From contig NC_008578.1 of assembly GCF_000015025.1 (NCBI RefSeq), forward strand, positions 780,001 through 812,000: a stretch of 32,000 nucleotides of DNA, read 5' to 3'. Both the position numbers and the translations under genes were made by a program. Position 1 is the first letter of the stretch. The number at the start of each line of letters is the position of its first letter. The notes beneath the pieces are model-generated. The model was not told the DNA's origin. It did not search any database and saw nothing but the letters and a program-made list of their open reading frames with translations. Positions 1-32,000 of this stretch are shown here, piece by piece. Source of the DNA: Acidothermus cellulolyticus 11B (GTDB lineage Bacteria; Actinomycetota; Actinomycetes; Acidothermales; Acidothermaceae).

Positions 1-1
1 G

Positions 2-865
2 AAGATGGGCCGCCGGGTGCTGCCGCCCGGCCGACTGGCCGAGCTCGGCCGGGTGAGCCACGCGATCGCGGAGGTCGCGAACCAGCCGCCGCGGGCCAAC
101 CAGCCGTACGTGGGGCTCTCGGCGTTCGCGCACAAGGCCGGCCTCCACGCCTCGGCGATCAAGGTGTCACCGGATCTCTACCAGCACATCGACCCGGCCT
201 TGGTCGGCAACGACATGCGGATGCTCGTCTCGGAGATGGCCGGCCGGGCCAGTGTCGAGTTGAAGAGCCGCCAGCTCGGCTTTGACCTGTCCGGTCAGCG
301 TGATGCGGTGAGCCGGATCGTCGAGCGGGTGAAGAATCTCGAAGCACGCGGGTTCATGTTCGAAGCCGCCGATGCCTCCTTCGAATTGCTGCTCCGTGAA
401 GAGCTTGACGGCGTCCCGACCCGGTTCTTCGACCTGGAGTCCTGGCGGGTCATCGTTGAGCGACGCGCGGACGGCGAGGTGGTCTCGGAGGCCACCGTGA
501 AGGTGGTGGTCAAGGGGGAGCGGATCGTCGCGACCGCGGAAGGCAACGGCCCGGTGAACGCGCTGGACCGGGCGTTGCGGCAGGCGCTGGAGCGGCTGTA
601 CCCGCAGCTTGCCGAGCTCGAACTCGTCGACTACAAGGTCCGCATCCTGGACGGCTCGCACGGCACCGGCGCGGTGACCCGGGTGCTGATTGAGACCAGT
701 GACGGCGAGACCGAGTGGACGACGATCGGCGTCGACGGCAATGTGATCTCCGCTTCCTGGCAGGCCTTGGACGACGCGTACATGTACGGCTTGCTGCGTC
801 AGCACGCCGGCTCGGGCGACCCGGCTGCCCAGGGGGTGTCAACCGCCGGTCCGCGGACTCGATAG
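2..865 (+). CDS. cimA: (R)-citramalate synthase / 2-isopropylmalate synthase family, C-terminal part (5' end lies outside the window)
   Basis: The open frame runs from the window edge to TAG at 863-865. The translation contains SAFAHKAGLHASAI, typical of the end of the HMGL-like catalytic barrel. It also has a LeuA-dimer-type regulatory C-terminus (GNGPVNALDRALRQAL ... DYKVRILD ... THGTGAVTRVLIE). Position upstream of FAH-gltX is typical of actinobacteria. The choice between cimA and leuA-type is from memory of family features. Confidence 0.7.
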   Translation, partial: KMGRRVLPPGRLAELGRVSHAIAEVANQPPRANQPYVGLSAFAHKAGLHASAIKVSPDLYQHIDPALVGNDMRMLVSEMAGRASVELKSRQLGFDLSGQRDAVSRIVERVKNLEARGFMFEAADASFELLLREELDGVPTRFFDLESWRVIVERRADGEVVSEATVKVVVKGERIVATAEGNGPVNALDRALRQALERLYPQLAELELVDYKVRILDGSHGTGAVTRVLIETSDGETEWTTIGVDGNVISASWQALDDAYMYGLLRQHAGSGDPAAQGVSTAGPRTR

Positions 866-874
866 CGTCGGGGC

Positions 875-1678
875 GTGCGCATCGCGAGATTCGCGCCGGG
901 ACCCGACGGAGGCGGCTTCGCCTTCGGCGTGGTGGAAGGCGAGCAGGACAGCGCGCAGGTCCGGCTGATTGACGGGCATCCGTTCGGCGAATTGCGGCTG
1001 ACCGATATTCGCCGGCCGCTCGCCGACCTGCGTCTCGTCGCACCGGTCCTGCCCAGCAAAGTGATCGCCGTTGGCAAGAATTACGCGGATCACGCCCGGG
1101 AGATGGGCGGGGAACCACCCGACCAGCCAGTGATCTTCCTCAAGCCGTCGACCGCGGTGATCGGACCGGGGTCGCCCATCGTCTATCCCAGCCAACTGTC
1201 CGCGCGGGTCGATTACGAGGGTGAGCTGGCCGTCGTCATCGGCCGGCTGTGCCGCAGTGTCCCGGTGTCGCGGGCGCACGAGGTGATCCTCGGGTATACG
1301 TGCGGCAACGACGTCACAGCCCGTGATCTCCAACAGCGTGACGGCCAGTGGACCCGGGCGAAGAGCTTTGACACGTTCTGCCCCTTGGGCCCGTGGATTG
1401 AGACCGAGGTCGACCCGTCGGATCTCGAGGTGATGACCACCGTGAACGGGGAGGTGCGGCAGCGGGCGCGGACGTCGTCCCTCGTGCACGGAGTAGCCGA
1501 GCTGGTGGCGTTCATCAGCGCGGTCATGACGCTTCTGCCGGGCGATGTGATCCTCACCGGGACGCCCGCCGGCGTCGGCCCGGTCCAGCCGGGAGACGAC
1601 GTGACGGTCACCGTCGAGCGGATCGGGTCGCTCACCAATCCGGTGGTGGCGTCCAAGCTGGAGGAGGTGCCGGCGTGA
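875..1678 (+). CDS. fumarylacetoacetate hydrolase (FAH) family protein (2-keto-4-pentenoate hydratase / HpcE-like)
   Basis: GTG start at 875. FAH-family motifs GKNYADHAREMG, VDYEGELAVVIG and GDVILTGTPAGVG are present. The stop overlaps the gltX start (GTGA at 1675-1678). Confidence 0.85.
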   Translation: MRIARFAPGPDGGGFAFGVVEGEQDSAQVRLIDGHPFGELRLTDIRRPLADLRLVAPVLPSKVIAVGKNYADHAREMGGEPPDQPVIFLKPSTAVIGPGSPIVYPSQLSARVDYEGELAVVIGRLCRSVPVSRAHEVILGYTCGNDVTARDLQQRDGQWTRAKSFDTFCPLGPWIETEVDPSDLEVMTTVNGEVRQRARTSSLVHGVAELVAFISAVMTLLPGDVILTGTPAGVGPVQPGDDVTVTVERIGSLTNPVVASKLEEVPA

Positions 1679-3189
1679 CCGTCCGAGTCCGGGTGGCGCC
1701 GTCGCCGACCGGCGACCCGCACGTCGGGACGGCGTACATGTCGCTGTTCAACCTGGCCTTCGCGCGCCGGCACGGCGGCGCGTTCGTGCTGCGGATCGAG
1801 GACACCGACCGGTCGCGGTACGTCGCCGACAGTGAGCAGCAGATTTTCGACTCCCTCCGGTGGCTTGGCCTGGACTGGGATGAGGGTCCCGACAAGGGCG
1901 GGCCGTACGGTCCGTACCGGCAGTCGGAGCGGCTGGACACCTACCGCCCGTACGTCGACCAGCTCCTCGCTTCCGGGCACGCGTACTACTGCTGGTGTTC
2001 GCCGGAGCGGTTGGCGGCGATGCGCGAGGAGCAGCAACGCCGCCGGCAGCCGCCGGGGTATGACCGGCTCTGCTACGGCAAGACCCGCGAGGAGCGGGCC
2101 CGGCTCGGCGGGTTCAGCGAGCGGCCCGTGGTGCGGATGCTCATTCCGGACGACGTCCCCCTCACCTTTCCCGATCTGATCCGCGGCCAGGTGTCGGCGC
2201 CGCGTCCCGACGATCAGGTGATCCTGAAGGCGGACGGCTTTCCCACCTACCATTTCGCCGTCGTCGTGGACGACCACTTGATGGCGATCACCCACGTGGT
2301 GCGCGGCGAAGAATGGATCAGCTCGACGCCGAAACACCTTCTGCTGTATGACTGGCTCGGCTGGCCCCGGCCGCAGTTTGCGCACATGCCGTTGCTCCGC
2401 AACCCCGACAAGTCGAAAATCTCCAAGCGGAAGAATCCGGCTGCGCGGTTGCTGTGGTTCAAGGAACAGGGGTATCTGCCGGAGGCGTTGCGGAATTTCC
2501 TTGCGCTCATGGGATATTCGATGCCCGACGGCCGGGAGGTTTTCTCCTTCGACGAGATGGTCGCGGAATTCGACTGGTCCCGGGTGAATCCGGTCGGTCC
2601 CGTGTTTGACGTCACGAAATTGGATTGGCTGAACGGGCATTACATCCGGTCGCTCCCGGTCGACGACCTTGCGGAGCGGTTGATCCCGTATTTGCAGGAG
2701 GCCCGGCTCATCGGCACCCCGGTGACCCCGCGGGAGGACGCCCTGCTGCGGGCGGCGGCCCCCCTGGTGCAGGAACGGATCGCACACCTCACCGAGGCGG
2801 CGGAGCTTCTCGCCTTCCTCCTACGCCCCGAGGAGGAGTTCGGCATCGAACCGGACGCCGCGCAGCGGGTGCTCGGCCGTGATGCCGCGGCGTCGCTCCG
2901 GGCCGCAATCGACGCGCTTGAGCCGCTGGCTGACTGGACGGCGTCCGCGATCCATGCCGCGCTGCAGGCCGCTCTGGTCGACGGGTTGGGCCTCAAGCCC
3001 CGGCATGCTTTCACGCCGGTTCGGGTTGCGATCACCGGCCGGACGGTGTCGCCGCCGCTGTTCGAGTCGATGGAACTTCTGGGCAGGGACCGCAGTCTGG
3101 CCCGCCTGCGGCGCGCCGCGGCGATCGCCGATGCGGGTGGGGCTGATTCCGCGGGTGTCGGCCCGGGCAGCGCGGTGCGCACCGACTGA
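1675..3189 (+). CDS. gltX: glutamate--tRNA ligase
   Basis: Class I aaRS signatures: HIGH-type APSPTGDPHVGTA near the N-terminus and KMSKS-type KISKRK. Full-length 504 aa. The GTG start is coupled to the upstream gene and the gene is followed by tRNA-Gln and tRNA-Glu. Confidence 0.95.
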   Translation: MTVRVRVAPSPTGDPHVGTAYMSLFNLAFARRHGGAFVLRIEDTDRSRYVADSEQQIFDSLRWLGLDWDEGPDKGGPYGPYRQSERLDTYRPYVDQLLASGHAYYCWCSPERLAAMREEQQRRRQPPGYDRLCYGKTREERARLGGFSERPVVRMLIPDDVPLTFPDLIRGQVSAPRPDDQVILKADGFPTYHFAVVVDDHLMAITHVVRGEEWISSTPKHLLLYDWLGWPRPQFAHMPLLRNPDKSKISKRKNPAARLLWFKEQGYLPEALRNFLALMGYSMPDGREVFSFDEMVAEFDWSRVNPVGPVFDVTKLDWLNGHYIRSLPVDDLAERLIPYLQEARLIGTPVTPREDALLRAAAPLVQERIAHLTEAAELLAFLLRPEEEFGIEPDAAQRVLGRDAAASLRAAIDALEPLADWTASAIHAALQAALVDGLGLKPRHAFTPVRVAITGRTVSPPLFESMELLGRDRSLARLRRAAAIADAGGADSAGVGPGSAVRTD

Positions 3190-3341
3190 GGAGGGTTCGA
3201 CAGCGCGGCCGCACGTAGGAGCCCGCCGTGTCGTGGTCCCGGCCTGGTGCGGAGAGTGGCGGCAGCCGGAGGGGCACGGGTGTGGCGGTACTCCGTCTCC
3301 TCGTCGGTTACACTCGACCTGCGGCCGGTGCGCCGGTCCGA

Positions 3342-3416
3342 TGGGGTATGGGGTAATTGGCAGCCCGGCGGATTCTGGCTCCGCTAGTCTAGGTTCGAGT
3401 CCTGGTACCCCAGCCA
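3342..3416 (+). tRNA. tRNA-Gln (anticodon CTG), CCA encoded
   Basis: Hand-folded cloverleaf. Acceptor TGGGGTA/TACCCCA, D stem GGGT/GCCC, anticodon stem GCGGA/TCCGC with loop TTCTGGC, T arm CTAGG-TTCGAGT-CCTGG, discriminator G plus CCA. Confidence 0.9.
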
Positions 3417-3483
3417 GCCGGTGATGATCCGGTGATGCGCGGCGTCGGGTCGCGGGCGTCGCGGTGGATGTCGCAAGAAATTC

Positions 3484-3559
3484 GGCCCCGTAGTCTAGCG
3501 GCCTAGGACGCCGCCCTCTCAAGGCGGTAGCGCCGGTTCGAATCCGGTCGGGGCTACCA
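3484..3559 (+). tRNA. tRNA-Glu (anticodon CTC), CCA encoded
   Basis: Hand-folded. Acceptor GGCCCCG/CGGGGCT (one G-U pair), anticodon stem CCGCC/GGCGG with loop CTCTCAA, T loop TTCGAAT, discriminator A plus CCA. Confidence 0.9.
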
Positions 3560-3592
3560 TCGCACGGTTGAGCCTCTTGCGCTGGTGCGTCG

Positions 3593-4096
3593 TCACCGCG
3601 TGATGTCGCCAATGGATATCTGCCGGCGAACCTGTTCGATGAACAGCGCCCGTACCGGCGAGGGAGCCCCGTTGGTCGCGCGGCCGTCGGCGGCCTGGTC
3701 ACGGGTGGCACGAGGTCCGGCAAGTCCCACCCACAGCGCCAGGGCGATGACGACCACCTCGCACGCCAATGACACCAGACCCAGCAGGTCTTCCGGTGCC
3801 GAGATCCAGCCTTCCCGATATCCGCCGGGCAATCCAATAGTGCGGCTCGCGAGGAAAGCGCCGAATTCGACCGCCGACGTGGCGGCGGCCAACAACCAAC
3901 CCACCACGTGCAGGCGCGCACTCATCAGGAAGAGCATCGCGGCGAAGAGCGCGGCGTTTCCGATCGTGAATAGGACGCCGATGTAGAACTTCTCCTCCAA
4001 GTGCATCGGGGTGAGCGCGACATGAATGCCGATAGTGAGTTCCATCGCAACCCATGCGATCCACCTGCCTGCGCGCGTGATCCATTGTGATGTCAT
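3593..4096 (-). CDS. hypothetical integral membrane protein (about four hydrophobic helices)
   Basis: This is the C-terminal two thirds of ORF 3593..4396. The Arg/Pro-rich N-terminal 100 codons look non-coding, so the start is placed at ATG 4096 (MTSQWITRAGRWIAWVAMELTIGIHV...). Several long hydrophobic segments are present. No family was recognised. Confidence 0.5.
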   Translation of the reverse strand: MTSQWITRAGRWIAWVAMELTIGIHVALTPMHLEEKFYIGVLFTIGNAALFAAMLFLMSARLHVVGWLLAAATSAVEFGAFLASRTIGLPGGYREGWISAPEDLLGLVSLACEVVVIALALWVGLAGPRATRDQAADGRATNGAPSPVRALFIEQVRRQISIGDITR

Positions 4097-4220
4097 GACA
4101 GGCGCTTCCCTTCGGTGACGGCGTACCGGTGCGGCGGCACCTATCCATTGCTTCGCAGGGGTGCCGCATTGCGGTTCAACCGTCGTCGGGACGTGCGTAG
4201 CCGGCGGTTGTGCGTCGCCT

Positions 4221-4286
4221 GCTGTACCGGCGGGGAGCGCGCGGTCGGCGAGTGCGCCGTGCTGTACCGCCGGGGAGCGCGCCGTC
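4221..4286. repeat. two copies of a 26-bp direct repeat (GCTGTACCGSCGGGGAGCGCGCSGTC) 40 bp apart, intergenic
   Basis: 4221-4246 and 4261-4286 differ at 2 positions. They are followed by a 14-bp perfect palindrome GCGCTGCGCAGCGC at 4337-4350, which abuts the stop of the kinase gene. Confidence 0.8.
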
Positions 4287-4349
4287 TGCTGCGTCCCCGG
4301 GGGTGTGCCGCGCAGCCGGCGGGTGAGCCGTCTGCTGCGCTGCGCAGCG

Positions 4350-4991
4350 CTAGCGGGACACGATGACGACATCGGCCCGGTCGCGGGTCTGCGCAATCAG
4401 CCGGGCGTTTCGTTCGTCGTTCTCCTCGACCCACGCCTCCGCGGCGTCCCGGTCGCGGCCAAACCGAATGTGCCGTTCGACCAACCGGCGGATGCGGACC
4501 GCGTCATCGAGGTCGATGTACCAGATTTCGTCAAGCAGTTCTCTGATGTCGCACCATGGCTCATCGTCGAGCAGGAGGTAGTTGCCCTCCGTAATGACAA
4601 GCTGCGTGCCGCGCGGAACGGGAATTGCCCCGGCGATGGGTTCTTCCAGGTCACGCCGGAATTCCGGTGCGTACACGACCGGCTCCGTCGCCGCCCGCAG
4701 GCGGTGGAGCAAGGCGCGGTAGCCGTAGCTGTCGAAGGTCTGCGGCGCGCCTTTCCGCCGGTCGATGCCGAGCCGCCGCAATTCCCGCTCCGCCAAGTGA
4801 AAGCCGTCCATCGGGACGAGGGCTGCGTCGCCGAGGGCGGCGCACAGGTGCTCCGCGAGTGTTGATTTTCCGGCACCCGGCGGACCGGTGATGCCAAGAA
4901 TTGCCCGCGATCCACGGGCGGCCAAGCTGCGGGCGCGGTTGACGAGCCAGTCGAGCTCCGCTCCCACCTGCAGGGGACGCCGGTCGGCCAT
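4350..4991 (-). CDS. P-loop nucleoside/nucleotide kinase family protein (uridine/pantothenate-kinase-like, FrcK-like), last gene of the ABC operon
   Basis: Walker A GPPGAGKSTLAEHL. 213 aa. ATG at 4991 lies 1 nt after the stop of the upstream ATPase gene. Confidence 0.75.
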   Translation of the reverse strand: MADRRPLQVGAELDWLVNRARSLAARGSRAILGITGPPGAGKSTLAEHLCAALGDAALVPMDGFHLAERELRRLGIDRRKGAPQTFDSYGYRALLHRLRAATEPVVYAPEFRRDLEEPIAGAIPVPRGTQLVITEGNYLLLDDEPWCDIRELLDEIWYIDLDDAVRIRRLVERHIRFGRDRDAAEAWVEENDERNARLIAQTRDRADVVIVSR

Positions 4992-4992
4992 C

Positions 4993-5766
4993 TCAGGCGG
5001 CGGCGGCGCCGGTCATGATGGCCACCACCTCAGGCATGGAGTGCGACTGCGGGGTGACGACAGCGACCCGCCGGCCCAGACGCTGAATGTGAATGCGGTC
5101 CGCAAGCCGGAAGACGCTTGGCATGTTATGGCTGATGAGGACGACGGCCAACCCTCTCGCCCGCAGCATGCGAATCAAATCCTCCACGTGAGCGGCTTCG
5201 CGGACGCCGAGCGCCGCCGTCGGCTCGTCGAGGATGATGACTTTGCTGCCGAACGCCGCTGCCCGGGCGATGGCGACCGCTTGTCGCTGCCCACCGGAGA
5301 GCACTTCGACCCGCTGCGTGATGTCTTGCAGCGTTTCGATGCCGAGATTCCGGACGTACTCCTCGGCGAGCCGGCGCATCGTCCCGATGTCCAGCATGCG
5401 GAATATCCGGCCGAAAAGGTCGCGGCGGCGCAATTCCCGGCCGAGGTAGATGTTGCTCGCGATGTCGAGGGCAGGGCTCACCGCAAGGCTCTGGTACAGC
5501 GTCTCAATGCCGGCGTGCCGTGCCTGCAGGGGATCCTTGAATCGGACTTCGGCCCCGTCGAAGAAGATGTGTCCGTCGTCCGGCGTTATCGCACCGGAGA
5601 GGCACTGGATCAGGGTGGATTTCCCTGCACCGTTGTCTCCGATGACGGCGAGCACTTCGCCGGGGTAAAGTTCGAAATCCGCGCCGCGCAGGGCCTCGAC
5701 GTGCCCGAAGACCTTCACCAGTCCGGTCGCGGCGAGCACCGGGGTGCGGGTTGTCTGTTGGCTCAC
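4993..5766 (-). CDS. sugar ABC transporter ATP-binding protein (single NBD, FrcA/RbsA-half-like)
   Basis: Walker A GDNGAGKST, signature LSGGQRQ, Walker B VIILDEPTAAL. The start is placed at GTG 5766, which forms a GTGA overlap with the permease stop. An alternative GTG lies at 5790. Confidence 0.85.
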   Translation of the reverse strand: MSQQTTRTPVLAATGLVKVFGHVEALRGADFELYPGEVLAVIGDNGAGKSTLIQCLSGAITPDDGHIFFDGAEVRFKDPLQARHAGIETLYQSLAVSPALDIASNIYLGRELRRRDLFGRIFRMLDIGTMRRLAEEYVRNLGIETLQDITQRVEVLSGGQRQAVAIARAAAFGSKVIILDEPTAALGVREAAHVEDLIRMLRARGLAVVLISHNMPSVFRLADRIHIQRLGRRVAVVTPQSHSMPEVVAIMTGAAAA

Positions 5767-6788
5767 TGTCGGGTCTCCCCTCGAATCCACCGGTCGACGC
5801 TCACCGCCGCGATGACCAGCAGTCCTTCGGCAAGTTGCTGGTAGAGCTCCTGGACGCCGGCCAAGGCAAGCCCGTTCTGGAAGACCTGAACGATGAGCGC
5901 GCCGAGGAGGGTGCCCAGGACTGCGCCGCGTCCGCCGAACAGACTCACCCCACCGATGACGACGGCGGTGATGCTGTCGAGATTCAACGTCGGCGAAATG
6001 TTGGTGCTTGCGCTGCTCACCCGGCCGATCTGCACCCAGCCCGCGACGCCGTAAATGAGACCGGCGATGAGGTAAACGCTGAGCAGCACTCGGCTGGCGT
6101 GAATTCCGGAGAGCCGGGCGGCTTCGATGTCGTCACCGACGGCGTACACGTGCCGGCCCCACGCCGTCCGGCCCAGAATGTACGCGAATGCCAGGTAGAA
6201 CACGAGCATGGTGACGACGCCGGTGGTGATCCGGAAACTCCCGGCGCCGAAGAGTTTTCCGGACCAGAGCAGGATGCTCGACTGCGGCGGATTCACCGTC
6301 TGCCCGTTGGCGTACTTAAGGCCGGCGGCGGTGAAGACACCGAGGGTGCCGAGGGTGGCGATGAACGGCGGTACGCGCAGCCGGGTGACGAGAAAGCCGT
6401 TCGCCAGCCCGGTGAGCAGAGCGACGAGCAGGCCGATCACCAGCGCAAGACCGGCGGGGACGCCGCTGTTGACTTCGGTGCCGGCCATCACCATCTGCGC
6501 CAGAATCATCGCCGCGCCGACGGACAAATCGATTCCGGCGGTGAGGATGATGATGGTCTGACCGAGGGCCAGCAAACCAATGACCGCGACTTCTTGCAGC
6601 ATGATGGAGAGGTTTGCCGGGCTGAAGAACCGCGTATTGATGAGCCCAAACACGACCACCGACACCACGAGCACCACGAGGGGCCCGAGGGTCGGGTGGG
6701 CGCGGAGTATTTCACGAGCTGAGGCCGAGCGACGGCGCCCGAGCGGAGTGGTCCGTTCGGGCGCCGTCGCGGTGCGAGGTTCCGTCAC
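5763..6788 (-). CDS. sugar ABC transporter permease (RbsC/FrcC-type, branched-chain/monosaccharide permease family)
   Basis: 341 aa, multi-pass hydrophobic. Typical motifs ILTAGIDLSVGA and VIGGVSLFGGRG. GTG start 6 nt after the binding-protein stop. Confidence 0.85.
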   Translation of the reverse strand: MTEPRTATAPERTTPLGRRRSASAREILRAHPTLGPLVVLVVSVVVFGLINTRFFSPANLSIMLQEVAVIGLLALGQTIIILTAGIDLSVGAAMILAQMVMAGTEVNSGVPAGLALVIGLLVALLTGLANGFLVTRLRVPPFIATLGTLGVFTAAGLKYANGQTVNPPQSSILLWSGKLFGAGSFRITTGVVTMLVFYLAFAYILGRTAWGRHVYAVGDDIEAARLSGIHASRVLLSVYLIAGLIYGVAGWVQIGRVSSASTNISPTLNLDSITAVVIGGVSLFGGRGAVLGTLLGALIVQVFQNGLALAGVQELYQQLAEGLLVIAAVSVDRWIRGETRQ

Positions 6789-6794
6789 TGGAGC

Positions 6795-7949
6795 TCATCC
6801 CCAGCAGCTGGACTTCGCTTGGTCCGGGGTGACACTGTCCACCCCTGGTTGCGGTTGAGCGGTGATCAGCTGGACGCCGGTGTTGATGAAGTCCTTGCCC
6901 GCCGGCATGCTCGGTTTCGCACCGGTCTTCGCGAACTGCGCAATGGCGTCGACGCCGAGCTGTGCCATCTTGCCCGGGAACTGCCCCGAGTCCGCTCCGA
7001 TCTCCCCACTGGTGAGGAGGGACAGGTAGTTGCAGCTTCCGTCGATGGTCACGATCGTCACGTCTTTGCCGGGGGTCTTGCCGGCGTTCTTCAGGGCTTG
7101 CGCCGCCCCCTTGGCCGCCGGCTCGTTGATGGTGTAGACGACATTGATGTTCGGGTCCTTCGACAGACAGGTCTCCATTGCCGACAGACCCCCAGTCGCG
7201 GAACCGTTGGTGGGTAGCTGACATGCGATCTTATAGCTGCCGCCCTTCCCCCCGGTGTAATGACCGGACTTGGGCTCTTGCCCGTTCACGTTGGGATTGC
7301 CGACCGGGATGCCCATGCCTTGGAGGAAGCCATGGTCCCGGTCGACGTCCACTGTGATCACCTGATTGGCGAGGTCGTCCAGCATGGCGATGTCGGCGTT
7401 GGCGCCGTTCAGCTTCTGCGCCATCCACTTGCCGATGAACAGGCCGGCCTGCAGGTTGTCGGTCGCGTAGGTGACGTCCGCGATGCTCGCCGGGATCGGC
7501 GGCGTGTCGACGACCACGACCAGGAGCCCGGCGGCTTTCGCGCGTTGCAAGGCGGTGTTCACCGCGTCGCTGTTGATGGCAATGATGATGCCCTTGTAAC
7601 CCGCGGAGATCGCGGCGTCGATCTGCTGAATCTGGGACGTGGCGTCATCGTCCGCCTTGCCGGCCGAAACGTGGAGATCCACGCCGAGCTTCGCCGCCTC
7701 GGCCTTCGCGGCATTCTCCATCGAGATCCAGTACGGGTTGGTGAACTCCTTGAGGATGAGTGCGGCCTGGATCTTGCCGCCGCCCGCGCCCCCTGCGCCG
7801 GCGCTGGCGGACGCCGCGCTCGTGTTCGCGGCCGGTGCGCCGGAGCTCGACGACGGCGAGGAGCTCTTGGAGCTGCTGCAGGCTGCGAGGACCAGGCTGG
7901 CGGCGGCCGCCACCGCGCTCACCGCGACGAGCCGGGATCTTCCTTTCAT
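6795..7949 (-). CDS. sugar ABC transporter substrate-binding lipoprotein (periplasmic binding protein type I)
   Basis: ATG at 7949 is preceded by GGAGG (7954-7958). Signal peptide with lipobox LVLAAC followed by a Ser-rich linker. PBP type I-like body (FTNPYWISMENAAK, GIIIAINSD). Confidence 0.85.
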   Translation of the reverse strand: MKGRSRLVAVSAVAAAASLVLAACSSSKSSSPSSSSGAPAANTSAASASAGAGGAGGGKIQAALILKEFTNPYWISMENAAKAEAAKLGVDLHVSAGKADDDATSQIQQIDAAISAGYKGIIIAINSDAVNTALQRAKAAGLLVVVVDTPPIPASIADVTYATDNLQAGLFIGKWMAQKLNGANADIAMLDDLANQVITVDVDRDHGFLQGMGIPVGNPNVNGQEPKSGHYTGGKGGSYKIACQLPTNGSATGGLSAMETCLSKDPNINVVYTINEPAAKGAAQALKNAGKTPGKDVTIVTIDGSCNYLSLLTSGEIGADSGQFPGKMAQLGVDAIAQFAKTGAKPSMPAGKDFINTGVQLITAQPQPGVDSVTPDQAKSSCWG

Positions 7950-8207
7950 CACGCCTCCGGTGTGGGTATGGTTGCGAATACGCCGGAACTCTAGGCCGTA
8001 TCCGTTGGAAGCGCAAGGGTTTGTGTTGAAATCGTTGTAATCCGTCGGACACACCCGCGGGACAGCGCTGCCTTAGTTGACAGTGCCACGGATTCGGGCA
8101 GACACTGGGGCCAGCGTGTGTGGTTTCCGGTCAGCGGGAGTGCGTCGGGTCAGCGGCCTGCGAACGATCGCGGACACAAGCCGTCGACGGCGGAGCGAGG
8201 AGGACGG

Positions 8208-8969
8208 GTGTACGCCGAGGAACGGCAGCTCTACATTGCCGAGCTCGCCCGAAAGGAGGGGCGGGTGGATGCCGCCGCGCTCGCCGAGCGGCTCAAGGTG
8301 AGCACGGAGACGATCCGGCGCGACCTGACCATCCTGGAGCGGCGGGGGCTCGTCCGGCGCACCCACGGCGGGGCGATACCGGTCCAGCGGCTCGGCTTCG
8401 ACCCCGCCCTCGGCATGCGCACGTCGGTGATGGTCGAAGAGAAGGAGCGGATCGGCAAGGCGGCCGTCGACTACCTGCCTGCCGAAGGAAGCATCCTCCT
8501 CGACGCCGGAACGACGACCGCCGCGCTGGCCGAGCACATTCCCGGCGACCGCCGGCTCACCGTGTTGACGAACAGCCCGCCGATCGCGCTGTCATTGGTC
8601 AACCGGCCGGACGTCTCGTTGTTCATGCTCGGCGGGGCATTGCGGCCGCGGAGTTTGTCCATTGTCGGCCCGTGGGCGAACCGTTCATTGGCCGATGTCT
8701 GCGTGGACGTCGCGTTTCTGGGCACGAACGGCCTGTCGGTTGAACGCGGGCTGACGACGACCGACCAGACCGAGGCGATGACGAAACAGGCCATGATTTC
8801 CGCCGCCCGGCAAGTCGTCGTCCTCTGTGACCATTCCAAAATCGGCGTCGACGACTTCTTTCATGTGGCGCCGCTCGCCGATGTCGACGTCGTCATCACC
8901 GACGACGGCTTGGACGCGGATTTGGCCGACGATCTCCGGAAAGTCGTGCCCCGGCTCGTGCTGGCGTGA
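8208..8969 (+). CDS. DeoR family transcriptional regulator
   Basis: N-terminal HTH (LAERLKVSTETIRRDLTILERRGLVRRTHGGA) and a DeoR C-terminal sugar-phosphate sensor domain. The start is placed at GTG 8208 after GAGGAGGA. The ORF is open from 8118. Confidence 0.85.
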   Translation: MYAEERQLYIAELARKEGRVDAAALAERLKVSTETIRRDLTILERRGLVRRTHGGAIPVQRLGFDPALGMRTSVMVEEKERIGKAAVDYLPAEGSILLDAGTTTAALAEHIPGDRRLTVLTNSPPIALSLVNRPDVSLFMLGGALRPRSLSIVGPWANRSLADVCVDVAFLGTNGLSVERGLTTTDQTEAMTKQAMISAARQVVVLCDHSKIGVDDFFHVAPLADVDVVITDDGLDADLADDLRKVVPRLVLA

Positions 8970-9020
8970 CGGCGTACGGCCGGTTGGGACCGGGTGCGAA
9001 AGGACGTCAGGAAAGGGGAC

Positions 9021-9845
9021 ATGGTGGGCGCAGGCAAGACGTACCGGTTAGGCCGGATTTTCGGGCGTGATGGGCGGACCATGGTCCTTCCCGTCGACCA
9101 CGGGTTGATGCTCGGGCGAATTTCCGGCCTGGAGGATCCGGTCGCGATGACCCGGTCTGCGATCGAGGCGGGGTGCGACGGCCTGCTGATGTCCGCGGGC
9201 CTCGTACGGGCGACGGCGGAATTCTTCGCGGAACGAACAAGCCCGGCCCGGTTGCTGACGGTCGATACGCTTTTCTGGGACGATCAGGATGCCGCGACCG
9301 CGGCGTCGTCGGTCGTGGCCTCGATCCGGACGGCGGCGCGGCTCGGTGTGGACGCGGTGAAACTGCTGATGGCCTGGGATTTTCCCGCCGTGCAACGCAC
9401 AGCGACAGCGGCGCGGATCGCACGTGTGGTGGAGGAGGCGGACCGGTGGGAGATTCCGGTCATGGTCGAGCCGGTCACCCTCCGCGAAACCTCCCGGGAA
9501 CGGGCTGCGGAGCTGACGGTTGACGCGGCCCGCATCGCGACCGAGCTCGGGGCCGACATTCTCAAGGTGGCCTATCCCGGGAAACCCGAGCTGCTCGCGG
9601 CACTCGTGGCTGAATCGCGGCTGCCGGTGGTCATCCTCGGCGGACCTCGGGTCTCGACGATTGCGGATCTCGTCGAGGTCGTCGACGAGGCGCTTGGGGC
9701 CGGAGCGTCGGGGATCGTCATCGGACGTCAGGTCTGGCAACGCCCACCAGCCGAGCGTGCCGCGGTGATGCGGGCGTTGGTGGAACTCGTGCATGGCCGG
9801 GTGAGCGCTGCTGCAGCGCTGGAAGGGCTCGCGAGTGTCGCCTGA
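9021..9845 (+). CDS. class I aldolase, DhnA/FbaB/LsrF-like family
   Basis: VLPVDHGLMLG near the N-terminus and ADILKVAYPG later on, with TIM-barrel aldolase-like length. ATG 9021 is preceded by GGAAAGGGGA. The ORF is open from 8994. The 3' end overlaps the kinase start by 11 nt. Confidence 0.7.
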   Translation: MVGAGKTYRLGRIFGRDGRTMVLPVDHGLMLGRISGLEDPVAMTRSAIEAGCDGLLMSAGLVRATAEFFAERTSPARLLTVDTLFWDDQDAATAASSVVASIRTAARLGVDAVKLLMAWDFPAVQRTATAARIARVVEEADRWEIPVMVEPVTLRETSRERAAELTVDAARIATELGADILKVAYPGKPELLAALVAESRLPVVILGGPRVSTIADLVEVVDEALGAGASGIVIGRQVWQRPPAERAAVMRALVELVHGRVSAAAALEGLASVA

Positions 9846-11310
9846 CGGCGAACCCGTCTGGTGCGGCCTGGATATCGGGACGACGCACATCAAGTGCGTA
9901 CTGGTCGGATCGGACGGTTCGTTGCTGGGCATCGCCAAAACGGATACGCCGGTCGGGACGGACGGCGTCGGCCCGTGTCACGATCCGGAGGAGATCCGCC
10001 GGTCGGCGGAAGCGGTGATGTGCCGCGCTCAATCCGCCGCCCGGGTGCCGACCGTCGTCCAGGCGATCGGGGTGACGAGTGTCGGTGAGGAAGGCGTTCC
10101 GTTAGGCAGAAATGGGGAGGTGCTGTACCCGGCGATTGCCTGGTACGAGCGGCGTCCGTCGTCATCCGCCCGGCAGTGGCTGACGCAGCATCCGGGCGAG
10201 GAAATCTTTGCGGTGACGGGACTGCACCCGGATCTCGGCCTTACCGTGTTCAAGCTGCTATGGCTGAAATCCGAGCGGCCGGGCGTATGGAAGGCGTGTG
10301 ACCGCTGGTTGGGTATCGCCGATTACGTCATGTGGAAGTGGACCGGGCGGGCGGGCATGAGTTACGGTCACGCAAGCCGGACCGCGCTCTTCGACCTGGC
10401 GGCAGGGGGTTGGCGTGCCGAATGGGTGCCGGAGGTCCTGCCGCGCGGGCTGGACGCTTTACCTCCCCTGCTTCCCGGCGGCGGAATTGTCGGCCTGCTC
10501 AGAAAGGACGCCGTTCCCGGTCTTGTGACGGCGGCGGACACACCCGTCGTGGCTACCGGCCTGGACCATATCGTCGGAGCGTACGCCGCGCAGGTGACCG
10601 AGCCAGGGTCGGTGCTCGACTCGATGGGCACCGCCGAAGCGCTCATCGCTCCGGTGACCGTCGAGCAATTCCGGTCCGCATCGTATGAGCGAGGTGTCGA
10701 TTTCGGGGTCGCCATGGCACCGGACCGGTTGGTCGCCATTGCTGCGCTGCAGTCCGGAGCGGGGGTGAGCAGTATCCGGCGTCTGTTTGCGGGCCGGGAC
10801 GCTGCGGCGCTCGCCGAGCTCGATCAGCGCACCGCGGCTGTTTCCGTCGGCGCAAACGGGTTGTGTTATGTCCCCCCGCGGGTCAGGAGCGGACAGGGCG
10901 GTGCCTTCTTCGGTCACCGTTTCGACCACGGCGCCGAGCACATGACCCGTGCCGTCATGGAGGGATGGTCGCTTGCCGCGGCCGACGCCTTGGCGGATCT
11001 GGACGCCGCTGCGTCGGATGTCGTCTGCATCGGCGGCGGCAGCGACGTCACGTTCTGGATGCAAATGAAAGCCAGCATTCTGGGGCGGCCCATCCGCCGA
11101 ATTCGTACGCCGGAAATCGTCGCCGTGGGTGCCGCGCTGCTCGCCCGCCGCGCCACGCAGGCTGATGACGTCCCGGAGCGTGGTGTGGCGCAGGTCGATC
11201 TCACGCCGCCGGTCGATGCGTGGGTGGCGGCGTACGCCGAGCTGCAGCCGGCATTTCTGGAACGTGCCGCGTCCGTGCACGGTCTGCACGCCGGGCACGT
11301 GTATCCGTGA
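9835..11310 (+). CDS. FGGY-family carbohydrate kinase (xylulokinase/LsrK-like)
   Basis: N-terminal GLDIGTTHIKCVL ATPase motif and C-terminal VVCIGGGSDVTFWMQMKASILGRPI motif. 491 aa. Confidence 0.85.
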   Translation: MSPDGEPVWCGLDIGTTHIKCVLVGSDGSLLGIAKTDTPVGTDGVGPCHDPEEIRRSAEAVMCRAQSAARVPTVVQAIGVTSVGEEGVPLGRNGEVLYPAIAWYERRPSSSARQWLTQHPGEEIFAVTGLHPDLGLTVFKLLWLKSERPGVWKACDRWLGIADYVMWKWTGRAGMSYGHASRTALFDLAAGGWRAEWVPEVLPRGLDALPPLLPGGGIVGLLRKDAVPGLVTAADTPVVATGLDHIVGAYAAQVTEPGSVLDSMGTAEALIAPVTVEQFRSASYERGVDFGVAMAPDRLVAIAALQSGAGVSSIRRLFAGRDAAALAELDQRTAAVSVGANGLCYVPPRVRSGQGGAFFGHRFDHGAEHMTRAVMEGWSLAAADALADLDAAASDVVCIGGGSDVTFWMQMKASILGRPIRRIRTPEIVAVGAALLARRATQADDVPERGVAQVDLTPPVDAWVAAYAELQPAFLERAASVHGLHAGHVYP

Positions 11311-11461
11311 CGGGGGTACGGCGCTATCGGCCGGTGCGCAGCCAGCGAGACGATCCCCGTCGCGATGACGACAGAGAAATACTGCGGCCTGCCGAGCAGC
11401 ACCACCTGCGCTGCCGTGCGCGGTTTCGCGCGCTGGGACGTCATAGCGGAGCGGTCGTTCG

Positions 11462-12715
11462 TCATCCTGCGAAAAAGCGACGCAGAAAATCGTTCTGGAA
11501 CTTGCCCTCCGGGTCGTAACGCTCCGCGAGCGCGACGAAGTCGTCGAAGCGTGGATATGCCGCCCGGACGACGGCCGGATCCATGGTGAAGAGCTTGCCC
11601 CAATGCGGCCGCGGCTGCAGCGGAGCGAGCGCCCGCTCGACCTCGGAAACCACCGGCCGGACCGCCTCTTCATCAGCGATCCAGGTGAAGTGAAACGCGA
11701 CCGACGGCCGATGGTATGCCGGACTCAGCCAGAGCTCATCCGCCGCCACCGTGCGAATTTCGGAAATCTGCAGGACCGGCGCAATGCGGGAGCCGATGTG
11801 CCGCAGGGCGCGGTATGCCTCAACTGCGGCGGCGCGAGGGACGAAGTATTCGCTCTGCAGTTCGTCGCCGGCGCTGGGCGTGACGTCCAGACGGAAATGC
11901 GGCAACCGCTCATGCCACGGTCCGATCCGGCCGAGCTGCGGAGTGCAGTTCTCCGGGGGCATTCCGGGAACCGGGTTGTGGTCGCGTTCGGCCAACCGGC
12001 CGCCCCAGCGTCGCGCCGGTGGGTCCGGCCGGCCGGCGGCCACCCGCTCCTTCAGCCAGATCTGGCGGGCGGTGGGTGGATCCCAGGTGGTGAAAATGCT
12101 CACGCTGTACGCAGCAGAGGTGACATCGTCAAGGTCGGCGAAAACATTGTCAAGGGGGGCGTCCTCATATACCCACTGGCGCACGGTGAAAGTTGGTTCG
12201 GTAACCAGCTCGATTTCGGTGACGGCGCCCAGCGCACCGAGGTGGACCACGGCGCCGGGAAACTCCGGCGATTCGGCGGTCAGGTGAAAGACCCGGCAGG
12301 TGCCGTCGACGCCCGTCATGCCCGCCACGGCGGTGGCCAGGCAGCCGTTGCGGTCCCCCGAACCATGAGTGGCCGTCGCGCAGGCTCCGGCTATGGAGAT
12401 GTGCGGCAGGGAGCCCACGTTCGCGAGGGCCCATCCCGCCTCGTGCAGCGGGAACGCCAGGTCGCCGTATCGCGTGCCGGCGCTCACGGCGGTTCGTCCC
12501 GGCATGACCCGCACCTCGCGGGGCAGGTGATCAAGGGAAATCAGGGTGCCGGTAGTGTCGGCGATCGGATTGAACGAATGTCCGGTGCCGAGGACCCGTA
12601 CCTGATCAGACACCCGAATTATTTCGACGAGCTCGTCCAGATCACGGGGCTGAACGTAACGGCGCGGGCGGAACGCAATGTTTCCAGCCCAGTTGCGAAG
12701 CCTCGGTGCGGACAC
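11462..12715 (-). CDS. FAD-dependent alditol oxidase / sugar-1,4-lactone oxidase family (VAO fold)
   Basis: NWAGN start motif, VRVLGTGHSFN (the position of the covalent-FAD histidine in this family), LPHISIAG, PWHERLPHF and PHWGK. Close by eye to Streptomyces alditol (xylitol) oxidase. The start is set at GTG 12715, just before NWAGN as in characterised homologues. The ORF is open to GTG 12823, but that start would overlap the MFS gene by 64 nt. Confidence 0.85.
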   Translation of the reverse strand: MSAPRLRNWAGNIAFRPRRYVQPRDLDELVEIIRVSDQVRVLGTGHSFNPIADTTGTLISLDHLPREVRVMPGRTAVSAGTRYGDLAFPLHEAGWALANVGSLPHISIAGACATATHGSGDRNGCLATAVAGMTGVDGTCRVFHLTAESPEFPGAVVHLGALGAVTEIELVTEPTFTVRQWVYEDAPLDNVFADLDDVTSAAYSVSIFTTWDPPTARQIWLKERVAAGRPDPPARRWGGRLAERDHNPVPGMPPENCTPQLGRIGPWHERLPHFRLDVTPSAGDELQSEYFVPRAAAVEAYRALRHIGSRIAPVLQISEIRTVAADELWLSPAYHRPSVAFHFTWIADEEAVRPVVSEVERALAPLQPRPHWGKLFTMDPAVVRAAYPRFDDFVALAERYDPEGKFQNDFLRRFFAG

Positions 12716-12759
12716 CTCGACATCATAGGCCGCTCGCAAGGACGCTGCGGCGGACGGCG

Positions 12760-13974
12760 TTACCTGCTCGCTTGGCGCCGGCGGTTGAGGAGTCCCGTCG
12801 CGACAACGCTTGCCGCCATCCACGCCGCGGCATAGCCGAAGGCAACGGCCGGGGAGACGGTTGCGTAGAGAATTCCGACGACGGCGGTCGCGACAAGGTC
12901 GCCCAGCGCCTGGACACCGCCGAGCACGCCGAATCCGCTGCCGCGCAACCGGTCAGGCAGCAGAGCGGCGAAGAGCGCCGATTGGGCGGTCTCGGCAAGC
13001 CCGATTCCCGCGCCGGCAAGGATGAAGGCCGCCAGCAGCCACCACCACGCCGCCACACCGACGGCGAAACCGGCGTAGGCCAGCACGTACAGCGCGCCGC
13101 CGGCGGCGAATGCCGGCGCGGGGCCCGCGTGGTCGACCCATCGCCCGGCGGCGAGGGCGACCACCGAACCGAACGCGTTGTGCGCCGCATAAATGAGAAT
13201 CGCCAGACTCGCCGCAGCAGTCGCCGTTTCGCCGTGACCGGTGAGCACGTGGGTCGCCCGCAAGATGAGCAGGGTCGTCGCCACGTTGCCGAATTCGAAG
13301 AGCGCGATGGGCAAGAGCGCACGAATCACCCCGGCCTCGTGCAGAGCCCGCCAGGCGAACCGCGGTCGCTCCCGGCGCACGGAGTCACGGGCGCTGGCTT
13401 CGCGTGCCGCCACGCCAATCGCCACCGCGGCGAGAATTCCCGGCAGGAAAGCGACATAGAGCGCGTGGCGGATACCGATCCATGCCACCAGCCCGGCGGC
13501 AAGCAGCGGGCCAATGACCGCGCCGAGATTGTCACCGGCACGCTCCAGGCCGTACGCCCTCCCGTACGCGTGGCTGGGTGCCACCGACGCCAGCAGCGCG
13601 TCACGGGACGGGGAGCGGATGCCACGGGACGTCCAGGCGAGGGCACGCAGAACCCCAACCTGCCACACGGCCGTCGCCGCCCCGATAAGGCCGGTGGCCA
13701 ACGCCGTTCCGAGATACCCTCCGGTGGCAAGCCGCCTGCGGCGGGCAGGATCGTTGGCAAGCGGGCCGCCGAGCAGTTTGGCTACGCCGGTCAACGCATC
13801 AGCGAACCCCTCAATCAGTCCGAGCGCAGCCGCCGAGCCGTGCAAGACGCCGGTGAGGAAGCTCGGCAAGACGGCGGTGGCGATTTCGTGCCCGGCGTCG
13901 CTGAAAAAGCTGGCCGCGCCCACACTGCCGACGCCCGGAGTGAGCCAACGCTGCTGCTCAACAGTGGTCGCCAC
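12760..13974 (-). CDS. MFS transporter
   Basis: 404 aa with about 12 hydrophobic helices. Motif-A-like loop GGPLANDPARRRRL. GTG start preceded by GAGGAGGAG. Confidence 0.85.
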   Translation of the reverse strand: MATTVEQQRWLTPGVGSVGAASFFSDAGHEIATAVLPSFLTGVLHGSAAALGLIEGFADALTGVAKLLGGPLANDPARRRRLATGGYLGTALATGLIGAATAVWQVGVLRALAWTSRGIRSPSRDALLASVAPSHAYGRAYGLERAGDNLGAVIGPLLAAGLVAWIGIRHALYVAFLPGILAAVAIGVAAREASARDSVRRERPRFAWRALHEAGVIRALLPIALFEFGNVATTLLILRATHVLTGHGETATAAASLAILIYAAHNAFGSVVALAAGRWVDHAGPAPAFAAGGALYVLAYAGFAVGVAAWWWLLAAFILAGAGIGLAETAQSALFAALLPDRLRGSGFGVLGGVQALGDLVATAVVGILYATVSPAVAFGYAAAWMAASVVATGLLNRRRQASR

Positions 13975-13998
13975 GACGCTGCTCCTCCTCGGTATCCG

Positions 13999-16290
13999 TC
14001 AGATGCGCAGCGAGTAGTCGCTGCGGGTCCGGGTGAGATTCGGGTTGTAGTACGGGTCGTGGTCGACGTACGTCGCCCAGCGTCTGCGCAGCAGGCTCAT
14101 CTGACGAGGGGCGGTTTTCTCGACCTCGGGCTCCGGCGCGTAATGGCAGAGCCGCACGTACGGCAAGAGGACCGTACGGTGGCCGCGTTGCCGCAGGCGC
14201 AAGCAGAAATCTGCGTCACCGATGGCGCCGCTGAGTTCATCGTCGAAACCACCGGCCGCATGGAAGGCCTGGCACCGCACCATGAGACACGTGCTGCTGA
14301 CAGCGGCGACGTTCGACGGGATGAGAAGACGATTGAAGTACCCGGGGTGGTGGGCCGGGAAGCCGCGGAACGGGTGCCCGATTCCGCCTGCGATGCCAAG
14401 GACGAAACCGGCATGGTCGATCGTGCCGTCGGGGCGGAGCAGCACGGGGCCCACGGCACCGATCTCCTCACGCAGGGCGTACCCGGCCATTTCGTCCAAC
14501 CAATCTGCTGTGCCGACGGCGACGTCCCCGTGCAGAAAAACGAGGAGGTCGCCGGATGCGCAGTCGGCGCCGTGGTTCATCAGCCGACTCCGGCGAGCCG
14601 GCGTGCGCAGGGATTCGACCCGAAATCGCTTCGGCTCCTGCGTGTGCCAGAAAGTCAGAAGGTCGCGAAGCTGTTCATCGTTACGGCCGTCGTGGACGAC
14701 GATGACCTCGATGTTCGGGTACGCAGTCCGATCGAACAGTGCGCGGATGCAGTCAGGATCAATGACGCCGGTATTGGGTGCGGCGACCACGATGGAGATG
14801 AGCGGCTGGTTCGAGACGGCATAGTGGACGCGGAAATTTCCCCGCGCTTCCGTGATTTCCTCAACTGTCGCTACCGCTCCTCTGCGGTGCAATGCTTCGC
14901 GGATCGCACGGTGCGCGGCGGCGTATGCGTAGGGCTTTGCGTCGGCACTGGCGGCGGCGGATCCAGGATGTCGACGCCAGTGGTAGAGGACGCGCGGTAT
15001 GTGGTAGATGCGATCGGTCTGTTCGGTGAGCCGCAGGACGAGGTCGTAATCCTGGCTGCCTTCGAAGCCGAGCCGGAATCCGCCGATCCGCCGGACAAGT
15101 TCGGTCCGATACACCCCGAGGTGGCAGGTGTACATGTGGGAGAGGAGCAGCTCGGGGGACCAGTCGGGTTTGAAGAACGGTTCTTGGCGTACGCCGTCCT
15201 CATTAATCTTGTCCTCGTCACTGTAGATCATGTCAGCATCGGGATGCTCGTTGAGCAAGGCGGCTACGTGGAGGAGGGCGTCGGGCGCGAGTTCGTCGTC
15301 ATGGTCGAGAAGAGCAATGAAATCGCCCTGCGCGGCGTCGAGAGCGGAATTCGACGCCGCCGAAATATGTCCGTTCACCGGGCGGAAAATTGCCGTGATG
15401 CGGGCGTCCCGCGCTGCGTATTCCTCCAACACCTGCCGCACGTGGGGCGCACTCGACGCGTCATCAGCCAGGCAGAGTTGCCAGTAAGGGTAGGACTGCG
15501 CGAGAACCGAGTCGATGCAGCGGCGCAACCAGCGTTCGGCGGCGTTGTGCACCGGAACGAGTACGGAAATGGTCGGTGTCCGGCGGAGGCCGGCGATCGT
15601 GGCGCGCAGACGTTTCTGATCCGCGGCGCGCGCTTCGGATCTGCGGATCCAGACGGTGTACTGCCGGGCAAGCTCAGCCGGCGATGGTGCAACATCCGGC
15701 GGATAGCCCGGTGTGGCGAGGACGCGCGGCGCGCGCAGTCCGTCGGGTCCAATGAGAGCGCGGAGTTCGCTGAGCAGCACTGTGGTTCTACGGATGGTGG
15801 AACCCGGGAGGCTCAACCACCGGCGGTACAGCGCACGGGCGGGGAGCTCGAAACGGTGGACGCGTCGCACCGTCACGTCGTCGAAGGTGAAGCGGCCCGG
15901 CCGTTCCATCGGATCCAGACGCAGGCGGCAGGTGTCAGGGGGGAGGAAGAAGACGGCCCGCTGTTCCACTGGGCGGACGGTCGCAACCGTGCCGAGTTCG
16001 ATGCAGTCCGCTTCGTGGAAACCCGCGCCACGGTCGAGGTACAGACGCATCCGCATGAGCTGCCGGCTGCCGGCGCGCATGCGGAATTCGACCCAGCCGC
16101 TGGGTATGTGCCCGGCGAGCAGGAATTGCGGATCGATGTCAACGGCTTCCCATTCGGGCGATTCCGGAGCCTGGCGGACGCCGGTGACCGGGACCAGTTG
16201 CACCGGGCTGGGTTTTTCTCCGCGCAGGGCGGTGATGGCGCCGAGGAGATGGCAGACCCGGCGGACCCCCTGGGTCAGTTTCTGCCGCAC
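13999..16290 (-). CDS. glycosyltransferase family 2 protein with two tandem GT2 domains and an approximately 230-aa N-terminal domain of unknown function
   Basis: GT2 domain 1: ISVLVPVHNAAERWLRRCIDSVLAQSYPYWQLCLADDASS ... LLDHDDEL. GT2 domain 2: ISIVVAAPNTG ... IEVIVVHDG ... FLHGDV. 763 aa. Confidence 0.8.
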   Translation of the reverse strand: MRQKLTQGVRRVCHLLGAITALRGEKPSPVQLVPVTGVRQAPESPEWEAVDIDPQFLLAGHIPSGWVEFRMRAGSRQLMRMRLYLDRGAGFHEADCIELGTVATVRPVEQRAVFFLPPDTCRLRLDPMERPGRFTFDDVTVRRVHRFELPARALYRRWLSLPGSTIRRTTVLLSELRALIGPDGLRAPRVLATPGYPPDVAPSPAELARQYTVWIRRSEARAADQKRLRATIAGLRRTPTISVLVPVHNAAERWLRRCIDSVLAQSYPYWQLCLADDASSAPHVRQVLEEYAARDARITAIFRPVNGHISAASNSALDAAQGDFIALLDHDDELAPDALLHVAALLNEHPDADMIYSDEDKINEDGVRQEPFFKPDWSPELLLSHMYTCHLGVYRTELVRRIGGFRLGFEGSQDYDLVLRLTEQTDRIYHIPRVLYHWRRHPGSAAASADAKPYAYAAAHRAIREALHRRGAVATVEEITEARGNFRVHYAVSNQPLISIVVAAPNTGVIDPDCIRALFDRTAYPNIEVIVVHDGRNDEQLRDLLTFWHTQEPKRFRVESLRTPARRSRLMNHGADCASGDLLVFLHGDVAVGTADWLDEMAGYALREEIGAVGPVLLRPDGTIDHAGFVLGIAGGIGHPFRGFPAHHPGYFNRLLIPSNVAAVSSTCLMVRCQAFHAAGGFDDELSGAIGDADFCLRLRQRGHRTVLLPYVRLCHYAPEPEVEKTAPRQMSLLRRRWATYVDHDPYYNPNLTRTRSDYSLRI

Positions 16291-16349
16291 GGCCTGCCAT
16301 CACCCCACTCGACGCCGGGCCGCAGGTCGGACGCGGCCGACACCCGATG

Positions 16350-18404
16350 TTATCGGTGGCCCATGCCTGCGACGGCGGCGAGCAACGCGATGAGAGCGGC
16401 AAGCATGTACGCGAGGTAGGCCTCGAGCCGGCCCGATTGCAGCCGTTTCACCCCAGCCACGACCCGGCGCGTCCACCGGATCAACGGCCGGTAGAGGAAG
16501 GCGCCGACCGCTTCGACGACGTCGCTGGTGTATCCAAGCTGGACGTCGCCCACTCCCCGCTGTCCCGACCCGGCCCGGCCGCCGGTCGCCGCTTCCAGCG
16601 CCCGCAGCTCCGTGCGCGTGAGCAGCAACCCGGCAAGCAGTTTCCGTGTCGGGTTGGTGTACCCGAACGCCGTGTACCGGTCATGGCCGGCCACCCCGCC
16701 GGTCGCCGATCGCCATGCCGGTACTCGGCGGACTCGAAGCATGGCCAGCCGGGATCCCGTCAAACCGATTCCGGCGGCCAGCGCGAGGAACCCGGGAAGA
16801 ACGATCCACAGCCAGCTCGGGGAGAGGATCGAAAAGTCGGCGAAGACCGGCTGCAGCACCCATGGTCCGTTGAGCGCTTGCGTCACCAGGTCACGCCCGA
16901 CGAGCGGATCCAGTCCGGCCGCGATGAAGCGGATCACCTCGGGCGCTATGGCGGCCGTCGCGAGGCAGACCAGGCTGAGTATTGCGACGGCTGATCCGCC
17001 AAGCCAGCCGAGATCACCGCGTTCTCTATTGGTTGCGGCTTGGCCGTTGCGCTTGCCCAGGACGACGAATCCGAAGAGCCGGACGAACGTCACGCCGGCA
17101 AAGCCGGTGGTCAGCGCAACGAGAGCACCCGCGACCGCCATCGCCACCTTGACGGCCAGGCCGGTGAGCCGGAACTGCTGCATGAGCGCCTCGAGGAGGA
17201 ACCATTCGGAGACGAAGCCTGCGGTCAGCGGCAATCCCGCCAATGTGATCGAACCGATCGCGAGTCCCGCGCCGGAGGCCGGCAGTCGCCGTCCGATGCC
17301 GACCAGCTCGTCGAGGTCGTCGCTTCCGACGTGCCGCTCAGGACCGGCCGCCGATACGAAGAGCAGCGCCTTCGCCGCGGCGTGAGCGATGACCTGCAGC
17401 GTCGCGGCAAGCAACCCAACGGCGACCAGCCGGGGTTGGCCGACGTACCAACCGGCCAGCGCCACCCCGTAACCGGCGAGAATCAGCCCGGCATTCTCCA
17501 CGCTGGAGTAAGCAATTACGCGCATCAGGTGCGTCTGAACCGCGGCATGCGCGATGCCCAGGATCGCGGTGATGCCGGCGACCACCAGGACGGCAACCAC
17601 CAGCCAGACGGGTGGGCGTCCGAGCAGCGCCGCCGTCCGGTACAGACCGTAGAAGCCCACGTTGACGGCCGCGCCGGCAAGCAGCGCGCGGACCGGGCCG
17701 ACCGCCGCGGCGTAGGTGGGCGGCACCCACACGTGAAACGGCAGCAGCCCAACCTTGCTCGCGAACCCGGCGACGAGCAGGGCGTACGCGATGTCGTGCC
17801 GCGGGCCGAGGTGGACGGCGAGGTCGGCGAACCGCCAGCCGCCGGGACCCTGTTGCGGCGCGGCCAGCAGCAGGAATCCCACCAGGAGCAGGCCACCGCC
17901 GATCTTCCCGAAGGAGAACGCGGTCATCGCCGCCCGACCGCCGCCGGAGCGCTGCGGCGCACCCGCGAGCAGGTAGAAGGCCAGCGACAGCAGCTCCCAC
18001 CCGCCGACGAGGACGAAGACGTCGTCCGCTGCTATGACCAGTGCGGCGGCGGCCAGGAGGAGCGCGATGCCTCCGCCGATTCCGTGGCGGCGGAGCCCGC
18101 GTCTCGCCCACTCGGCGACCGCCAGCAGGACAGGGACGGCGACGCCGAAGCAGATCACCAGGAAGAGGCCGGCGAGGTGGTCGACCCGCAACCCGCCGAC
18201 GGGCAGCGCGAGAAGGCGGTGGAGGTCGGCGGTCATCTGACGGCCGGTCATCGCGCGGGCCCCGAGAACGACGAAGAGCGCGGATCCGGCGGCCGCGAGA
18301 AGCGGGCCGCCCATCCGCGCCGGACCGACCCGGATCGGTACGACGAGATCCCAGACGATTGCCCCGGCCAAGCAGGCAAATCCAGCGATCAGCAGTTCGA
18401 TCAT
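16350..18404 (-). CDS. HyfB/NuoL-like antiporter-type membrane subunit (proton-conducting membrane transporter family)
   Basis: The start is set at ATG 18404, which forms an ATGA overlap with the upstream stop (MIELLIAGFACLAG...). The Arg-rich 130 codons upstream look non-coding. Family hallmarks: GGWELLSLAFYLL, SKVGLLPFHVWVP and HAAAKALLF. 684 aa. Confidence 0.85.
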   Translation of the reverse strand: MIELLIAGFACLAGAIVWDLVVPIRVGPARMGGPLLAAAGSALFVVLGARAMTGRQMTADLHRLLALPVGGLRVDHLAGLFLVICFGVAVPVLLAVAEWARRGLRRHGIGGGIALLLAAAALVIAADDVFVLVGGWELLSLAFYLLAGAPQRSGGGRAAMTAFSFGKIGGGLLLVGFLLLAAPQQGPGGWRFADLAVHLGPRHDIAYALLVAGFASKVGLLPFHVWVPPTYAAAVGPVRALLAGAAVNVGFYGLYRTAALLGRPPVWLVVAVLVVAGITAILGIAHAAVQTHLMRVIAYSSVENAGLILAGYGVALAGWYVGQPRLVAVGLLAATLQVIAHAAAKALLFVSAAGPERHVGSDDLDELVGIGRRLPASGAGLAIGSITLAGLPLTAGFVSEWFLLEALMQQFRLTGLAVKVAMAVAGALVALTTGFAGVTFVRLFGFVVLGKRNGQAATNRERGDLGWLGGSAVAILSLVCLATAAIAPEVIRFIAAGLDPLVGRDLVTQALNGPWVLQPVFADFSILSPSWLWIVLPGFLALAAGIGLTGSRLAMLRVRRVPAWRSATGGVAGHDRYTAFGYTNPTRKLLAGLLLTRTELRALEAATGGRAGSGQRGVGDVQLGYTSDVVEAVGAFLYRPLIRWTRRVVAGVKRLQSGRLEAYLAYMLAALIALLAAVAGMGHR

Positions 18405-19210
18405 TGCAACCGTCCCATGGCCAGGAGAAGCGCGTGCAACAGGGCGAACGGCGTAGGCGGCGAGCCGGGCACCCAGATGTCGACCCGTACGGGATCGCCG
18501 TCCGCGGCACCCGTGGCACCCGCCGAGTCCGGGGTCGCCGCGATGAGGTCGCCGATTCCCCCGCTGGTCGCGTACGTCGGATGGACCAACCCGCCGCTGA
18601 TCGCATCGGTGCCCGCTGCGATGACGACCAACGGCCGCGGCGCGGCCTGGAGAGTTCGGGCCAGCGGCGCGGCCATTCCCCGCGACCCGACGCCGGTGAC
18701 CAGCAGGACGTCGGCGTGCCGGGGGGATGCGGTAAAGAAAATCCCGAGCCGGTGGATGTCGTACACCGGATTGAGCAGGGCAAGGACCTCCCACTCATCG
18801 GCGCCGTCGGAACCGGCGTCCACGTGCCGGACATGGATGGATCGGCGCAGCAGCCGGGTCCGGCGGGCCAGCTCGGCGCGGACCGCAGCGAGGGCGTCGT
18901 CCGTTTCCGGGAGTGCGGGGACGACGAGGAGGTCCCGGTGCGCCGCCGGCGCAGGAATGGTGAACCGGAACCGCTCCGGATACTGCCGCACGCAGCGGTG
19001 ACAGAGAATGCACCGACCCTGATCGACGTGGAGCCGGTCTCCGTCCCGGCTGATGGCGCCGGTTGGGCAGACCGCGGGGATTTCCGCCGGAACCGCCTCA
19101 CCGGGTCGGTCGATGGGCGTGACCGCACCAGGGAACGTGTCGCGGTACGAGTCAGGGTGGGCCGGCCAGCGGCTGGTGACGCGGCGGCGACCACGGGTGA
19201 ACCACGGCAT
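18401..19210 (-). CDS. fusion of a ferredoxin-like (HycF/NuoI-type) N-terminal domain with a NuoB/HycG-like small-subunit domain; the NuoB-like domain contains no cysteine
   Basis: NuoB/HycG-type body: SPRHADVLLVTG, VIAAGTDAISGG and VDIWVPGSPPTP. The N-terminal part has VCPTGAI and CILCHRCVRQYP. These four are the only Cys in the 269-aa protein. The ATG overlaps the TAA of the large-subunit gene (TAATG). Confidence 0.8.
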   Translation of the reverse strand: MPWFTRGRRRVTSRWPAHPDSYRDTFPGAVTPIDRPGEAVPAEIPAVCPTGAISRDGDRLHVDQGRCILCHRCVRQYPERFRFTIPAPAAHRDLLVVPALPETDDALAAVRAELARRTRLLRRSIHVRHVDAGSDGADEWEVLALLNPVYDIHRLGIFFTASPRHADVLLVTGVGSRGMAAPLARTLQAAPRPLVVIAAGTDAISGGLVHPTYATSGGIGDLIAATPDSAGATGAADGDPVRVDIWVPGSPPTPFALLHALLLAMGRLQ

Positions 19211-20709
19211 TACAGCGCCACCCCCGCGATGGAGAGCCCGAAACTGGCTTCGATGAAGGGAAAATCCGTGAGGATATCGCCGGCGAAAACGTCGTGGAAG
19301 AGCACGAGGTTATGGAAGGACGCCGACCGCGGCGCACATCGGGAAATCCGCCCGTCGTCGCACTCCACGACATAAACGACCTCGCCCTGCGGCGCTTCCG
19401 CCCAACCGATGCCGCGGCCGCTGATCCGGTCGATGGCGGCAGGCACGTCGGCCGGCTCGGCGGTCGGAGCCGACAATGCCGCGATGTGTGCGACGGCCTG
19501 CCGGATGAGCTCCGCCGAACTGCGGATTTCCGACCACCGGATTTCCAGCCGTGCCAACGCATCGCCGGATCCGGAGGACACCGCCGGAAACTGCGGCAGA
19601 TCGGAGTACTCGTCGTACGGCCGATGCCAACGGTCGTCGTCGTCGAAACCTGACGCCCGCCCGATCGGTCCGAGGGCGCCGTGCCGGCGGGCGAGTGCCG
19701 GGTCGAGTGGTCCGGTGCCGCGGAGCCGGTCGAGGAAAGACGGCGTCTGCATGAGCAAGTCGGCGTCCGCGAAGACCTCACGGAGAATGTCGTCCAGCCT
19801 GGTGAGCAGTGCGTTCGGGGAAATCGCTGGTTCGCAACCGATACCGCCGGGTACGACGACACCGCGGCCGAAGCGGCTGCCGCACGCGGCGCCGATAAGC
19901 CGCAGAATGCGCTCCTTGTGGTAGCCGAATCGGGACACGGCAACGGCCAGCCCGGCGGCGTCGGCGAGTTTCAGCGCGACGTCGAGGTGGTTGGCGATGC
20001 GTTCGAGTTCCGCGAAAATAACCCGCACCGACCGGTCCCGCGGTGACGGGATGACACCGGCGAGGTCTTCCACCGCATGGCAGAAGGCGAGCGCGTGCGC
20101 CACCGAGGCGATTCCCTCGACCCGTTCCGCCAGCAATACGCCGTCGGAGACGTCGAGGTCCTCGAAGCGCCGCTCGATGCCGCGATGCTTGGCGAAGACG
20201 CGGATGCCGACGTACGGAATGTCCTCTCCCGGGGTTTCGACGAGATACTCCACGGATTCATAGACACCGGAGCGGACGGGTCCGTGCGGAATGGTGAAGA
20301 CGCCATGGCCGAGGACCCGCGACGGGATGGCCGCTTCGTCCGGGGTGAGCGGCGGTATCGCCGAGCGCTGTCCGGGCAGCGGACGCGGTTGTGCCTCACG
20401 GAGCGGAAGAATCAGCGGGTCGAGCCGCGGATGCCCGAGCGGTTCGAGGCCGAAGAGGTCGTGGATTTTCCGCTCATACCAACTGGCGGCCGGCACCACG
20501 GCGGAGAGCGCCGGGTAGCTGGTTGATCCGCGCGGAACCGCGACGTCGATGGCGTCGATGCTGCCGGCGCTGGCCAGAAGCGCCGTCAGCCGGAGGTCGG
20601 ACTCCGGGGGAGCGGTGGCGAACAGGCTGGCGAATCGGTTCGAGGCGAGCCGGTCGAGGATGTTCGTCCGCCAGACGGCGATATCTGCGGTCAGCGGGGT
20701 CAGCGTCAT
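19210..20709 (-). CDS. fused NuoC-NuoD / HycE-like large subunit lacking the NiFe-binding cysteine motifs
   Basis: NuoC-like WYERKIHDLFGLEPLGHP, then the NuoD/large-subunit core: HGPVRSGVYESVEYLVETPGEDI and FAKHRGIERRFE. The start is set at ATG 20709 (TGATG overlap with the upstream stop). 499 aa. Confidence 0.85.
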   Translation of the reverse strand: MTLTPLTADIAVWRTNILDRLASNRFASLFATAPPESDLRLTALLASAGSIDAIDVAVPRGSTSYPALSAVVPAASWYERKIHDLFGLEPLGHPRLDPLILPLREAQPRPLPGQRSAIPPLTPDEAAIPSRVLGHGVFTIPHGPVRSGVYESVEYLVETPGEDIPYVGIRVFAKHRGIERRFEDLDVSDGVLLAERVEGIASVAHALAFCHAVEDLAGVIPSPRDRSVRVIFAELERIANHLDVALKLADAAGLAVAVSRFGYHKERILRLIGAACGSRFGRGVVVPGGIGCEPAISPNALLTRLDDILREVFADADLLMQTPSFLDRLRGTGPLDPALARRHGALGPIGRASGFDDDDRWHRPYDEYSDLPQFPAVSSGSGDALARLEIRWSEIRSSAELIRQAVAHIAALSAPTAEPADVPAAIDRISGRGIGWAEAPQGEVVYVVECDDGRISRCAPRSASFHNLVLFHDVFAGDILTDFPFIEASFGLSIAGVAL

Positions 20710-22247
20710 CAGCCACCTCCGAGTTCTACGGCGCCGCGGGTGAGCAGGTCGATGAGGGACGCCGGAGGGTGCATCCCGAGCAGCACGAGAACAGCCAGTC
20801 CGAGCACCGGCGGGATCACGAGCCACGCGCTGAATTCGCGGCCCAGCCGGGGGGTCGGCCGATCCGGCGTCTTGGCGATGCTCTCGTCCGACGTCCGGCC
20901 GTCCGCCGCGTTGGATGACAATGAAGCGGACGCCGTGGTGATTCCGGCTTCGTCGGCGGGGAAAACCAGGGCGGTGGTCGTCCAGGTGAGACCGGCGAAG
21001 GCGAGGATGACGAGAGCGACGAGCACCGCGACGGTGCCGCTGTGGCCGGCGGCGAGTCCACCGGCGACGATATAGAACTCACTGCGGAAGATTCCAAACG
21101 GCGGCGCGGCGGCAAGGGCGAGTATCGCCAACAGGAAAAGCGGCGCGGACCAGGGGAGTACGGTGAAGCCGCGACGCATGGCGGTGAGATCCTTCGTTCC
21201 GAACGCGCGGACGAAAACCCCCGCCCCCATGAACGCGTTTCCCTTCGCTGCAGCGTGTGCGAGGACGTGCAGCAGAACGCCGACGACGGCAATGCGGGCG
21301 CCGAAACTCATGCCGACGGCAAGAATTCCCATGTGCTCAATGCTGGAATAGGCAAGCAAGCGTTTGATATCCCGTTGGTCGAGCAGGTACAGCGCCGCGA
21401 GGGCGAGCGACGCGATGCCGAAGGCGAGCAGGACCTGGCGGGGAAAAGCAGCGCCGAGGGTTGCGACGGCGACTTGGTAAAAACGGAGGATCGCGTAAAA
21501 GCTTACTGCGAGAAGCGAGCCGGAGAGCAGGGCCGAGACGGGTGTCGGCGCTTCGGAATGTGCATCGGGCAGCCAGGTGTGCACCGGAAAGAAGCCGACT
21601 TTCGTCCCGAAACCAAGGACGGCAAGGACGAATCCAAGCCGGACGGCCGTGTGCGGAAGTCCTGCGGAGTGCATGGTGAGGGCGTCGAAGGTGAAGGTGT
21701 AGGACGTGCCAAGCACCTGTGAGCCGGCGTAGTAGTAGAAAACCGTTCCGAAGAGGGCAAGGCCGAGACCGGCTGACGCGATGAGAACGTATTTCCAGGC
21801 GGCTTCCGTTGCGGCGTCGGTGTCGTCGATGGCGACCAGGAGCGCAGAAATGACCGTAGTGAGCTCGACCGCGACCCAAAGGAGGGTGAATCCGTTGACC
21901 ATCGGCGCCGCCAGCAAGGCCCACGCGAAGAGGTTGATGCCGGCGAGGATGCGCCGGCAGTATCGACGGTCGACGTGCTCGGGCCGTAGATAGCCGATGG
22001 CGTAAAGCGCAACGGTGGCATACACAAGCGCGGTGGCAAGGAGAAAAATCGTGGAAACCGCGTCGACCCGGAGAAAACCGGCGGCGACGCTATGGGCACG
22101 CGTCGCGGTAACCAGCGCCAGGACCGCGCCGAAGGAGCCAACGCCGACACCCGCGGTGAGGATCCGGCCCGCTGTTGGGGGAGCGATGAGGCAGACACCG
22201 GCGGCGACGAACGGTACGACAAGGAGTGCAACAAGAAGTGTGCTCAC
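20709..22247 (-). CDS. HyfF/HyfD/NuoN-like antiporter-type membrane subunit
   Basis: Hallmarks WVAVELTTV, TKVGFFPVHTWLPDAHSEAPTPVSALLSG and HAAAKGNAF. The start is set at GTG 22247 (VSTLLVALLVVPF...), 4 nt after the upstream stop and preceded by GGGGGTGAG. Confidence 0.85.
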   Translation of the reverse strand: MSTLLVALLVVPFVAAGVCLIAPPTAGRILTAGVGVGSFGAVLALVTATRAHSVAAGFLRVDAVSTIFLLATALVYATVALYAIGYLRPEHVDRRYCRRILAGINLFAWALLAAPMVNGFTLLWVAVELTTVISALLVAIDDTDAATEAAWKYVLIASAGLGLALFGTVFYYYAGSQVLGTSYTFTFDALTMHSAGLPHTAVRLGFVLAVLGFGTKVGFFPVHTWLPDAHSEAPTPVSALLSGSLLAVSFYAILRFYQVAVATLGAAFPRQVLLAFGIASLALAALYLLDQRDIKRLLAYSSIEHMGILAVGMSFGARIAVVGVLLHVLAHAAAKGNAFMGAGVFVRAFGTKDLTAMRRGFTVLPWSAPLFLLAILALAAAPPFGIFRSEFYIVAGGLAAGHSGTVAVLVALVILAFAGLTWTTTALVFPADEAGITTASASLSSNAADGRTSDESIAKTPDRPTPRLGREFSAWLVIPPVLGLAVLVLLGMHPPASLIDLLTRGAVELGGG

Positions 22248-22251
22248 GATC

Positions 22252-22926
22252 TCACCCCCGCAATCCACTGAGTTTCCGGGTGGAGAGCGACTGCCGGCGA
22301 TTGTGATGAATGCGGATGAGGGCGCTGAACACCACAACGGCGACGAGCAGGTCGAAGAGCAGGACGACTTCAAGCAGGAACGGCATCGTCGCGGCGATGA
22401 CCAGGCTCGCCAGTGAGACAGCGTTCTCCATCGAGAAGAAACCGACCGCCTGCGACACGACGTCCCGACGGAAAATCATGAGGATGAAGGCGACCAATAC
22501 CGCCGCGACGGCCAGCGAGAGCGCGGTTCGCGGAAGAACGGCCGCGCGAATCGGCAAGCCGGCGGTGGCGAAGAAGCCGAATGCCGTCGCCAGGAGTGCG
22601 CACAGCGTCCGCGTCGCAACACCCAGGACGCCGCTGCCGGCGATGTCCGTACCGGTGTCGCGGAGCATGCGGCGCAGAACGGCAGGAACCGCGAGCACCT
22701 TCAACACCGCGGACAGTACGGCGAGGGCATAAAGGTCGGGTACGTTGCGTTGCTGCGCCGCAATGGCCGCGAGGACCGCGAGCAGCAGCGACTGCCCGGC
22801 GTACAAGCGGATCTGGGCCGGCAGGAGGGCGGCGCGGAGCATGCCGAACTCGGCGAGGAGAACGAGGACGGCGATGACGTCGGCGACGCCGTCAAAGACC
22901 GGCGGCGCCGGTGTTCCGGTCGGCAT
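22252..22926 (-). CDS. HyfE-like small polytopic membrane subunit (NuoK-related)
   Basis: 224 aa. The start is set at ATG 22926. Multiple hydrophobic helices. FFSMENAVSLASLV resembles the HyfE conserved segment. Size and position match hyfE / mycobacterial hycP-type genes (from memory). Confidence 0.7.
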   Translation of the reverse strand: MPTGTPAPPVFDGVADVIAVLVLLAEFGMLRAALLPAQIRLYAGQSLLLAVLAAIAAQQRNVPDLYALAVLSAVLKVLAVPAVLRRMLRDTGTDIAGSGVLGVATRTLCALLATAFGFFATAGLPIRAAVLPRTALSLAVAAVLVAFILMIFRRDVVSQAVGFFSMENAVSLASLVIAATMPFLLEVVLLFDLLVAVVVFSALIRIHHNRRQSLSTRKLSGLRG

Positions 22927-22963
22927 CAGCGGCGCCCTTTCGTCGTGGTGGGTGTGGTGCGCA

Positions 22964-23926
22964 TCATCCGCCTCCCAGGTAGACGGTGAAAACGGCCAGT
23001 ACAGCGAGAAGAAACGCGGCGGCGACAAATTCGCTGATTTTGAAGAGGCGGAGCTTGGCGAACGAATCGTCGATGACCGCCACACCGACGCCGACGAGGG
23101 CGGCCTTTCCGAGGAGGGCGAGGACGGCGAGAATGACGGCGGCGAGTGAGCCGTCGGAGGCCAGACCCCACGGTGCGACAAAGACATTGAGGAAGATGAT
23201 GTACAGGATGAATTGTTTCATCGCCGCGCCCCACCGGAGCATGGCCAGGTAGGGCCCGGAGTGCTCGAAACTCCGCGCCTCTTCGATCATCCCGAATTCG
23301 TTCGTGCCGCTGTGCGTCTCGATCGGGATGCGGCCGGTCTCGTAGAGGATCACCAGGAAGAACGCGGCAGCGGCCAGCAGGTGCGCCGGGCGCACGATCT
23401 GACCCGCGCTCTGCCGCACGGTGGCCGCCAGCGCATACGGCAGGTCGGTGCTGGTGAGCAGTGCGACGGTGAAGACGACGAACAAGACGACCGGTTCCGT
23501 TATGGCGCCGAAGGTCTTCGACCGGCTCGATCCGAGCTGGGCGTATGGCGAGCCCGTCTCGGCGGCGGCAAGGGCCACCGCGAAACTGGCCAGCGCCAGG
23601 AGGAAGCCGCCGCCGAGAATGTCGCCCATGTAGCCGAGCGGCAGGCCGTAACTGGTGAGGACGGGAATGAGCAGCGGGATGGTGAGATAGCACACGAAAG
23701 CGACGAACGGTGCGGCAAGGAAAATCCAGCTCGCCTCCAGCGGTGCGAGTGACTCCTTGCGGAAGAATTTCACGATGTCGTAGTAGGGCTGGAGAATCCG
23801 TGGACCGCGCCGTCCTTGCAGCCGGGCCTCGAGACGCGCGATGAACCCGGAGAGGCCGGGCGCGGCCAGGGCCACCGTCCCGACCTGGAGAACCTGGAGG
23901 AGAACGGGGGAGAGCCGTGGATTCAT
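22964..23926 (-). CDS. HycD/HyfC/NuoH-like membrane subunit
   Basis: RLQGRRGPRILQPYYDIVKFFRKE and YETGRIPIETHSGTNEFGMIEE are NuoH/HycD-type motifs. 320 aa. First long gene of the operon. Confidence 0.85.
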   Translation of the reverse strand: MNPRLSPVLLQVLQVGTVALAAPGLSGFIARLEARLQGRRGPRILQPYYDIVKFFRKESLAPLEASWIFLAAPFVAFVCYLTIPLLIPVLTSYGLPLGYMGDILGGGFLLALASFAVALAAAETGSPYAQLGSSRSKTFGAITEPVVLFVVFTVALLTSTDLPYALAATVRQSAGQIVRPAHLLAAAAFFLVILYETGRIPIETHSGTNEFGMIEEARSFEHSGPYLAMLRWGAAMKQFILYIIFLNVFVAPWGLASDGSLAAVILAVLALLGKAALVGVGVAVIDDSFAKLRLFKISEFVAAAFLLAVLAVFTVYLGGG

Positions 23927-24003
23927 CAGCGTGCACTCGTCGGGGTCGATGACGCGCAGCAGCGGGCGGGGAGTGCGCGGTGCGATGAGGAGATGCCGGG
24001 CAT
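23926..24003 (-). CDS. candidate 25-codon leader ORF (MPGISSSHRALPARCCASSTPTSAR), translationally coupled to the HycD-like gene
   Basis: Found by hand; it is below the size cut-off of the ORF track. ATG at 24003 lies 7 nt after AGGAG (24011-24015). Its TGA overlaps the ATG of the next gene by 1 nt (TGATG), the same junction used elsewhere in this operon. 19 of 24 third positions are G/C. Confidence 0.3.
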   Translation of the reverse strand: MPGISSSHRALPARCCASSTPTSAR

Positions 24004-24009
24004 TGTTGC

Positions 24010-24074
24010 GCTCCTACCTCTCGACTCAACACGTGGCGCGCGCTGCGCGCGCCGCGGGGTTGGGAGGTAGGAGC
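24010..24074 (-). promoter_or_regulatory. nested hairpin in the operon leader that would sequester the leader-ORF Shine-Dalgarno
   Basis: Perfect 11-bp inverted repeat GCTCCTACCTC (24010-24020) / GAGGTAGGAGC (24064-24074). It encloses a 9-bp palindromic arm pair GGCGCGCGC-T-GCGCGCGCC (24035-24053). On the minus-strand RNA the 3' arm contains the AGGAG. Confidence 0.4.
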
Positions 24075-24265
24075 CATCAGCCAGGTGACACTTCGCCGGT
24101 GTCGATCACACCGGTCAGGCGGACTCCATCGCCGTCATCAGGGTAACCGATGCCGACGTACGCTCAGCCATGGTGTCCATCGGACCGCTGCATCAGGTCG
24201 ATGCCGCCGCGCAGGGCGCGGCCGGTGTGGTCGTGCATGGCGAACGTCAGCGGTGGTGACCAGCC

Positions 24266-24748
24266 GTGTCAGACGATGCAGATCAGTCAGCTGCAGGCTC
24301 GCCGGAGAGCGTTGCCGGTTCCGTCGTGTTTCTGGCGGATGTGCGGCTGCTGCGCGCCTTGAGCACTATTCTCCGGACGGCGGTCGATCTGCAGCGGGAC
24401 GCAGCGCGGGTGATTGATGCCTGCTTGGAGCCGGGAGGCAAGACGGCCGACCTTGCGCGGCTGGGCGGCCGCGTCACCAGCGGCTATTTCCGCCTCCGCG
24501 AGCAGTTGCGCAGCATGCCGGACCACCCTTTGGTCCGGGAGGTGGATGCGTTGGTGAATTACCATCAGCAGATCGTCGAGCAGGCGATGCTCTTCGGATA
24601 TCGCGGGTTCGACGCCGGTCGGGAGAAGGTGCTCCGCGGCTGGTCCGACCGGTTGGGCGCGCCGGCGCAGCGGCTGCGCGATGTGTACGTCGAGGTGCAG
24701 CGGCGGCTCGCCAATCGGGAATACCAGGACGGCGAACGCCCGGGGTAG
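24266..24748 (+). CDS. hypothetical protein (predicted all-helical, no family recognised)
   Basis: 160-aa ORF with GC3-biased codons, starting at GTG 24266. A hairpin plus T6 tract lies downstream. Confidence 0.5.
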   Translation: MSDDADQSAAGSPESVAGSVVFLADVRLLRALSTILRTAVDLQRDAARVIDACLEPGGKTADLARLGGRVTSGYFRLREQLRSMPDHPLVREVDALVNYHQQIVEQAMLFGYRGFDAGREKVLRGWSDRLGAPAQRLRDVYVEVQRRLANREYQDGERPG

Positions 24749-24772
24749 TTGGCGCTGTCTTGGCCGCGGGCT

Positions 24773-24795
24773 CCGGCGGGACCGGCCGGTTTTTT
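24773..24795 (+). terminator. candidate intrinsic terminator
   Basis: GC stem CCGGC/GCCGG (24773-24777 / 24785-24789) is followed directly by TTTTTT (24790-24795). A T6 run is conspicuous in this very GC-rich sequence. It lies 25 nt after the stop of the 24266..24748 gene. Confidence 0.5.
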
Positions 24796-24882
24796 CCGTC
24801 GTCCTCGTTGACACCTCAGCGTTGGTTTTCGGTCGCGGACCGGCCGGTTTCCGCGCCCGTCGCCGGAGCCGGCCGGCGGGCT

Positions 24883-25686
24883 TCACCGCGTGGTCATGCC
24901 GCGGCACAGCTCGATTGCGAGGACCCGGTCCAGATAGGCAAAGGTTTCGAACTTCGCGCCGTCGGGGAGCCGAGGGTCCGCGGCGGCGGCCCGGAGCAGA
25001 TCGACTACCCGCGGCAGGTCCAGATCGTCCTCGAGTGCTTGCCGCGCCGCCTGGACATACTCGGCTGGCACCGGTGCGGACGGGCAGTCTGCCCAGGCCG
25101 CGACGGCGCTTCGCCACGCGGTGAGATCGGCCTGCGCCGCCGCCAGGTGCGAGTGGTCAAGGAGGACCGGCCGCGCATAGTGGCGGGCCGACAGCGCCAG
25201 GCGTTGCGCGAGGGGATCGGCGTCGCGCGGGAAGTTCCGCCAGGCGCCGGCGACCGCGACCGTTGGGACGTCGGCGCCGGGTGTCAGTGCATCCGCCGGT
25301 ACGACGCGCAAGTGAGGGCGACCGAGCAGGACGTCGGCGCCGGGTGTCAGTGCATCCGCCGGTACGACGCGCAAGTGAGGGCGACCGAGCAGGACGTCGG
25401 CGGCCTCGGTGTCGGTCTCGACGACGTCGTGCGGAGGTGCGATGCCGAAGTCGTTGCACACGACGTTCAGCCAGGAGCGCGTGTGCGTCGGGGAAACCAC
25501 GGCCGTTAGGACCTGAATCCCGGAGAGCTCACGGATTCGCCGGAGACTATCACCGACCAGCAGGACGCGGACGCCGGTGAGGTCGGCGGCGCTGTGCGGC
25601 TCGGGCGGCGTGACGACCATGCGGAGCACCGCACTCCCGCCGACGGCGACGAGCCGCCGGGTCACGGCGTCCCGGAGCTGGAGCAC
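24883..25686 (-). CDS. truncated MshC / cysteinyl-tRNA-synthetase-like protein, predicted catalytically inactive
   Basis: The N-terminus aligns by eye with the class I Rossmann start of MshC/CysRS, but the HIGH position reads DLTG. The C-terminus (DPLAQRLALSARHY ... LTAWRSAV ... ALEDDLDLP) resembles the MshC/CysRS helical domain. There is no KMSKS. It is 267 aa versus more than 400 aa for the enzymes. GTG start. Confidence 0.55.
   Translation of the reverse strand: MLQLRDAVTRRLVAVGGSAVLRMVVTPPEPHSAADLTGVRVLLVGDSLRRIRELSGIQVLTAVVSPTHTRSWLNVVCNDFGIAPPHDVVETDTEAADVLLGRPHLRVVPADALTPGADVLLGRPHLRVVPADALTPGADVPTVAVAGAWRNFPRDADPLAQRLALSARHYARPVLLDHSHLAAAQADLTAWRSAVAAWADCPSAPVPAEYVQAARQALEDDLDLPRVVDLLRAAAADPRLPDGAKFETFAYLDRVLAIELCRGMTTR
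25266..25402. repeat. perfect 63-bp tandem duplication (2.2 copies) inside the MshC-like CDS
   Basis: 25266-25328 equals 25329-25391, and the match continues to 25402. The duplication is in frame and doubles the 21-aa peptide ADVLLGRPHLRVVPADALTPG. Confidence 0.95.
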
Positions 25687-25916
25687 GGTCCCACGGTAGC
25701 GAGACCGGCACGTGCCGGAATCTTTCGCTTAGGACCGATCCCCGCGGTCGTTGCGCCGGGACCGGTCCCGGCGCCGTCTTCGCTCAGGACCGATCCGTCC
25801 GTCGTCTCTGTGTCAGGGCCGATCGAGCCGCCGCGGGTAGACTGAACGCGGCGATGAAGCCCGCCGACAATGCGCCGCCCGGCTGATGGCTTCTACCGAG
25901 TTCGGTGGAGGTCGTC

Positions 25917-27467
25917 ATGACGGTGCTCAAGGAGCGGGCCGCAAAACCGAGTGTTCTCTTCGTCGACCCGACGGCGTTGGCGGCGGTCGACGAGCAGCCC
26001 GAGTTCTTCAAGGACCTCCATCTCGACGAGATCCTGGACGTGATTCTCGCTGGATACGAAGAATATGGGCTGCGGCCGTTGTTCTACCAACCGTTAGGTG
26101 ACGTCGACGCCGTCCGGTATCGGCACGAGGTCTTCCGGGATCTTCAGGATGCGGGCATCCGCGAAGCGGTTGACGCGTTCACCGCTGCTCTGCGCGACAT
26201 GCGCAACGCCTTCGCGATGAGCGAAAAACTCTCTTACCCGCAGCAGAAACAACGGTGGTTCCTCGACGCTGCTTTGATCTACTGTAACGCCGTTGCCTCA
26301 TTGGCGCGTCGATTCTCCCGGATGCCTCTCGGCTCACGAGGACTTCAGGCACTTGCCGATTACCTTCAGGGTTACGTCGCATCGCCGGCGTTTACCCGTC
26401 TTGCCCGCGACGCCCGGTCCGTGAGCGATGCGCTGGCCGGCGTTCGGTATGCGGTGCATATCAAGGGGAGCCAGGTGCGCGTGCAGCGCTATGCCGGGGA
26501 GCCGGAGTACAGCGCCGAGGTGACCGAGACGTTCGCCCGATTCCAGCAGCGGACCGGCGCCGATTATCGGGTCACCTTCAGCGAATCCGCATACATGGAT
26601 CACGTCGAGGCGCGCATCGCGGATCTCGTGGCTGCGCTGTACCCGGCTGAGTTCACCGCCCTTGTGACGTTCACCGAGGTGCACGCGGATTTCCTGGATC
26701 CGGTGGTGGCGGCCTTTGACCGCGACATTCACTTTTACCTGGCGTATCTGCGGCATGTGGAGCGGCTAACGCGCGGGGGACTGCCGTTCTGCTATCCAGA
26801 ACTGTCGACGACGTCGAAGGAAACCGTGGTCCGCGGCGGTTACGATCTCGCTCTTGCCATGACGCGTGACGGAGAGCCCGGCGCCATCGTGGGCAACGAT
26901 TTCTCGCTTGACGGCGGGGAGCGCGTCATCGTGGTGACCGGACCCAACAGCGGAGGGAAGACGACGTTCGCCCGCATGTTCGGACAGGTGCACTACCTTG
27001 CGAGTCTCGGTCTGCCGGTGCCGGCGCGCGCGGCTCGGCTGTTCCTTCCCGATCGGGTCTTTACGCACTTCGAACGGGAGGAGCAACTTGCGACTCTGCG
27101 CGGCAAGCTGGACGACGAACTTGTCCGGCTGCGGGACATCCTGGCGCATGCCACCGCCAGGAGCGTCATCGTGATGAATGAGAGCTTCTCTTCGACGGCG
27201 TTGCGGGATGCGCGTTACCTCGGCGCCGAAATTCTGCGCCGTGTCCTCGGGCTGGACGCCATCGGCGTTTACGTGACCTTCGTCGACGAGCTTGCCTCGA
27301 TCGACGGGAGGATCGTGAGCATGGTCGGGATCGTCGATCCCCGCGACCCGGCCCGGCGAACGTACCGGTTCGAGCGCCGTCCCGCAGACGGCCGGGCGTA
27401 CGCCCTCGCTGTTGCGGCGAAATACGGTCTGACATACGAGCAGCTTCGCCGGCGGGTGGCGTCGTGA
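25917..27467 (+). CDS. MutS-family ATPase (core plus ABC ATPase domains only), paralogue A
   Basis: Walker A VVTGPNSGGKTTFARM followed by the MutS-like LASLGLPVPA. Walker B region VIVMNESFSST. ATG 25917 lies 5 nt after GGAGG (25907-25911). The ORF is open from GTG 25905. Confidence 0.8.
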   Translation: MTVLKERAAKPSVLFVDPTALAAVDEQPEFFKDLHLDEILDVILAGYEEYGLRPLFYQPLGDVDAVRYRHEVFRDLQDAGIREAVDAFTAALRDMRNAFAMSEKLSYPQQKQRWFLDAALIYCNAVASLARRFSRMPLGSRGLQALADYLQGYVASPAFTRLARDARSVSDALAGVRYAVHIKGSQVRVQRYAGEPEYSAEVTETFARFQQRTGADYRVTFSESAYMDHVEARIADLVAALYPAEFTALVTFTEVHADFLDPVVAAFDRDIHFYLAYLRHVERLTRGGLPFCYPELSTTSKETVVRGGYDLALAMTRDGEPGAIVGNDFSLDGGERVIVVTGPNSGGKTTFARMFGQVHYLASLGLPVPARAARLFLPDRVFTHFEREEQLATLRGKLDDELVRLRDILAHATARSVIVMNESFSSTALRDARYLGAEILRRVLGLDAIGVYVTFVDELASIDGRIVSMVGIVDPRDPARRTYRFERRPADGRAYALAVAAKYGLTYEQLRRRVAS

Positions 27468-28954
27468 AAGTCTTTCTCATGCACCCGGAGCAGGATTTCG
27501 ATCCGCAGGCTCAGTTGCCGGAGCATGCCGACGACCTGATCCGTGACCTGGAACTGGAGACCCTCCTGGCGGCTATGGCGGGCGGTGACGATTATCTGCT
27601 GACTGTCGCCCGCGCGGGTGTCCTGCATCCTCTCGCCGATCCCGCCGTGATCCGCTATCGTCAGGAAATTCTCGCCGACTGCCTGCGCCATCCCGACGCC
27701 CTCCGGGCCTTGTATCACCTTGCCGCCGAGGCCGTCGCCGCGGAAAAGAAGATCTGGCGGACCTTCTGGAAGTCGCCGGACATCATCCTGCATCGAGCCC
27801 TCGAGGTGATGGGTGTTTTCCTCGGCTATATTCGGCGGTTGCGCACACTCACCGATACGTACGCCGAGATGTTCTCCGCCCCGGGTCTTCAGCGGTTCAT
27901 GCGTATGGTCGGCGAGGAACTCTCCGACGAGTACCTCCAGCGGGTCGAGAATCATCTGGCGGAGCTCTCTTTCCGGCGCGGCGTCCTGCTCAGCGCCCGT
28001 CTCGGCCGGGGAAATAAAGGGGAGGACTACACGCTGCATCGGTACACGGAGCGCAGCCTTCTGCAGAGGATTGCTTCGGGCGAGCGCCGCGCTGCGGGTT
28101 ACACCTTCCGCATTCCGGACCGCGACGAAGCGGGTCATCGGGCGCTGTCGGAATTGCGCGGCCGGGGACTGAACGTGGTTGCGGACGCGCTTGCCCGGTC
28201 CGCCGACCATGTGCTCTCGTTCTTTGCGGCTCTCCGCGCCGAGCTGGGTTTTTACCTCGGCTGCGTGCAATTGGCGGAACGGCTTGCGTCGCTCGGCTGC
28301 CGGTGGTCGTTTCCCGATGTGCACCAGCCGTCGGCCCGCCGTTTCCACGCGCGACATCTGTACGACGTCTGCCTCGCCTTGACGATCGGCGGGCCGGTGG
28401 TCGGCAATGACGTCGACGCGGACGGGAAACTTCTCGTTCTGGTGACGGGACCCAATCAGGGCGGGAAGTCGACGTTCCTGCGCAGTGTCGGACTGGCCCA
28501 GTTGCTCATGCAGGCTGGGATGTTCGTTCCCGCCGACGCGCTGGACGCGAGCGTCGCCGGGGGAATTTTCACGCATTTCAAACGCGAGGAGGATCCGGCT
28601 CTGCGTGGCGGAAAGCTCGAGGAGGAGCTCGCCAGGATGAGTGCGATCGCCGACCGCGTGCACACCGGCTCGGTCGTCTTGTGCAATGAGTCGTTCAGTG
28701 CCACCAATGAACGCGAAGGGTCGGAGATCGCCCAACAGGTCATCGATGCATTCATGGACTGCGGCGTCCGCGTCTTCTTCGTGACGCATTTGTACGACCT
28801 GGCGCGCCGGTACAGCGAGCGGCAGGACCGGCGGGTGCTGTTCTTGCGGGCGGAGCGACTGCCCGACGGACGGCGCACCTTCCGGATGATCGTCGGTGCA
28901 CCGGAGCCGACGAGTCACGCGGCGGACTCCTACCGCCGGATTTTCGGCCTCTGA
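27464..28954 (+). CDS. MutS-family ATPase (core plus ABC ATPase domains only), paralogue B
   Basis: Walker A LVTGPNQGGKSTFLRS followed by LMQAGMFVPA. Walker B region VVLCNESFSATNEREG. The GTG start overlaps the stop of paralogue A (GTGA). An alternative ATG lies at 27479. Confidence 0.8.
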   Translation: MKVFLMHPEQDFDPQAQLPEHADDLIRDLELETLLAAMAGGDDYLLTVARAGVLHPLADPAVIRYRQEILADCLRHPDALRALYHLAAEAVAAEKKIWRTFWKSPDIILHRALEVMGVFLGYIRRLRTLTDTYAEMFSAPGLQRFMRMVGEELSDEYLQRVENHLAELSFRRGVLLSARLGRGNKGEDYTLHRYTERSLLQRIASGERRAAGYTFRIPDRDEAGHRALSELRGRGLNVVADALARSADHVLSFFAALRAELGFYLGCVQLAERLASLGCRWSFPDVHQPSARRFHARHLYDVCLALTIGGPVVGNDVDADGKLLVLVTGPNQGGKSTFLRSVGLAQLLMQAGMFVPADALDASVAGGIFTHFKREEDPALRGGKLEEELARMSAIADRVHTGSVVLCNESFSATNEREGSEIAQQVIDAFMDCGVRVFFVTHLYDLARRYSERQDRRVLFLRAERLPDGRRTFRMIVGAPEPTSHAADSYRRIFGL

Positions 28955-29031
28955 TACGGCCGGACCCGCCGAGGTCTCTGACGCGGCCGGACCCGCCGAG
29001 GTCCCTGACGCGGTCGGACCGGGCGACGGTC
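28951..29031. repeat. 27-bp tandem repeat, three copies (the third degenerate)
   Basis: CTGATACGGCCGGACCCGCCGAGGTCT (28951-28977), CTGACGCGGCCGGACCCGCCGAGGTCC (28978-29004) and CTGACGCGGTCGGACCGGGCGACGGTC (29005-29031). The first copy contains the stop codon of MutS-like B. Confidence 0.85.
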
Positions 29032-29182
29032 GCCGCACGGCGAACCCGGACGGCGGCGCTCCTATACTTGGCGGGTGATCCGGCGGGCCGGTGCGCCGGC
29101 GGGAGGCGGGTGCAGCCGCCACGCCACTGGGAGTTGACCGGCAGCCCCGGGTCACCGGTTCCCATCTGATCGAAGGACGTCT

Positions 29183-30532
29183 GTGAAGAGCGCAGTTGAG
29201 ACTCTGAGCCCCACGCGTGTCAAGTTCACCGTCGAAGTCGGCTTTGACGAGCTCCAGCCCACGGTTGCCGCGGCCTACCGCAAGGTGGCGGAGCAGGTCC
29301 GGGTGCCGGGGTTTCGGCCGGGGAAGGTCCCGCCGCCGATCATCGACCGTCGGATCGGCCGTGGTGTCGTGCTCGAGCAAGCGCTCAATGACGCGATTCC
29401 GCAGTTCTACGGACAGGCCGTTGACGAAGCGGCGGTTGCGGTGATCAGCCAGCCCGAGATCGAGGTGACGAACTTTGCGGACGGCGAGGGGCTGACCTTC
29501 ACGGCCGAAGTCGACGTCCGGCCGACCATCGAACTGCCGGACCCGGAGAGCATCACCGTCACCGTCGATCCCGTGACGGTCTCCGACGCGGACGTGGACG
29601 CCGAGCTCGCCGCCCTTGCCGACCGGTTCGCAACCCTCAAGCCGGTCGACCGGCCGGCGCGCCGCGGCGACTTCGTCACCATCGACATGACGGTGCGCCT
29701 GGACGGCGAGGTGCTCGAGGACGGCACGGTGACCGGCGCCTCGTACGAGGTGGGCAGCGCCCAGCTCGTCGAAGGTCTCGACGAGGCGCTCGAGGGGCTC
29801 ACCGCCGGCCAGTCCGCGGAATTCGACGCGCCTCTCGCCGGACCCTACGCCGGGCGCACGGCGCGGGCCGAGGTCACCGTCCGCGCGGTCCGGGAGAAGC
29901 AGGTGCCGGCGCTCGATGACGCATTTGCCCAGCAAGCCAGCGAATTCGACACCCTCGAGGAGCTGCGCGCCCACATCCGCGAGCGCATCGGTCGGACCCG
30001 GCGGATCCAGCAGCACGTGCAGGCCCGCGAACGCCTCCTGCAGACCCTGCTCGATTCCCTCGACATTCCCGTTCCGGAGCGGATCGTTGACGCCGAAGTA
30101 CGGTCGAGAGCCGAGCAGTTGCGCCGCTATGCCGAGGCCCGCGGCATGGACGCCGAAGGCCTGCTGGCCCAGCAAGGGGAGAGCCTGCACGACCACGAGG
30201 CGCACGTGCGCGCCGATGTGGAGCGCGAACTGCGGGTGCAGTTCCTCCTGGACACCGTCGTCGCGCGTGAACAGCTGCAACTGCAAGAGGCGGAGCTCAC
30301 GGACTACTTGATTCAGCGGGCCACCCGGCTCGGCGTGAGTCCCGACGACTATGCCAATCAATTGGTGCGGACCAACACCGTGCCGCTGGCGGTGGCGGAT
30401 GCGCTGCGCGGCAAGGCGCTGACCTACCTTCTCCAGCGGGTCCGCGTCGTCGACACCACCGGCGCACCGGTGAACCTGGAGGGGGGCTCGACGCCGGCTG
30501 CCGAGGCGGAGCCGGCGGTAAGCGAAGCCTGA
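29183..30532 (+). CDS. tig: trigger factor
   Basis: N-terminal ribosome-binding signature GFRPGKVP, a central PPIase-like region and a C-terminal helical domain. GTG start after GAAGGA. Synteny with clpP1/clpP2. Confidence 0.95.
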   Translation: MKSAVETLSPTRVKFTVEVGFDELQPTVAAAYRKVAEQVRVPGFRPGKVPPPIIDRRIGRGVVLEQALNDAIPQFYGQAVDEAAVAVISQPEIEVTNFADGEGLTFTAEVDVRPTIELPDPESITVTVDPVTVSDADVDAELAALADRFATLKPVDRPARRGDFVTIDMTVRLDGEVLEDGTVTGASYEVGSAQLVEGLDEALEGLTAGQSAEFDAPLAGPYAGRTARAEVTVRAVREKQVPALDDAFAQQASEFDTLEELRAHIRERIGRTRRIQQHVQARERLLQTLLDSLDIPVPERIVDAEVRSRAEQLRRYAEARGMDAEGLLAQQGESLHDHEAHVRADVERELRVQFLLDTVVAREQLQLQEAELTDYLIQRATRLGVSPDDYANQLVRTNTVPLAVADALRGKALTYLLQRVRVVDTTGAPVNLEGGSTPAAEAEPAVSEA

Positions 30533-30611
30533 TACTGCCCGGTCGCTGTTGCCGCAGACGTCCGCGATGCTGTTGCGGTGACCGTCCGCCTGTGCCCACA
30601 TCCCGCGCCTG

Positions 30612-30625
30612 CGCCGTCAGCGAAC
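30612..30625. promoter_or_regulatory. candidate ClgR operator 1 (reads GTTCGCTGACGGCG on the minus strand)
   Basis: Matches the GTTCGC-N5-GCG / CGC-YNANR-GCG motif recalled for actinobacterial ClgR. It is part of a 22-bp direct repeat (30603-30624) and lies about 190 bp upstream of clpP1. Confidence 0.5.
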
Positions 30626-30672
30626 CGAATGGGACCGTCCGGTGCGGGACGACGACCCCCATGCCGCGCCTG

Positions 30673-30686
30673 CGCCGTCAGCGAAA
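30673..30686. promoter_or_regulatory. candidate ClgR operator 2 (reads TTTCGCTGACGGCG on the minus strand)
   Basis: Second copy of the same 22-bp repeat (30664-30685), 61 bp from the first and about 130 bp upstream of clpP1. Confidence 0.45.
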
Positions 30687-30811
30687 CCGGCGGCTCCGCC
30701 CGGCCGGGATGCCGGTCCGCCGGTTAGGGTCGGAACTCGACGCGATTCCCCGGTCTCCATCCGGAGGGCCGTGTCAGCGTCCGATCGAGACAGTGATGGG
30801 ACAGGTGAGAA

Positions 30812-31477
30812 GTGATCGTCGATCCCTCCGTCGCGCGTTCGGAGTCCGGCTCTCCGATCGGCGTACCGGGCATTCCGACCGCCGCGCTCCCGCCGTCCGG
30901 CGCATCCGCTGAGGATGACGTCTTCAACAAGCTGCTGCGCAACCGGATTCTGTTCCTCGGCACGGTGGTCGACGACGCCCTGGCGAACAAAATCTGCGCA
31001 CAGCTGCTGCTGCTTGCCGCCGAGGATCCGGATCGCGATATTTACCTGTACATCAATTCACCCGGCGGCTCGGTGGACGCCGGCATGGCGATTTACGACA
31101 CCATGCAGTACGTGCAGTGCGATGTCGCTACCGTCGCGCTCGGGTTGGCCGCGTCCATGGGGCAGTTCCTCCTCTGCGCTGGCGCCAAAGGGAAGCGGTA
31201 CGCGCTGCCGCATGCGCGGATCATGATGCATCAGCCGCTCGGCGGCATCGGCGGTACGGCGTCGCTCATCGCCATTCAGGCCGAACAGATGCTGTACGCC
31301 AAGCGCACGCTGCAGCAGCTCATTTCCCAGCACACCGGGCAGCCGATTGAACGCATCGAGCGGGACTCCGACCGGGAACGATGGTTCTCCGCGGAGGAGG
31401 CGAAGGAGTACGGCTTCATCGACCACGTCGTTCGTAGCTCCCGCCAGGTGCCTACCGAGACGACGTCGGTCTCCTAA
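30812..31477 (+). CDS. clpP1: ATP-dependent Clp protease proteolytic subunit ClpP1
   Basis: [17 protein letters not shown], catalytic-Ser context [11 protein letters not shown] and MMHQPLGG. The GTG 30812 start is uncertain within the N-terminal propeptide region. Confidence 0.9.
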
Positions 31478-31494
31478 GAGGAGGGGTGGCGAGG

Positions 31495-32000
31495 ATGCGC
31501 GTCGAGCATGCCGGCGAATTGTGGGTGCCGCGGAGTGCGGGCGACGGCCCGGGACGGCGGTTGACCGGGGAGCGGCCGTCGTCGCGGTACATCGTCCCGG
31601 AATTCCGGGAGCGCACCAGTCAGGGTGACCGAATTCACAATCCGTACACCAAGCTCTTCGAAGAGCGCATCATCTTCCTCGGCGTCCAAATCGACGACAT
31701 CTCGGCGAACGACGTGATGGCCCAGCTGCTGACCTTGGAGTCGATGGACCCGGACCGCGACATCCAGCTCTACATCAACTCACCGGGCGGGTCGTTCACC
31801 GCACTCACCGCGATCTACGACACGATGCAGTTCATCCGGCCCGAGGTGCAGACGATTTGCATGGGCCAGGCGGCGTCCGCGGCCGCCGTCCTGCTGGCCG
31901 CCGGCACGAAGGGCAAGCGGATGGCCCTGCCGAATTCCCGGATTCTCATCCATCAGCCGTACAGCGAGGCGGGCGGTCAGGCCAGCGACCTGGAGATCGC
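31495..32000 (+). CDS. clpP2: ATP-dependent Clp protease proteolytic subunit ClpP2 (3' end outside the window)
   Basis: Translated by hand; it is not in the ORF track because there is no stop in the window. [10 protein letters not shown] ... [10 protein letters not shown] ... [12 protein letters not shown] ... [12 protein letters not shown] ... ILIHQP. The ATG lies about 10 nt after GAGGAGG and 17 nt after the clpP1 stop. Confidence 0.9.

What the first reader, a model, noticed from the sequence alone, without database searches (positions are those of the whole stretch)
16350..24003. Complete six-subunit group-4-hydrogenase/complex-I-like membrane module that cannot be a hydrogenase (Ehr-type) and has lost almost all redox cofactor sites
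**Gene content.** Six tightly packed minus-strand genes encode, in order:
- a HycD/NuoH-like subunit
- a HyfE-like subunit
- a HyfF/NuoN-like subunit
- a NuoC-NuoD/HycE-like large subunit
- a ferredoxin-NuoB/HycG-like small subunit
- a HyfB/NuoL-like subunit

**Coupling.** The junctions are TGATG, TAATG, ATGA, 4 nt and 37 nt, which suggests stoichiometric co-translation.

**Why it is not a formate hydrogenlyase.** This is the full subunit set of a formate-hydrogenlyase/Hyf-type core. However, the large subunit has no NiFe cysteine ligands and the small-subunit domain has no cysteines at all (see the separate findings). No hyp maturation, endopeptidase or formate dehydrogenase genes are in the window.

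**What is retained.** Both antiporter-like subunits keep the buried charged residues of the ion path. These are the TM5 Glu in GGWELL / AVELTT, the TM7 Lys in SKVGLLPFHVW / TKVGFFPVHTW, and the TM12 Lys in HAAAKALLF / HAAAKGNAF. The membrane arm therefore looks functional while the catalytic arm looks redox-dead.

**Precedent.** As far as I recall, complexes of this general kind have been named Ehr (energy-converting hydrogenase related) on purely bioinformatic grounds, with no known substrate or function. From memory, the cyclic gene order here matches the mycobacterial Rv0082-Rv0087 locus.

**Inference.** It may be an ion-translocating or conformationally coupled machine using a non-canonical input.
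Basis: partly seen in the sequence, partly recalled or inferred. Interest (0 to 1): 0.8.

Follow-up and report, generated by a model that had tools for sequence, protein, structure and literature searches.

The report
Fluoride-switched hydrogenase-like membrane complex
Six tightly linked genes encode a membrane machine that looks like a hydrogen-producing enzyme but has lost its metal centres, and an RNA switch that senses fluoride sits in front of them, so this long-unexplained type of complex is probably part of the cell's defence against fluoride.

Summary

- **Lost metal sites.** All four NiFe cysteines are replaced (Glu/Ala/Ser/Gly). All four ligand positions of the NuoB-type cluster are replaced too (Asp/Asp-Glu/Asp/Ser). 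These replacements are conserved in about 80 actinobacterial orthologues, so this is not decay or a sequencing error.
- **What remains.** One Cys4 site (C48, C67, C70, C73) is invariant. The Glu/Lys ion-path residues of both antiporter-like subunits are invariant as well.
An Rfam-threshold fluoride riboswitch (24061-24142, minus strand) lies in the operon leader. Its 3' strand can pair with the ribosome-binding site of a 25-codon leader ORF (24003-23926), whose stop overlaps the hycD start.
- **How general this is.** My own model finds the aptamer upstream of hycD in 66 of 68 related loci. Neighbouring genes are typical fluoride-response genes: a MutS-like pair, USP, enolase, pyrophosphatase and CrcB.

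The operon is therefore the "formate hydrogen lyase" long listed among fluoride-riboswitch targets. It is really an Ehr-type non-hydrogenase. Its most likely role, which is inferred and untested, is ion or proton translocation under fluoride stress.

The parts
24061..24142 (-). Fluoride riboswitch aptamer (crcB motif, RF01734) in the 5' leader of the operon
   Evidence: Rfam cmscan gives 36.5 bits against a gathering score of 34, E = 9.4e-07, with a full-length model match. My own model R1 gives 35.6 bits. The aptamer carries an extra hairpin inserted in the P3 region.
24010..24074 (-). Expression platform. The aptamer 3' strand GCTCCTACCTC (24074-24064) can pair with GAGGTAGGAGC (24020-24010), which contains the Shine-Dalgarno sequence of the leader ORF.
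   Evidence: Read directly from the sequence. The minimum-free-energy fold contains this hairpin. In 23 of 66 related loci an exact complement of at least 7 nt to the aptamer 3' segment lies downstream. No T-tract follows, so control of translation is inferred, not shown.
23926..24003 (-). Leader ORF of 25 codons (MPGISSSHRALPARCCASSTPTSAR). Its TGA overlaps the hycD ATG (TGATG).
   Evidence: In 38 of 63 related loci an SD-preceded leader ORF of at least 8 codons has a stop that overlaps the hycD start.
22964..23926 (-). HycD/NuoH-like membrane subunit (320 aa)
   Evidence: Pfam NADHdh, E = 2.3e-32. It is the most conserved subunit: 45% of positions are invariant and mean column identity is 0.86.
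22252..22926 (-). HyfE-like membrane subunit (224 aa)
   Evidence: NCBIfam hydrogenase 4 membrane subunit, E = 1.1e-19, below the curated cut-off. Its position is conserved in all related loci.
20709..22247 (-). HyfF/NuoN-like antiporter-like subunit (512 aa, GTG start)
   Evidence: Pfam Proton_antipo_M, E = 1.4e-48, and NCBIfam HyfF, E = 3e-94. E128, K216 and K335 are each conserved in 75 of 75 orthologues.
19210..20712 (-). NuoC-NuoD/HycE-like large subunit (500 aa) without NiFe ligands
   Evidence: Pfam Complex1_30kDa + Complex1_49kDa. In the alignment to HycE (7Z0S_E) the four Cys positions are E199, A202, S494 and G497. These residues are conserved in 81/81, 78/81, 76/81 and 81/81 orthologues. 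The protein ends three residues after the last position, so there is no C-terminal extension to be cleaved.
18401..19210 (-). Fused half-ferredoxin + NuoB/HycG-like small subunit (269 aa). One Cys4 site is kept; the NuoB-type cluster site is replaced by Asp/Asp-Glu/Asp/Ser.
   Evidence: Pfam Oxidored_q6 plus weak Fer4. Alignment to HycG and MbhJ. C48, C67, C70 and C73 are present in 77, 77, 76 and 77 of 77 orthologues. D135 is in 75/77, E/D138 in 77/77, D202 in 74/77 and S250 in 69/77. The AlphaFold model has pLDDT 82-92 over residues 31-80 and matches HycG, MbhJ and NuoB by Foldseek.
16350..18404 (-). HyfB/NuoL-like antiporter-like subunit (684 aa)
   Evidence: NCBIfam hydrogenase 4 subunit B, E = 3.2e-99. 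Alignment to HycC and MbhH. E137 is in 71/72, K217 in 72/72 and K345 in 72/72 orthologues.
25841..25902 (+). Second fluoride riboswitch aptamer, ending 3 nt before the first MutS-like gene (same regulon, divergent unit)
   Evidence: Rfam 38.5 bits against a gathering score of 34, E = 2e-07. R1 gives 57.5 bits.
25905..28954 (+). Two overlapping genes for MutS domain V-only proteins (25905-27467 and 27464-28954), under the second riboswitch
   Evidence: Pfam MutS_V for both. A pair of this kind lies within 10 kb of the operon in 19 related loci, in varying orientation.

Best explanation
**What it is (shown).** This is a fluoride-riboswitch-controlled operon for an Ehr-type complex, that is, a relative of group 4 NiFe hydrogenases and complex I that cannot be a hydrogenase.
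- The large subunit has no NiFe ligands.
- The NuoB-like domain has no iron-sulfur ligands.
- Only one Cys4 site, probably a single [4Fe-4S] cluster, survives in the fused half-ferredoxin.

**How expression is switched on (inferred from sequence).**
1. Without fluoride, the 3' strand of the aptamer pairs with the ribosome-binding site of a short leader ORF.
2. With fluoride bound, the aptamer keeps that strand for its own fold and the ribosome-binding site is freed.
3. The leader ORF is translated, and ribosomes pass into hycD through the overlapping stop/start (TGATG).
4. They continue through the tightly coupled downstream genes.

**What the complex does (inferred, untested).**
- The membrane arm (HycD, HyfE, HyfF, HyfB) keeps a complete Mrp/complex-I-type ion path. 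I propose it moves protons and/or Na+/K+ without a redox drive.
- This would help hold cytoplasmic pH and membrane potential when HF leaks in and F- is expelled through channels, a cycle that imports protons.
- The peripheral arm is kept as a conserved cap or gate on HycD. Its former metal sites have been rebuilt with carboxylates.
For: **Identity**
- Family assignments and residue-level alignments to HycE, HycG, MbhL and MbhJ.
- The substituted positions and the Cys4 site are conserved across 77-81 orthologues.
- True CxxC...CxxC hydrogenases appear only at 31-38% identity.

**Regulation**
- Rfam gathering-level fluoride aptamer in the window leader.
- My own model finds an aptamer 28-242 nt upstream of hycD in 66 of 68 assessable loci.
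- The curated Rfam model confirms this in 6 of 7 loci that were not used to build my model.
- Anti-SD pairing and the leader ORF in the window, and leader ORFs in 38 of 63 loci.

**Physiological context**
- Recurrent neighbours are USP (20 loci), a MutS_V pair (19), enolase (15), DUF190-like (13), CrcB (10) and pyrophosphatase (5).
- A 46%-identical relative is followed by Usp, then by pyrophosphatase, MFS and CrcB behind a second aptamer.
- The literature lists "formate hydrogen lyase", mutS, enolase, pyrophosphatase and Na+/H+ antiporters as common fluoride-riboswitch targets, and describes the link between fluoride stress and pH homeostasis (PMC2864571; PMC11139923).

**Ion path**
- TM5 Glu, TM7 Lys and TM12 Lys are invariant in both antiporter-like subunits, and HycD is the most conserved subunit.
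Against: - No transport or expression experiment exists. The function is inferred from context.
- The peripheral arm is strongly conserved (27% invariant positions in the large subunit, many of them charged). That is more than a passive cap would seem to need.
- The invariant Cys4 site argues that some cluster-dependent step survives.
- A 44%-identical relative behind an aptamer found by my own model (38.1 bits) keeps all twelve iron-sulfur cysteines of its small subunit. The ancestral job may therefore have been redox-driven.
- Classical Na+/H+ antiport brings protons in, which would worsen acidification. The direction and the ion are unknown.
- The window's aptamer is only 2.5 bits above the Rfam threshold and has an unusual insertion.
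- No terminator-like T-tract was found, so the switching mechanism is a reading of the sequence only.
Confidence: 0.5

Rival explanations
1. The complex is still a redox-driven pump. The surviving [4Fe-4S] cluster takes electrons from a soluble donor such as ferredoxin and passes them to an unknown acceptor bound in the large subunit/HycD pocket. That reaction drives proton export to compensate for fluoride-induced uncoupling.
For: - The four cysteines of the half-ferredoxin are invariant.
- A relative behind a fluoride aptamer found by my model R1 keeps the complete three-cluster chain.
- A proton exporter is what fluoride cycling would call for (PMC11139923).
Against: - All four ligand positions of the NuoB-type cluster are lost and replaced by conserved Asp/Glu/Ser. 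This removes the relay that sits between the ferredoxin-type clusters and the catalytic pocket in complex I, FHL and MBH.
- From general knowledge of those structures, the gap would then be too long for fast electron transfer.
- The positions of the quinone-binding Tyr and His of NuoD are Glu and a variable residue.
- No donor module is encoded nearby.
Confidence: 0.17
2. The peripheral arm binds fluoride. The former metal sites have been rebuilt into carboxylate/hydroxyl sites that hold Mg2+ (or another hard cation) and fluoride. Complex-I-type conformational coupling then uses the proton gradient to sense, sequester or expel fluoride.
For: - The replacements are not random. Cluster ligands became D135, E/D138, D202 and S250, and the first NiFe Cys became E199. 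All are conserved, and further invariant acidic residues lie near them in the sequence (D131, E139, E141 in the small subunit; E152, E155, E159, E163 in the large subunit).
- Fluoride is recognised through Mg2+ in its riboswitch (PMC11139923).
- The link with the riboswitch is nearly universal in the family.
Against: - It is purely inferential. No structure of the assembled pocket was modelled.
- CrcB channels co-occur in the same loci, so export is already provided for.
- The relative with intact iron-sulfur ligands lies behind the same kind of aptamer, so the carboxylate site is not required for the fluoride link.
Confidence: 0.12
3. It is a genuine formate hydrogenlyase or group 4 NiFe hydrogenase, as database names say, and the missing cysteines reflect sequencing or frame errors.
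For: Source annotations of homologues read "formate hydrogenlyase subunit 5" and "Ni,Fe-hydrogenase III large subunit". Reviews repeat the FHL label (PMC11139923; PMC8752731).
Against: - The same non-Cys residues occur in all 81 aligned orthologues from independent assemblies. The ORFs are intact and translationally coupled.
- The protein stops three residues after the last motif position.
- The small-subunit cluster ligands are also gone.
- No hyp, hycI or fdh genes are nearby.
Confidence: 0.01
4. It is a decaying relic of a hydrogenase operon with no present function.
For: Loss of most cofactor ligands.
Against: - At least 372 species-level genomes hold a relative, and gene order is identical in about 80 loci.
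- 16-45% of positions are invariant per subunit, and the key ion-path residues are invariant.
- A dedicated riboswitch is conserved in front of the operon.
Confidence: 0.02

Closest known systems
[quoted passage not shown] 2013 and used in PMC6349859 and PMC6728331
   Same: Subunits are homologous to group 4 NiFe hydrogenases and complex I (NuoB, C, D, H and L/M/N-like). The NiFe-coordinating residues are absent. Antiporter-like subunits are present. Function is unknown.
   Different: This actinobacterial family has also lost the NuoB-type cluster and half of the ferredoxin. More distant Cys-less relatives keep those clusters (L083, L086). It is tied to a fluoride riboswitch. I found no paper in the searchable library that makes that connection for Ehr.
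E. coli formate hydrogenlyase / hydrogenase 4 (Hyc, Hyf; PDB 7Z0S)
   Same: These are the best PDB sequence matches for the large subunit, small subunit and HyfB. The core subunit types and the HyfB/HyfE/HyfF-type membrane arm are shared.
   Different: There is no NiFe site, no proximal cluster, no HycB, no separate HycF, no formate dehydrogenase, and no maturation genes in the window.
Fluoride-riboswitch regulon ("formate hydrogen lyase" and mutS genes downstream of crcB RNAs; Weinberg 2010, PMC2864571; Baker 2012 as cited in PMC11139923)
   Same: There is a crcB-motif aptamer in the 5' leader of an operon annotated as FHL, and another in front of mutS-like genes. Neighbours include CrcB, enolase, pyrophosphatase and USP.
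   Different: The literature treats the genes as real FHL involved in formate metabolism. The sequences show they cannot be.
Mrp-type multisubunit cation/proton antiporters and the Mrp-like module of MBH/MBS (PDB 6CFW, 6Z16, 7QRU)
   Same: Antiporter-like subunits carry the conserved TM5 Glu, TM7 Lys and TM12 Lys. If my explanation is right, ion movement is independent of redox chemistry.
   Different: This complex keeps a HycD/NuoH-like subunit and a full two-protein peripheral arm, which Mrp lacks. No MrpB/C/E/F/G set was identified.
Respiratory complex I (NDH-1)
   Same: The Q-module/P-module architecture is shared, as are the NuoH, NuoB, NuoC-D and NuoL/N homologues.
   Different: There is no cluster N2, no N-module, and no NuoA/J/K set as such. 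The Tyr87 position of NuoD is Glu199, and the His38 position is variable.

Membership tests
Group 4 [NiFe] hydrogenase / formate hydrogenlyase | Two CxxC pairs in the large subunit (N-terminal RxCGxCxxxH, C-terminal DPCxxCxxH/R) that bind NiFe | tested here: not met
   The positions read E199, A202, S494 and G497 in the alignment to HycE. They are conserved as such in 76-81 of 81 orthologues.
Group 4 [NiFe] hydrogenase / formate hydrogenlyase | Four Cys ligands of the proximal [4Fe-4S] cluster in the small subunit | tested here: not met
   In the alignment to HycG and MbhJ the positions read D135, D138, D202 and S250. They are conserved.
Group 4 [NiFe] hydrogenase / formate hydrogenlyase | Core subunit set (HycC/HyfB, HycD, HycE, HycF, HycG, plus HyfE/F) | tested here: inconclusive
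   HycD, HyfE, HyfF, HycE-like, HycG-like and HyfB homologues are present. HycF is represented only by a fused half-ferredoxin. There is no HycB.
Group 4 [NiFe] hydrogenase / formate hydrogenlyase | Hyp maturation proteins, a specific endopeptidase and a C-terminal extension to cleave | tested here: inconclusive
   No such genes are in the 32-kb window, and there is no C-terminal extension. The rest of the genome is not available.
[quoted passage not shown] | Homology to group 4 hydrogenase/complex I core subunits combined with absence of the NiFe-binding residues | tested here: met
   Definition as quoted in PMC6349859 and PMC4758237.
   No M. tuberculosis sequence was available. PMC6728331 calls Rv0081-87 Ehr homologues. 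A paralogous 36%-identical cluster, whose small subunit keeps its cluster cysteines, sits beside this operon in L079 and L055. Orthology is therefore doubtful.
Fluoride riboswitch (RF01734) regulon | crcB-motif aptamer in the 5' untranslated leader, on the same strand, reaching Rfam's gathering score | tested here: met
   Window 24061-24142 (minus strand), 36.5 bits against 34. Orthologous leaders score 41.6-45.8 bits in 6 of 7 loci. R1 finds an aptamer in 66 of 68 loci.
Fluoride riboswitch (RF01734) regulon | Fluoride-dependent change of RNA structure and of gene expression | not testable with these tools
   This needs in-line probing or reporter assays. Only the alternative pairing of the aptamer 3' strand with the leader-ORF ribosome-binding site was seen.
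Respiratory complex I | Cluster N2 in NuoB, and quinone-binding Tyr87/His38 (T. thermophilus numbering) in NuoD | tested here: not met
   The N2 ligands are absent. The Tyr position is Glu199. The His position is Tyr in the window but M/F/L/V in relatives.
Mrp-type cation/proton antiporter | Antiporter-like subunits with conserved TM5 Glu, TM7 Lys and TM12 Lys | tested here: met
   HyfB E137/K217/K345 and HyfF E128/K216/K335 are each conserved in at least 71 of 72-75 orthologues.
Mrp-type cation/proton antiporter | Seven-subunit MrpA-G composition without a peripheral arm | tested here: not met
   The operon encodes NuoH-, NuoC/D- and NuoB-like subunits and no recognisable MrpB/C/E/F/G.

The most novel reading that the evidence does not exclude
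A complex-I-type machine has been converted from redox chemistry to halide defence. Its NiFe and iron-sulfur pockets were rebuilt into conserved carboxylate/hydroxyl sites that bind Mg2+ and fluoride. The conformational coupling that normally links quinone or proton reduction to ion pumping is then used to sense, trap or expel fluoride at the expense of the proton gradient.
Probability: 0.1. Interest if true: 0.9.

Novelty: new variant of a known kind. Interest (0 to 1): 0.62.

Why it matters
Ehr complexes have been a bioinformatic class without a function since they were named. Separately, \"formate hydrogen lyase\" has been listed since 2010-2012 as a common fluoride-riboswitch target without explanation.

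This window shows that the two puzzles are the same object, at least in Actinomycetota. The riboswitch-controlled \"FHL\" is a NiFe-less complex that has also lost its NuoB-type cluster. Formate or hydrogen metabolism therefore cannot be the reason for the association.

This gives Ehr biology a direct experimental handle: fluoride tolerance of deletion mutants and fluoride-induced expression. It also offers a natural example of a complex-I-like membrane arm kept under strong selection after almost all electron-transfer cofactors were removed. That bears on how coupling in this superfamily works.

Tried and rejected
- **GT2/MFS/oxidase neighbours as partners.** These are window 13999-16290, 12760-13974 and 11462-12823. 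tblastn found no conserved counterparts beside the operon in 80 related loci, so they are treated as local neighbours only.
- **Exact-sequence look-up of the large subunit.** It found no record. The source organism is known only as a relative of Acidothermus (61-85% identity, same synteny).
- **Consensus promoter and terminator scans around the leader.** They found nothing useful on the operon strand.
- **Whole-leader fold.** It is not significantly more stable than shuffles (z = -1.48). The expression-platform hairpin rests on complementarity, not on energy.
- **Rfam at gathering threshold on L082.** It found nothing. My own model did find two variant aptamers there, which count as weaker evidence.
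- **Papers.** Marreiros 2013 and Baker 2012 could not be opened, so they are cited through papers that quote them. Searches for any work joining Ehr or hydrogenase-like complexes with fluoride gave nothing relevant.
- **AlphaFold model of the small subunit.** It confirmed the folds but cannot show cofactor geometry.
- **Not done.** No multimer model, no formal phylogeny and no HydDB classification were possible.

Full report

Yes. Six ORFs lie head to tail on the minus strand between 16350 and 23926.

Profile searches assign them as follows:
- NADHdh (HycD/NuoH-like)
- the HyfE family
- HyfF (Proton_antipo_M)
- Complex1_30kDa + Complex1_49kDa (a NuoC-NuoD/HycE-type fusion)
- Oxidored_q6 preceded by a weak ferredoxin signal (HycG/NuoB-like)
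- HyfB (Proton_antipo_M)

After choosing starts by reading the junctions, the genes are:

| Gene | Coordinates (minus strand) |
|---|---|
| hycD | 22964-23926 |
| hyfE | 22252-22926 |
| hyfF | 20709-22247 (GTG start) |
| large subunit | 19210-20712 |
| small subunit | 18401-19210 |
| hyfB | 16350-18404 |

The rest of the window holds no hyp, endopeptidase or formate dehydrogenase gene. It holds:
- leuA, an FAA hydrolase, gltX and two tRNAs
- a sugar ABC system, then DeoR, DeoC and FGGY genes
- an ALO-type oxidase, an MFS transporter and a double GT2
- two unknown genes
- two MutS_V genes, then tig and clpP

**2. Cofactor sites**

*Large subunit.* Against E. coli HycE (7Z0S), the L1 motif RVCGICGFAH reads RVEGIASVAH. 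The protein ends FGLSIAGVAL where HycE has LDPCYSCTDR. The four NiFe cysteines are therefore Glu199, Ala202, Ser494 and Gly497.

*Small subunit.* Against HycG and MbhJ, the four ligand positions of the proximal cluster read Asp135, Asp138, Asp202 and Ser250. A further HycG cysteine aligns with Ala132. The protein's only four cysteines are C48, C67, C70 and C73. They form CP...CxxCxxC in the N-terminal ferredoxin-like part, which is the pattern that binds one [4Fe-4S] cluster in a two-cluster ferredoxin. That last point is my reading of the motif, not a measurement.

*Structure model.* An AlphaFold model built on 40 homologues is confident for this domain (pLDDT 82-92 over residues 31-80) and for the NuoB-like core. 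The core matches HycG, MbhJ and NuoB by Foldseek.

**3. Not an error and not decay**

- The large subunit has more than 3,500 database relatives, named \"formate hydrogenlyase subunit 5\" or \"NADH-quinone oxidoreductase subunit C/D\" by their sources.
- A scan of one genome per species found 372 genomes with a relative. The best 80 are all Actinomycetota: Acidothermus, Nocardia, Amycolatopsis, Streptomyces, Micromonospora, Mycobacterium, Streptosporangiaceae and others.
- The six-gene order is the same in every locus with enough sequence.

Across 77-81 orthologues the substituted positions are themselves conserved:

| Position | Conservation |
|---|---|
| E199 | 81/81 |
| A202 | 78/81 |
| S494 | 76/81 |
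| G497 | 81/81 |
| D135 | 75/77 |
| E/D138 | 77/77 |
| D202 | 74/77 |
| S250 | 69/77 |
| C48, C67, C73 | 77/77 each |
| C70 | 76/77 |

HycD is the most conserved subunit, with 45% invariant positions.

The family is thus under strong purifying selection with a rebuilt, carboxylate-rich peripheral arm.

**4. Place in the superfamily**

An exhaustive search of 1.84 billion cluster representatives gave 4,390 relatives. Aligning the full-length ones shows three layers:
- the immediate family, with E/A/S/G at the four NiFe positions
- a broad Cys-less radiation, mostly S/S/S/G
- true hydrogenases with C/C/C/C, from about 38% identity downwards

Loss of the iron-sulfur sites is graded among the Cys-less relatives:
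- L083 (37% identity) and L086 (44%) keep eight ferredoxin cysteines and all NuoB-type cysteines.
- L082 (46%) has a separate ferredoxin gene with seven cysteines and a NuoB-like protein that already carries the Asp/Glu/Asp/Ser set.
- L085 is intermediate.

The window's family is the most reduced form.

In L079 and L055 a second, 36%-identical cluster sits just upstream of this operon. It has a short small subunit that keeps its cluster cysteines. Paralogous Ehr lineages therefore coexist. Whether one of them is the Rv0082-87 type could not be tested.

**5.

Clustering the flanking ORFs of the related loci gave these recurrent neighbours:

| Neighbour | Loci |
|---|---|
| universal stress protein, mostly directly downstream | 20 |
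| pair of MutS domain V proteins | 19 |
| enolase paralogue | 15 |
| DUF190-like protein | 13 |
| CrcB | 10 |
| inorganic pyrophosphatase | 5 |

This is the gene set that the literature associates with fluoride riboswitches (PMC2864571; PMC11139923).

An Rfam scan of the window then found two fluoride aptamers at gathering level:
- 24061-24142 on the minus strand, in the hycD leader
- 25841-25902 on the plus strand, 3 nt before the first MutS_V gene

I built a covariance model from 23 aptamers of the related loci. With it, 66 of 68 assessable loci carry an aptamer 28-242 nt upstream of hycD on the operon strand.

That model is partly circular, so I also ran the curated Rfam model on seven loci not used to build it. 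Six have a gathering-level hit in the hycD leader.

Some loci hold up to five aptamers within 21 kb. More distant relatives (L082, L086) also have aptamers before hycD by my model. Rfam's threshold was not reached in L082.

**6. Anatomy of the switch in the window**

- The 3' strand of the aptamer, GCTCCTACCTC (24074-24064), is complementary to GAGGTAGGAGC (24020-24010). The minimum-free-energy fold of the leader contains this hairpin.
- The second segment holds a Shine-Dalgarno sequence 6 nt before an ATG at 24003.
- That ATG opens a 25-codon ORF whose TGA overlaps the hycD ATG (TGATG).
- In 38 of 63 related loci, an SD-preceded leader ORF of at least 8 codons ends with a stop overlapping the hycD start. 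Often the SD reads GGTAGAGGAGG, the complement of the aptamer tail CCTCTACC. Many leader peptides share a motif like APEPPG(N/K)D.
- The P1-loop/3'-tail pseudoknot shows compensating changes between loci: GGAG with CUCC, GAAG with CUUC.

I infer a translational ON switch. Fluoride keeps the tail in the aptamer, the SD is freed, the leader ORF is translated, and ribosomes couple into hycD and onwards through the overlapping junctions. No T-tract terminator was found. None of this has been tested.

**7. What the complex probably does**

*Shown.* It is not a hydrogenase or FHL. It belongs to the Ehr kind. It is placed under fluoride control together with fluoride-response genes.

*Inferred.*
- Fluoride enters as HF and leaves as F- through channels, which imports protons and drains the membrane potential. 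The review literature accordingly notes Na+/H+ antiporters among the most common riboswitch targets (PMC11139923).
- The membrane arm here keeps every hallmark of an Mrp/complex-I ion path while the electron-transfer chain is gone.
- The most economical reading is therefore a redox-independent proton/cation translocator for pH and potential homeostasis, with the peripheral arm as a conserved cap or gate.

*Against this.* The peripheral arm and the Cys4 site are strongly conserved, and a relative with a complete iron-sulfur chain lies behind the same kind of aptamer.

*Rivals.*
- A residual redox pump.
- More speculatively, a carboxylate pocket that binds Mg2+ and fluoride.
- A true hydrogenase and a decaying relic are both excluded by the data.

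**8. Novelty**

Both halves are known separately. Ehr complexes are a named class of unknown function (PMC6349859, PMC6728331, PMC4758237). crcB RNAs have been noted upstream of \"formate hydrogen lyase\" and mutS genes since 2010 (PMC2864571). Reviews still explain that link as formate metabolism (PMC11139923; PMC8752731).

I found no paper in the searchable library that recognises the riboswitch-linked \"FHL\" as a NiFe-less, NuoB-cluster-less Ehr complex. That library lacks most subscription journals, so the point may have been made elsewhere.

I therefore rate this as a new variant of a known kind, and as interesting mainly because it makes the function of Ehr complexes directly testable.

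Noticed in passing
window 25841-25902 (+) and 25905-28954 (+): A second fluoride riboswitch ends 3 nt before a pair of overlapping genes for MutS domain V-only proteins. Such a pair lies within 10 kb of the operon in 19 related loci, in varying orientation, often with its own aptamer.
   Followed up: partly
window 23926-24003 (-); related loci L010, L018, L022, L024, L031, L032, L036, L045, L068 and others: Short leader ORFs sit between the aptamer and hycD, with a stop that overlaps the hycD start. Many encode a shared motif, roughly (D/E)xAPEPPG(N/K)D. A Pro-Pro-Gly stretch could stall ribosomes. The window's own leader peptide does not share the motif.
   Followed up: partly
window 25266-25402, inside ORF 24883-25686 (-): There is a perfect 63-nt tandem duplication (2.2 copies, 100% identity). 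It repeats 21 residues (ADVLLGRPHLRVVPADALTPG) in an unknown 267-aa ORF that lies between the two riboswitches. The ORF has only weak (35-37%) relatives, in three other loci.
   Followed up: no
window 24266-24748 (+): An unknown 160-aa ORF is divergent from the operon. It has no Pfam match and is 69% identical to the gene at the same position in the Acidothermus MAG, but it is not found beside the operon elsewhere.
   Followed up: no
window 11462-16290 (-): A double-GT2 glycosyltransferase (763 aa), an MFS transporter and an ALO/FAD-type oxidase follow hyfB on the same strand after a 59-nt gap. They are not conserved next to the operon in any of the 80 related loci.
   Followed up: yes
L079 119-5128 and L055 725-3429: A second, divergent Ehr-like cluster lies immediately upstream of the riboswitch-controlled operon. 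Its large subunit is 36% identical and Cys-less, ending EASFWLTVAGTAR. Its small subunit is short, keeps its cluster cysteines and has no ferredoxin domain. A HyfB-like gene follows. It may be the Rv0082-87 type.
   Followed up: partly
L086 4607-12455 and L082 3925-16422: These are more distant Cys-less relatives (44-46% identity) that also carry fluoride aptamers by my model. L086 keeps all twelve iron-sulfur cysteines of its small subunit. L082 has separate ferredoxin and NuoB-like genes and is followed by Usp, then by pyrophosphatase, MFS and CrcB behind a second aptamer. The L082 pyrophosphatase is a 490-aa fusion with an unknown C-terminal part.
   Followed up: partly
L010, L031, L028, L016, L004 (whole loci): These are "fluoride islands", with three to five aptamer matches within about 21 kb. 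Several precede small unknown ORFs that fall in recurrent but unannotated clusters.
   Followed up: no
L045 16703-18418 and 15 other loci: A roughly 570-aa protein with a P-loop GTPase-like N-terminus (GEAKRGKST) recurs near the operon and the MutS-like pair. It was not annotated further.
   Followed up: no
window 3342-3413 and 3484-3556 (+): Two tRNA genes lie downstream of the glutamyl-tRNA synthetase gene (1675-3189).
   Followed up: no

What the first reader, a model, noticed from the sequence alone, without database searches (positions are those of the whole stretch)
18401..19210. Small subunit: the four [4Fe-4S] ligands of the NuoB/HycG domain read Asp, Asp, Asp, Ser, and the fused ferredoxin domain keeps exactly one of its two clusters
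**NuoB/HycG-like domain.**
- The canonical GSCNGCE-type segment reads GSDGADE.
- G(T/A)CAxSGG reads GTDAISGG.
- PGCPP reads PGSPP.
- All four proximal-cluster cysteines are therefore replaced, three by Asp and one by Ser. These are residues that could still bind a cation.
- The surrounding motifs (SPRHADVLLVTG) are intact.

**Cysteine count.** The whole 269-aa protein has only four Cys, all in the N-terminal HycF/NuoI-like part.

**Ferredoxin-like domain.**
- Motif 1 has lost its CxxCxxC and keeps only the final Cys-Pro (VCPTGAI).
- Motif 2 keeps CxxCxxC (CILCHRC) but has Tyr-Pro instead of the final Cys-Pro.
- In 2x[4Fe-4S] ferredoxin topology, each cluster uses three Cys of one motif plus the Cys-Pro of the other.
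- So this pattern removes all four ligands of one cluster and retains all four of the other.

**Interpretation.** This is a coherent, selective loss rather than random decay. The result is a single, isolated Fe-S cluster with no wire to the former active site.
Basis: partly seen in the sequence, partly recalled or inferred. Interest (0 to 1): 0.75.

Follow-up and report, generated by a model that had tools for sequence, protein, structure and literature searches.

The report
Complex-I-like subunit without its proximal cluster
This gene encodes the small subunit of a hydrogenase-derived, complex-I-like membrane machine found in hundreds of actinobacterial species. It has swapped the four cysteines of its key iron-sulfur cluster for conserved acidic residues and keeps only one cluster, so it very probably no longer passes electrons to an active site.

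Summary
ORF 18401-19210 (- strand, 269 aa) is a HycF/NuoI-like ferredoxin domain fused to a HycG/NuoB-like domain. The four proximal-cluster cysteines read D135, D138, D202 and S250. The only four Cys (C48, C67, C70, C73) are exactly one cluster's ligand set.

This is not decay. In 121 homologues, D135 is invariant, position 138 is Glu or Asp, D202 is Asp in 120, and S250 is Ser in 109. All four Cys are invariant.

The gene sits in a translationally coupled six-gene Hyf-like operon, found in at least 454 species genomes, nearly all Actinomycetota. The large subunit has also lost all four [NiFe] cysteines, so this is an Ehr-type complex. Related Ehr lineages form a series with three, two or one clusters.

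The retained cluster corresponds to complex I cluster N6b, next to the vacated site.

My best reading, which is inferred and not shown: the carboxylates stand in for the anionic cluster, structurally and electrostatically, opposite an invariant arginine of the large subunit. The complex would then be a redox-independent or redox-gated ion translocator.

It is a new variant of a known kind. Its function is untested.

The parts
18401..19210 (-). Small-subunit gene (269 aa): a HycF/HyfH/NuoI-like ferredoxin domain fused to a HycG/HyfI/NuoB-like domain
18938..19210 (-). N-terminal HycF/NuoI-type domain (residues 1-91), with ligands for one [4Fe-4S] cluster only
   Evidence: A profile of this domain hits HycF 7z0s_F residues 1-100 at E 1.7e-21, and also MbhN and NuoI/TYKY. 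AF2 pLDDT is 86-96 over residues 31-80.
19067..19069 (-). C48, the Cys-Pro cysteine of motif 1 and the fourth ligand of the retained cluster
   Evidence: Invariant in 121/121 and 81/81 sequences. Coordinates.
18992..19012 (-). C67-x-x-C70-x-x-C73, the CxxCxxC of motif 2 and three ligands of the retained N6b-equivalent cluster
   Evidence: Invariant. N6b assignment rests.
18980..18982 (-). Y77, at the lost Cys-Pro cysteine position of motif 2
   Evidence: The family has R in 99/121 and no Cys.
18404..18937 (-). NuoB/HycG-like domain (residues 92-269)
   Evidence: PF01058, E 5e-16. HycG E 6.7e-27. Foldseek top hits are 7z0s_G and 6cfw_J.
18794..18814 (-). GSDGADE (G133-E139). D135 and D138 occupy the first two proximal-cluster Cys positions.
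   Evidence: Alignment. Conservation.
18590..18613 (-). GTDAISGG (G200-G207). D202 occupies the third ligand position.
   Evidence: This position is not part of the scan patterns used.
18455..18469 (-). PGSPP (P248-P252). S250 occupies the fourth ligand position.
19210..20709 (-). Large subunit (NuoC+NuoD/HycE-like, 499 aa) without [NiFe] ligands. L1 reads RVE198GIA201SVAH and L2 reads GLS493IAG496. The HR176G arginine is invariant.
20709..22268 (-). HyfF/NuoN-like antiporter-type subunit (519 aa)
22252..22926 (-). HyfE-like membrane subunit (224 aa)
   Evidence: NF008556, E 3.5e-20, below its curated cutoff. Gene call.
22964..23926 (-). HycD/HyfC/NuoH-like subunit (320 aa), the most conserved gene of the operon
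16350..18404 (-). HyfB/NuoL-like antiporter-type subunit (684 aa). Its start overlaps the small-subunit stop (ATGA).

Best explanation
**What it is.** The gene encodes the peripheral small subunit of an actinobacterial Ehr-type complex (energy-converting-hydrogenase-related, Hyf-like). The complex is made by six co-translated genes:
- NuoH-like
- HyfE-like
- NuoN-like
- NuoCD/HycE-like large subunit
- this HyfH-HyfI (NuoI-NuoB) fusion
- NuoL-like

**What has been lost.** The lineage lost the [NiFe] site first. It then lost the N6a-equivalent ferredoxin cluster, and finally the proximal (N2-equivalent) cluster.

**What is shown.**
- Only the N6b-equivalent [4Fe-4S] ligand set remains, and it is invariant.
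- The vacated proximal site is filled by selected residues: Asp135, Glu/Asp138, Asp202 and Ser250.

**What is inferred.**
- These carboxylates replace the bulky anionic [4Fe-4S](Cys)4 unit structurally and electrostatically.
- They probably pair with the invariant Arg176 of the large subunit's HRG motif, with or without a redox-inert cation. In complex I this arginine lies next to N2.
- This would keep the NuoB/NuoD/NuoH coupling interface folded and charged.
- Without a cluster chain or a catalytic metal site, the complex cannot work as a hydrogenase or as a quinone or sulfur reductase.
- It most likely moves ions (H+ or Na+) like an Mrp-type module.
- The lone cluster would serve as a structural element or as a redox, O2 or NO sensor that gates transport.
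For: **Ligand replacement and its conservation**
-. Searches agree.

**Domain identity**
- The N-terminal domain is HycF/NuoI-type.

**Which cluster is retained**
- The retained ligands are the Cys-Pro of motif 1 plus the CxxCxxC of motif 2.
- PMC9783039 states that Cys126 of NDUFS8 ligates N6a.
- The +17 offset in the E. coli/ovine table of PMC8357420 makes Cys126 the Cys-Pro cysteine of motif 2. The same table puts E. coli NuoI Cys74, four residues after the motif 1 Cys-Pro, in the N6b environment. The E. coli ligand numbering behind this offset step (C60/63/66/70 and C99/102/105/109) is recalled from memory, not read from a tool output.
- The retained set is therefore N6b-like, and the electron path in complex I runs N6a to N6b to N2.

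**Large subunit**
- It has no [NiFe] Cys. E198 is 76/76, S493 is 73/76 and G496 is 76/76.
- The beta1-beta2 loop GPVRSGVFESVEY is nearly invariant.
- K174-H175-R176 are 76/76. The equivalent E. coli NuoD Arg250 is listed in the N2 environment.

**Operon**
- The six-gene order is conserved in about 80 species loci, and the NuoH-like subunit is the most conserved at 58-85% identity.
- No flanking gene is conserved, so no dehydrogenase partner is encoded in cis.
- The junctions are TAATG and ATGA.

**Membrane coupling elements are retained**
- The NuoH-like TM5-6 loop keeps its acidic motif EEarsfEHSG.
- The NuoN-like subunit keeps the TM5 Glu, TM7 Lys and TM12 Glu.

**Stepwise series of relatives**
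- Relatives with three, two or one clusters all have NiFe-less large subunits.
Against: - No experiment exists, and no metal content or structure of any member is known.
- I could not obtain model coordinates. The Asp-to-Arg176 and cluster-to-site distances are therefore inferred from homologous structures and were not measured.
- An invariant [4Fe-4S] ligand set, an invariant Glu198 at the former Ni ligand position, and a nearly invariant beta1-beta2 loop could equally mean that some redox or catalytic chemistry survives.
- Mrp antiporters work without any NuoB/NuoD/NuoH-like module. Keeping that module under strong selection therefore needs a reason that pure ion transport does not supply.
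- The NuoN-like subunit lacks the central TM8 Lys, which reads Ala.
Confidence: 0.45

Rival explanations
1. The complex is still a redox enzyme. The Asp/Glu/Asp/Ser site binds a redox-active hard metal (Fe or Mn, mono- or dinuclear). This metal sits within electron-transfer distance of the N6b-like cluster. Electrons from a soluble ferredoxin would therefore still reach a new catalytic or relay centre and drive ion pumping.
For: - The retained cluster is the one adjacent to the vacated site.
- Carboxylates plus Ser are classic hard-metal ligands, and they are conserved.
- More invariant His and acidic residues flank the site: H126, H129, D131, E139 and E141.
- E198 in the large subunit is invariant and was seen only in this clade.
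- Asp at ligand positions 1 and 3 recurs in other cluster-less lineages, which read DVDS, DIDD and DTDN.
Against: - There is no direct evidence of any metal.
- Position 138 tolerates Ala in 2 of 121 sequences, and position 250 tolerates Ala or Asn.
- No conserved electron-donor or maturation genes lie nearby.
- The canonical quinone-head ligands are absent. The Nqo4 Tyr87 position is Gly199, and the His38 position is Phe or Tyr.
- Several flanking acidic residues (E139, E141) are also present in ordinary HycG and MbhJ.
Confidence: 0.25
2. The proximal site still holds an iron-sulfur cluster, ligated by Asp/Glu/Asp/Ser instead of Cys.
For: - Single Asp or Ser ligands to [4Fe-4S] clusters are known from established biochemistry, for example Pyrococcus furiosus ferredoxin (my own knowledge, not tested here).
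- The four positions are conserved.
Against: - No natural cubane with zero Cys ligands is known to me.
- Position 250 can be Ala and position 138 can be Ala.
- AF2 confidence is lowest around these loops (blocks 131-140, 201-220).
Confidence: 0.03
3. The gene is a neutral relic. The operon is decaying or non-functional, and the replacement residues are accidental.
For: - The function of Ehr complexes is unknown in the literature.
- This window's copy carries an 18-aa low-complexity insertion.
Against: - Intact, syntenic, translationally coupled operons occur in at least 454 species genomes.
- The replacement residues and the four Cys are invariant while the mean column identity is 53%.
- The NuoH-like subunit is 58-85% identical across the family.
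Confidence: 0.02

Closest known systems
Ehr complexes (energy-converting/Ech-hydrogenase-related; Coppi 2005 and Marreiros et al. 2013, as cited in PMC6349859, PMC10284858, PMC4378227)
   Same: [quoted passage not shown]
- The gene cluster carries NuoH-, NuoL- and HyfE/HyfB-like membrane subunits.
- The function is unknown.
   Different: - The accounts I could read mention only the loss of the [NiFe] ligands.
- Here the small subunit has also lost the proximal [4Fe-4S] ligands to conserved Asp/Glu/Asp/Ser, and it has lost one of the two ferredoxin clusters.
- Sister Ehr lineages keep CCCC at the proximal site.
E. coli hydrogenase-4/FHL-2 (HyfB, C, E, F, G, H, I) and FHL-1 (HycC-G; PDB 7Z0S)
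   Same: - It is the best sequence and structure match for every subunit.
- The module composition is the same.
- hyfH-hyfI adjacency explains the fusion.
   Different: - There is no [NiFe] site.
- There is no proximal cluster.
- There is one ferredoxin cluster instead of two.
- There is no HycB/FdhF partner.
- All NCBIfam hits fall below their curated cutoffs.
Pyrococcus MBS/MBX (PDB 6U8Y; PMC7684303)
   Same: It is a NiFe-less descendant of a membrane-bound hydrogenase that keeps the complex-I-like architecture.
   Different: MBS keeps all three [4Fe-4S] clusters and uses the proximal one for catalysis. This family has no proximal cluster at all.
Mrp-type cation/proton antiporters (PDB 7QRU; PMC9568556)
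   Same: - It has antiporter-like subunits with conserved TM5 Glu, TM7 Lys and TM12 Glu.
- A redox-independent mode of action is proposed for it.
   Different: - Mrp has no NuoB/NuoD/NuoH/NuoI-like module.
- Mrp has MrpB/E/F/G subunits that are absent here.
Respiratory complex I subunits NuoB (N2) and NuoI (N6a/N6b)
   Same: - The fold is the same.
- SPRHAD-type motifs are present.
- The HRG arginine of NuoD lies next to the cluster site.
- N6b-type ligand topology is retained.
   Different: - The N2 ligands are absent.
- The N6a ligands are absent.
- The quinone-binding Tyr and His are absent.
- The subunits are fused.

Membership tests
NuoB/HycG small-subunit family (Pfam PF01058 Oxidored_q6) | Sequence and fold match to the family | tested here: met
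   - 59 bits against a 27-bit cutoff
- HycG E 6.7e-27
- Foldseek probability 1.00 to 7z0s_G and 6cfw_J
NuoB/HycG small-subunit family (Pfam PF01058 Oxidored_q6) | Four Cys ligating the proximal/N2 [4Fe-4S] cluster | tested here: not met
   The positions read D135, D138, D202 and S250. There is no Cys anywhere in the domain.
Group 4 membrane-bound [NiFe] hydrogenase | L1 (RxCGxCxxxH) and L2 (DPCxxCxxH/R) cysteine motifs in the large subunit | tested here: not met
   L1 reads RVEGIASVAH and the C-terminus reads ...EASFGLSIAGVAL.
Group 4 membrane-bound [NiFe] hydrogenase | NuoH-like and antiporter-like membrane subunits in the same operon | tested here: met
Ehr (hydrogenase-related) complexes | A group-4-like large subunit lacking the [NiFe] Cys, encoded with a small subunit and NuoH/NuoL/HyfE-like membrane subunits | tested here: met
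   The definition is as stated in PMC6349859, PMC10284858 and PMC4378227.
Ehr (hydrogenase-related) complexes | Biochemical activity or physiological role | not testable with these tools
   The papers I read report the function as unknown.
HycF/HyfH/NuoI 2x[4Fe-4S] ferredoxin subunit | N-terminal TxxYP segment plus a ferredoxin core homologous to HycF/NuoI | tested here: met
   Profile A3 matches HycF residues 1-100 at E 1.7e-21, MbhN residues 8-102, and NuoI/TYKY.
HycF/HyfH/NuoI 2x[4Fe-4S] ferredoxin subunit | Two complete CxxCxxCxxxCP motifs, giving two clusters | tested here: not met
   Motif 1 keeps only its Cys-Pro. Motif 2 lacks its Cys-Pro. One ligand set remains.
Mrp-type antiporter | MrpA-G subunit set without a peripheral arm | tested here: not met
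   The operon has NuoH-, NuoCD- and NuoI-NuoB-like genes and no MrpB/E/F/G-like genes.
Mrp-type antiporter | Cation/proton antiport activity | not testable with these tools
   This needs transport assays.

The most novel reading that the evidence does not exclude
The conserved Asp/Glu/Asp/Ser site, possibly helped by the invariant H126/H129 and by large-subunit E198, forms a new non-cysteinyl metal centre. Alternatively it is a fixed-charge mimic of reduced N2. Either way it would sit one electron-transfer step from an N6b-like [4Fe-4S] cluster. The complex-I-like scaffold would then be a redox-gated ion transporter, or an enzyme with a new carboxylate-metal active site. It would also offer a natural 'N2-less' complex I module for testing how charge at that site couples to ion translocation.
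Probability: 0.2. Interest if true: 0.85.

Novelty: new variant of a known kind. Interest (0 to 1): 0.6.

Why it matters
**A natural experiment on coupling in complex I.** How redox chemistry at the NuoB/NuoD/NuoH junction drives ion translocation is a long-standing question for complex I and its hydrogenase relatives. This family keeps that junction, its loops and the antiporter-like subunits under strong selection. At the same time it has deleted the [NiFe] or quinone site and the N2-type cluster. The cluster is replaced by fixed carboxylates, and a single neighbouring cluster remains.

**It is experimentally tractable.** The family is widespread in cultured soil actinomycetes (Amycolatopsis, Streptomyces, Nocardia, Actinoallomurus).

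**What each outcome would show.**
- If the complex transports ions without redox input, it links Mrp antiporters to complex I from the other direction.
- If it is redox-gated or carries a new metal site, that is a new cofactor arrangement in the superfamily.

**An annotation problem.** These proteins are labelled 'NADH:ubiquinone oxidoreductase', 'ferredoxin' or 'Ni,Fe-hydrogenase III small subunit'. These labels misdescribe a protein that lacks the proximal-cluster ligands and belongs to a NiFe-less complex.

Tried and rejected
- **Distances.** I wanted to measure the retained cluster to D/E/D/S distance and the Asp to Arg176 distance on the AF2 model. The tool returns no coordinates, so these distances are only inferred from homologous complexes.
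- **Prior literature.** I tried to read Marreiros et al. 2013 to see whether small-subunit cluster loss is already described. The paper is not held. Seven full-text searches found no description.
- **Partner genes.** I clustered ORFs from about 80 loci to look for a conserved electron-input partner or maturation gene next to the operon. Nothing beyond the six genes is conserved; the largest non-operon cluster covers 9-10 loci. The first ORF script crashed. The GC3 filter in the second script dropped some real genes, so I used tblastn-based synteny instead.
- **Scan bias.** The genome scan used the patterns SDG[SA][ED]EWE and WVPGSPP[ST]P. This biases that set toward D135, position 138 and S250. 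For those positions I therefore rely on the HMMER-ranked set and on the exhaustive representative search.
- **Noise in the representative library.** It contains many fragments and frameshifted sequences, so the ligand 4 calls there are noisy.
- **Tree quality.** The NJ tree has no support values. The claim that proximal-cluster losses outside the query clade are independent is only tentative. For example, the DTDN lineage has 47% GC and a different gene order, yet it shares the GTDAVSGG motif.
- **Pseudogene or alignment error.** I considered and rejected both. Three independent alignments (HycG, MbhJ, NDUFS7) agree.
- **M. tuberculosis Rv0082-Rv0087.** I considered this operon as the closest named relative but could not retrieve its sequences, so I make no claim about it.
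Full report
**1. The observation**

The ORF at 18401-19210 (- strand) encodes 269 aa. Pfam places Oxidored_q6 (NuoB/HycG, PF01058) on residues 138-262, at E 5e-16 and 59 bits against a 27-bit cutoff. It also gives weak Fer4-type hits on residues 46-84.

phmmer against all PDB chains gives E. coli HycG (7z0s_G, E 6.7e-27), Pyrococcus MbhJ (6cfw_J, E 6.9e-19) and then the NDUFS7/NuoB chains. The printed alignments show the following:
- HycG 'VDCGGCNGCEIE' and MbhJ 'GSCNGCDIE' align with the query 'VDAGSDGADEWE'.
- 'GACGNSGG' aligns with 'GTDAISGG'.
- 'PGCPP' aligns with 'PGSPP'.

The four proximal-cluster positions therefore read D135, D138, D202 and S250.

The protein has exactly four Cys: C48, C67, C70 and C73. 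C48 is the Cys-Pro of a first ferredoxin motif whose three leading Cys are gone. C67/C70/C73 form the CxxCxxC of the second motif, whose Cys-Pro is Y77-P78. Alignment with relatives that keep both complete motifs confirms this register.

An AF2 model has mean pLDDT 76.7, with the ferredoxin core at 86-96. Its best PDB fold matches are HycG and MbhJ.

**2. Not chance and not decay**

Among the 120 best homologues from a 5.8-billion-protein search (56-70% identity to the query), plus the query:
- D135 is 121/121.
- Position 138 is E in 81, D in 38 and A in 2.
- D202 is D in 120 and E in 1.
- S250 is S in 109, A in 8 and N in 4.
- All four Cys are 121/121.

Mean column identity is 53%. The family consensus is therefore D/E/D/S, and position 77 is usually Arg.

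A scan of one genome per species found at least 454 genomes with a relative. The 80 best are almost all Actinomycetota: Pseudonocardiaceae, Amycolatopsis, Streptomyces, Nocardia, Actinoallomurus, Acidimicrobiales and Acidothermus. That scan's patterns contain three of the four positions, so it is biased for them. D202 and the Cys are not in the patterns and are 81/81.

**3. Context**

The gene is the fifth of six genes on the - strand. The junctions are overlapping or tightly spaced, with TAATG and ATGA on either side of this gene. The six genes are:

| Gene | Window coordinates |
|---|---|
| HycD/NuoH-like | 22964-23926 |
| HyfE-like | 22252-22926 |
| HyfF/NuoN-like | 20709-22268 |
| NuoC+D/HycE-like large subunit | 19210-20709 |
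| this gene | 18401-19210 |
| HyfB/NuoL-like | 16350-18404 |

All NCBIfam hits are below their curated cutoffs, so no curated model covers these proteins.

The six-gene order is kept in essentially all loci with enough flank. The NuoH-like protein is the most conserved, at 58-85% identity. No other neighbouring gene is conserved, so no formate dehydrogenase, CODH, NuoEFG or hyp genes lie in cis.

In this window the surroundings are housekeeping and sugar-use genes: gltX, tig, clpP, a GT2 glycosyltransferase, an MFS transporter, and DeoR/DeoC/FGGY genes.

**4. The large subunit**

Alignment to HycE and MbhL shows that L1 'RVCGICGFAH' has become 'RVEGIASVAH'. The C-terminal 'DPCxxC' has become 'GLSIAG'.

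Across 76 orthologues:
- E198 is 76/76 and A201 is 67/76.
- S493 is 73/76 and G496 is 76/76.
- The beta1-beta2 loop GPVRSGVFESVEY is nearly invariant (R146 and E151 invariant; E154 is Glu in 72 of 76).
- K174-H175-R176 are invariant.

The complex therefore fits the published definition of Ehr complexes: group-4-like but without [NiFe] ligands, and of unknown function (PMC6349859, PMC10284858, PMC4378227).

The quinone-head ligands of complex I are also missing. The Nqo4 Tyr87 position is Gly199, and the His38 position is Phe or Tyr.

**5. Where the variant sits in the wider family**

An exhaustive HMMER search of 1.84 billion cluster representatives gave 2684 hits at E<=1e-3 and 78 at E<=1e-30. 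I classified the best 150 by the twelve ligand columns. This shows a series:
- **Three clusters.** Fused small subunits with both ferredoxin motifs complete and CCCC at the proximal site.
- **Two clusters.** The same one-cluster ferredoxin pattern as here (only the Cys-Pro of motif 1 plus the CxxCxxC of motif 2), but still CCCC at the proximal site.
- **One cluster.** The D-[DE]-D-S clade of the query.
- **Other cluster-less variants.** These read DVDS, DIDD, DTDN, TDES and ECED.

Genomic contexts of examples from each class are Hyf-like operons whose large subunits already lack the [NiFe] Cys. At the E198 position they carry Ala or Ser.

The likely order of loss is therefore the [NiFe] site first, then the first ferredoxin cluster, then the proximal cluster.

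A rough NJ tree makes the D-[DE]-D-S group one clade, with DIDD and DVDS forms branching just outside it. The tree has no support values.

Asp at ligand positions 1 and 3 is the most persistent feature of all the cluster-less forms.

**6. Which cluster is kept**

A profile of the N-terminal domain matches HycF from residue 1 (7z0s_F residues 1-100, E 1.7e-21), and also MbhN and NuoI/TYKY over their full N-terminal and ferredoxin regions. The domain is therefore HycF/NuoI-type and not a generic ferredoxin.

In the 2x[4Fe-4S] ferredoxin topology, the Cys-Pro of motif 1 joins the CxxCxxC of motif 2. This is established knowledge.

The assignment to N6b rests on three published statements and one recalled numbering:
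- PMC9783039 states that Cys126 of NDUFS8 ligates N6a.
- The E. coli/ovine residue pairs in PMC8357420 give an offset of +17. Cys126 is therefore E. coli NuoI C109, the Cys-Pro of motif 2. The E. coli ligand numbering (C60/63/66/70 and C99/102/105/109) used in this step is from my memory and was not read from a tool output. The same table places E. coli Cys74, four residues after the motif 1 Cys-Pro, in the N6b environment.
- The complex I electron path runs N6a to N6b to N2 (PMC10068793).

So N6a uses motif 1 plus the motif 2 Cys-Pro, and N6b uses motif 2 plus the motif 1 Cys-Pro. The second is exactly the set retained here. The surviving cluster is the neighbour of the vacated site.

This also makes sense of the two-cluster relatives, where an N6b-like cluster feeds the proximal cluster directly.

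**7. How it most likely works**

Shown:
- The only possible Fe-S ligand set is one N6b-like [4Fe-4S] site.
- There are no ligands for a proximal cluster, an N6a-like cluster or a [NiFe] site.
- The replacement residues are under strong purifying selection.
- The coupling elements of the membrane arm are retained. These are the acidic TM5-6 loop of the NuoH-like subunit and the TM5 Glu, TM7 Lys and TM12 Glu of the NuoN-like subunit, although its TM8 Lys is Ala.

Inferred:
- The three carboxylates and Ser fill the cavity and reproduce the negative charge of the [4Fe-4S](Cys)4 unit.
- They sit opposite the invariant HRG arginine (R176). Its E. coli equivalent, NuoD Arg250, is listed in the N2 environment.
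- A redox-inert cation may or may not be involved.
- With no route for electrons to any catalytic site, the complex is most likely a redox-independent or redox-gated ion translocator.
- The lone cluster would be structural or a sensor.

I give this reading 0.45.

The main rival (0.25) is that the carboxylate site binds a redox-active hard metal one electron-transfer step from the N6b-like cluster, so that the complex remains a redox enzyme. The invariant E198, H126 and H129 are compatible with this. An all-oxygen-ligated cubane (0.03) and neutral decay (0.02) are unlikely.

**8. Comparison with what is known, and novelty**

The complex is a member of the Ehr group by its published definition. 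Its subunits are closest to E. coli Hyf/Hyc.

It fails the defining cofactor features of NuoB/HycG, of HycF/NuoI and of group 4 hydrogenases. It is not an Mrp antiporter by composition.

MBS/MBX, the best-studied NiFe-less relatives, keep all three clusters and use the proximal one catalytically (PMC7684303, listed). This family has none at that site.

In the searchable literature I found only the loss of [NiFe] ligands described for Ehr. I found nothing on a conserved Asp/Glu/Asp/Ser replacement of the proximal cluster, or on the three-, two- and one-cluster series. The primary Ehr survey (Marreiros 2013) could not be read.

I therefore rate the finding as a new variant of a known kind, with interest 0.6. 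It is a clean, widespread and experimentally accessible natural 'N2-less' complex-I-like module. Its function is still unknown, and every mechanistic statement above is inference from sequence.

Noticed in passing
window 18488-18541 (- strand; residues 224-241 of the small subunit): An 18-aa Ala/Gly/Asp-rich insertion (AATPDSAGATGAADGDPV) lies between GGIGDLI and VDIWVPG. It is absent from all 23 homologues aligned, and AF2 confidence there is low. It sits in the loop just before the fourth ligand position.
   Followed up: partly
window 20116-20118 (- strand; E198 of the large subunit): The first [NiFe] Cys position of L1 is an invariant Glu (76/76) in the D/E/D/S clade. It is Ala or Ser in the four Ehr relatives outside it whose L1 I read, whether or not they keep the proximal cluster. 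It may have changed together with the loss of the cluster.
   Followed up: partly
window 25905-27467 and 27464-28954 (+ strand): Two tandem genes with overlapping ends (520 and 496 aa) match only MutS domain V, the ATPase domain, and no other MutS domain. They look like a pair of MutS-related ATPases of unclear role, lying next to tig and clpP.
   Followed up: no
window 24266-24748 and 24760-25509 (+ strand): Two ORFs (160 and 249 aa) are divergently oriented just upstream of the operon and have no Pfam match. They are not conserved next to the operon in other species.
   Followed up: partly
locus L054, 7330-10216: One actinomycete MAG carries a second, divergent NuoH-like/HyfE-like/NuoN-like gene set directly downstream of its D/E/D/S-type operon. 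The identities to the window proteins are 51%, 32% and 40%. This suggests paralogous Ehr/Hyf-like systems side by side.
   Followed up: no
locus L089, 1483-8783 (47% GC, not actinobacterial): This is a cluster-less small subunit with ligand positions D/T/D/N and the same GTDAVSGG motif. It sits in an operon with the NuoL-like gene first, followed by two chromate-transporter-family genes. It is either an independent loss or a distant member of the same lineage.
   Followed up: partly
window 20709-22268 (- strand; NuoN/HyfF-like subunit): The central TM8 lysine of antiporter-like subunits (E. coli NuoM K265) aligns with Ala, while the TM5 Glu, TM7 Lys and TM12 Glu are kept.
   Followed up: no
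proteins P0002-P0120: Database names for this family are 'NADH:ubiquinone oxidoreductase', 'ferredoxin' or 'Ni,Fe-hydrogenase III small subunit/ferredoxin'. These names misdescribe a protein without proximal-cluster ligands in a NiFe-less complex.
   Followed up: yes

Follow-up and report, generated by a model that had tools for sequence, protein, structure and literature searches.

The gene read on the minus strand from position 20709 to 19210 is, judged by its sequence, the large subunit of an Ehr-type actinobacterial membrane complex, and this complex is almost certainly not a hydrogenase. [quoted passage not shown] In the present case, the large subunit is homologous to those of group-4 hydrogenases and misses the NiFe-ligating residues, and NuoB-like, NuoH-like and Mrp/antiporter-like subunits are encoded together with it. 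It seems probable that the complex derives from a Hyf/Hyc-like group-4 [NiFe]-hydrogenase and would most likely act as an ion translocator, with a cytoplasmic cap without hydrogenase or quinone redox chemistry. The gene is one of six translationally coupled, Hyf-like genes present in the window, i.e. the whole stretch of 32,000 nucleotides of Acidothermus cellulolyticus 11B that was analyzed. In the order of reading, they are:

22964–23926, minus strand: NuoH/HycD-like membrane subunit of 320 aa, with which the operon begins (Pfam PF00146, E=2e-32; top PDB match HycD 7z0s_D, E=3.5e-37).
22252–22926, minus strand: HyfE-like small membrane subunit, 224 aa, with the start taken at ATG 22926 (NCBIfam 'hydrogenase 4 membrane subunit' at E=3.5e-20, short of the curated cutoff).
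20709–22247, minus strand: HyfF/NuoN-like antiporter-type subunit, about 512 aa, with an uncertain start at GTG 22247 or 22268 (Pfam PF00361, E=1e-48).
19210–20709, minus strand: large subunit, the gene under study (Pfam PF00329 and PF00346; PF00374 below threshold).
18401–19210, minus strand: small subunit, 269 aa, with half a ferredoxin domain at the N-terminus and a NuoB/HycG-like domain fused to it (Pfam PF01058 and weak Fer4 matches).
16350–18404, minus strand: HyfB/NuoL-like antiporter-type subunit of 684 aa, with which the operon ends (Pfam PF00361; HycC 7z0s_C, E=1e-34).

The ORFs overlap at junctions of the forms TGATG, TAATG and ATGA. The ATG of the large subunit, at 20709, forms a TGATG junction with the stop of the gene upstream, its own stop codon occupies 19210–19212, and the product has 499 amino acids; the plus-strand reading of 19210–20709 was discarded, its frame being full of stops. 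The start of the HyfB-like gene (ATG 18404) overlaps the stop of the small-subunit gene (ATGA), in agreement with the gene call of the related locus L081. The large subunit is a NuoC-NuoD fusion similar to HycE/HyfG. Its top PDB sequence matches were HycE, MbhL and Nqo4, with Escherichia coli HycE (7z0s_E) in the first place (HMMER E=5e-38; profile 1e-58), and HycE was also the top fold match (TM 0.74). Both its homology and its fold are thus those of group 4, including the NuoC-like fusion in the style of HycE. The two motifs HGPVRSG and KHRGIERRFE, cited for a conserved fold in the preliminary description, made from the sequence alone, are present. The AF2 models of the large and small subunits were of moderate quality (pLDDT 71 and 73), and in the former, both the C-terminus and the N-terminal sheet that forms the pocket had values below 50.

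Concerning the NiFe site, three stretches of the large subunit are relevant:

20089–20130, minus strand: former L1 NiFe motif, AERVEGIASVAHAL, with E198 and A201 replacing two Cys.
19213–19245, minus strand: former L2 NiFe motif and C-terminus, SFGLSIAGVAL, with S493 and G496 replacing two Cys.
19384–19398, minus strand: EAPQG, with Gln441 in place of the Arg of the hydrogenase motif EAPRG.

In the HMMER alignment, RVCGICGFAH of HycE lies over RVEGIASVAH, with the two Cys on E198 and A201 and the His on the retained H205, and RMCGICSFSH of Pyrococcus MbhL gave an identical alignment; none of the L1 Cys is conserved here. For L2, MAFFT placed the two Cys of 20 bona fide group-4 representatives (INKSFELCYxCxDR) over S493 and G496 of IEASFGLSIAGVAL, so that LCYxCxDR of these CCCC representatives corresponds to LSIAGVAL. 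The alignments coincide with what had been read from the single sequence, namely that both CxxC motifs are replaced, with the N-terminal spacing and the His kept, and with Ser and Gly at the C-terminal Cys positions. The same is true of the count of five Cys with no CxxC: the five residues (210, 276, 292, 450 and 458) occur in the contexts quoted at that time, and CxxC is absent from the protein and from all the 80 orthologues scanned. The lack of a C-terminal extension was confirmed as well. The protein does end 10 residues past the conserved Ser, but the nearest true hydrogenases likewise end at '...DR' without any extension, so its absence alone is no evidence of loss.

Chance can be excluded as the origin of the ligand replacements because they are conserved across 81 orthologues from different species genomes (E198 in 81/81, A201 in 78/81, S493 in 74/81 and G496 in 81/81). 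Among the nearest representatives at 50% identity, 97 of 122 were without Cys at the NiFe-ligand positions. Position 441 is Gln in 73/81 orthologues, and the Arg of EAPRG, which we take to be catalytic in hydrogenases, is present in 18/20 true hydrogenase representatives and in 63/76 of the other Cys-less ones. A functional hydrogenase, with NiFe or another metal held by unconventional Glu or Ser ligands, would be compatible with the HycE-like fold and with the preservation of E151, whose counterpart in HycE and MbhL is a conserved Glu, presumably involved in proton transfer in hydrogenases. The probability of this is nevertheless almost nil, as two of the four ligand positions are occupied by Ala and Gly, unable to bind metal, the Arg of EAPRG is replaced by Gln, the proximal cluster for electron delivery is absent (see below), the window contains no hyp or maturation genes, and HydDB treats Ehr as non-H2-metabolizing (PMC5037454). 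A true hydrogenase was ruled out by the Ala and Gly at ligand positions together with the missing proximal cluster.

The dN/dS ratio of the large subunit was 0.195 versus a 95%-identical relative and 0.14–0.30 in 18 independent orthologue pairs, which indicates purifying selection; the small subunit gave 0.156, and the operon genes compared to L081 gave 0.16–0.35. The gene order H-E-N-CD-B-L is kept in essentially all of 80 operon-spanning loci of Actinomycetota. Relatives were found in 391 species-level genomes, among them those of Streptomyces, Amycolatopsis, Nocardia, Micromonospora and Mycobacterium. The fixation of the ligand replacements and the low dN/dS values argue for a maintained protein and, with the synteny, agree with the earlier view of a group-4-type protein with a changed pocket and not a pseudogene. 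The opposite interpretation is that the gene, as a pseudogene or relic, is what remains of a decaying hydrogenase of the formate hydrogenlyase type that lost its function. It could be invoked that all the catalytic ligands are gone and that none of the six operon proteins reaches the cutoff of an NCBIfam model, but such decay is very improbable when the ORFs are intact and overlapping, dN/dS is low, the substituted residues are conserved in 81 orthologues, the six-gene order is so widely kept, and as many as 391 species genomes contain relatives. That the orthologues are recent copies of one mobile element is argued against by their 54–65% identity. The pseudogene reading was considered refuted by the selection and conservation data.

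The small subunit displays a second set of losses, at the following positions:

18788–18814, minus strand: GSDGADEWE, where the first two proximal-site Cys (GSCxxCExE) are replaced by D135 and D138.
18590–18613, minus strand: GTDAISGG, where the third proximal-site Cys (GACxxxGG) is replaced by D202 (D in 75/80).
18449–18469, minus strand: PGSPPTP, where the fourth proximal-site Cys (GCPP) is replaced by S250 (S in 71/80).
18992–19069, minus strand: C48-P ... C67xxC70xxC73, predicted to ligate a single [4Fe-4S] cluster; the ferredoxin domain has lost its other one.

The protein matched HycG (7z0s_G, E=7e-27), and the fold search led to HycG, MbhJ and NDUFS7. In the HMMER alignment to HycG and MbhJ, none of the four Cys of the proximal [4Fe-4S] site (cluster N2 in complex I) is kept. 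Their replacements are conserved in the 80 loci, with D135 in 78/80 and either D or E at position 138 in 80/80. The Cys of the half ferredoxin are nearly invariant (C48, C67 and C73 in 80/80, C70 in 79/80), and residues 30–88 were modeled by AF2 with pLDDT around 90. By comparison with the complete 2x[4Fe-4S] domain of the outgroup L082, the retained residues are motif-1 Cys IV and motif-2 Cys I–III, which we take to be the ligation of cluster N6b, adjoining N2, in Thermus Nqo9. In the three other Ehr-like clades sampled (L082, L083 and L086) all four proximal-cluster Cys are retained, and in L082 and L083 also the complete 2x[4Fe-4S] ferredoxin, whereas the window clade has conserved Asp/Asp/Asp/Ser at the proximal-cluster positions and has lost one ferredoxin cluster. 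In a literature search that excludes the founding paper on Ehr complexes (Marreiros et al. 2013, BBA 1827:198), no description was found of small subunits without cluster ligands or of this subgroup. The loss of the NiFe ligands is a known hallmark of Ehr, and the loss of the proximal cluster and of half of the ferredoxin is the new detail. The preliminary description was silent about the fact that the state it reported already has a name in the literature; as Ehr is defined by NiFe-ligand loss, its finding is real but less novel. It could be proposed, as a tentative idea that we do not regard as the likely outcome, that the window clade and the P0242 and P0270 lineages form a distinct, 'second-grade' Ehr, a machine of the complex I family having lost the NiFe site, the N2-equivalent cluster and one ferredoxin cluster. 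With an invariant Asp/Asp(Glu)/Asp/Ser set at the cluster ligands and an invariant Glu at the first NiFe Cys, its coupling site would have become carboxylate-lined, and it would either bind an ion or ligand without redox chemistry or hold a new kind of metal.

The His/Tyr quinone ligands of NuoD are not kept either. In an ungapped HMMER alignment (offset 112), Tyr87 of Thermus Nqo4 aligns with G199 (Gly in 80/81) and His38 with the variable position 150, which is Y here and M, F, L or V in orthologues. The position of the first Cys is acidic in complex I too, as Nqo4 D86 aligns with E198. The Q-module of complex I (NuoCD/Nqo4 and NuoB/Nqo6) has the same fold, an acidic residue at that position and no NiFe site, but it differs by its Tyr87/His38 quinone ligands and N2 ligands, missing here, and by its subunits, since the operon has six genes only and no separate NuoA, I, J, K, E, F or G genes. 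These differences ruled out the identification of the protein as a complex I NuoD.

The preceding data bear on whether the complex could still be a redox-driven pump, with electrons passing from the remaining [4Fe-4S] cluster through a mononuclear or unusual metal site without Cys ligands (D135, D/E138, D202 and S250) and reducing a substrate in the pocket of the large subunit, which is lined with carboxylates. The substrate might be menaquinone or some small molecule, and its reduction would drive ion translocation as in complex I or MBH. This is rather unlikely, even if several observations are in its favor. The retained Cys set resembles the presumed ligation of N6b, next to N2; the three acidic residues and the Ser are conserved far beyond the needs of a vacant site; nothing in the system is more conserved than the pocket loops and the NuoH-like subunit; and the full cluster chain of other Ehr-like clades suggests that the Ehr ancestors were redox enzymes. 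On the other hand, we know of no [4Fe-4S] cluster with three carboxylates and a Ser as ligands, the complex I quinone ligands and the Arg of EAPRG are lost, and no electron-donor module is encoded nearby. Moreover, from the geometry of complex I, the distance from the NuoI-like cluster to the pocket would exceed the electron-tunnelling range without the proximal cluster.

With respect to the membrane arm, the NuoH-like subunit is the most conserved one (44% of positions at least 95% identical in 69 orthologues), with E144, E196, E203, E210 and E221 invariant. Its pocket loop YETGRIPIETHSGTNEF is very strongly conserved, as is the pocket loop GPVRSGVxESxE of the large subunit. The HyfE-like subunit, without matches in the Pfam search, conserves the intramembrane residues E26, K76, E167, E186 and D192. 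In the HyfF-like subunit (NCBIfam hydrogenase 4 subunit F at E=3e-94, short of the cutoff; nothing at E≤1e-25 in the PDB search), the conserved residues are E170, K258, K377, H265, E346 and H347, the first three of which presumably occupy the canonical TM5, TM7 and TM12 positions. In the HyfB-like one (NCBIfam hydrogenase 4 subunit B at E=3e-99, short of the cutoff), they are E137, K217, H341 and K345. By eye, the Lys that we would expect after the HxWxP helix (TM8) appears as A or N in both antiporter-like subunits. The canonical Glu/Lys of the membrane arm are intact, and the charged residues are typical of proton/cation-translocating antiporter-like subunits.

Coming back to the preferred explanation, an ion-translocating complex derived from a group-4 hydrogenase, we infer the translocation from conserved residues only. 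The complex would be unable to make or oxidize H2, its electrons could not be expected to follow the usual cluster chain to the large-subunit pocket, and it lacks the complex I quinone ligands, which together point to a proton/cation-translocating machine as the most likely function. It seems reasonable to interpret that the cap, lined with conserved carboxylates, may be an ion-/ligand-binding or gating module and not a redox catalytic site, while the single remaining Fe-S cluster may be a redox sensor or a structural element. The strongly conserved pocket loops and the retained Fe-S site would fit some remaining pocket chemistry, and this counts against the explanation, as does the A or N that appears in place of the expected TM8 Lys.

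Among named systems, Ehr complexes such as that of Geobacter sulfurreducens (GSU0739-45) share the NuoB-like, NuoH-like and antiporter-like partners (PMC6349859, PMC10284858, PMC7894505). E. coli formate hydrogenlyase/hydrogenase-3 (7Z0S) provided the top sequence match for the large, small, NuoH-like and NuoL-like subunits and the top fold match for the large and small ones, and it has the NuoC-NuoD fusion in common with the operon; the HyfB-, HyfE- and HyfF-type membrane subunits of E. coli hydrogenase-4 were the top NCBIfam matches. Compared to E. coli Hyc/Hyf, there is here no NiFe site and no proximal cluster, the identity is about 25%, and both the HycB/HycF/FdhF partners and the HycI/Hyp genes are missing from the neighborhood. 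Of the traits of group 4 [NiFe]-hydrogenases, the L1 CxxC...H, the L2 CxxCxDR and the proximal-cluster Cys of the small subunit are all missing. Pyrococcus furiosus MBH (6CFW) and MBS/MBX (6U8Y) also have group-4-type modules coupled to Mrp-like subunits, and MBS/MBX is an example of a relative with altered chemistry. The Fe-S chain of three clusters is preserved in both, together with the NiFe site in MBH and with part of the Cys set in MbsL. The large subunit matched MbsL weakly (E=4e-12). Mrp antiporters have in common MrpA/MrpD-like subunits with conserved Glu and Lys and, if the preferred reading is correct, transport would likewise be independent of an internal electron-transfer chain. 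To our knowledge, Mrp is without NuoH-, NuoB- and NuoD-like subunits, which here are the most conserved parts of the system, and no operon protein matched MrpB, C, E, F or G in Pfam or NCBIfam.

Mycobacterium tuberculosis Rv0082–Rv0087 (hycD, hycP, hycQ and hycE) is likewise an actinobacterial hyc-like operon. The subunit sizes of that locus are similar, and its gene order is B-L-H-E-N-CD versus H-E-N-CD-B-L here. The search with the orthologue of Mycobacterium sp. M23085 matched M. kansasii (91%), M. malmoense and others, and no M. tuberculosis protein was among its best 120 matches, down to 60% identity; orthology with Rv0087 found no support in them. The M. tuberculosis hyc-like operon has been described as encoding an EHR complex that does not function as a hydrogenase (PMC6728331), and the actinobacterial hyc-like operon as horizontally transferred several times within Actinobacteria (PMC3087520).

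The current annotations are 'formate hydrogenlyase subunit 5', 'Ni,Fe-hydrogenase III large subunit' and 'NADH-quinone oxidoreductase subunit C/D'. As the sequence is incompatible with each of these activities, such genes should not be taken as a sign of H2 or formate metabolism in actinobacterial genomes and metagenomes. This matters for a common family under purifying selection, with relatives in so many species-level genomes. The most interesting point is that the proximal Fe-S cluster is lost as well and that conserved carboxylates have taken over its position. If this is confirmed structurally, the complex would be a cultivable, genetically tractable model of a complex-I-type coupling module without redox chemistry, with a bearing also on the M. 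tuberculosis hyc-like (EHR) locus. A 'second-grade' Ehr, if true, would be a natural experiment on the way in which the NuoH/B/D interface drives antiporter-like subunits without quinone or proton reduction.

Concerning the surroundings of the operon, genes for formate dehydrogenase, NuoEFG, hyp proteins or the endopeptidase were neither found in the 32-kb window nor recurrent beside the operon. Clustering of the flanking ORFs of the operon-spanning loci revealed as recurrent neighbors a USP-like gene (19 loci), a dynamin-like GTPase (17 loci) and MutS-domain-V proteins (23 loci). A protein identified by eye as DUF190-like lies beside the operon in 15 loci.

The large-subunit gene, which runs on the minus strand from an ATG at 20709 to a stop codon at 19210-19212 and encodes 499 aa, belongs to an operon of six Hyf-like genes, all of them on that strand, in a window with a G+C content of 63-70%:

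23926-22964, minus strand, NuoH/HycD-like subunit
22926-22252, minus strand, HyfE-like subunit
about 22247-20709, minus strand, HyfF/NuoN-like subunit
20709-19210, minus strand, large subunit (Complex1_30kDa and Complex1_49kDa)
19210-18401, minus strand, ferredoxin-NuoB-like small subunit
18404-16350, minus strand, HyfB/NuoL-like subunit

The plus-strand frame at the large-subunit coordinates is interrupted by stops. Overlaps join the large-subunit start to the stop of the preceding gene (TGATG), the large-subunit stop to the small-subunit start (TAATG), and the small-subunit gene to the last one (ATGA); identical boundaries were called in L081, a metagenomic relative with 95% identity. [quoted passage not shown] No NCBIfam model reached its curated cutoff for any of the six subunits.

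In Pfam, the large subunit matched NuoC (30 kDa) and NuoD (49 kDa), with NiFeSe_Hases only below threshold. Its closest solved relatives were E. coli HycE (7z0s_E, 5e-38; profile 1e-58), Pyrococcus MbhL (6cfw_L) and Thermus Nqo4, and its AlphaFold model (pLDDT 71) gave HycE as the top fold match (TM 0.74), followed by E. coli NuoCD. The preliminary description had claimed that both NiFe-binding CxxC motifs are replaced, and two alignments bear this out. With HMMER, HycE 'RVCGICGFAH' and MbhL 'RMCGICSFSH' aligned to 'RVEGIASVAH', which places E198 and A201 at the L1 Cys positions and keeps H205. With MAFFT, taking in the 150 nearest 50%-identity representatives, the four NiFe Cys of 20 true hydrogenases (pattern 'AERxCGxCxxSH ... 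INKSFELCYxCxDR') fell on E198, A201, S493 and G496. The five Cys of the protein (210, 276, 292, 450 and 458) form no CxxC, as had been noted, and CxxC occurred in 0/80 large-subunit orthologues. The C-terminal extension said to be missing is indeed absent, but this is not by itself diagnostic, because the 20 aligned true hydrogenases end at the same point. The Arg of the EAPRG motif, retained in 18/20 true hydrogenases and in 63 of the 76 other Cys-less representatives, is Gln441 in the E-first clade (Gln in 73/81 orthologues).

Concerning the small subunit, the HycG/MbhJ motifs 'GSCNGCxIE', 'GAC...GG' and 'GCPP' correspond in the HMMER alignment to 'GSDGADEWE', 'GTDAISGG' and 'GSPP'. The residues at the former proximal-cluster ligand positions were conserved among 80 loci: D135 in 78, D or E138 in all 80, D202 in 75 and S250 in 71. 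Thus, neither NiFe nor the proximal cluster can be bound through the canonical ligands, and a true hydrogenase was rejected, since the four NiFe Cys and the proximal-cluster Cys are all replaced. An 18-residue low-complexity insertion, ATPDSAGATGAADGDPVR (window 18485-18538, residues 225-242), directly precedes the strand bearing the fourth former ligand position. It was predicted with low AF2 confidence and was not found in 79 aligned GTDB orthologues; the very close relatives L081 and P0390 probably carry it too, because they have the same length (269 aa) at 98-99% identity.

The N-terminal 90 residues of the small subunit form a confidently predicted ferredoxin-like domain (pLDDT about 90) with the pattern C48-P...C67xxC70xxC73, in which C48, C67 and C73 were each present in 80/80 loci and C70 in 79/80. 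In an alignment with the outgroup locus L082, whose 2x[4Fe-4S] domain is complete, only Cys IV of motif 1 and Cys I-III of motif 2 are retained in the window protein. In ferredoxins of this type, such a combination generally ligates exactly one cluster. The retained set presumably equals the N6b-type ligation of Thermus Nqo9, whose cluster lies next to N2, and is taken as a lead only. This retained N2-adjacent position, together with pocket loops that are very highly conserved, would suit a complex that is still a redox pump, with a non-Cys-ligated cofactor at the carboxylate site, a reading that seems rather improbable. N2 itself, a complex I cluster, is missing in the window complex. The counterparts of the NuoD quinone ligands, which had been proposed for checking, are also missing, because in an ungapped alignment with Nqo4 (offset 112) Tyr87 corresponds to G199, His38 to position 150, which is variable, and D86 to E198. 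It seems reasonable to interpret that the complex carries out neither H2 metabolism nor complex-I-type quinone reduction.

In a scan of a genome collection, relatives turned up in 391 species-level genomes, the best 80 of which (54-65% identity) were fetched; they included Acidothermus, Nocardia, Sciscionella, Amycolatopsis, Micromonospora, Streptomyces, Actinocatenispora and Mycobacterium, and many Streptosporangiaceae MAGs. Among 81 sequences, E198 and G496 were invariant. A201 was present in 78, with Cys in the remaining three (loci L006, L007 and L011), and S493 in 74, with Cys in six (L033, L066, L077, L025, L007 and L038). The latter include the Mycobacterium orthologues, which with a few others read 'FGLCYAGVAM' in the C-terminal region and so keep one former NiFe Cys. 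In none of these loci was the CxxC pair restored. Against L081, dN/dS was 0.195 (large subunit) and 0.156 (small subunit); across 18 independent orthologue pairs it ranged over 0.14-0.30. The complex is thus under purifying selection, in agreement with the earlier view of a maintained protein, and a pseudogene was rejected on these values and on the conservation of the substituted residues. In a few MAG loci (L011 and L030, nanopore-derived) the HyfF-like and small-subunit matches were broken up, which looks like assembly frameshifts and not gene decay.

Searching 1.84 billion representatives with a profile yielded 7796 hits, of which 1030 had E<=1e-30. Among the top representatives with the four ligand columns aligned (n=122), 97 were Cys-less, 20 had all four Cys and 5 were partial, so that absence of the Cys is both widespread and diverse. 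The loci of six representatives were fetched, five with the small-subunit gene (L084, of P0250, stops at the large-subunit gene). All four small-subunit Cys are retained in L082, L083 and L086 (SESG, SSSG and EGTG at the four former NiFe-Cys positions), and L082 and L083 also retain two ferredoxin clusters; L087 (EMNG) and L085 (AATG) have a cluster-less small subunit and a half-ferredoxin, as in the window. These loci thus fall into two grades of loss, a first with the NiFe site gone and the Fe-S chain retained, and a second, including the window, in which the proximal cluster has disappeared too, along with one of the two ferredoxin clusters.

The window operon encodes an Ehr-type complex. 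Ehr complexes are related to group 4, lack Ni/Fe ligands and are of unknown function (PMC6349859, PMC10284858, PMC4758237); they were left out of HydDB as non-H2-metabolising (PMC5037454), and Ehr subunits were more abundant in formate-grown Geobacter (PMC7894505). Since Ehr is defined by the lack of those ligands, a large subunit without CxxC belongs to a known kind. The further loss of the proximal cluster, whose ligand positions carry conserved Asp/Asp/Asp/Ser, may represent an undescribed Ehr variant. The M. tuberculosis hyc-like locus, at most a possible orthologue of the window clade, has been viewed as an EHR complex rather than a working hydrogenase (PMC6728331), and several transfers of it among Actinobacteria have been reported (PMC3087520).

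The membrane arm appears functional, with its transmembrane charged residues intact. The HyfF-like subunit retains E170, K258, H265, E346/H347, H369, H373 and K377, and the HyfB-like one E137, K217, H341 and K345, in motif contexts that fit the Glu (TM5) and Lys (TM7, TM12) known in complex I and Mrp subunits. The HyfE-like subunit retains intramembrane E26, K76, E167, E186 and D192. Of all the subunits, the NuoH-like one is under the strongest constraint (44% of positions at least 95% identical), with invariant acidic residues in the loop YETGRIPIETHSGTNEF. Proton or cation translocation appears the most likely function, a reading held with some confidence, in which the cytoplasmic cap would have taken on a new role as a binding or gating module lined by carboxylates. 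The one Fe-S cluster left would then serve for sensing or as a structural element.

Outside the operon, the window holds ordinary chromosomal genes: leuA (3' end), FAA-hydrolase, gltX, two tRNAs, sugar ABC transporter, DeoR regulator, aldolase, FGGY kinase, ALO-type oxidase, MFS transporter, GT2 glycosyltransferase, two MutS-domain-V proteins, tig, clpP1 and clpP2. Genes for formate dehydrogenase, NuoEFG, hyp or endopeptidase were found neither within the window nor recurring beside the operon in other loci. A USP-like gene follows the last operon gene in 19 loci by eye (USP-CBS in L083, the only one with a recorded Pfam Usp hit), and a dynamin-like GTPase gene lies upstream of the operon in 17; both also adjoin more distant Ehr-like operons (examples, outside the window: L042 13347-13895; L083 11139-12971 and 815-2578; L086 1005-2717). 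Neither is in the window, where the GT2 glycosyltransferase and MFS transporter genes lie downstream of the operon instead. Other neighbours are:

3342-3416, plus strand, tRNA-Gln(CTG), directly 3' of the glutamyl-tRNA synthetase gene (1675-3189)
3484-3559, plus strand, tRNA-Glu(CTC), downstream of the same gene
24266-24748, plus strand, ORF between the operon and the MutS-like genes, coding-like GC3, no Pfam match
24883-25686, minus strand, hypothetical ORF just upstream of the operon, coding-like GC3, no Pfam match
25905-27467, plus strand, MutS-domain-V (ATPase) protein without other MutS domains
27464-28954, plus strand, a second such protein, its gene overlapping the first

The MutS-domain-V pair is divergent from the operon, and its homologues recur beside it in 23 fetched loci, which may reflect a functional link or merely a conserved neighbourhood near tig-clpP. 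Within the ORF at 24883-25686, a perfect 63-bp tandem duplication (25266-25402; 2.2 copies, 100% identity) doubles 21 aa of the encoded product as predicted, and a further, imperfect repeat of 27-28 bp occupies 25724-25807.
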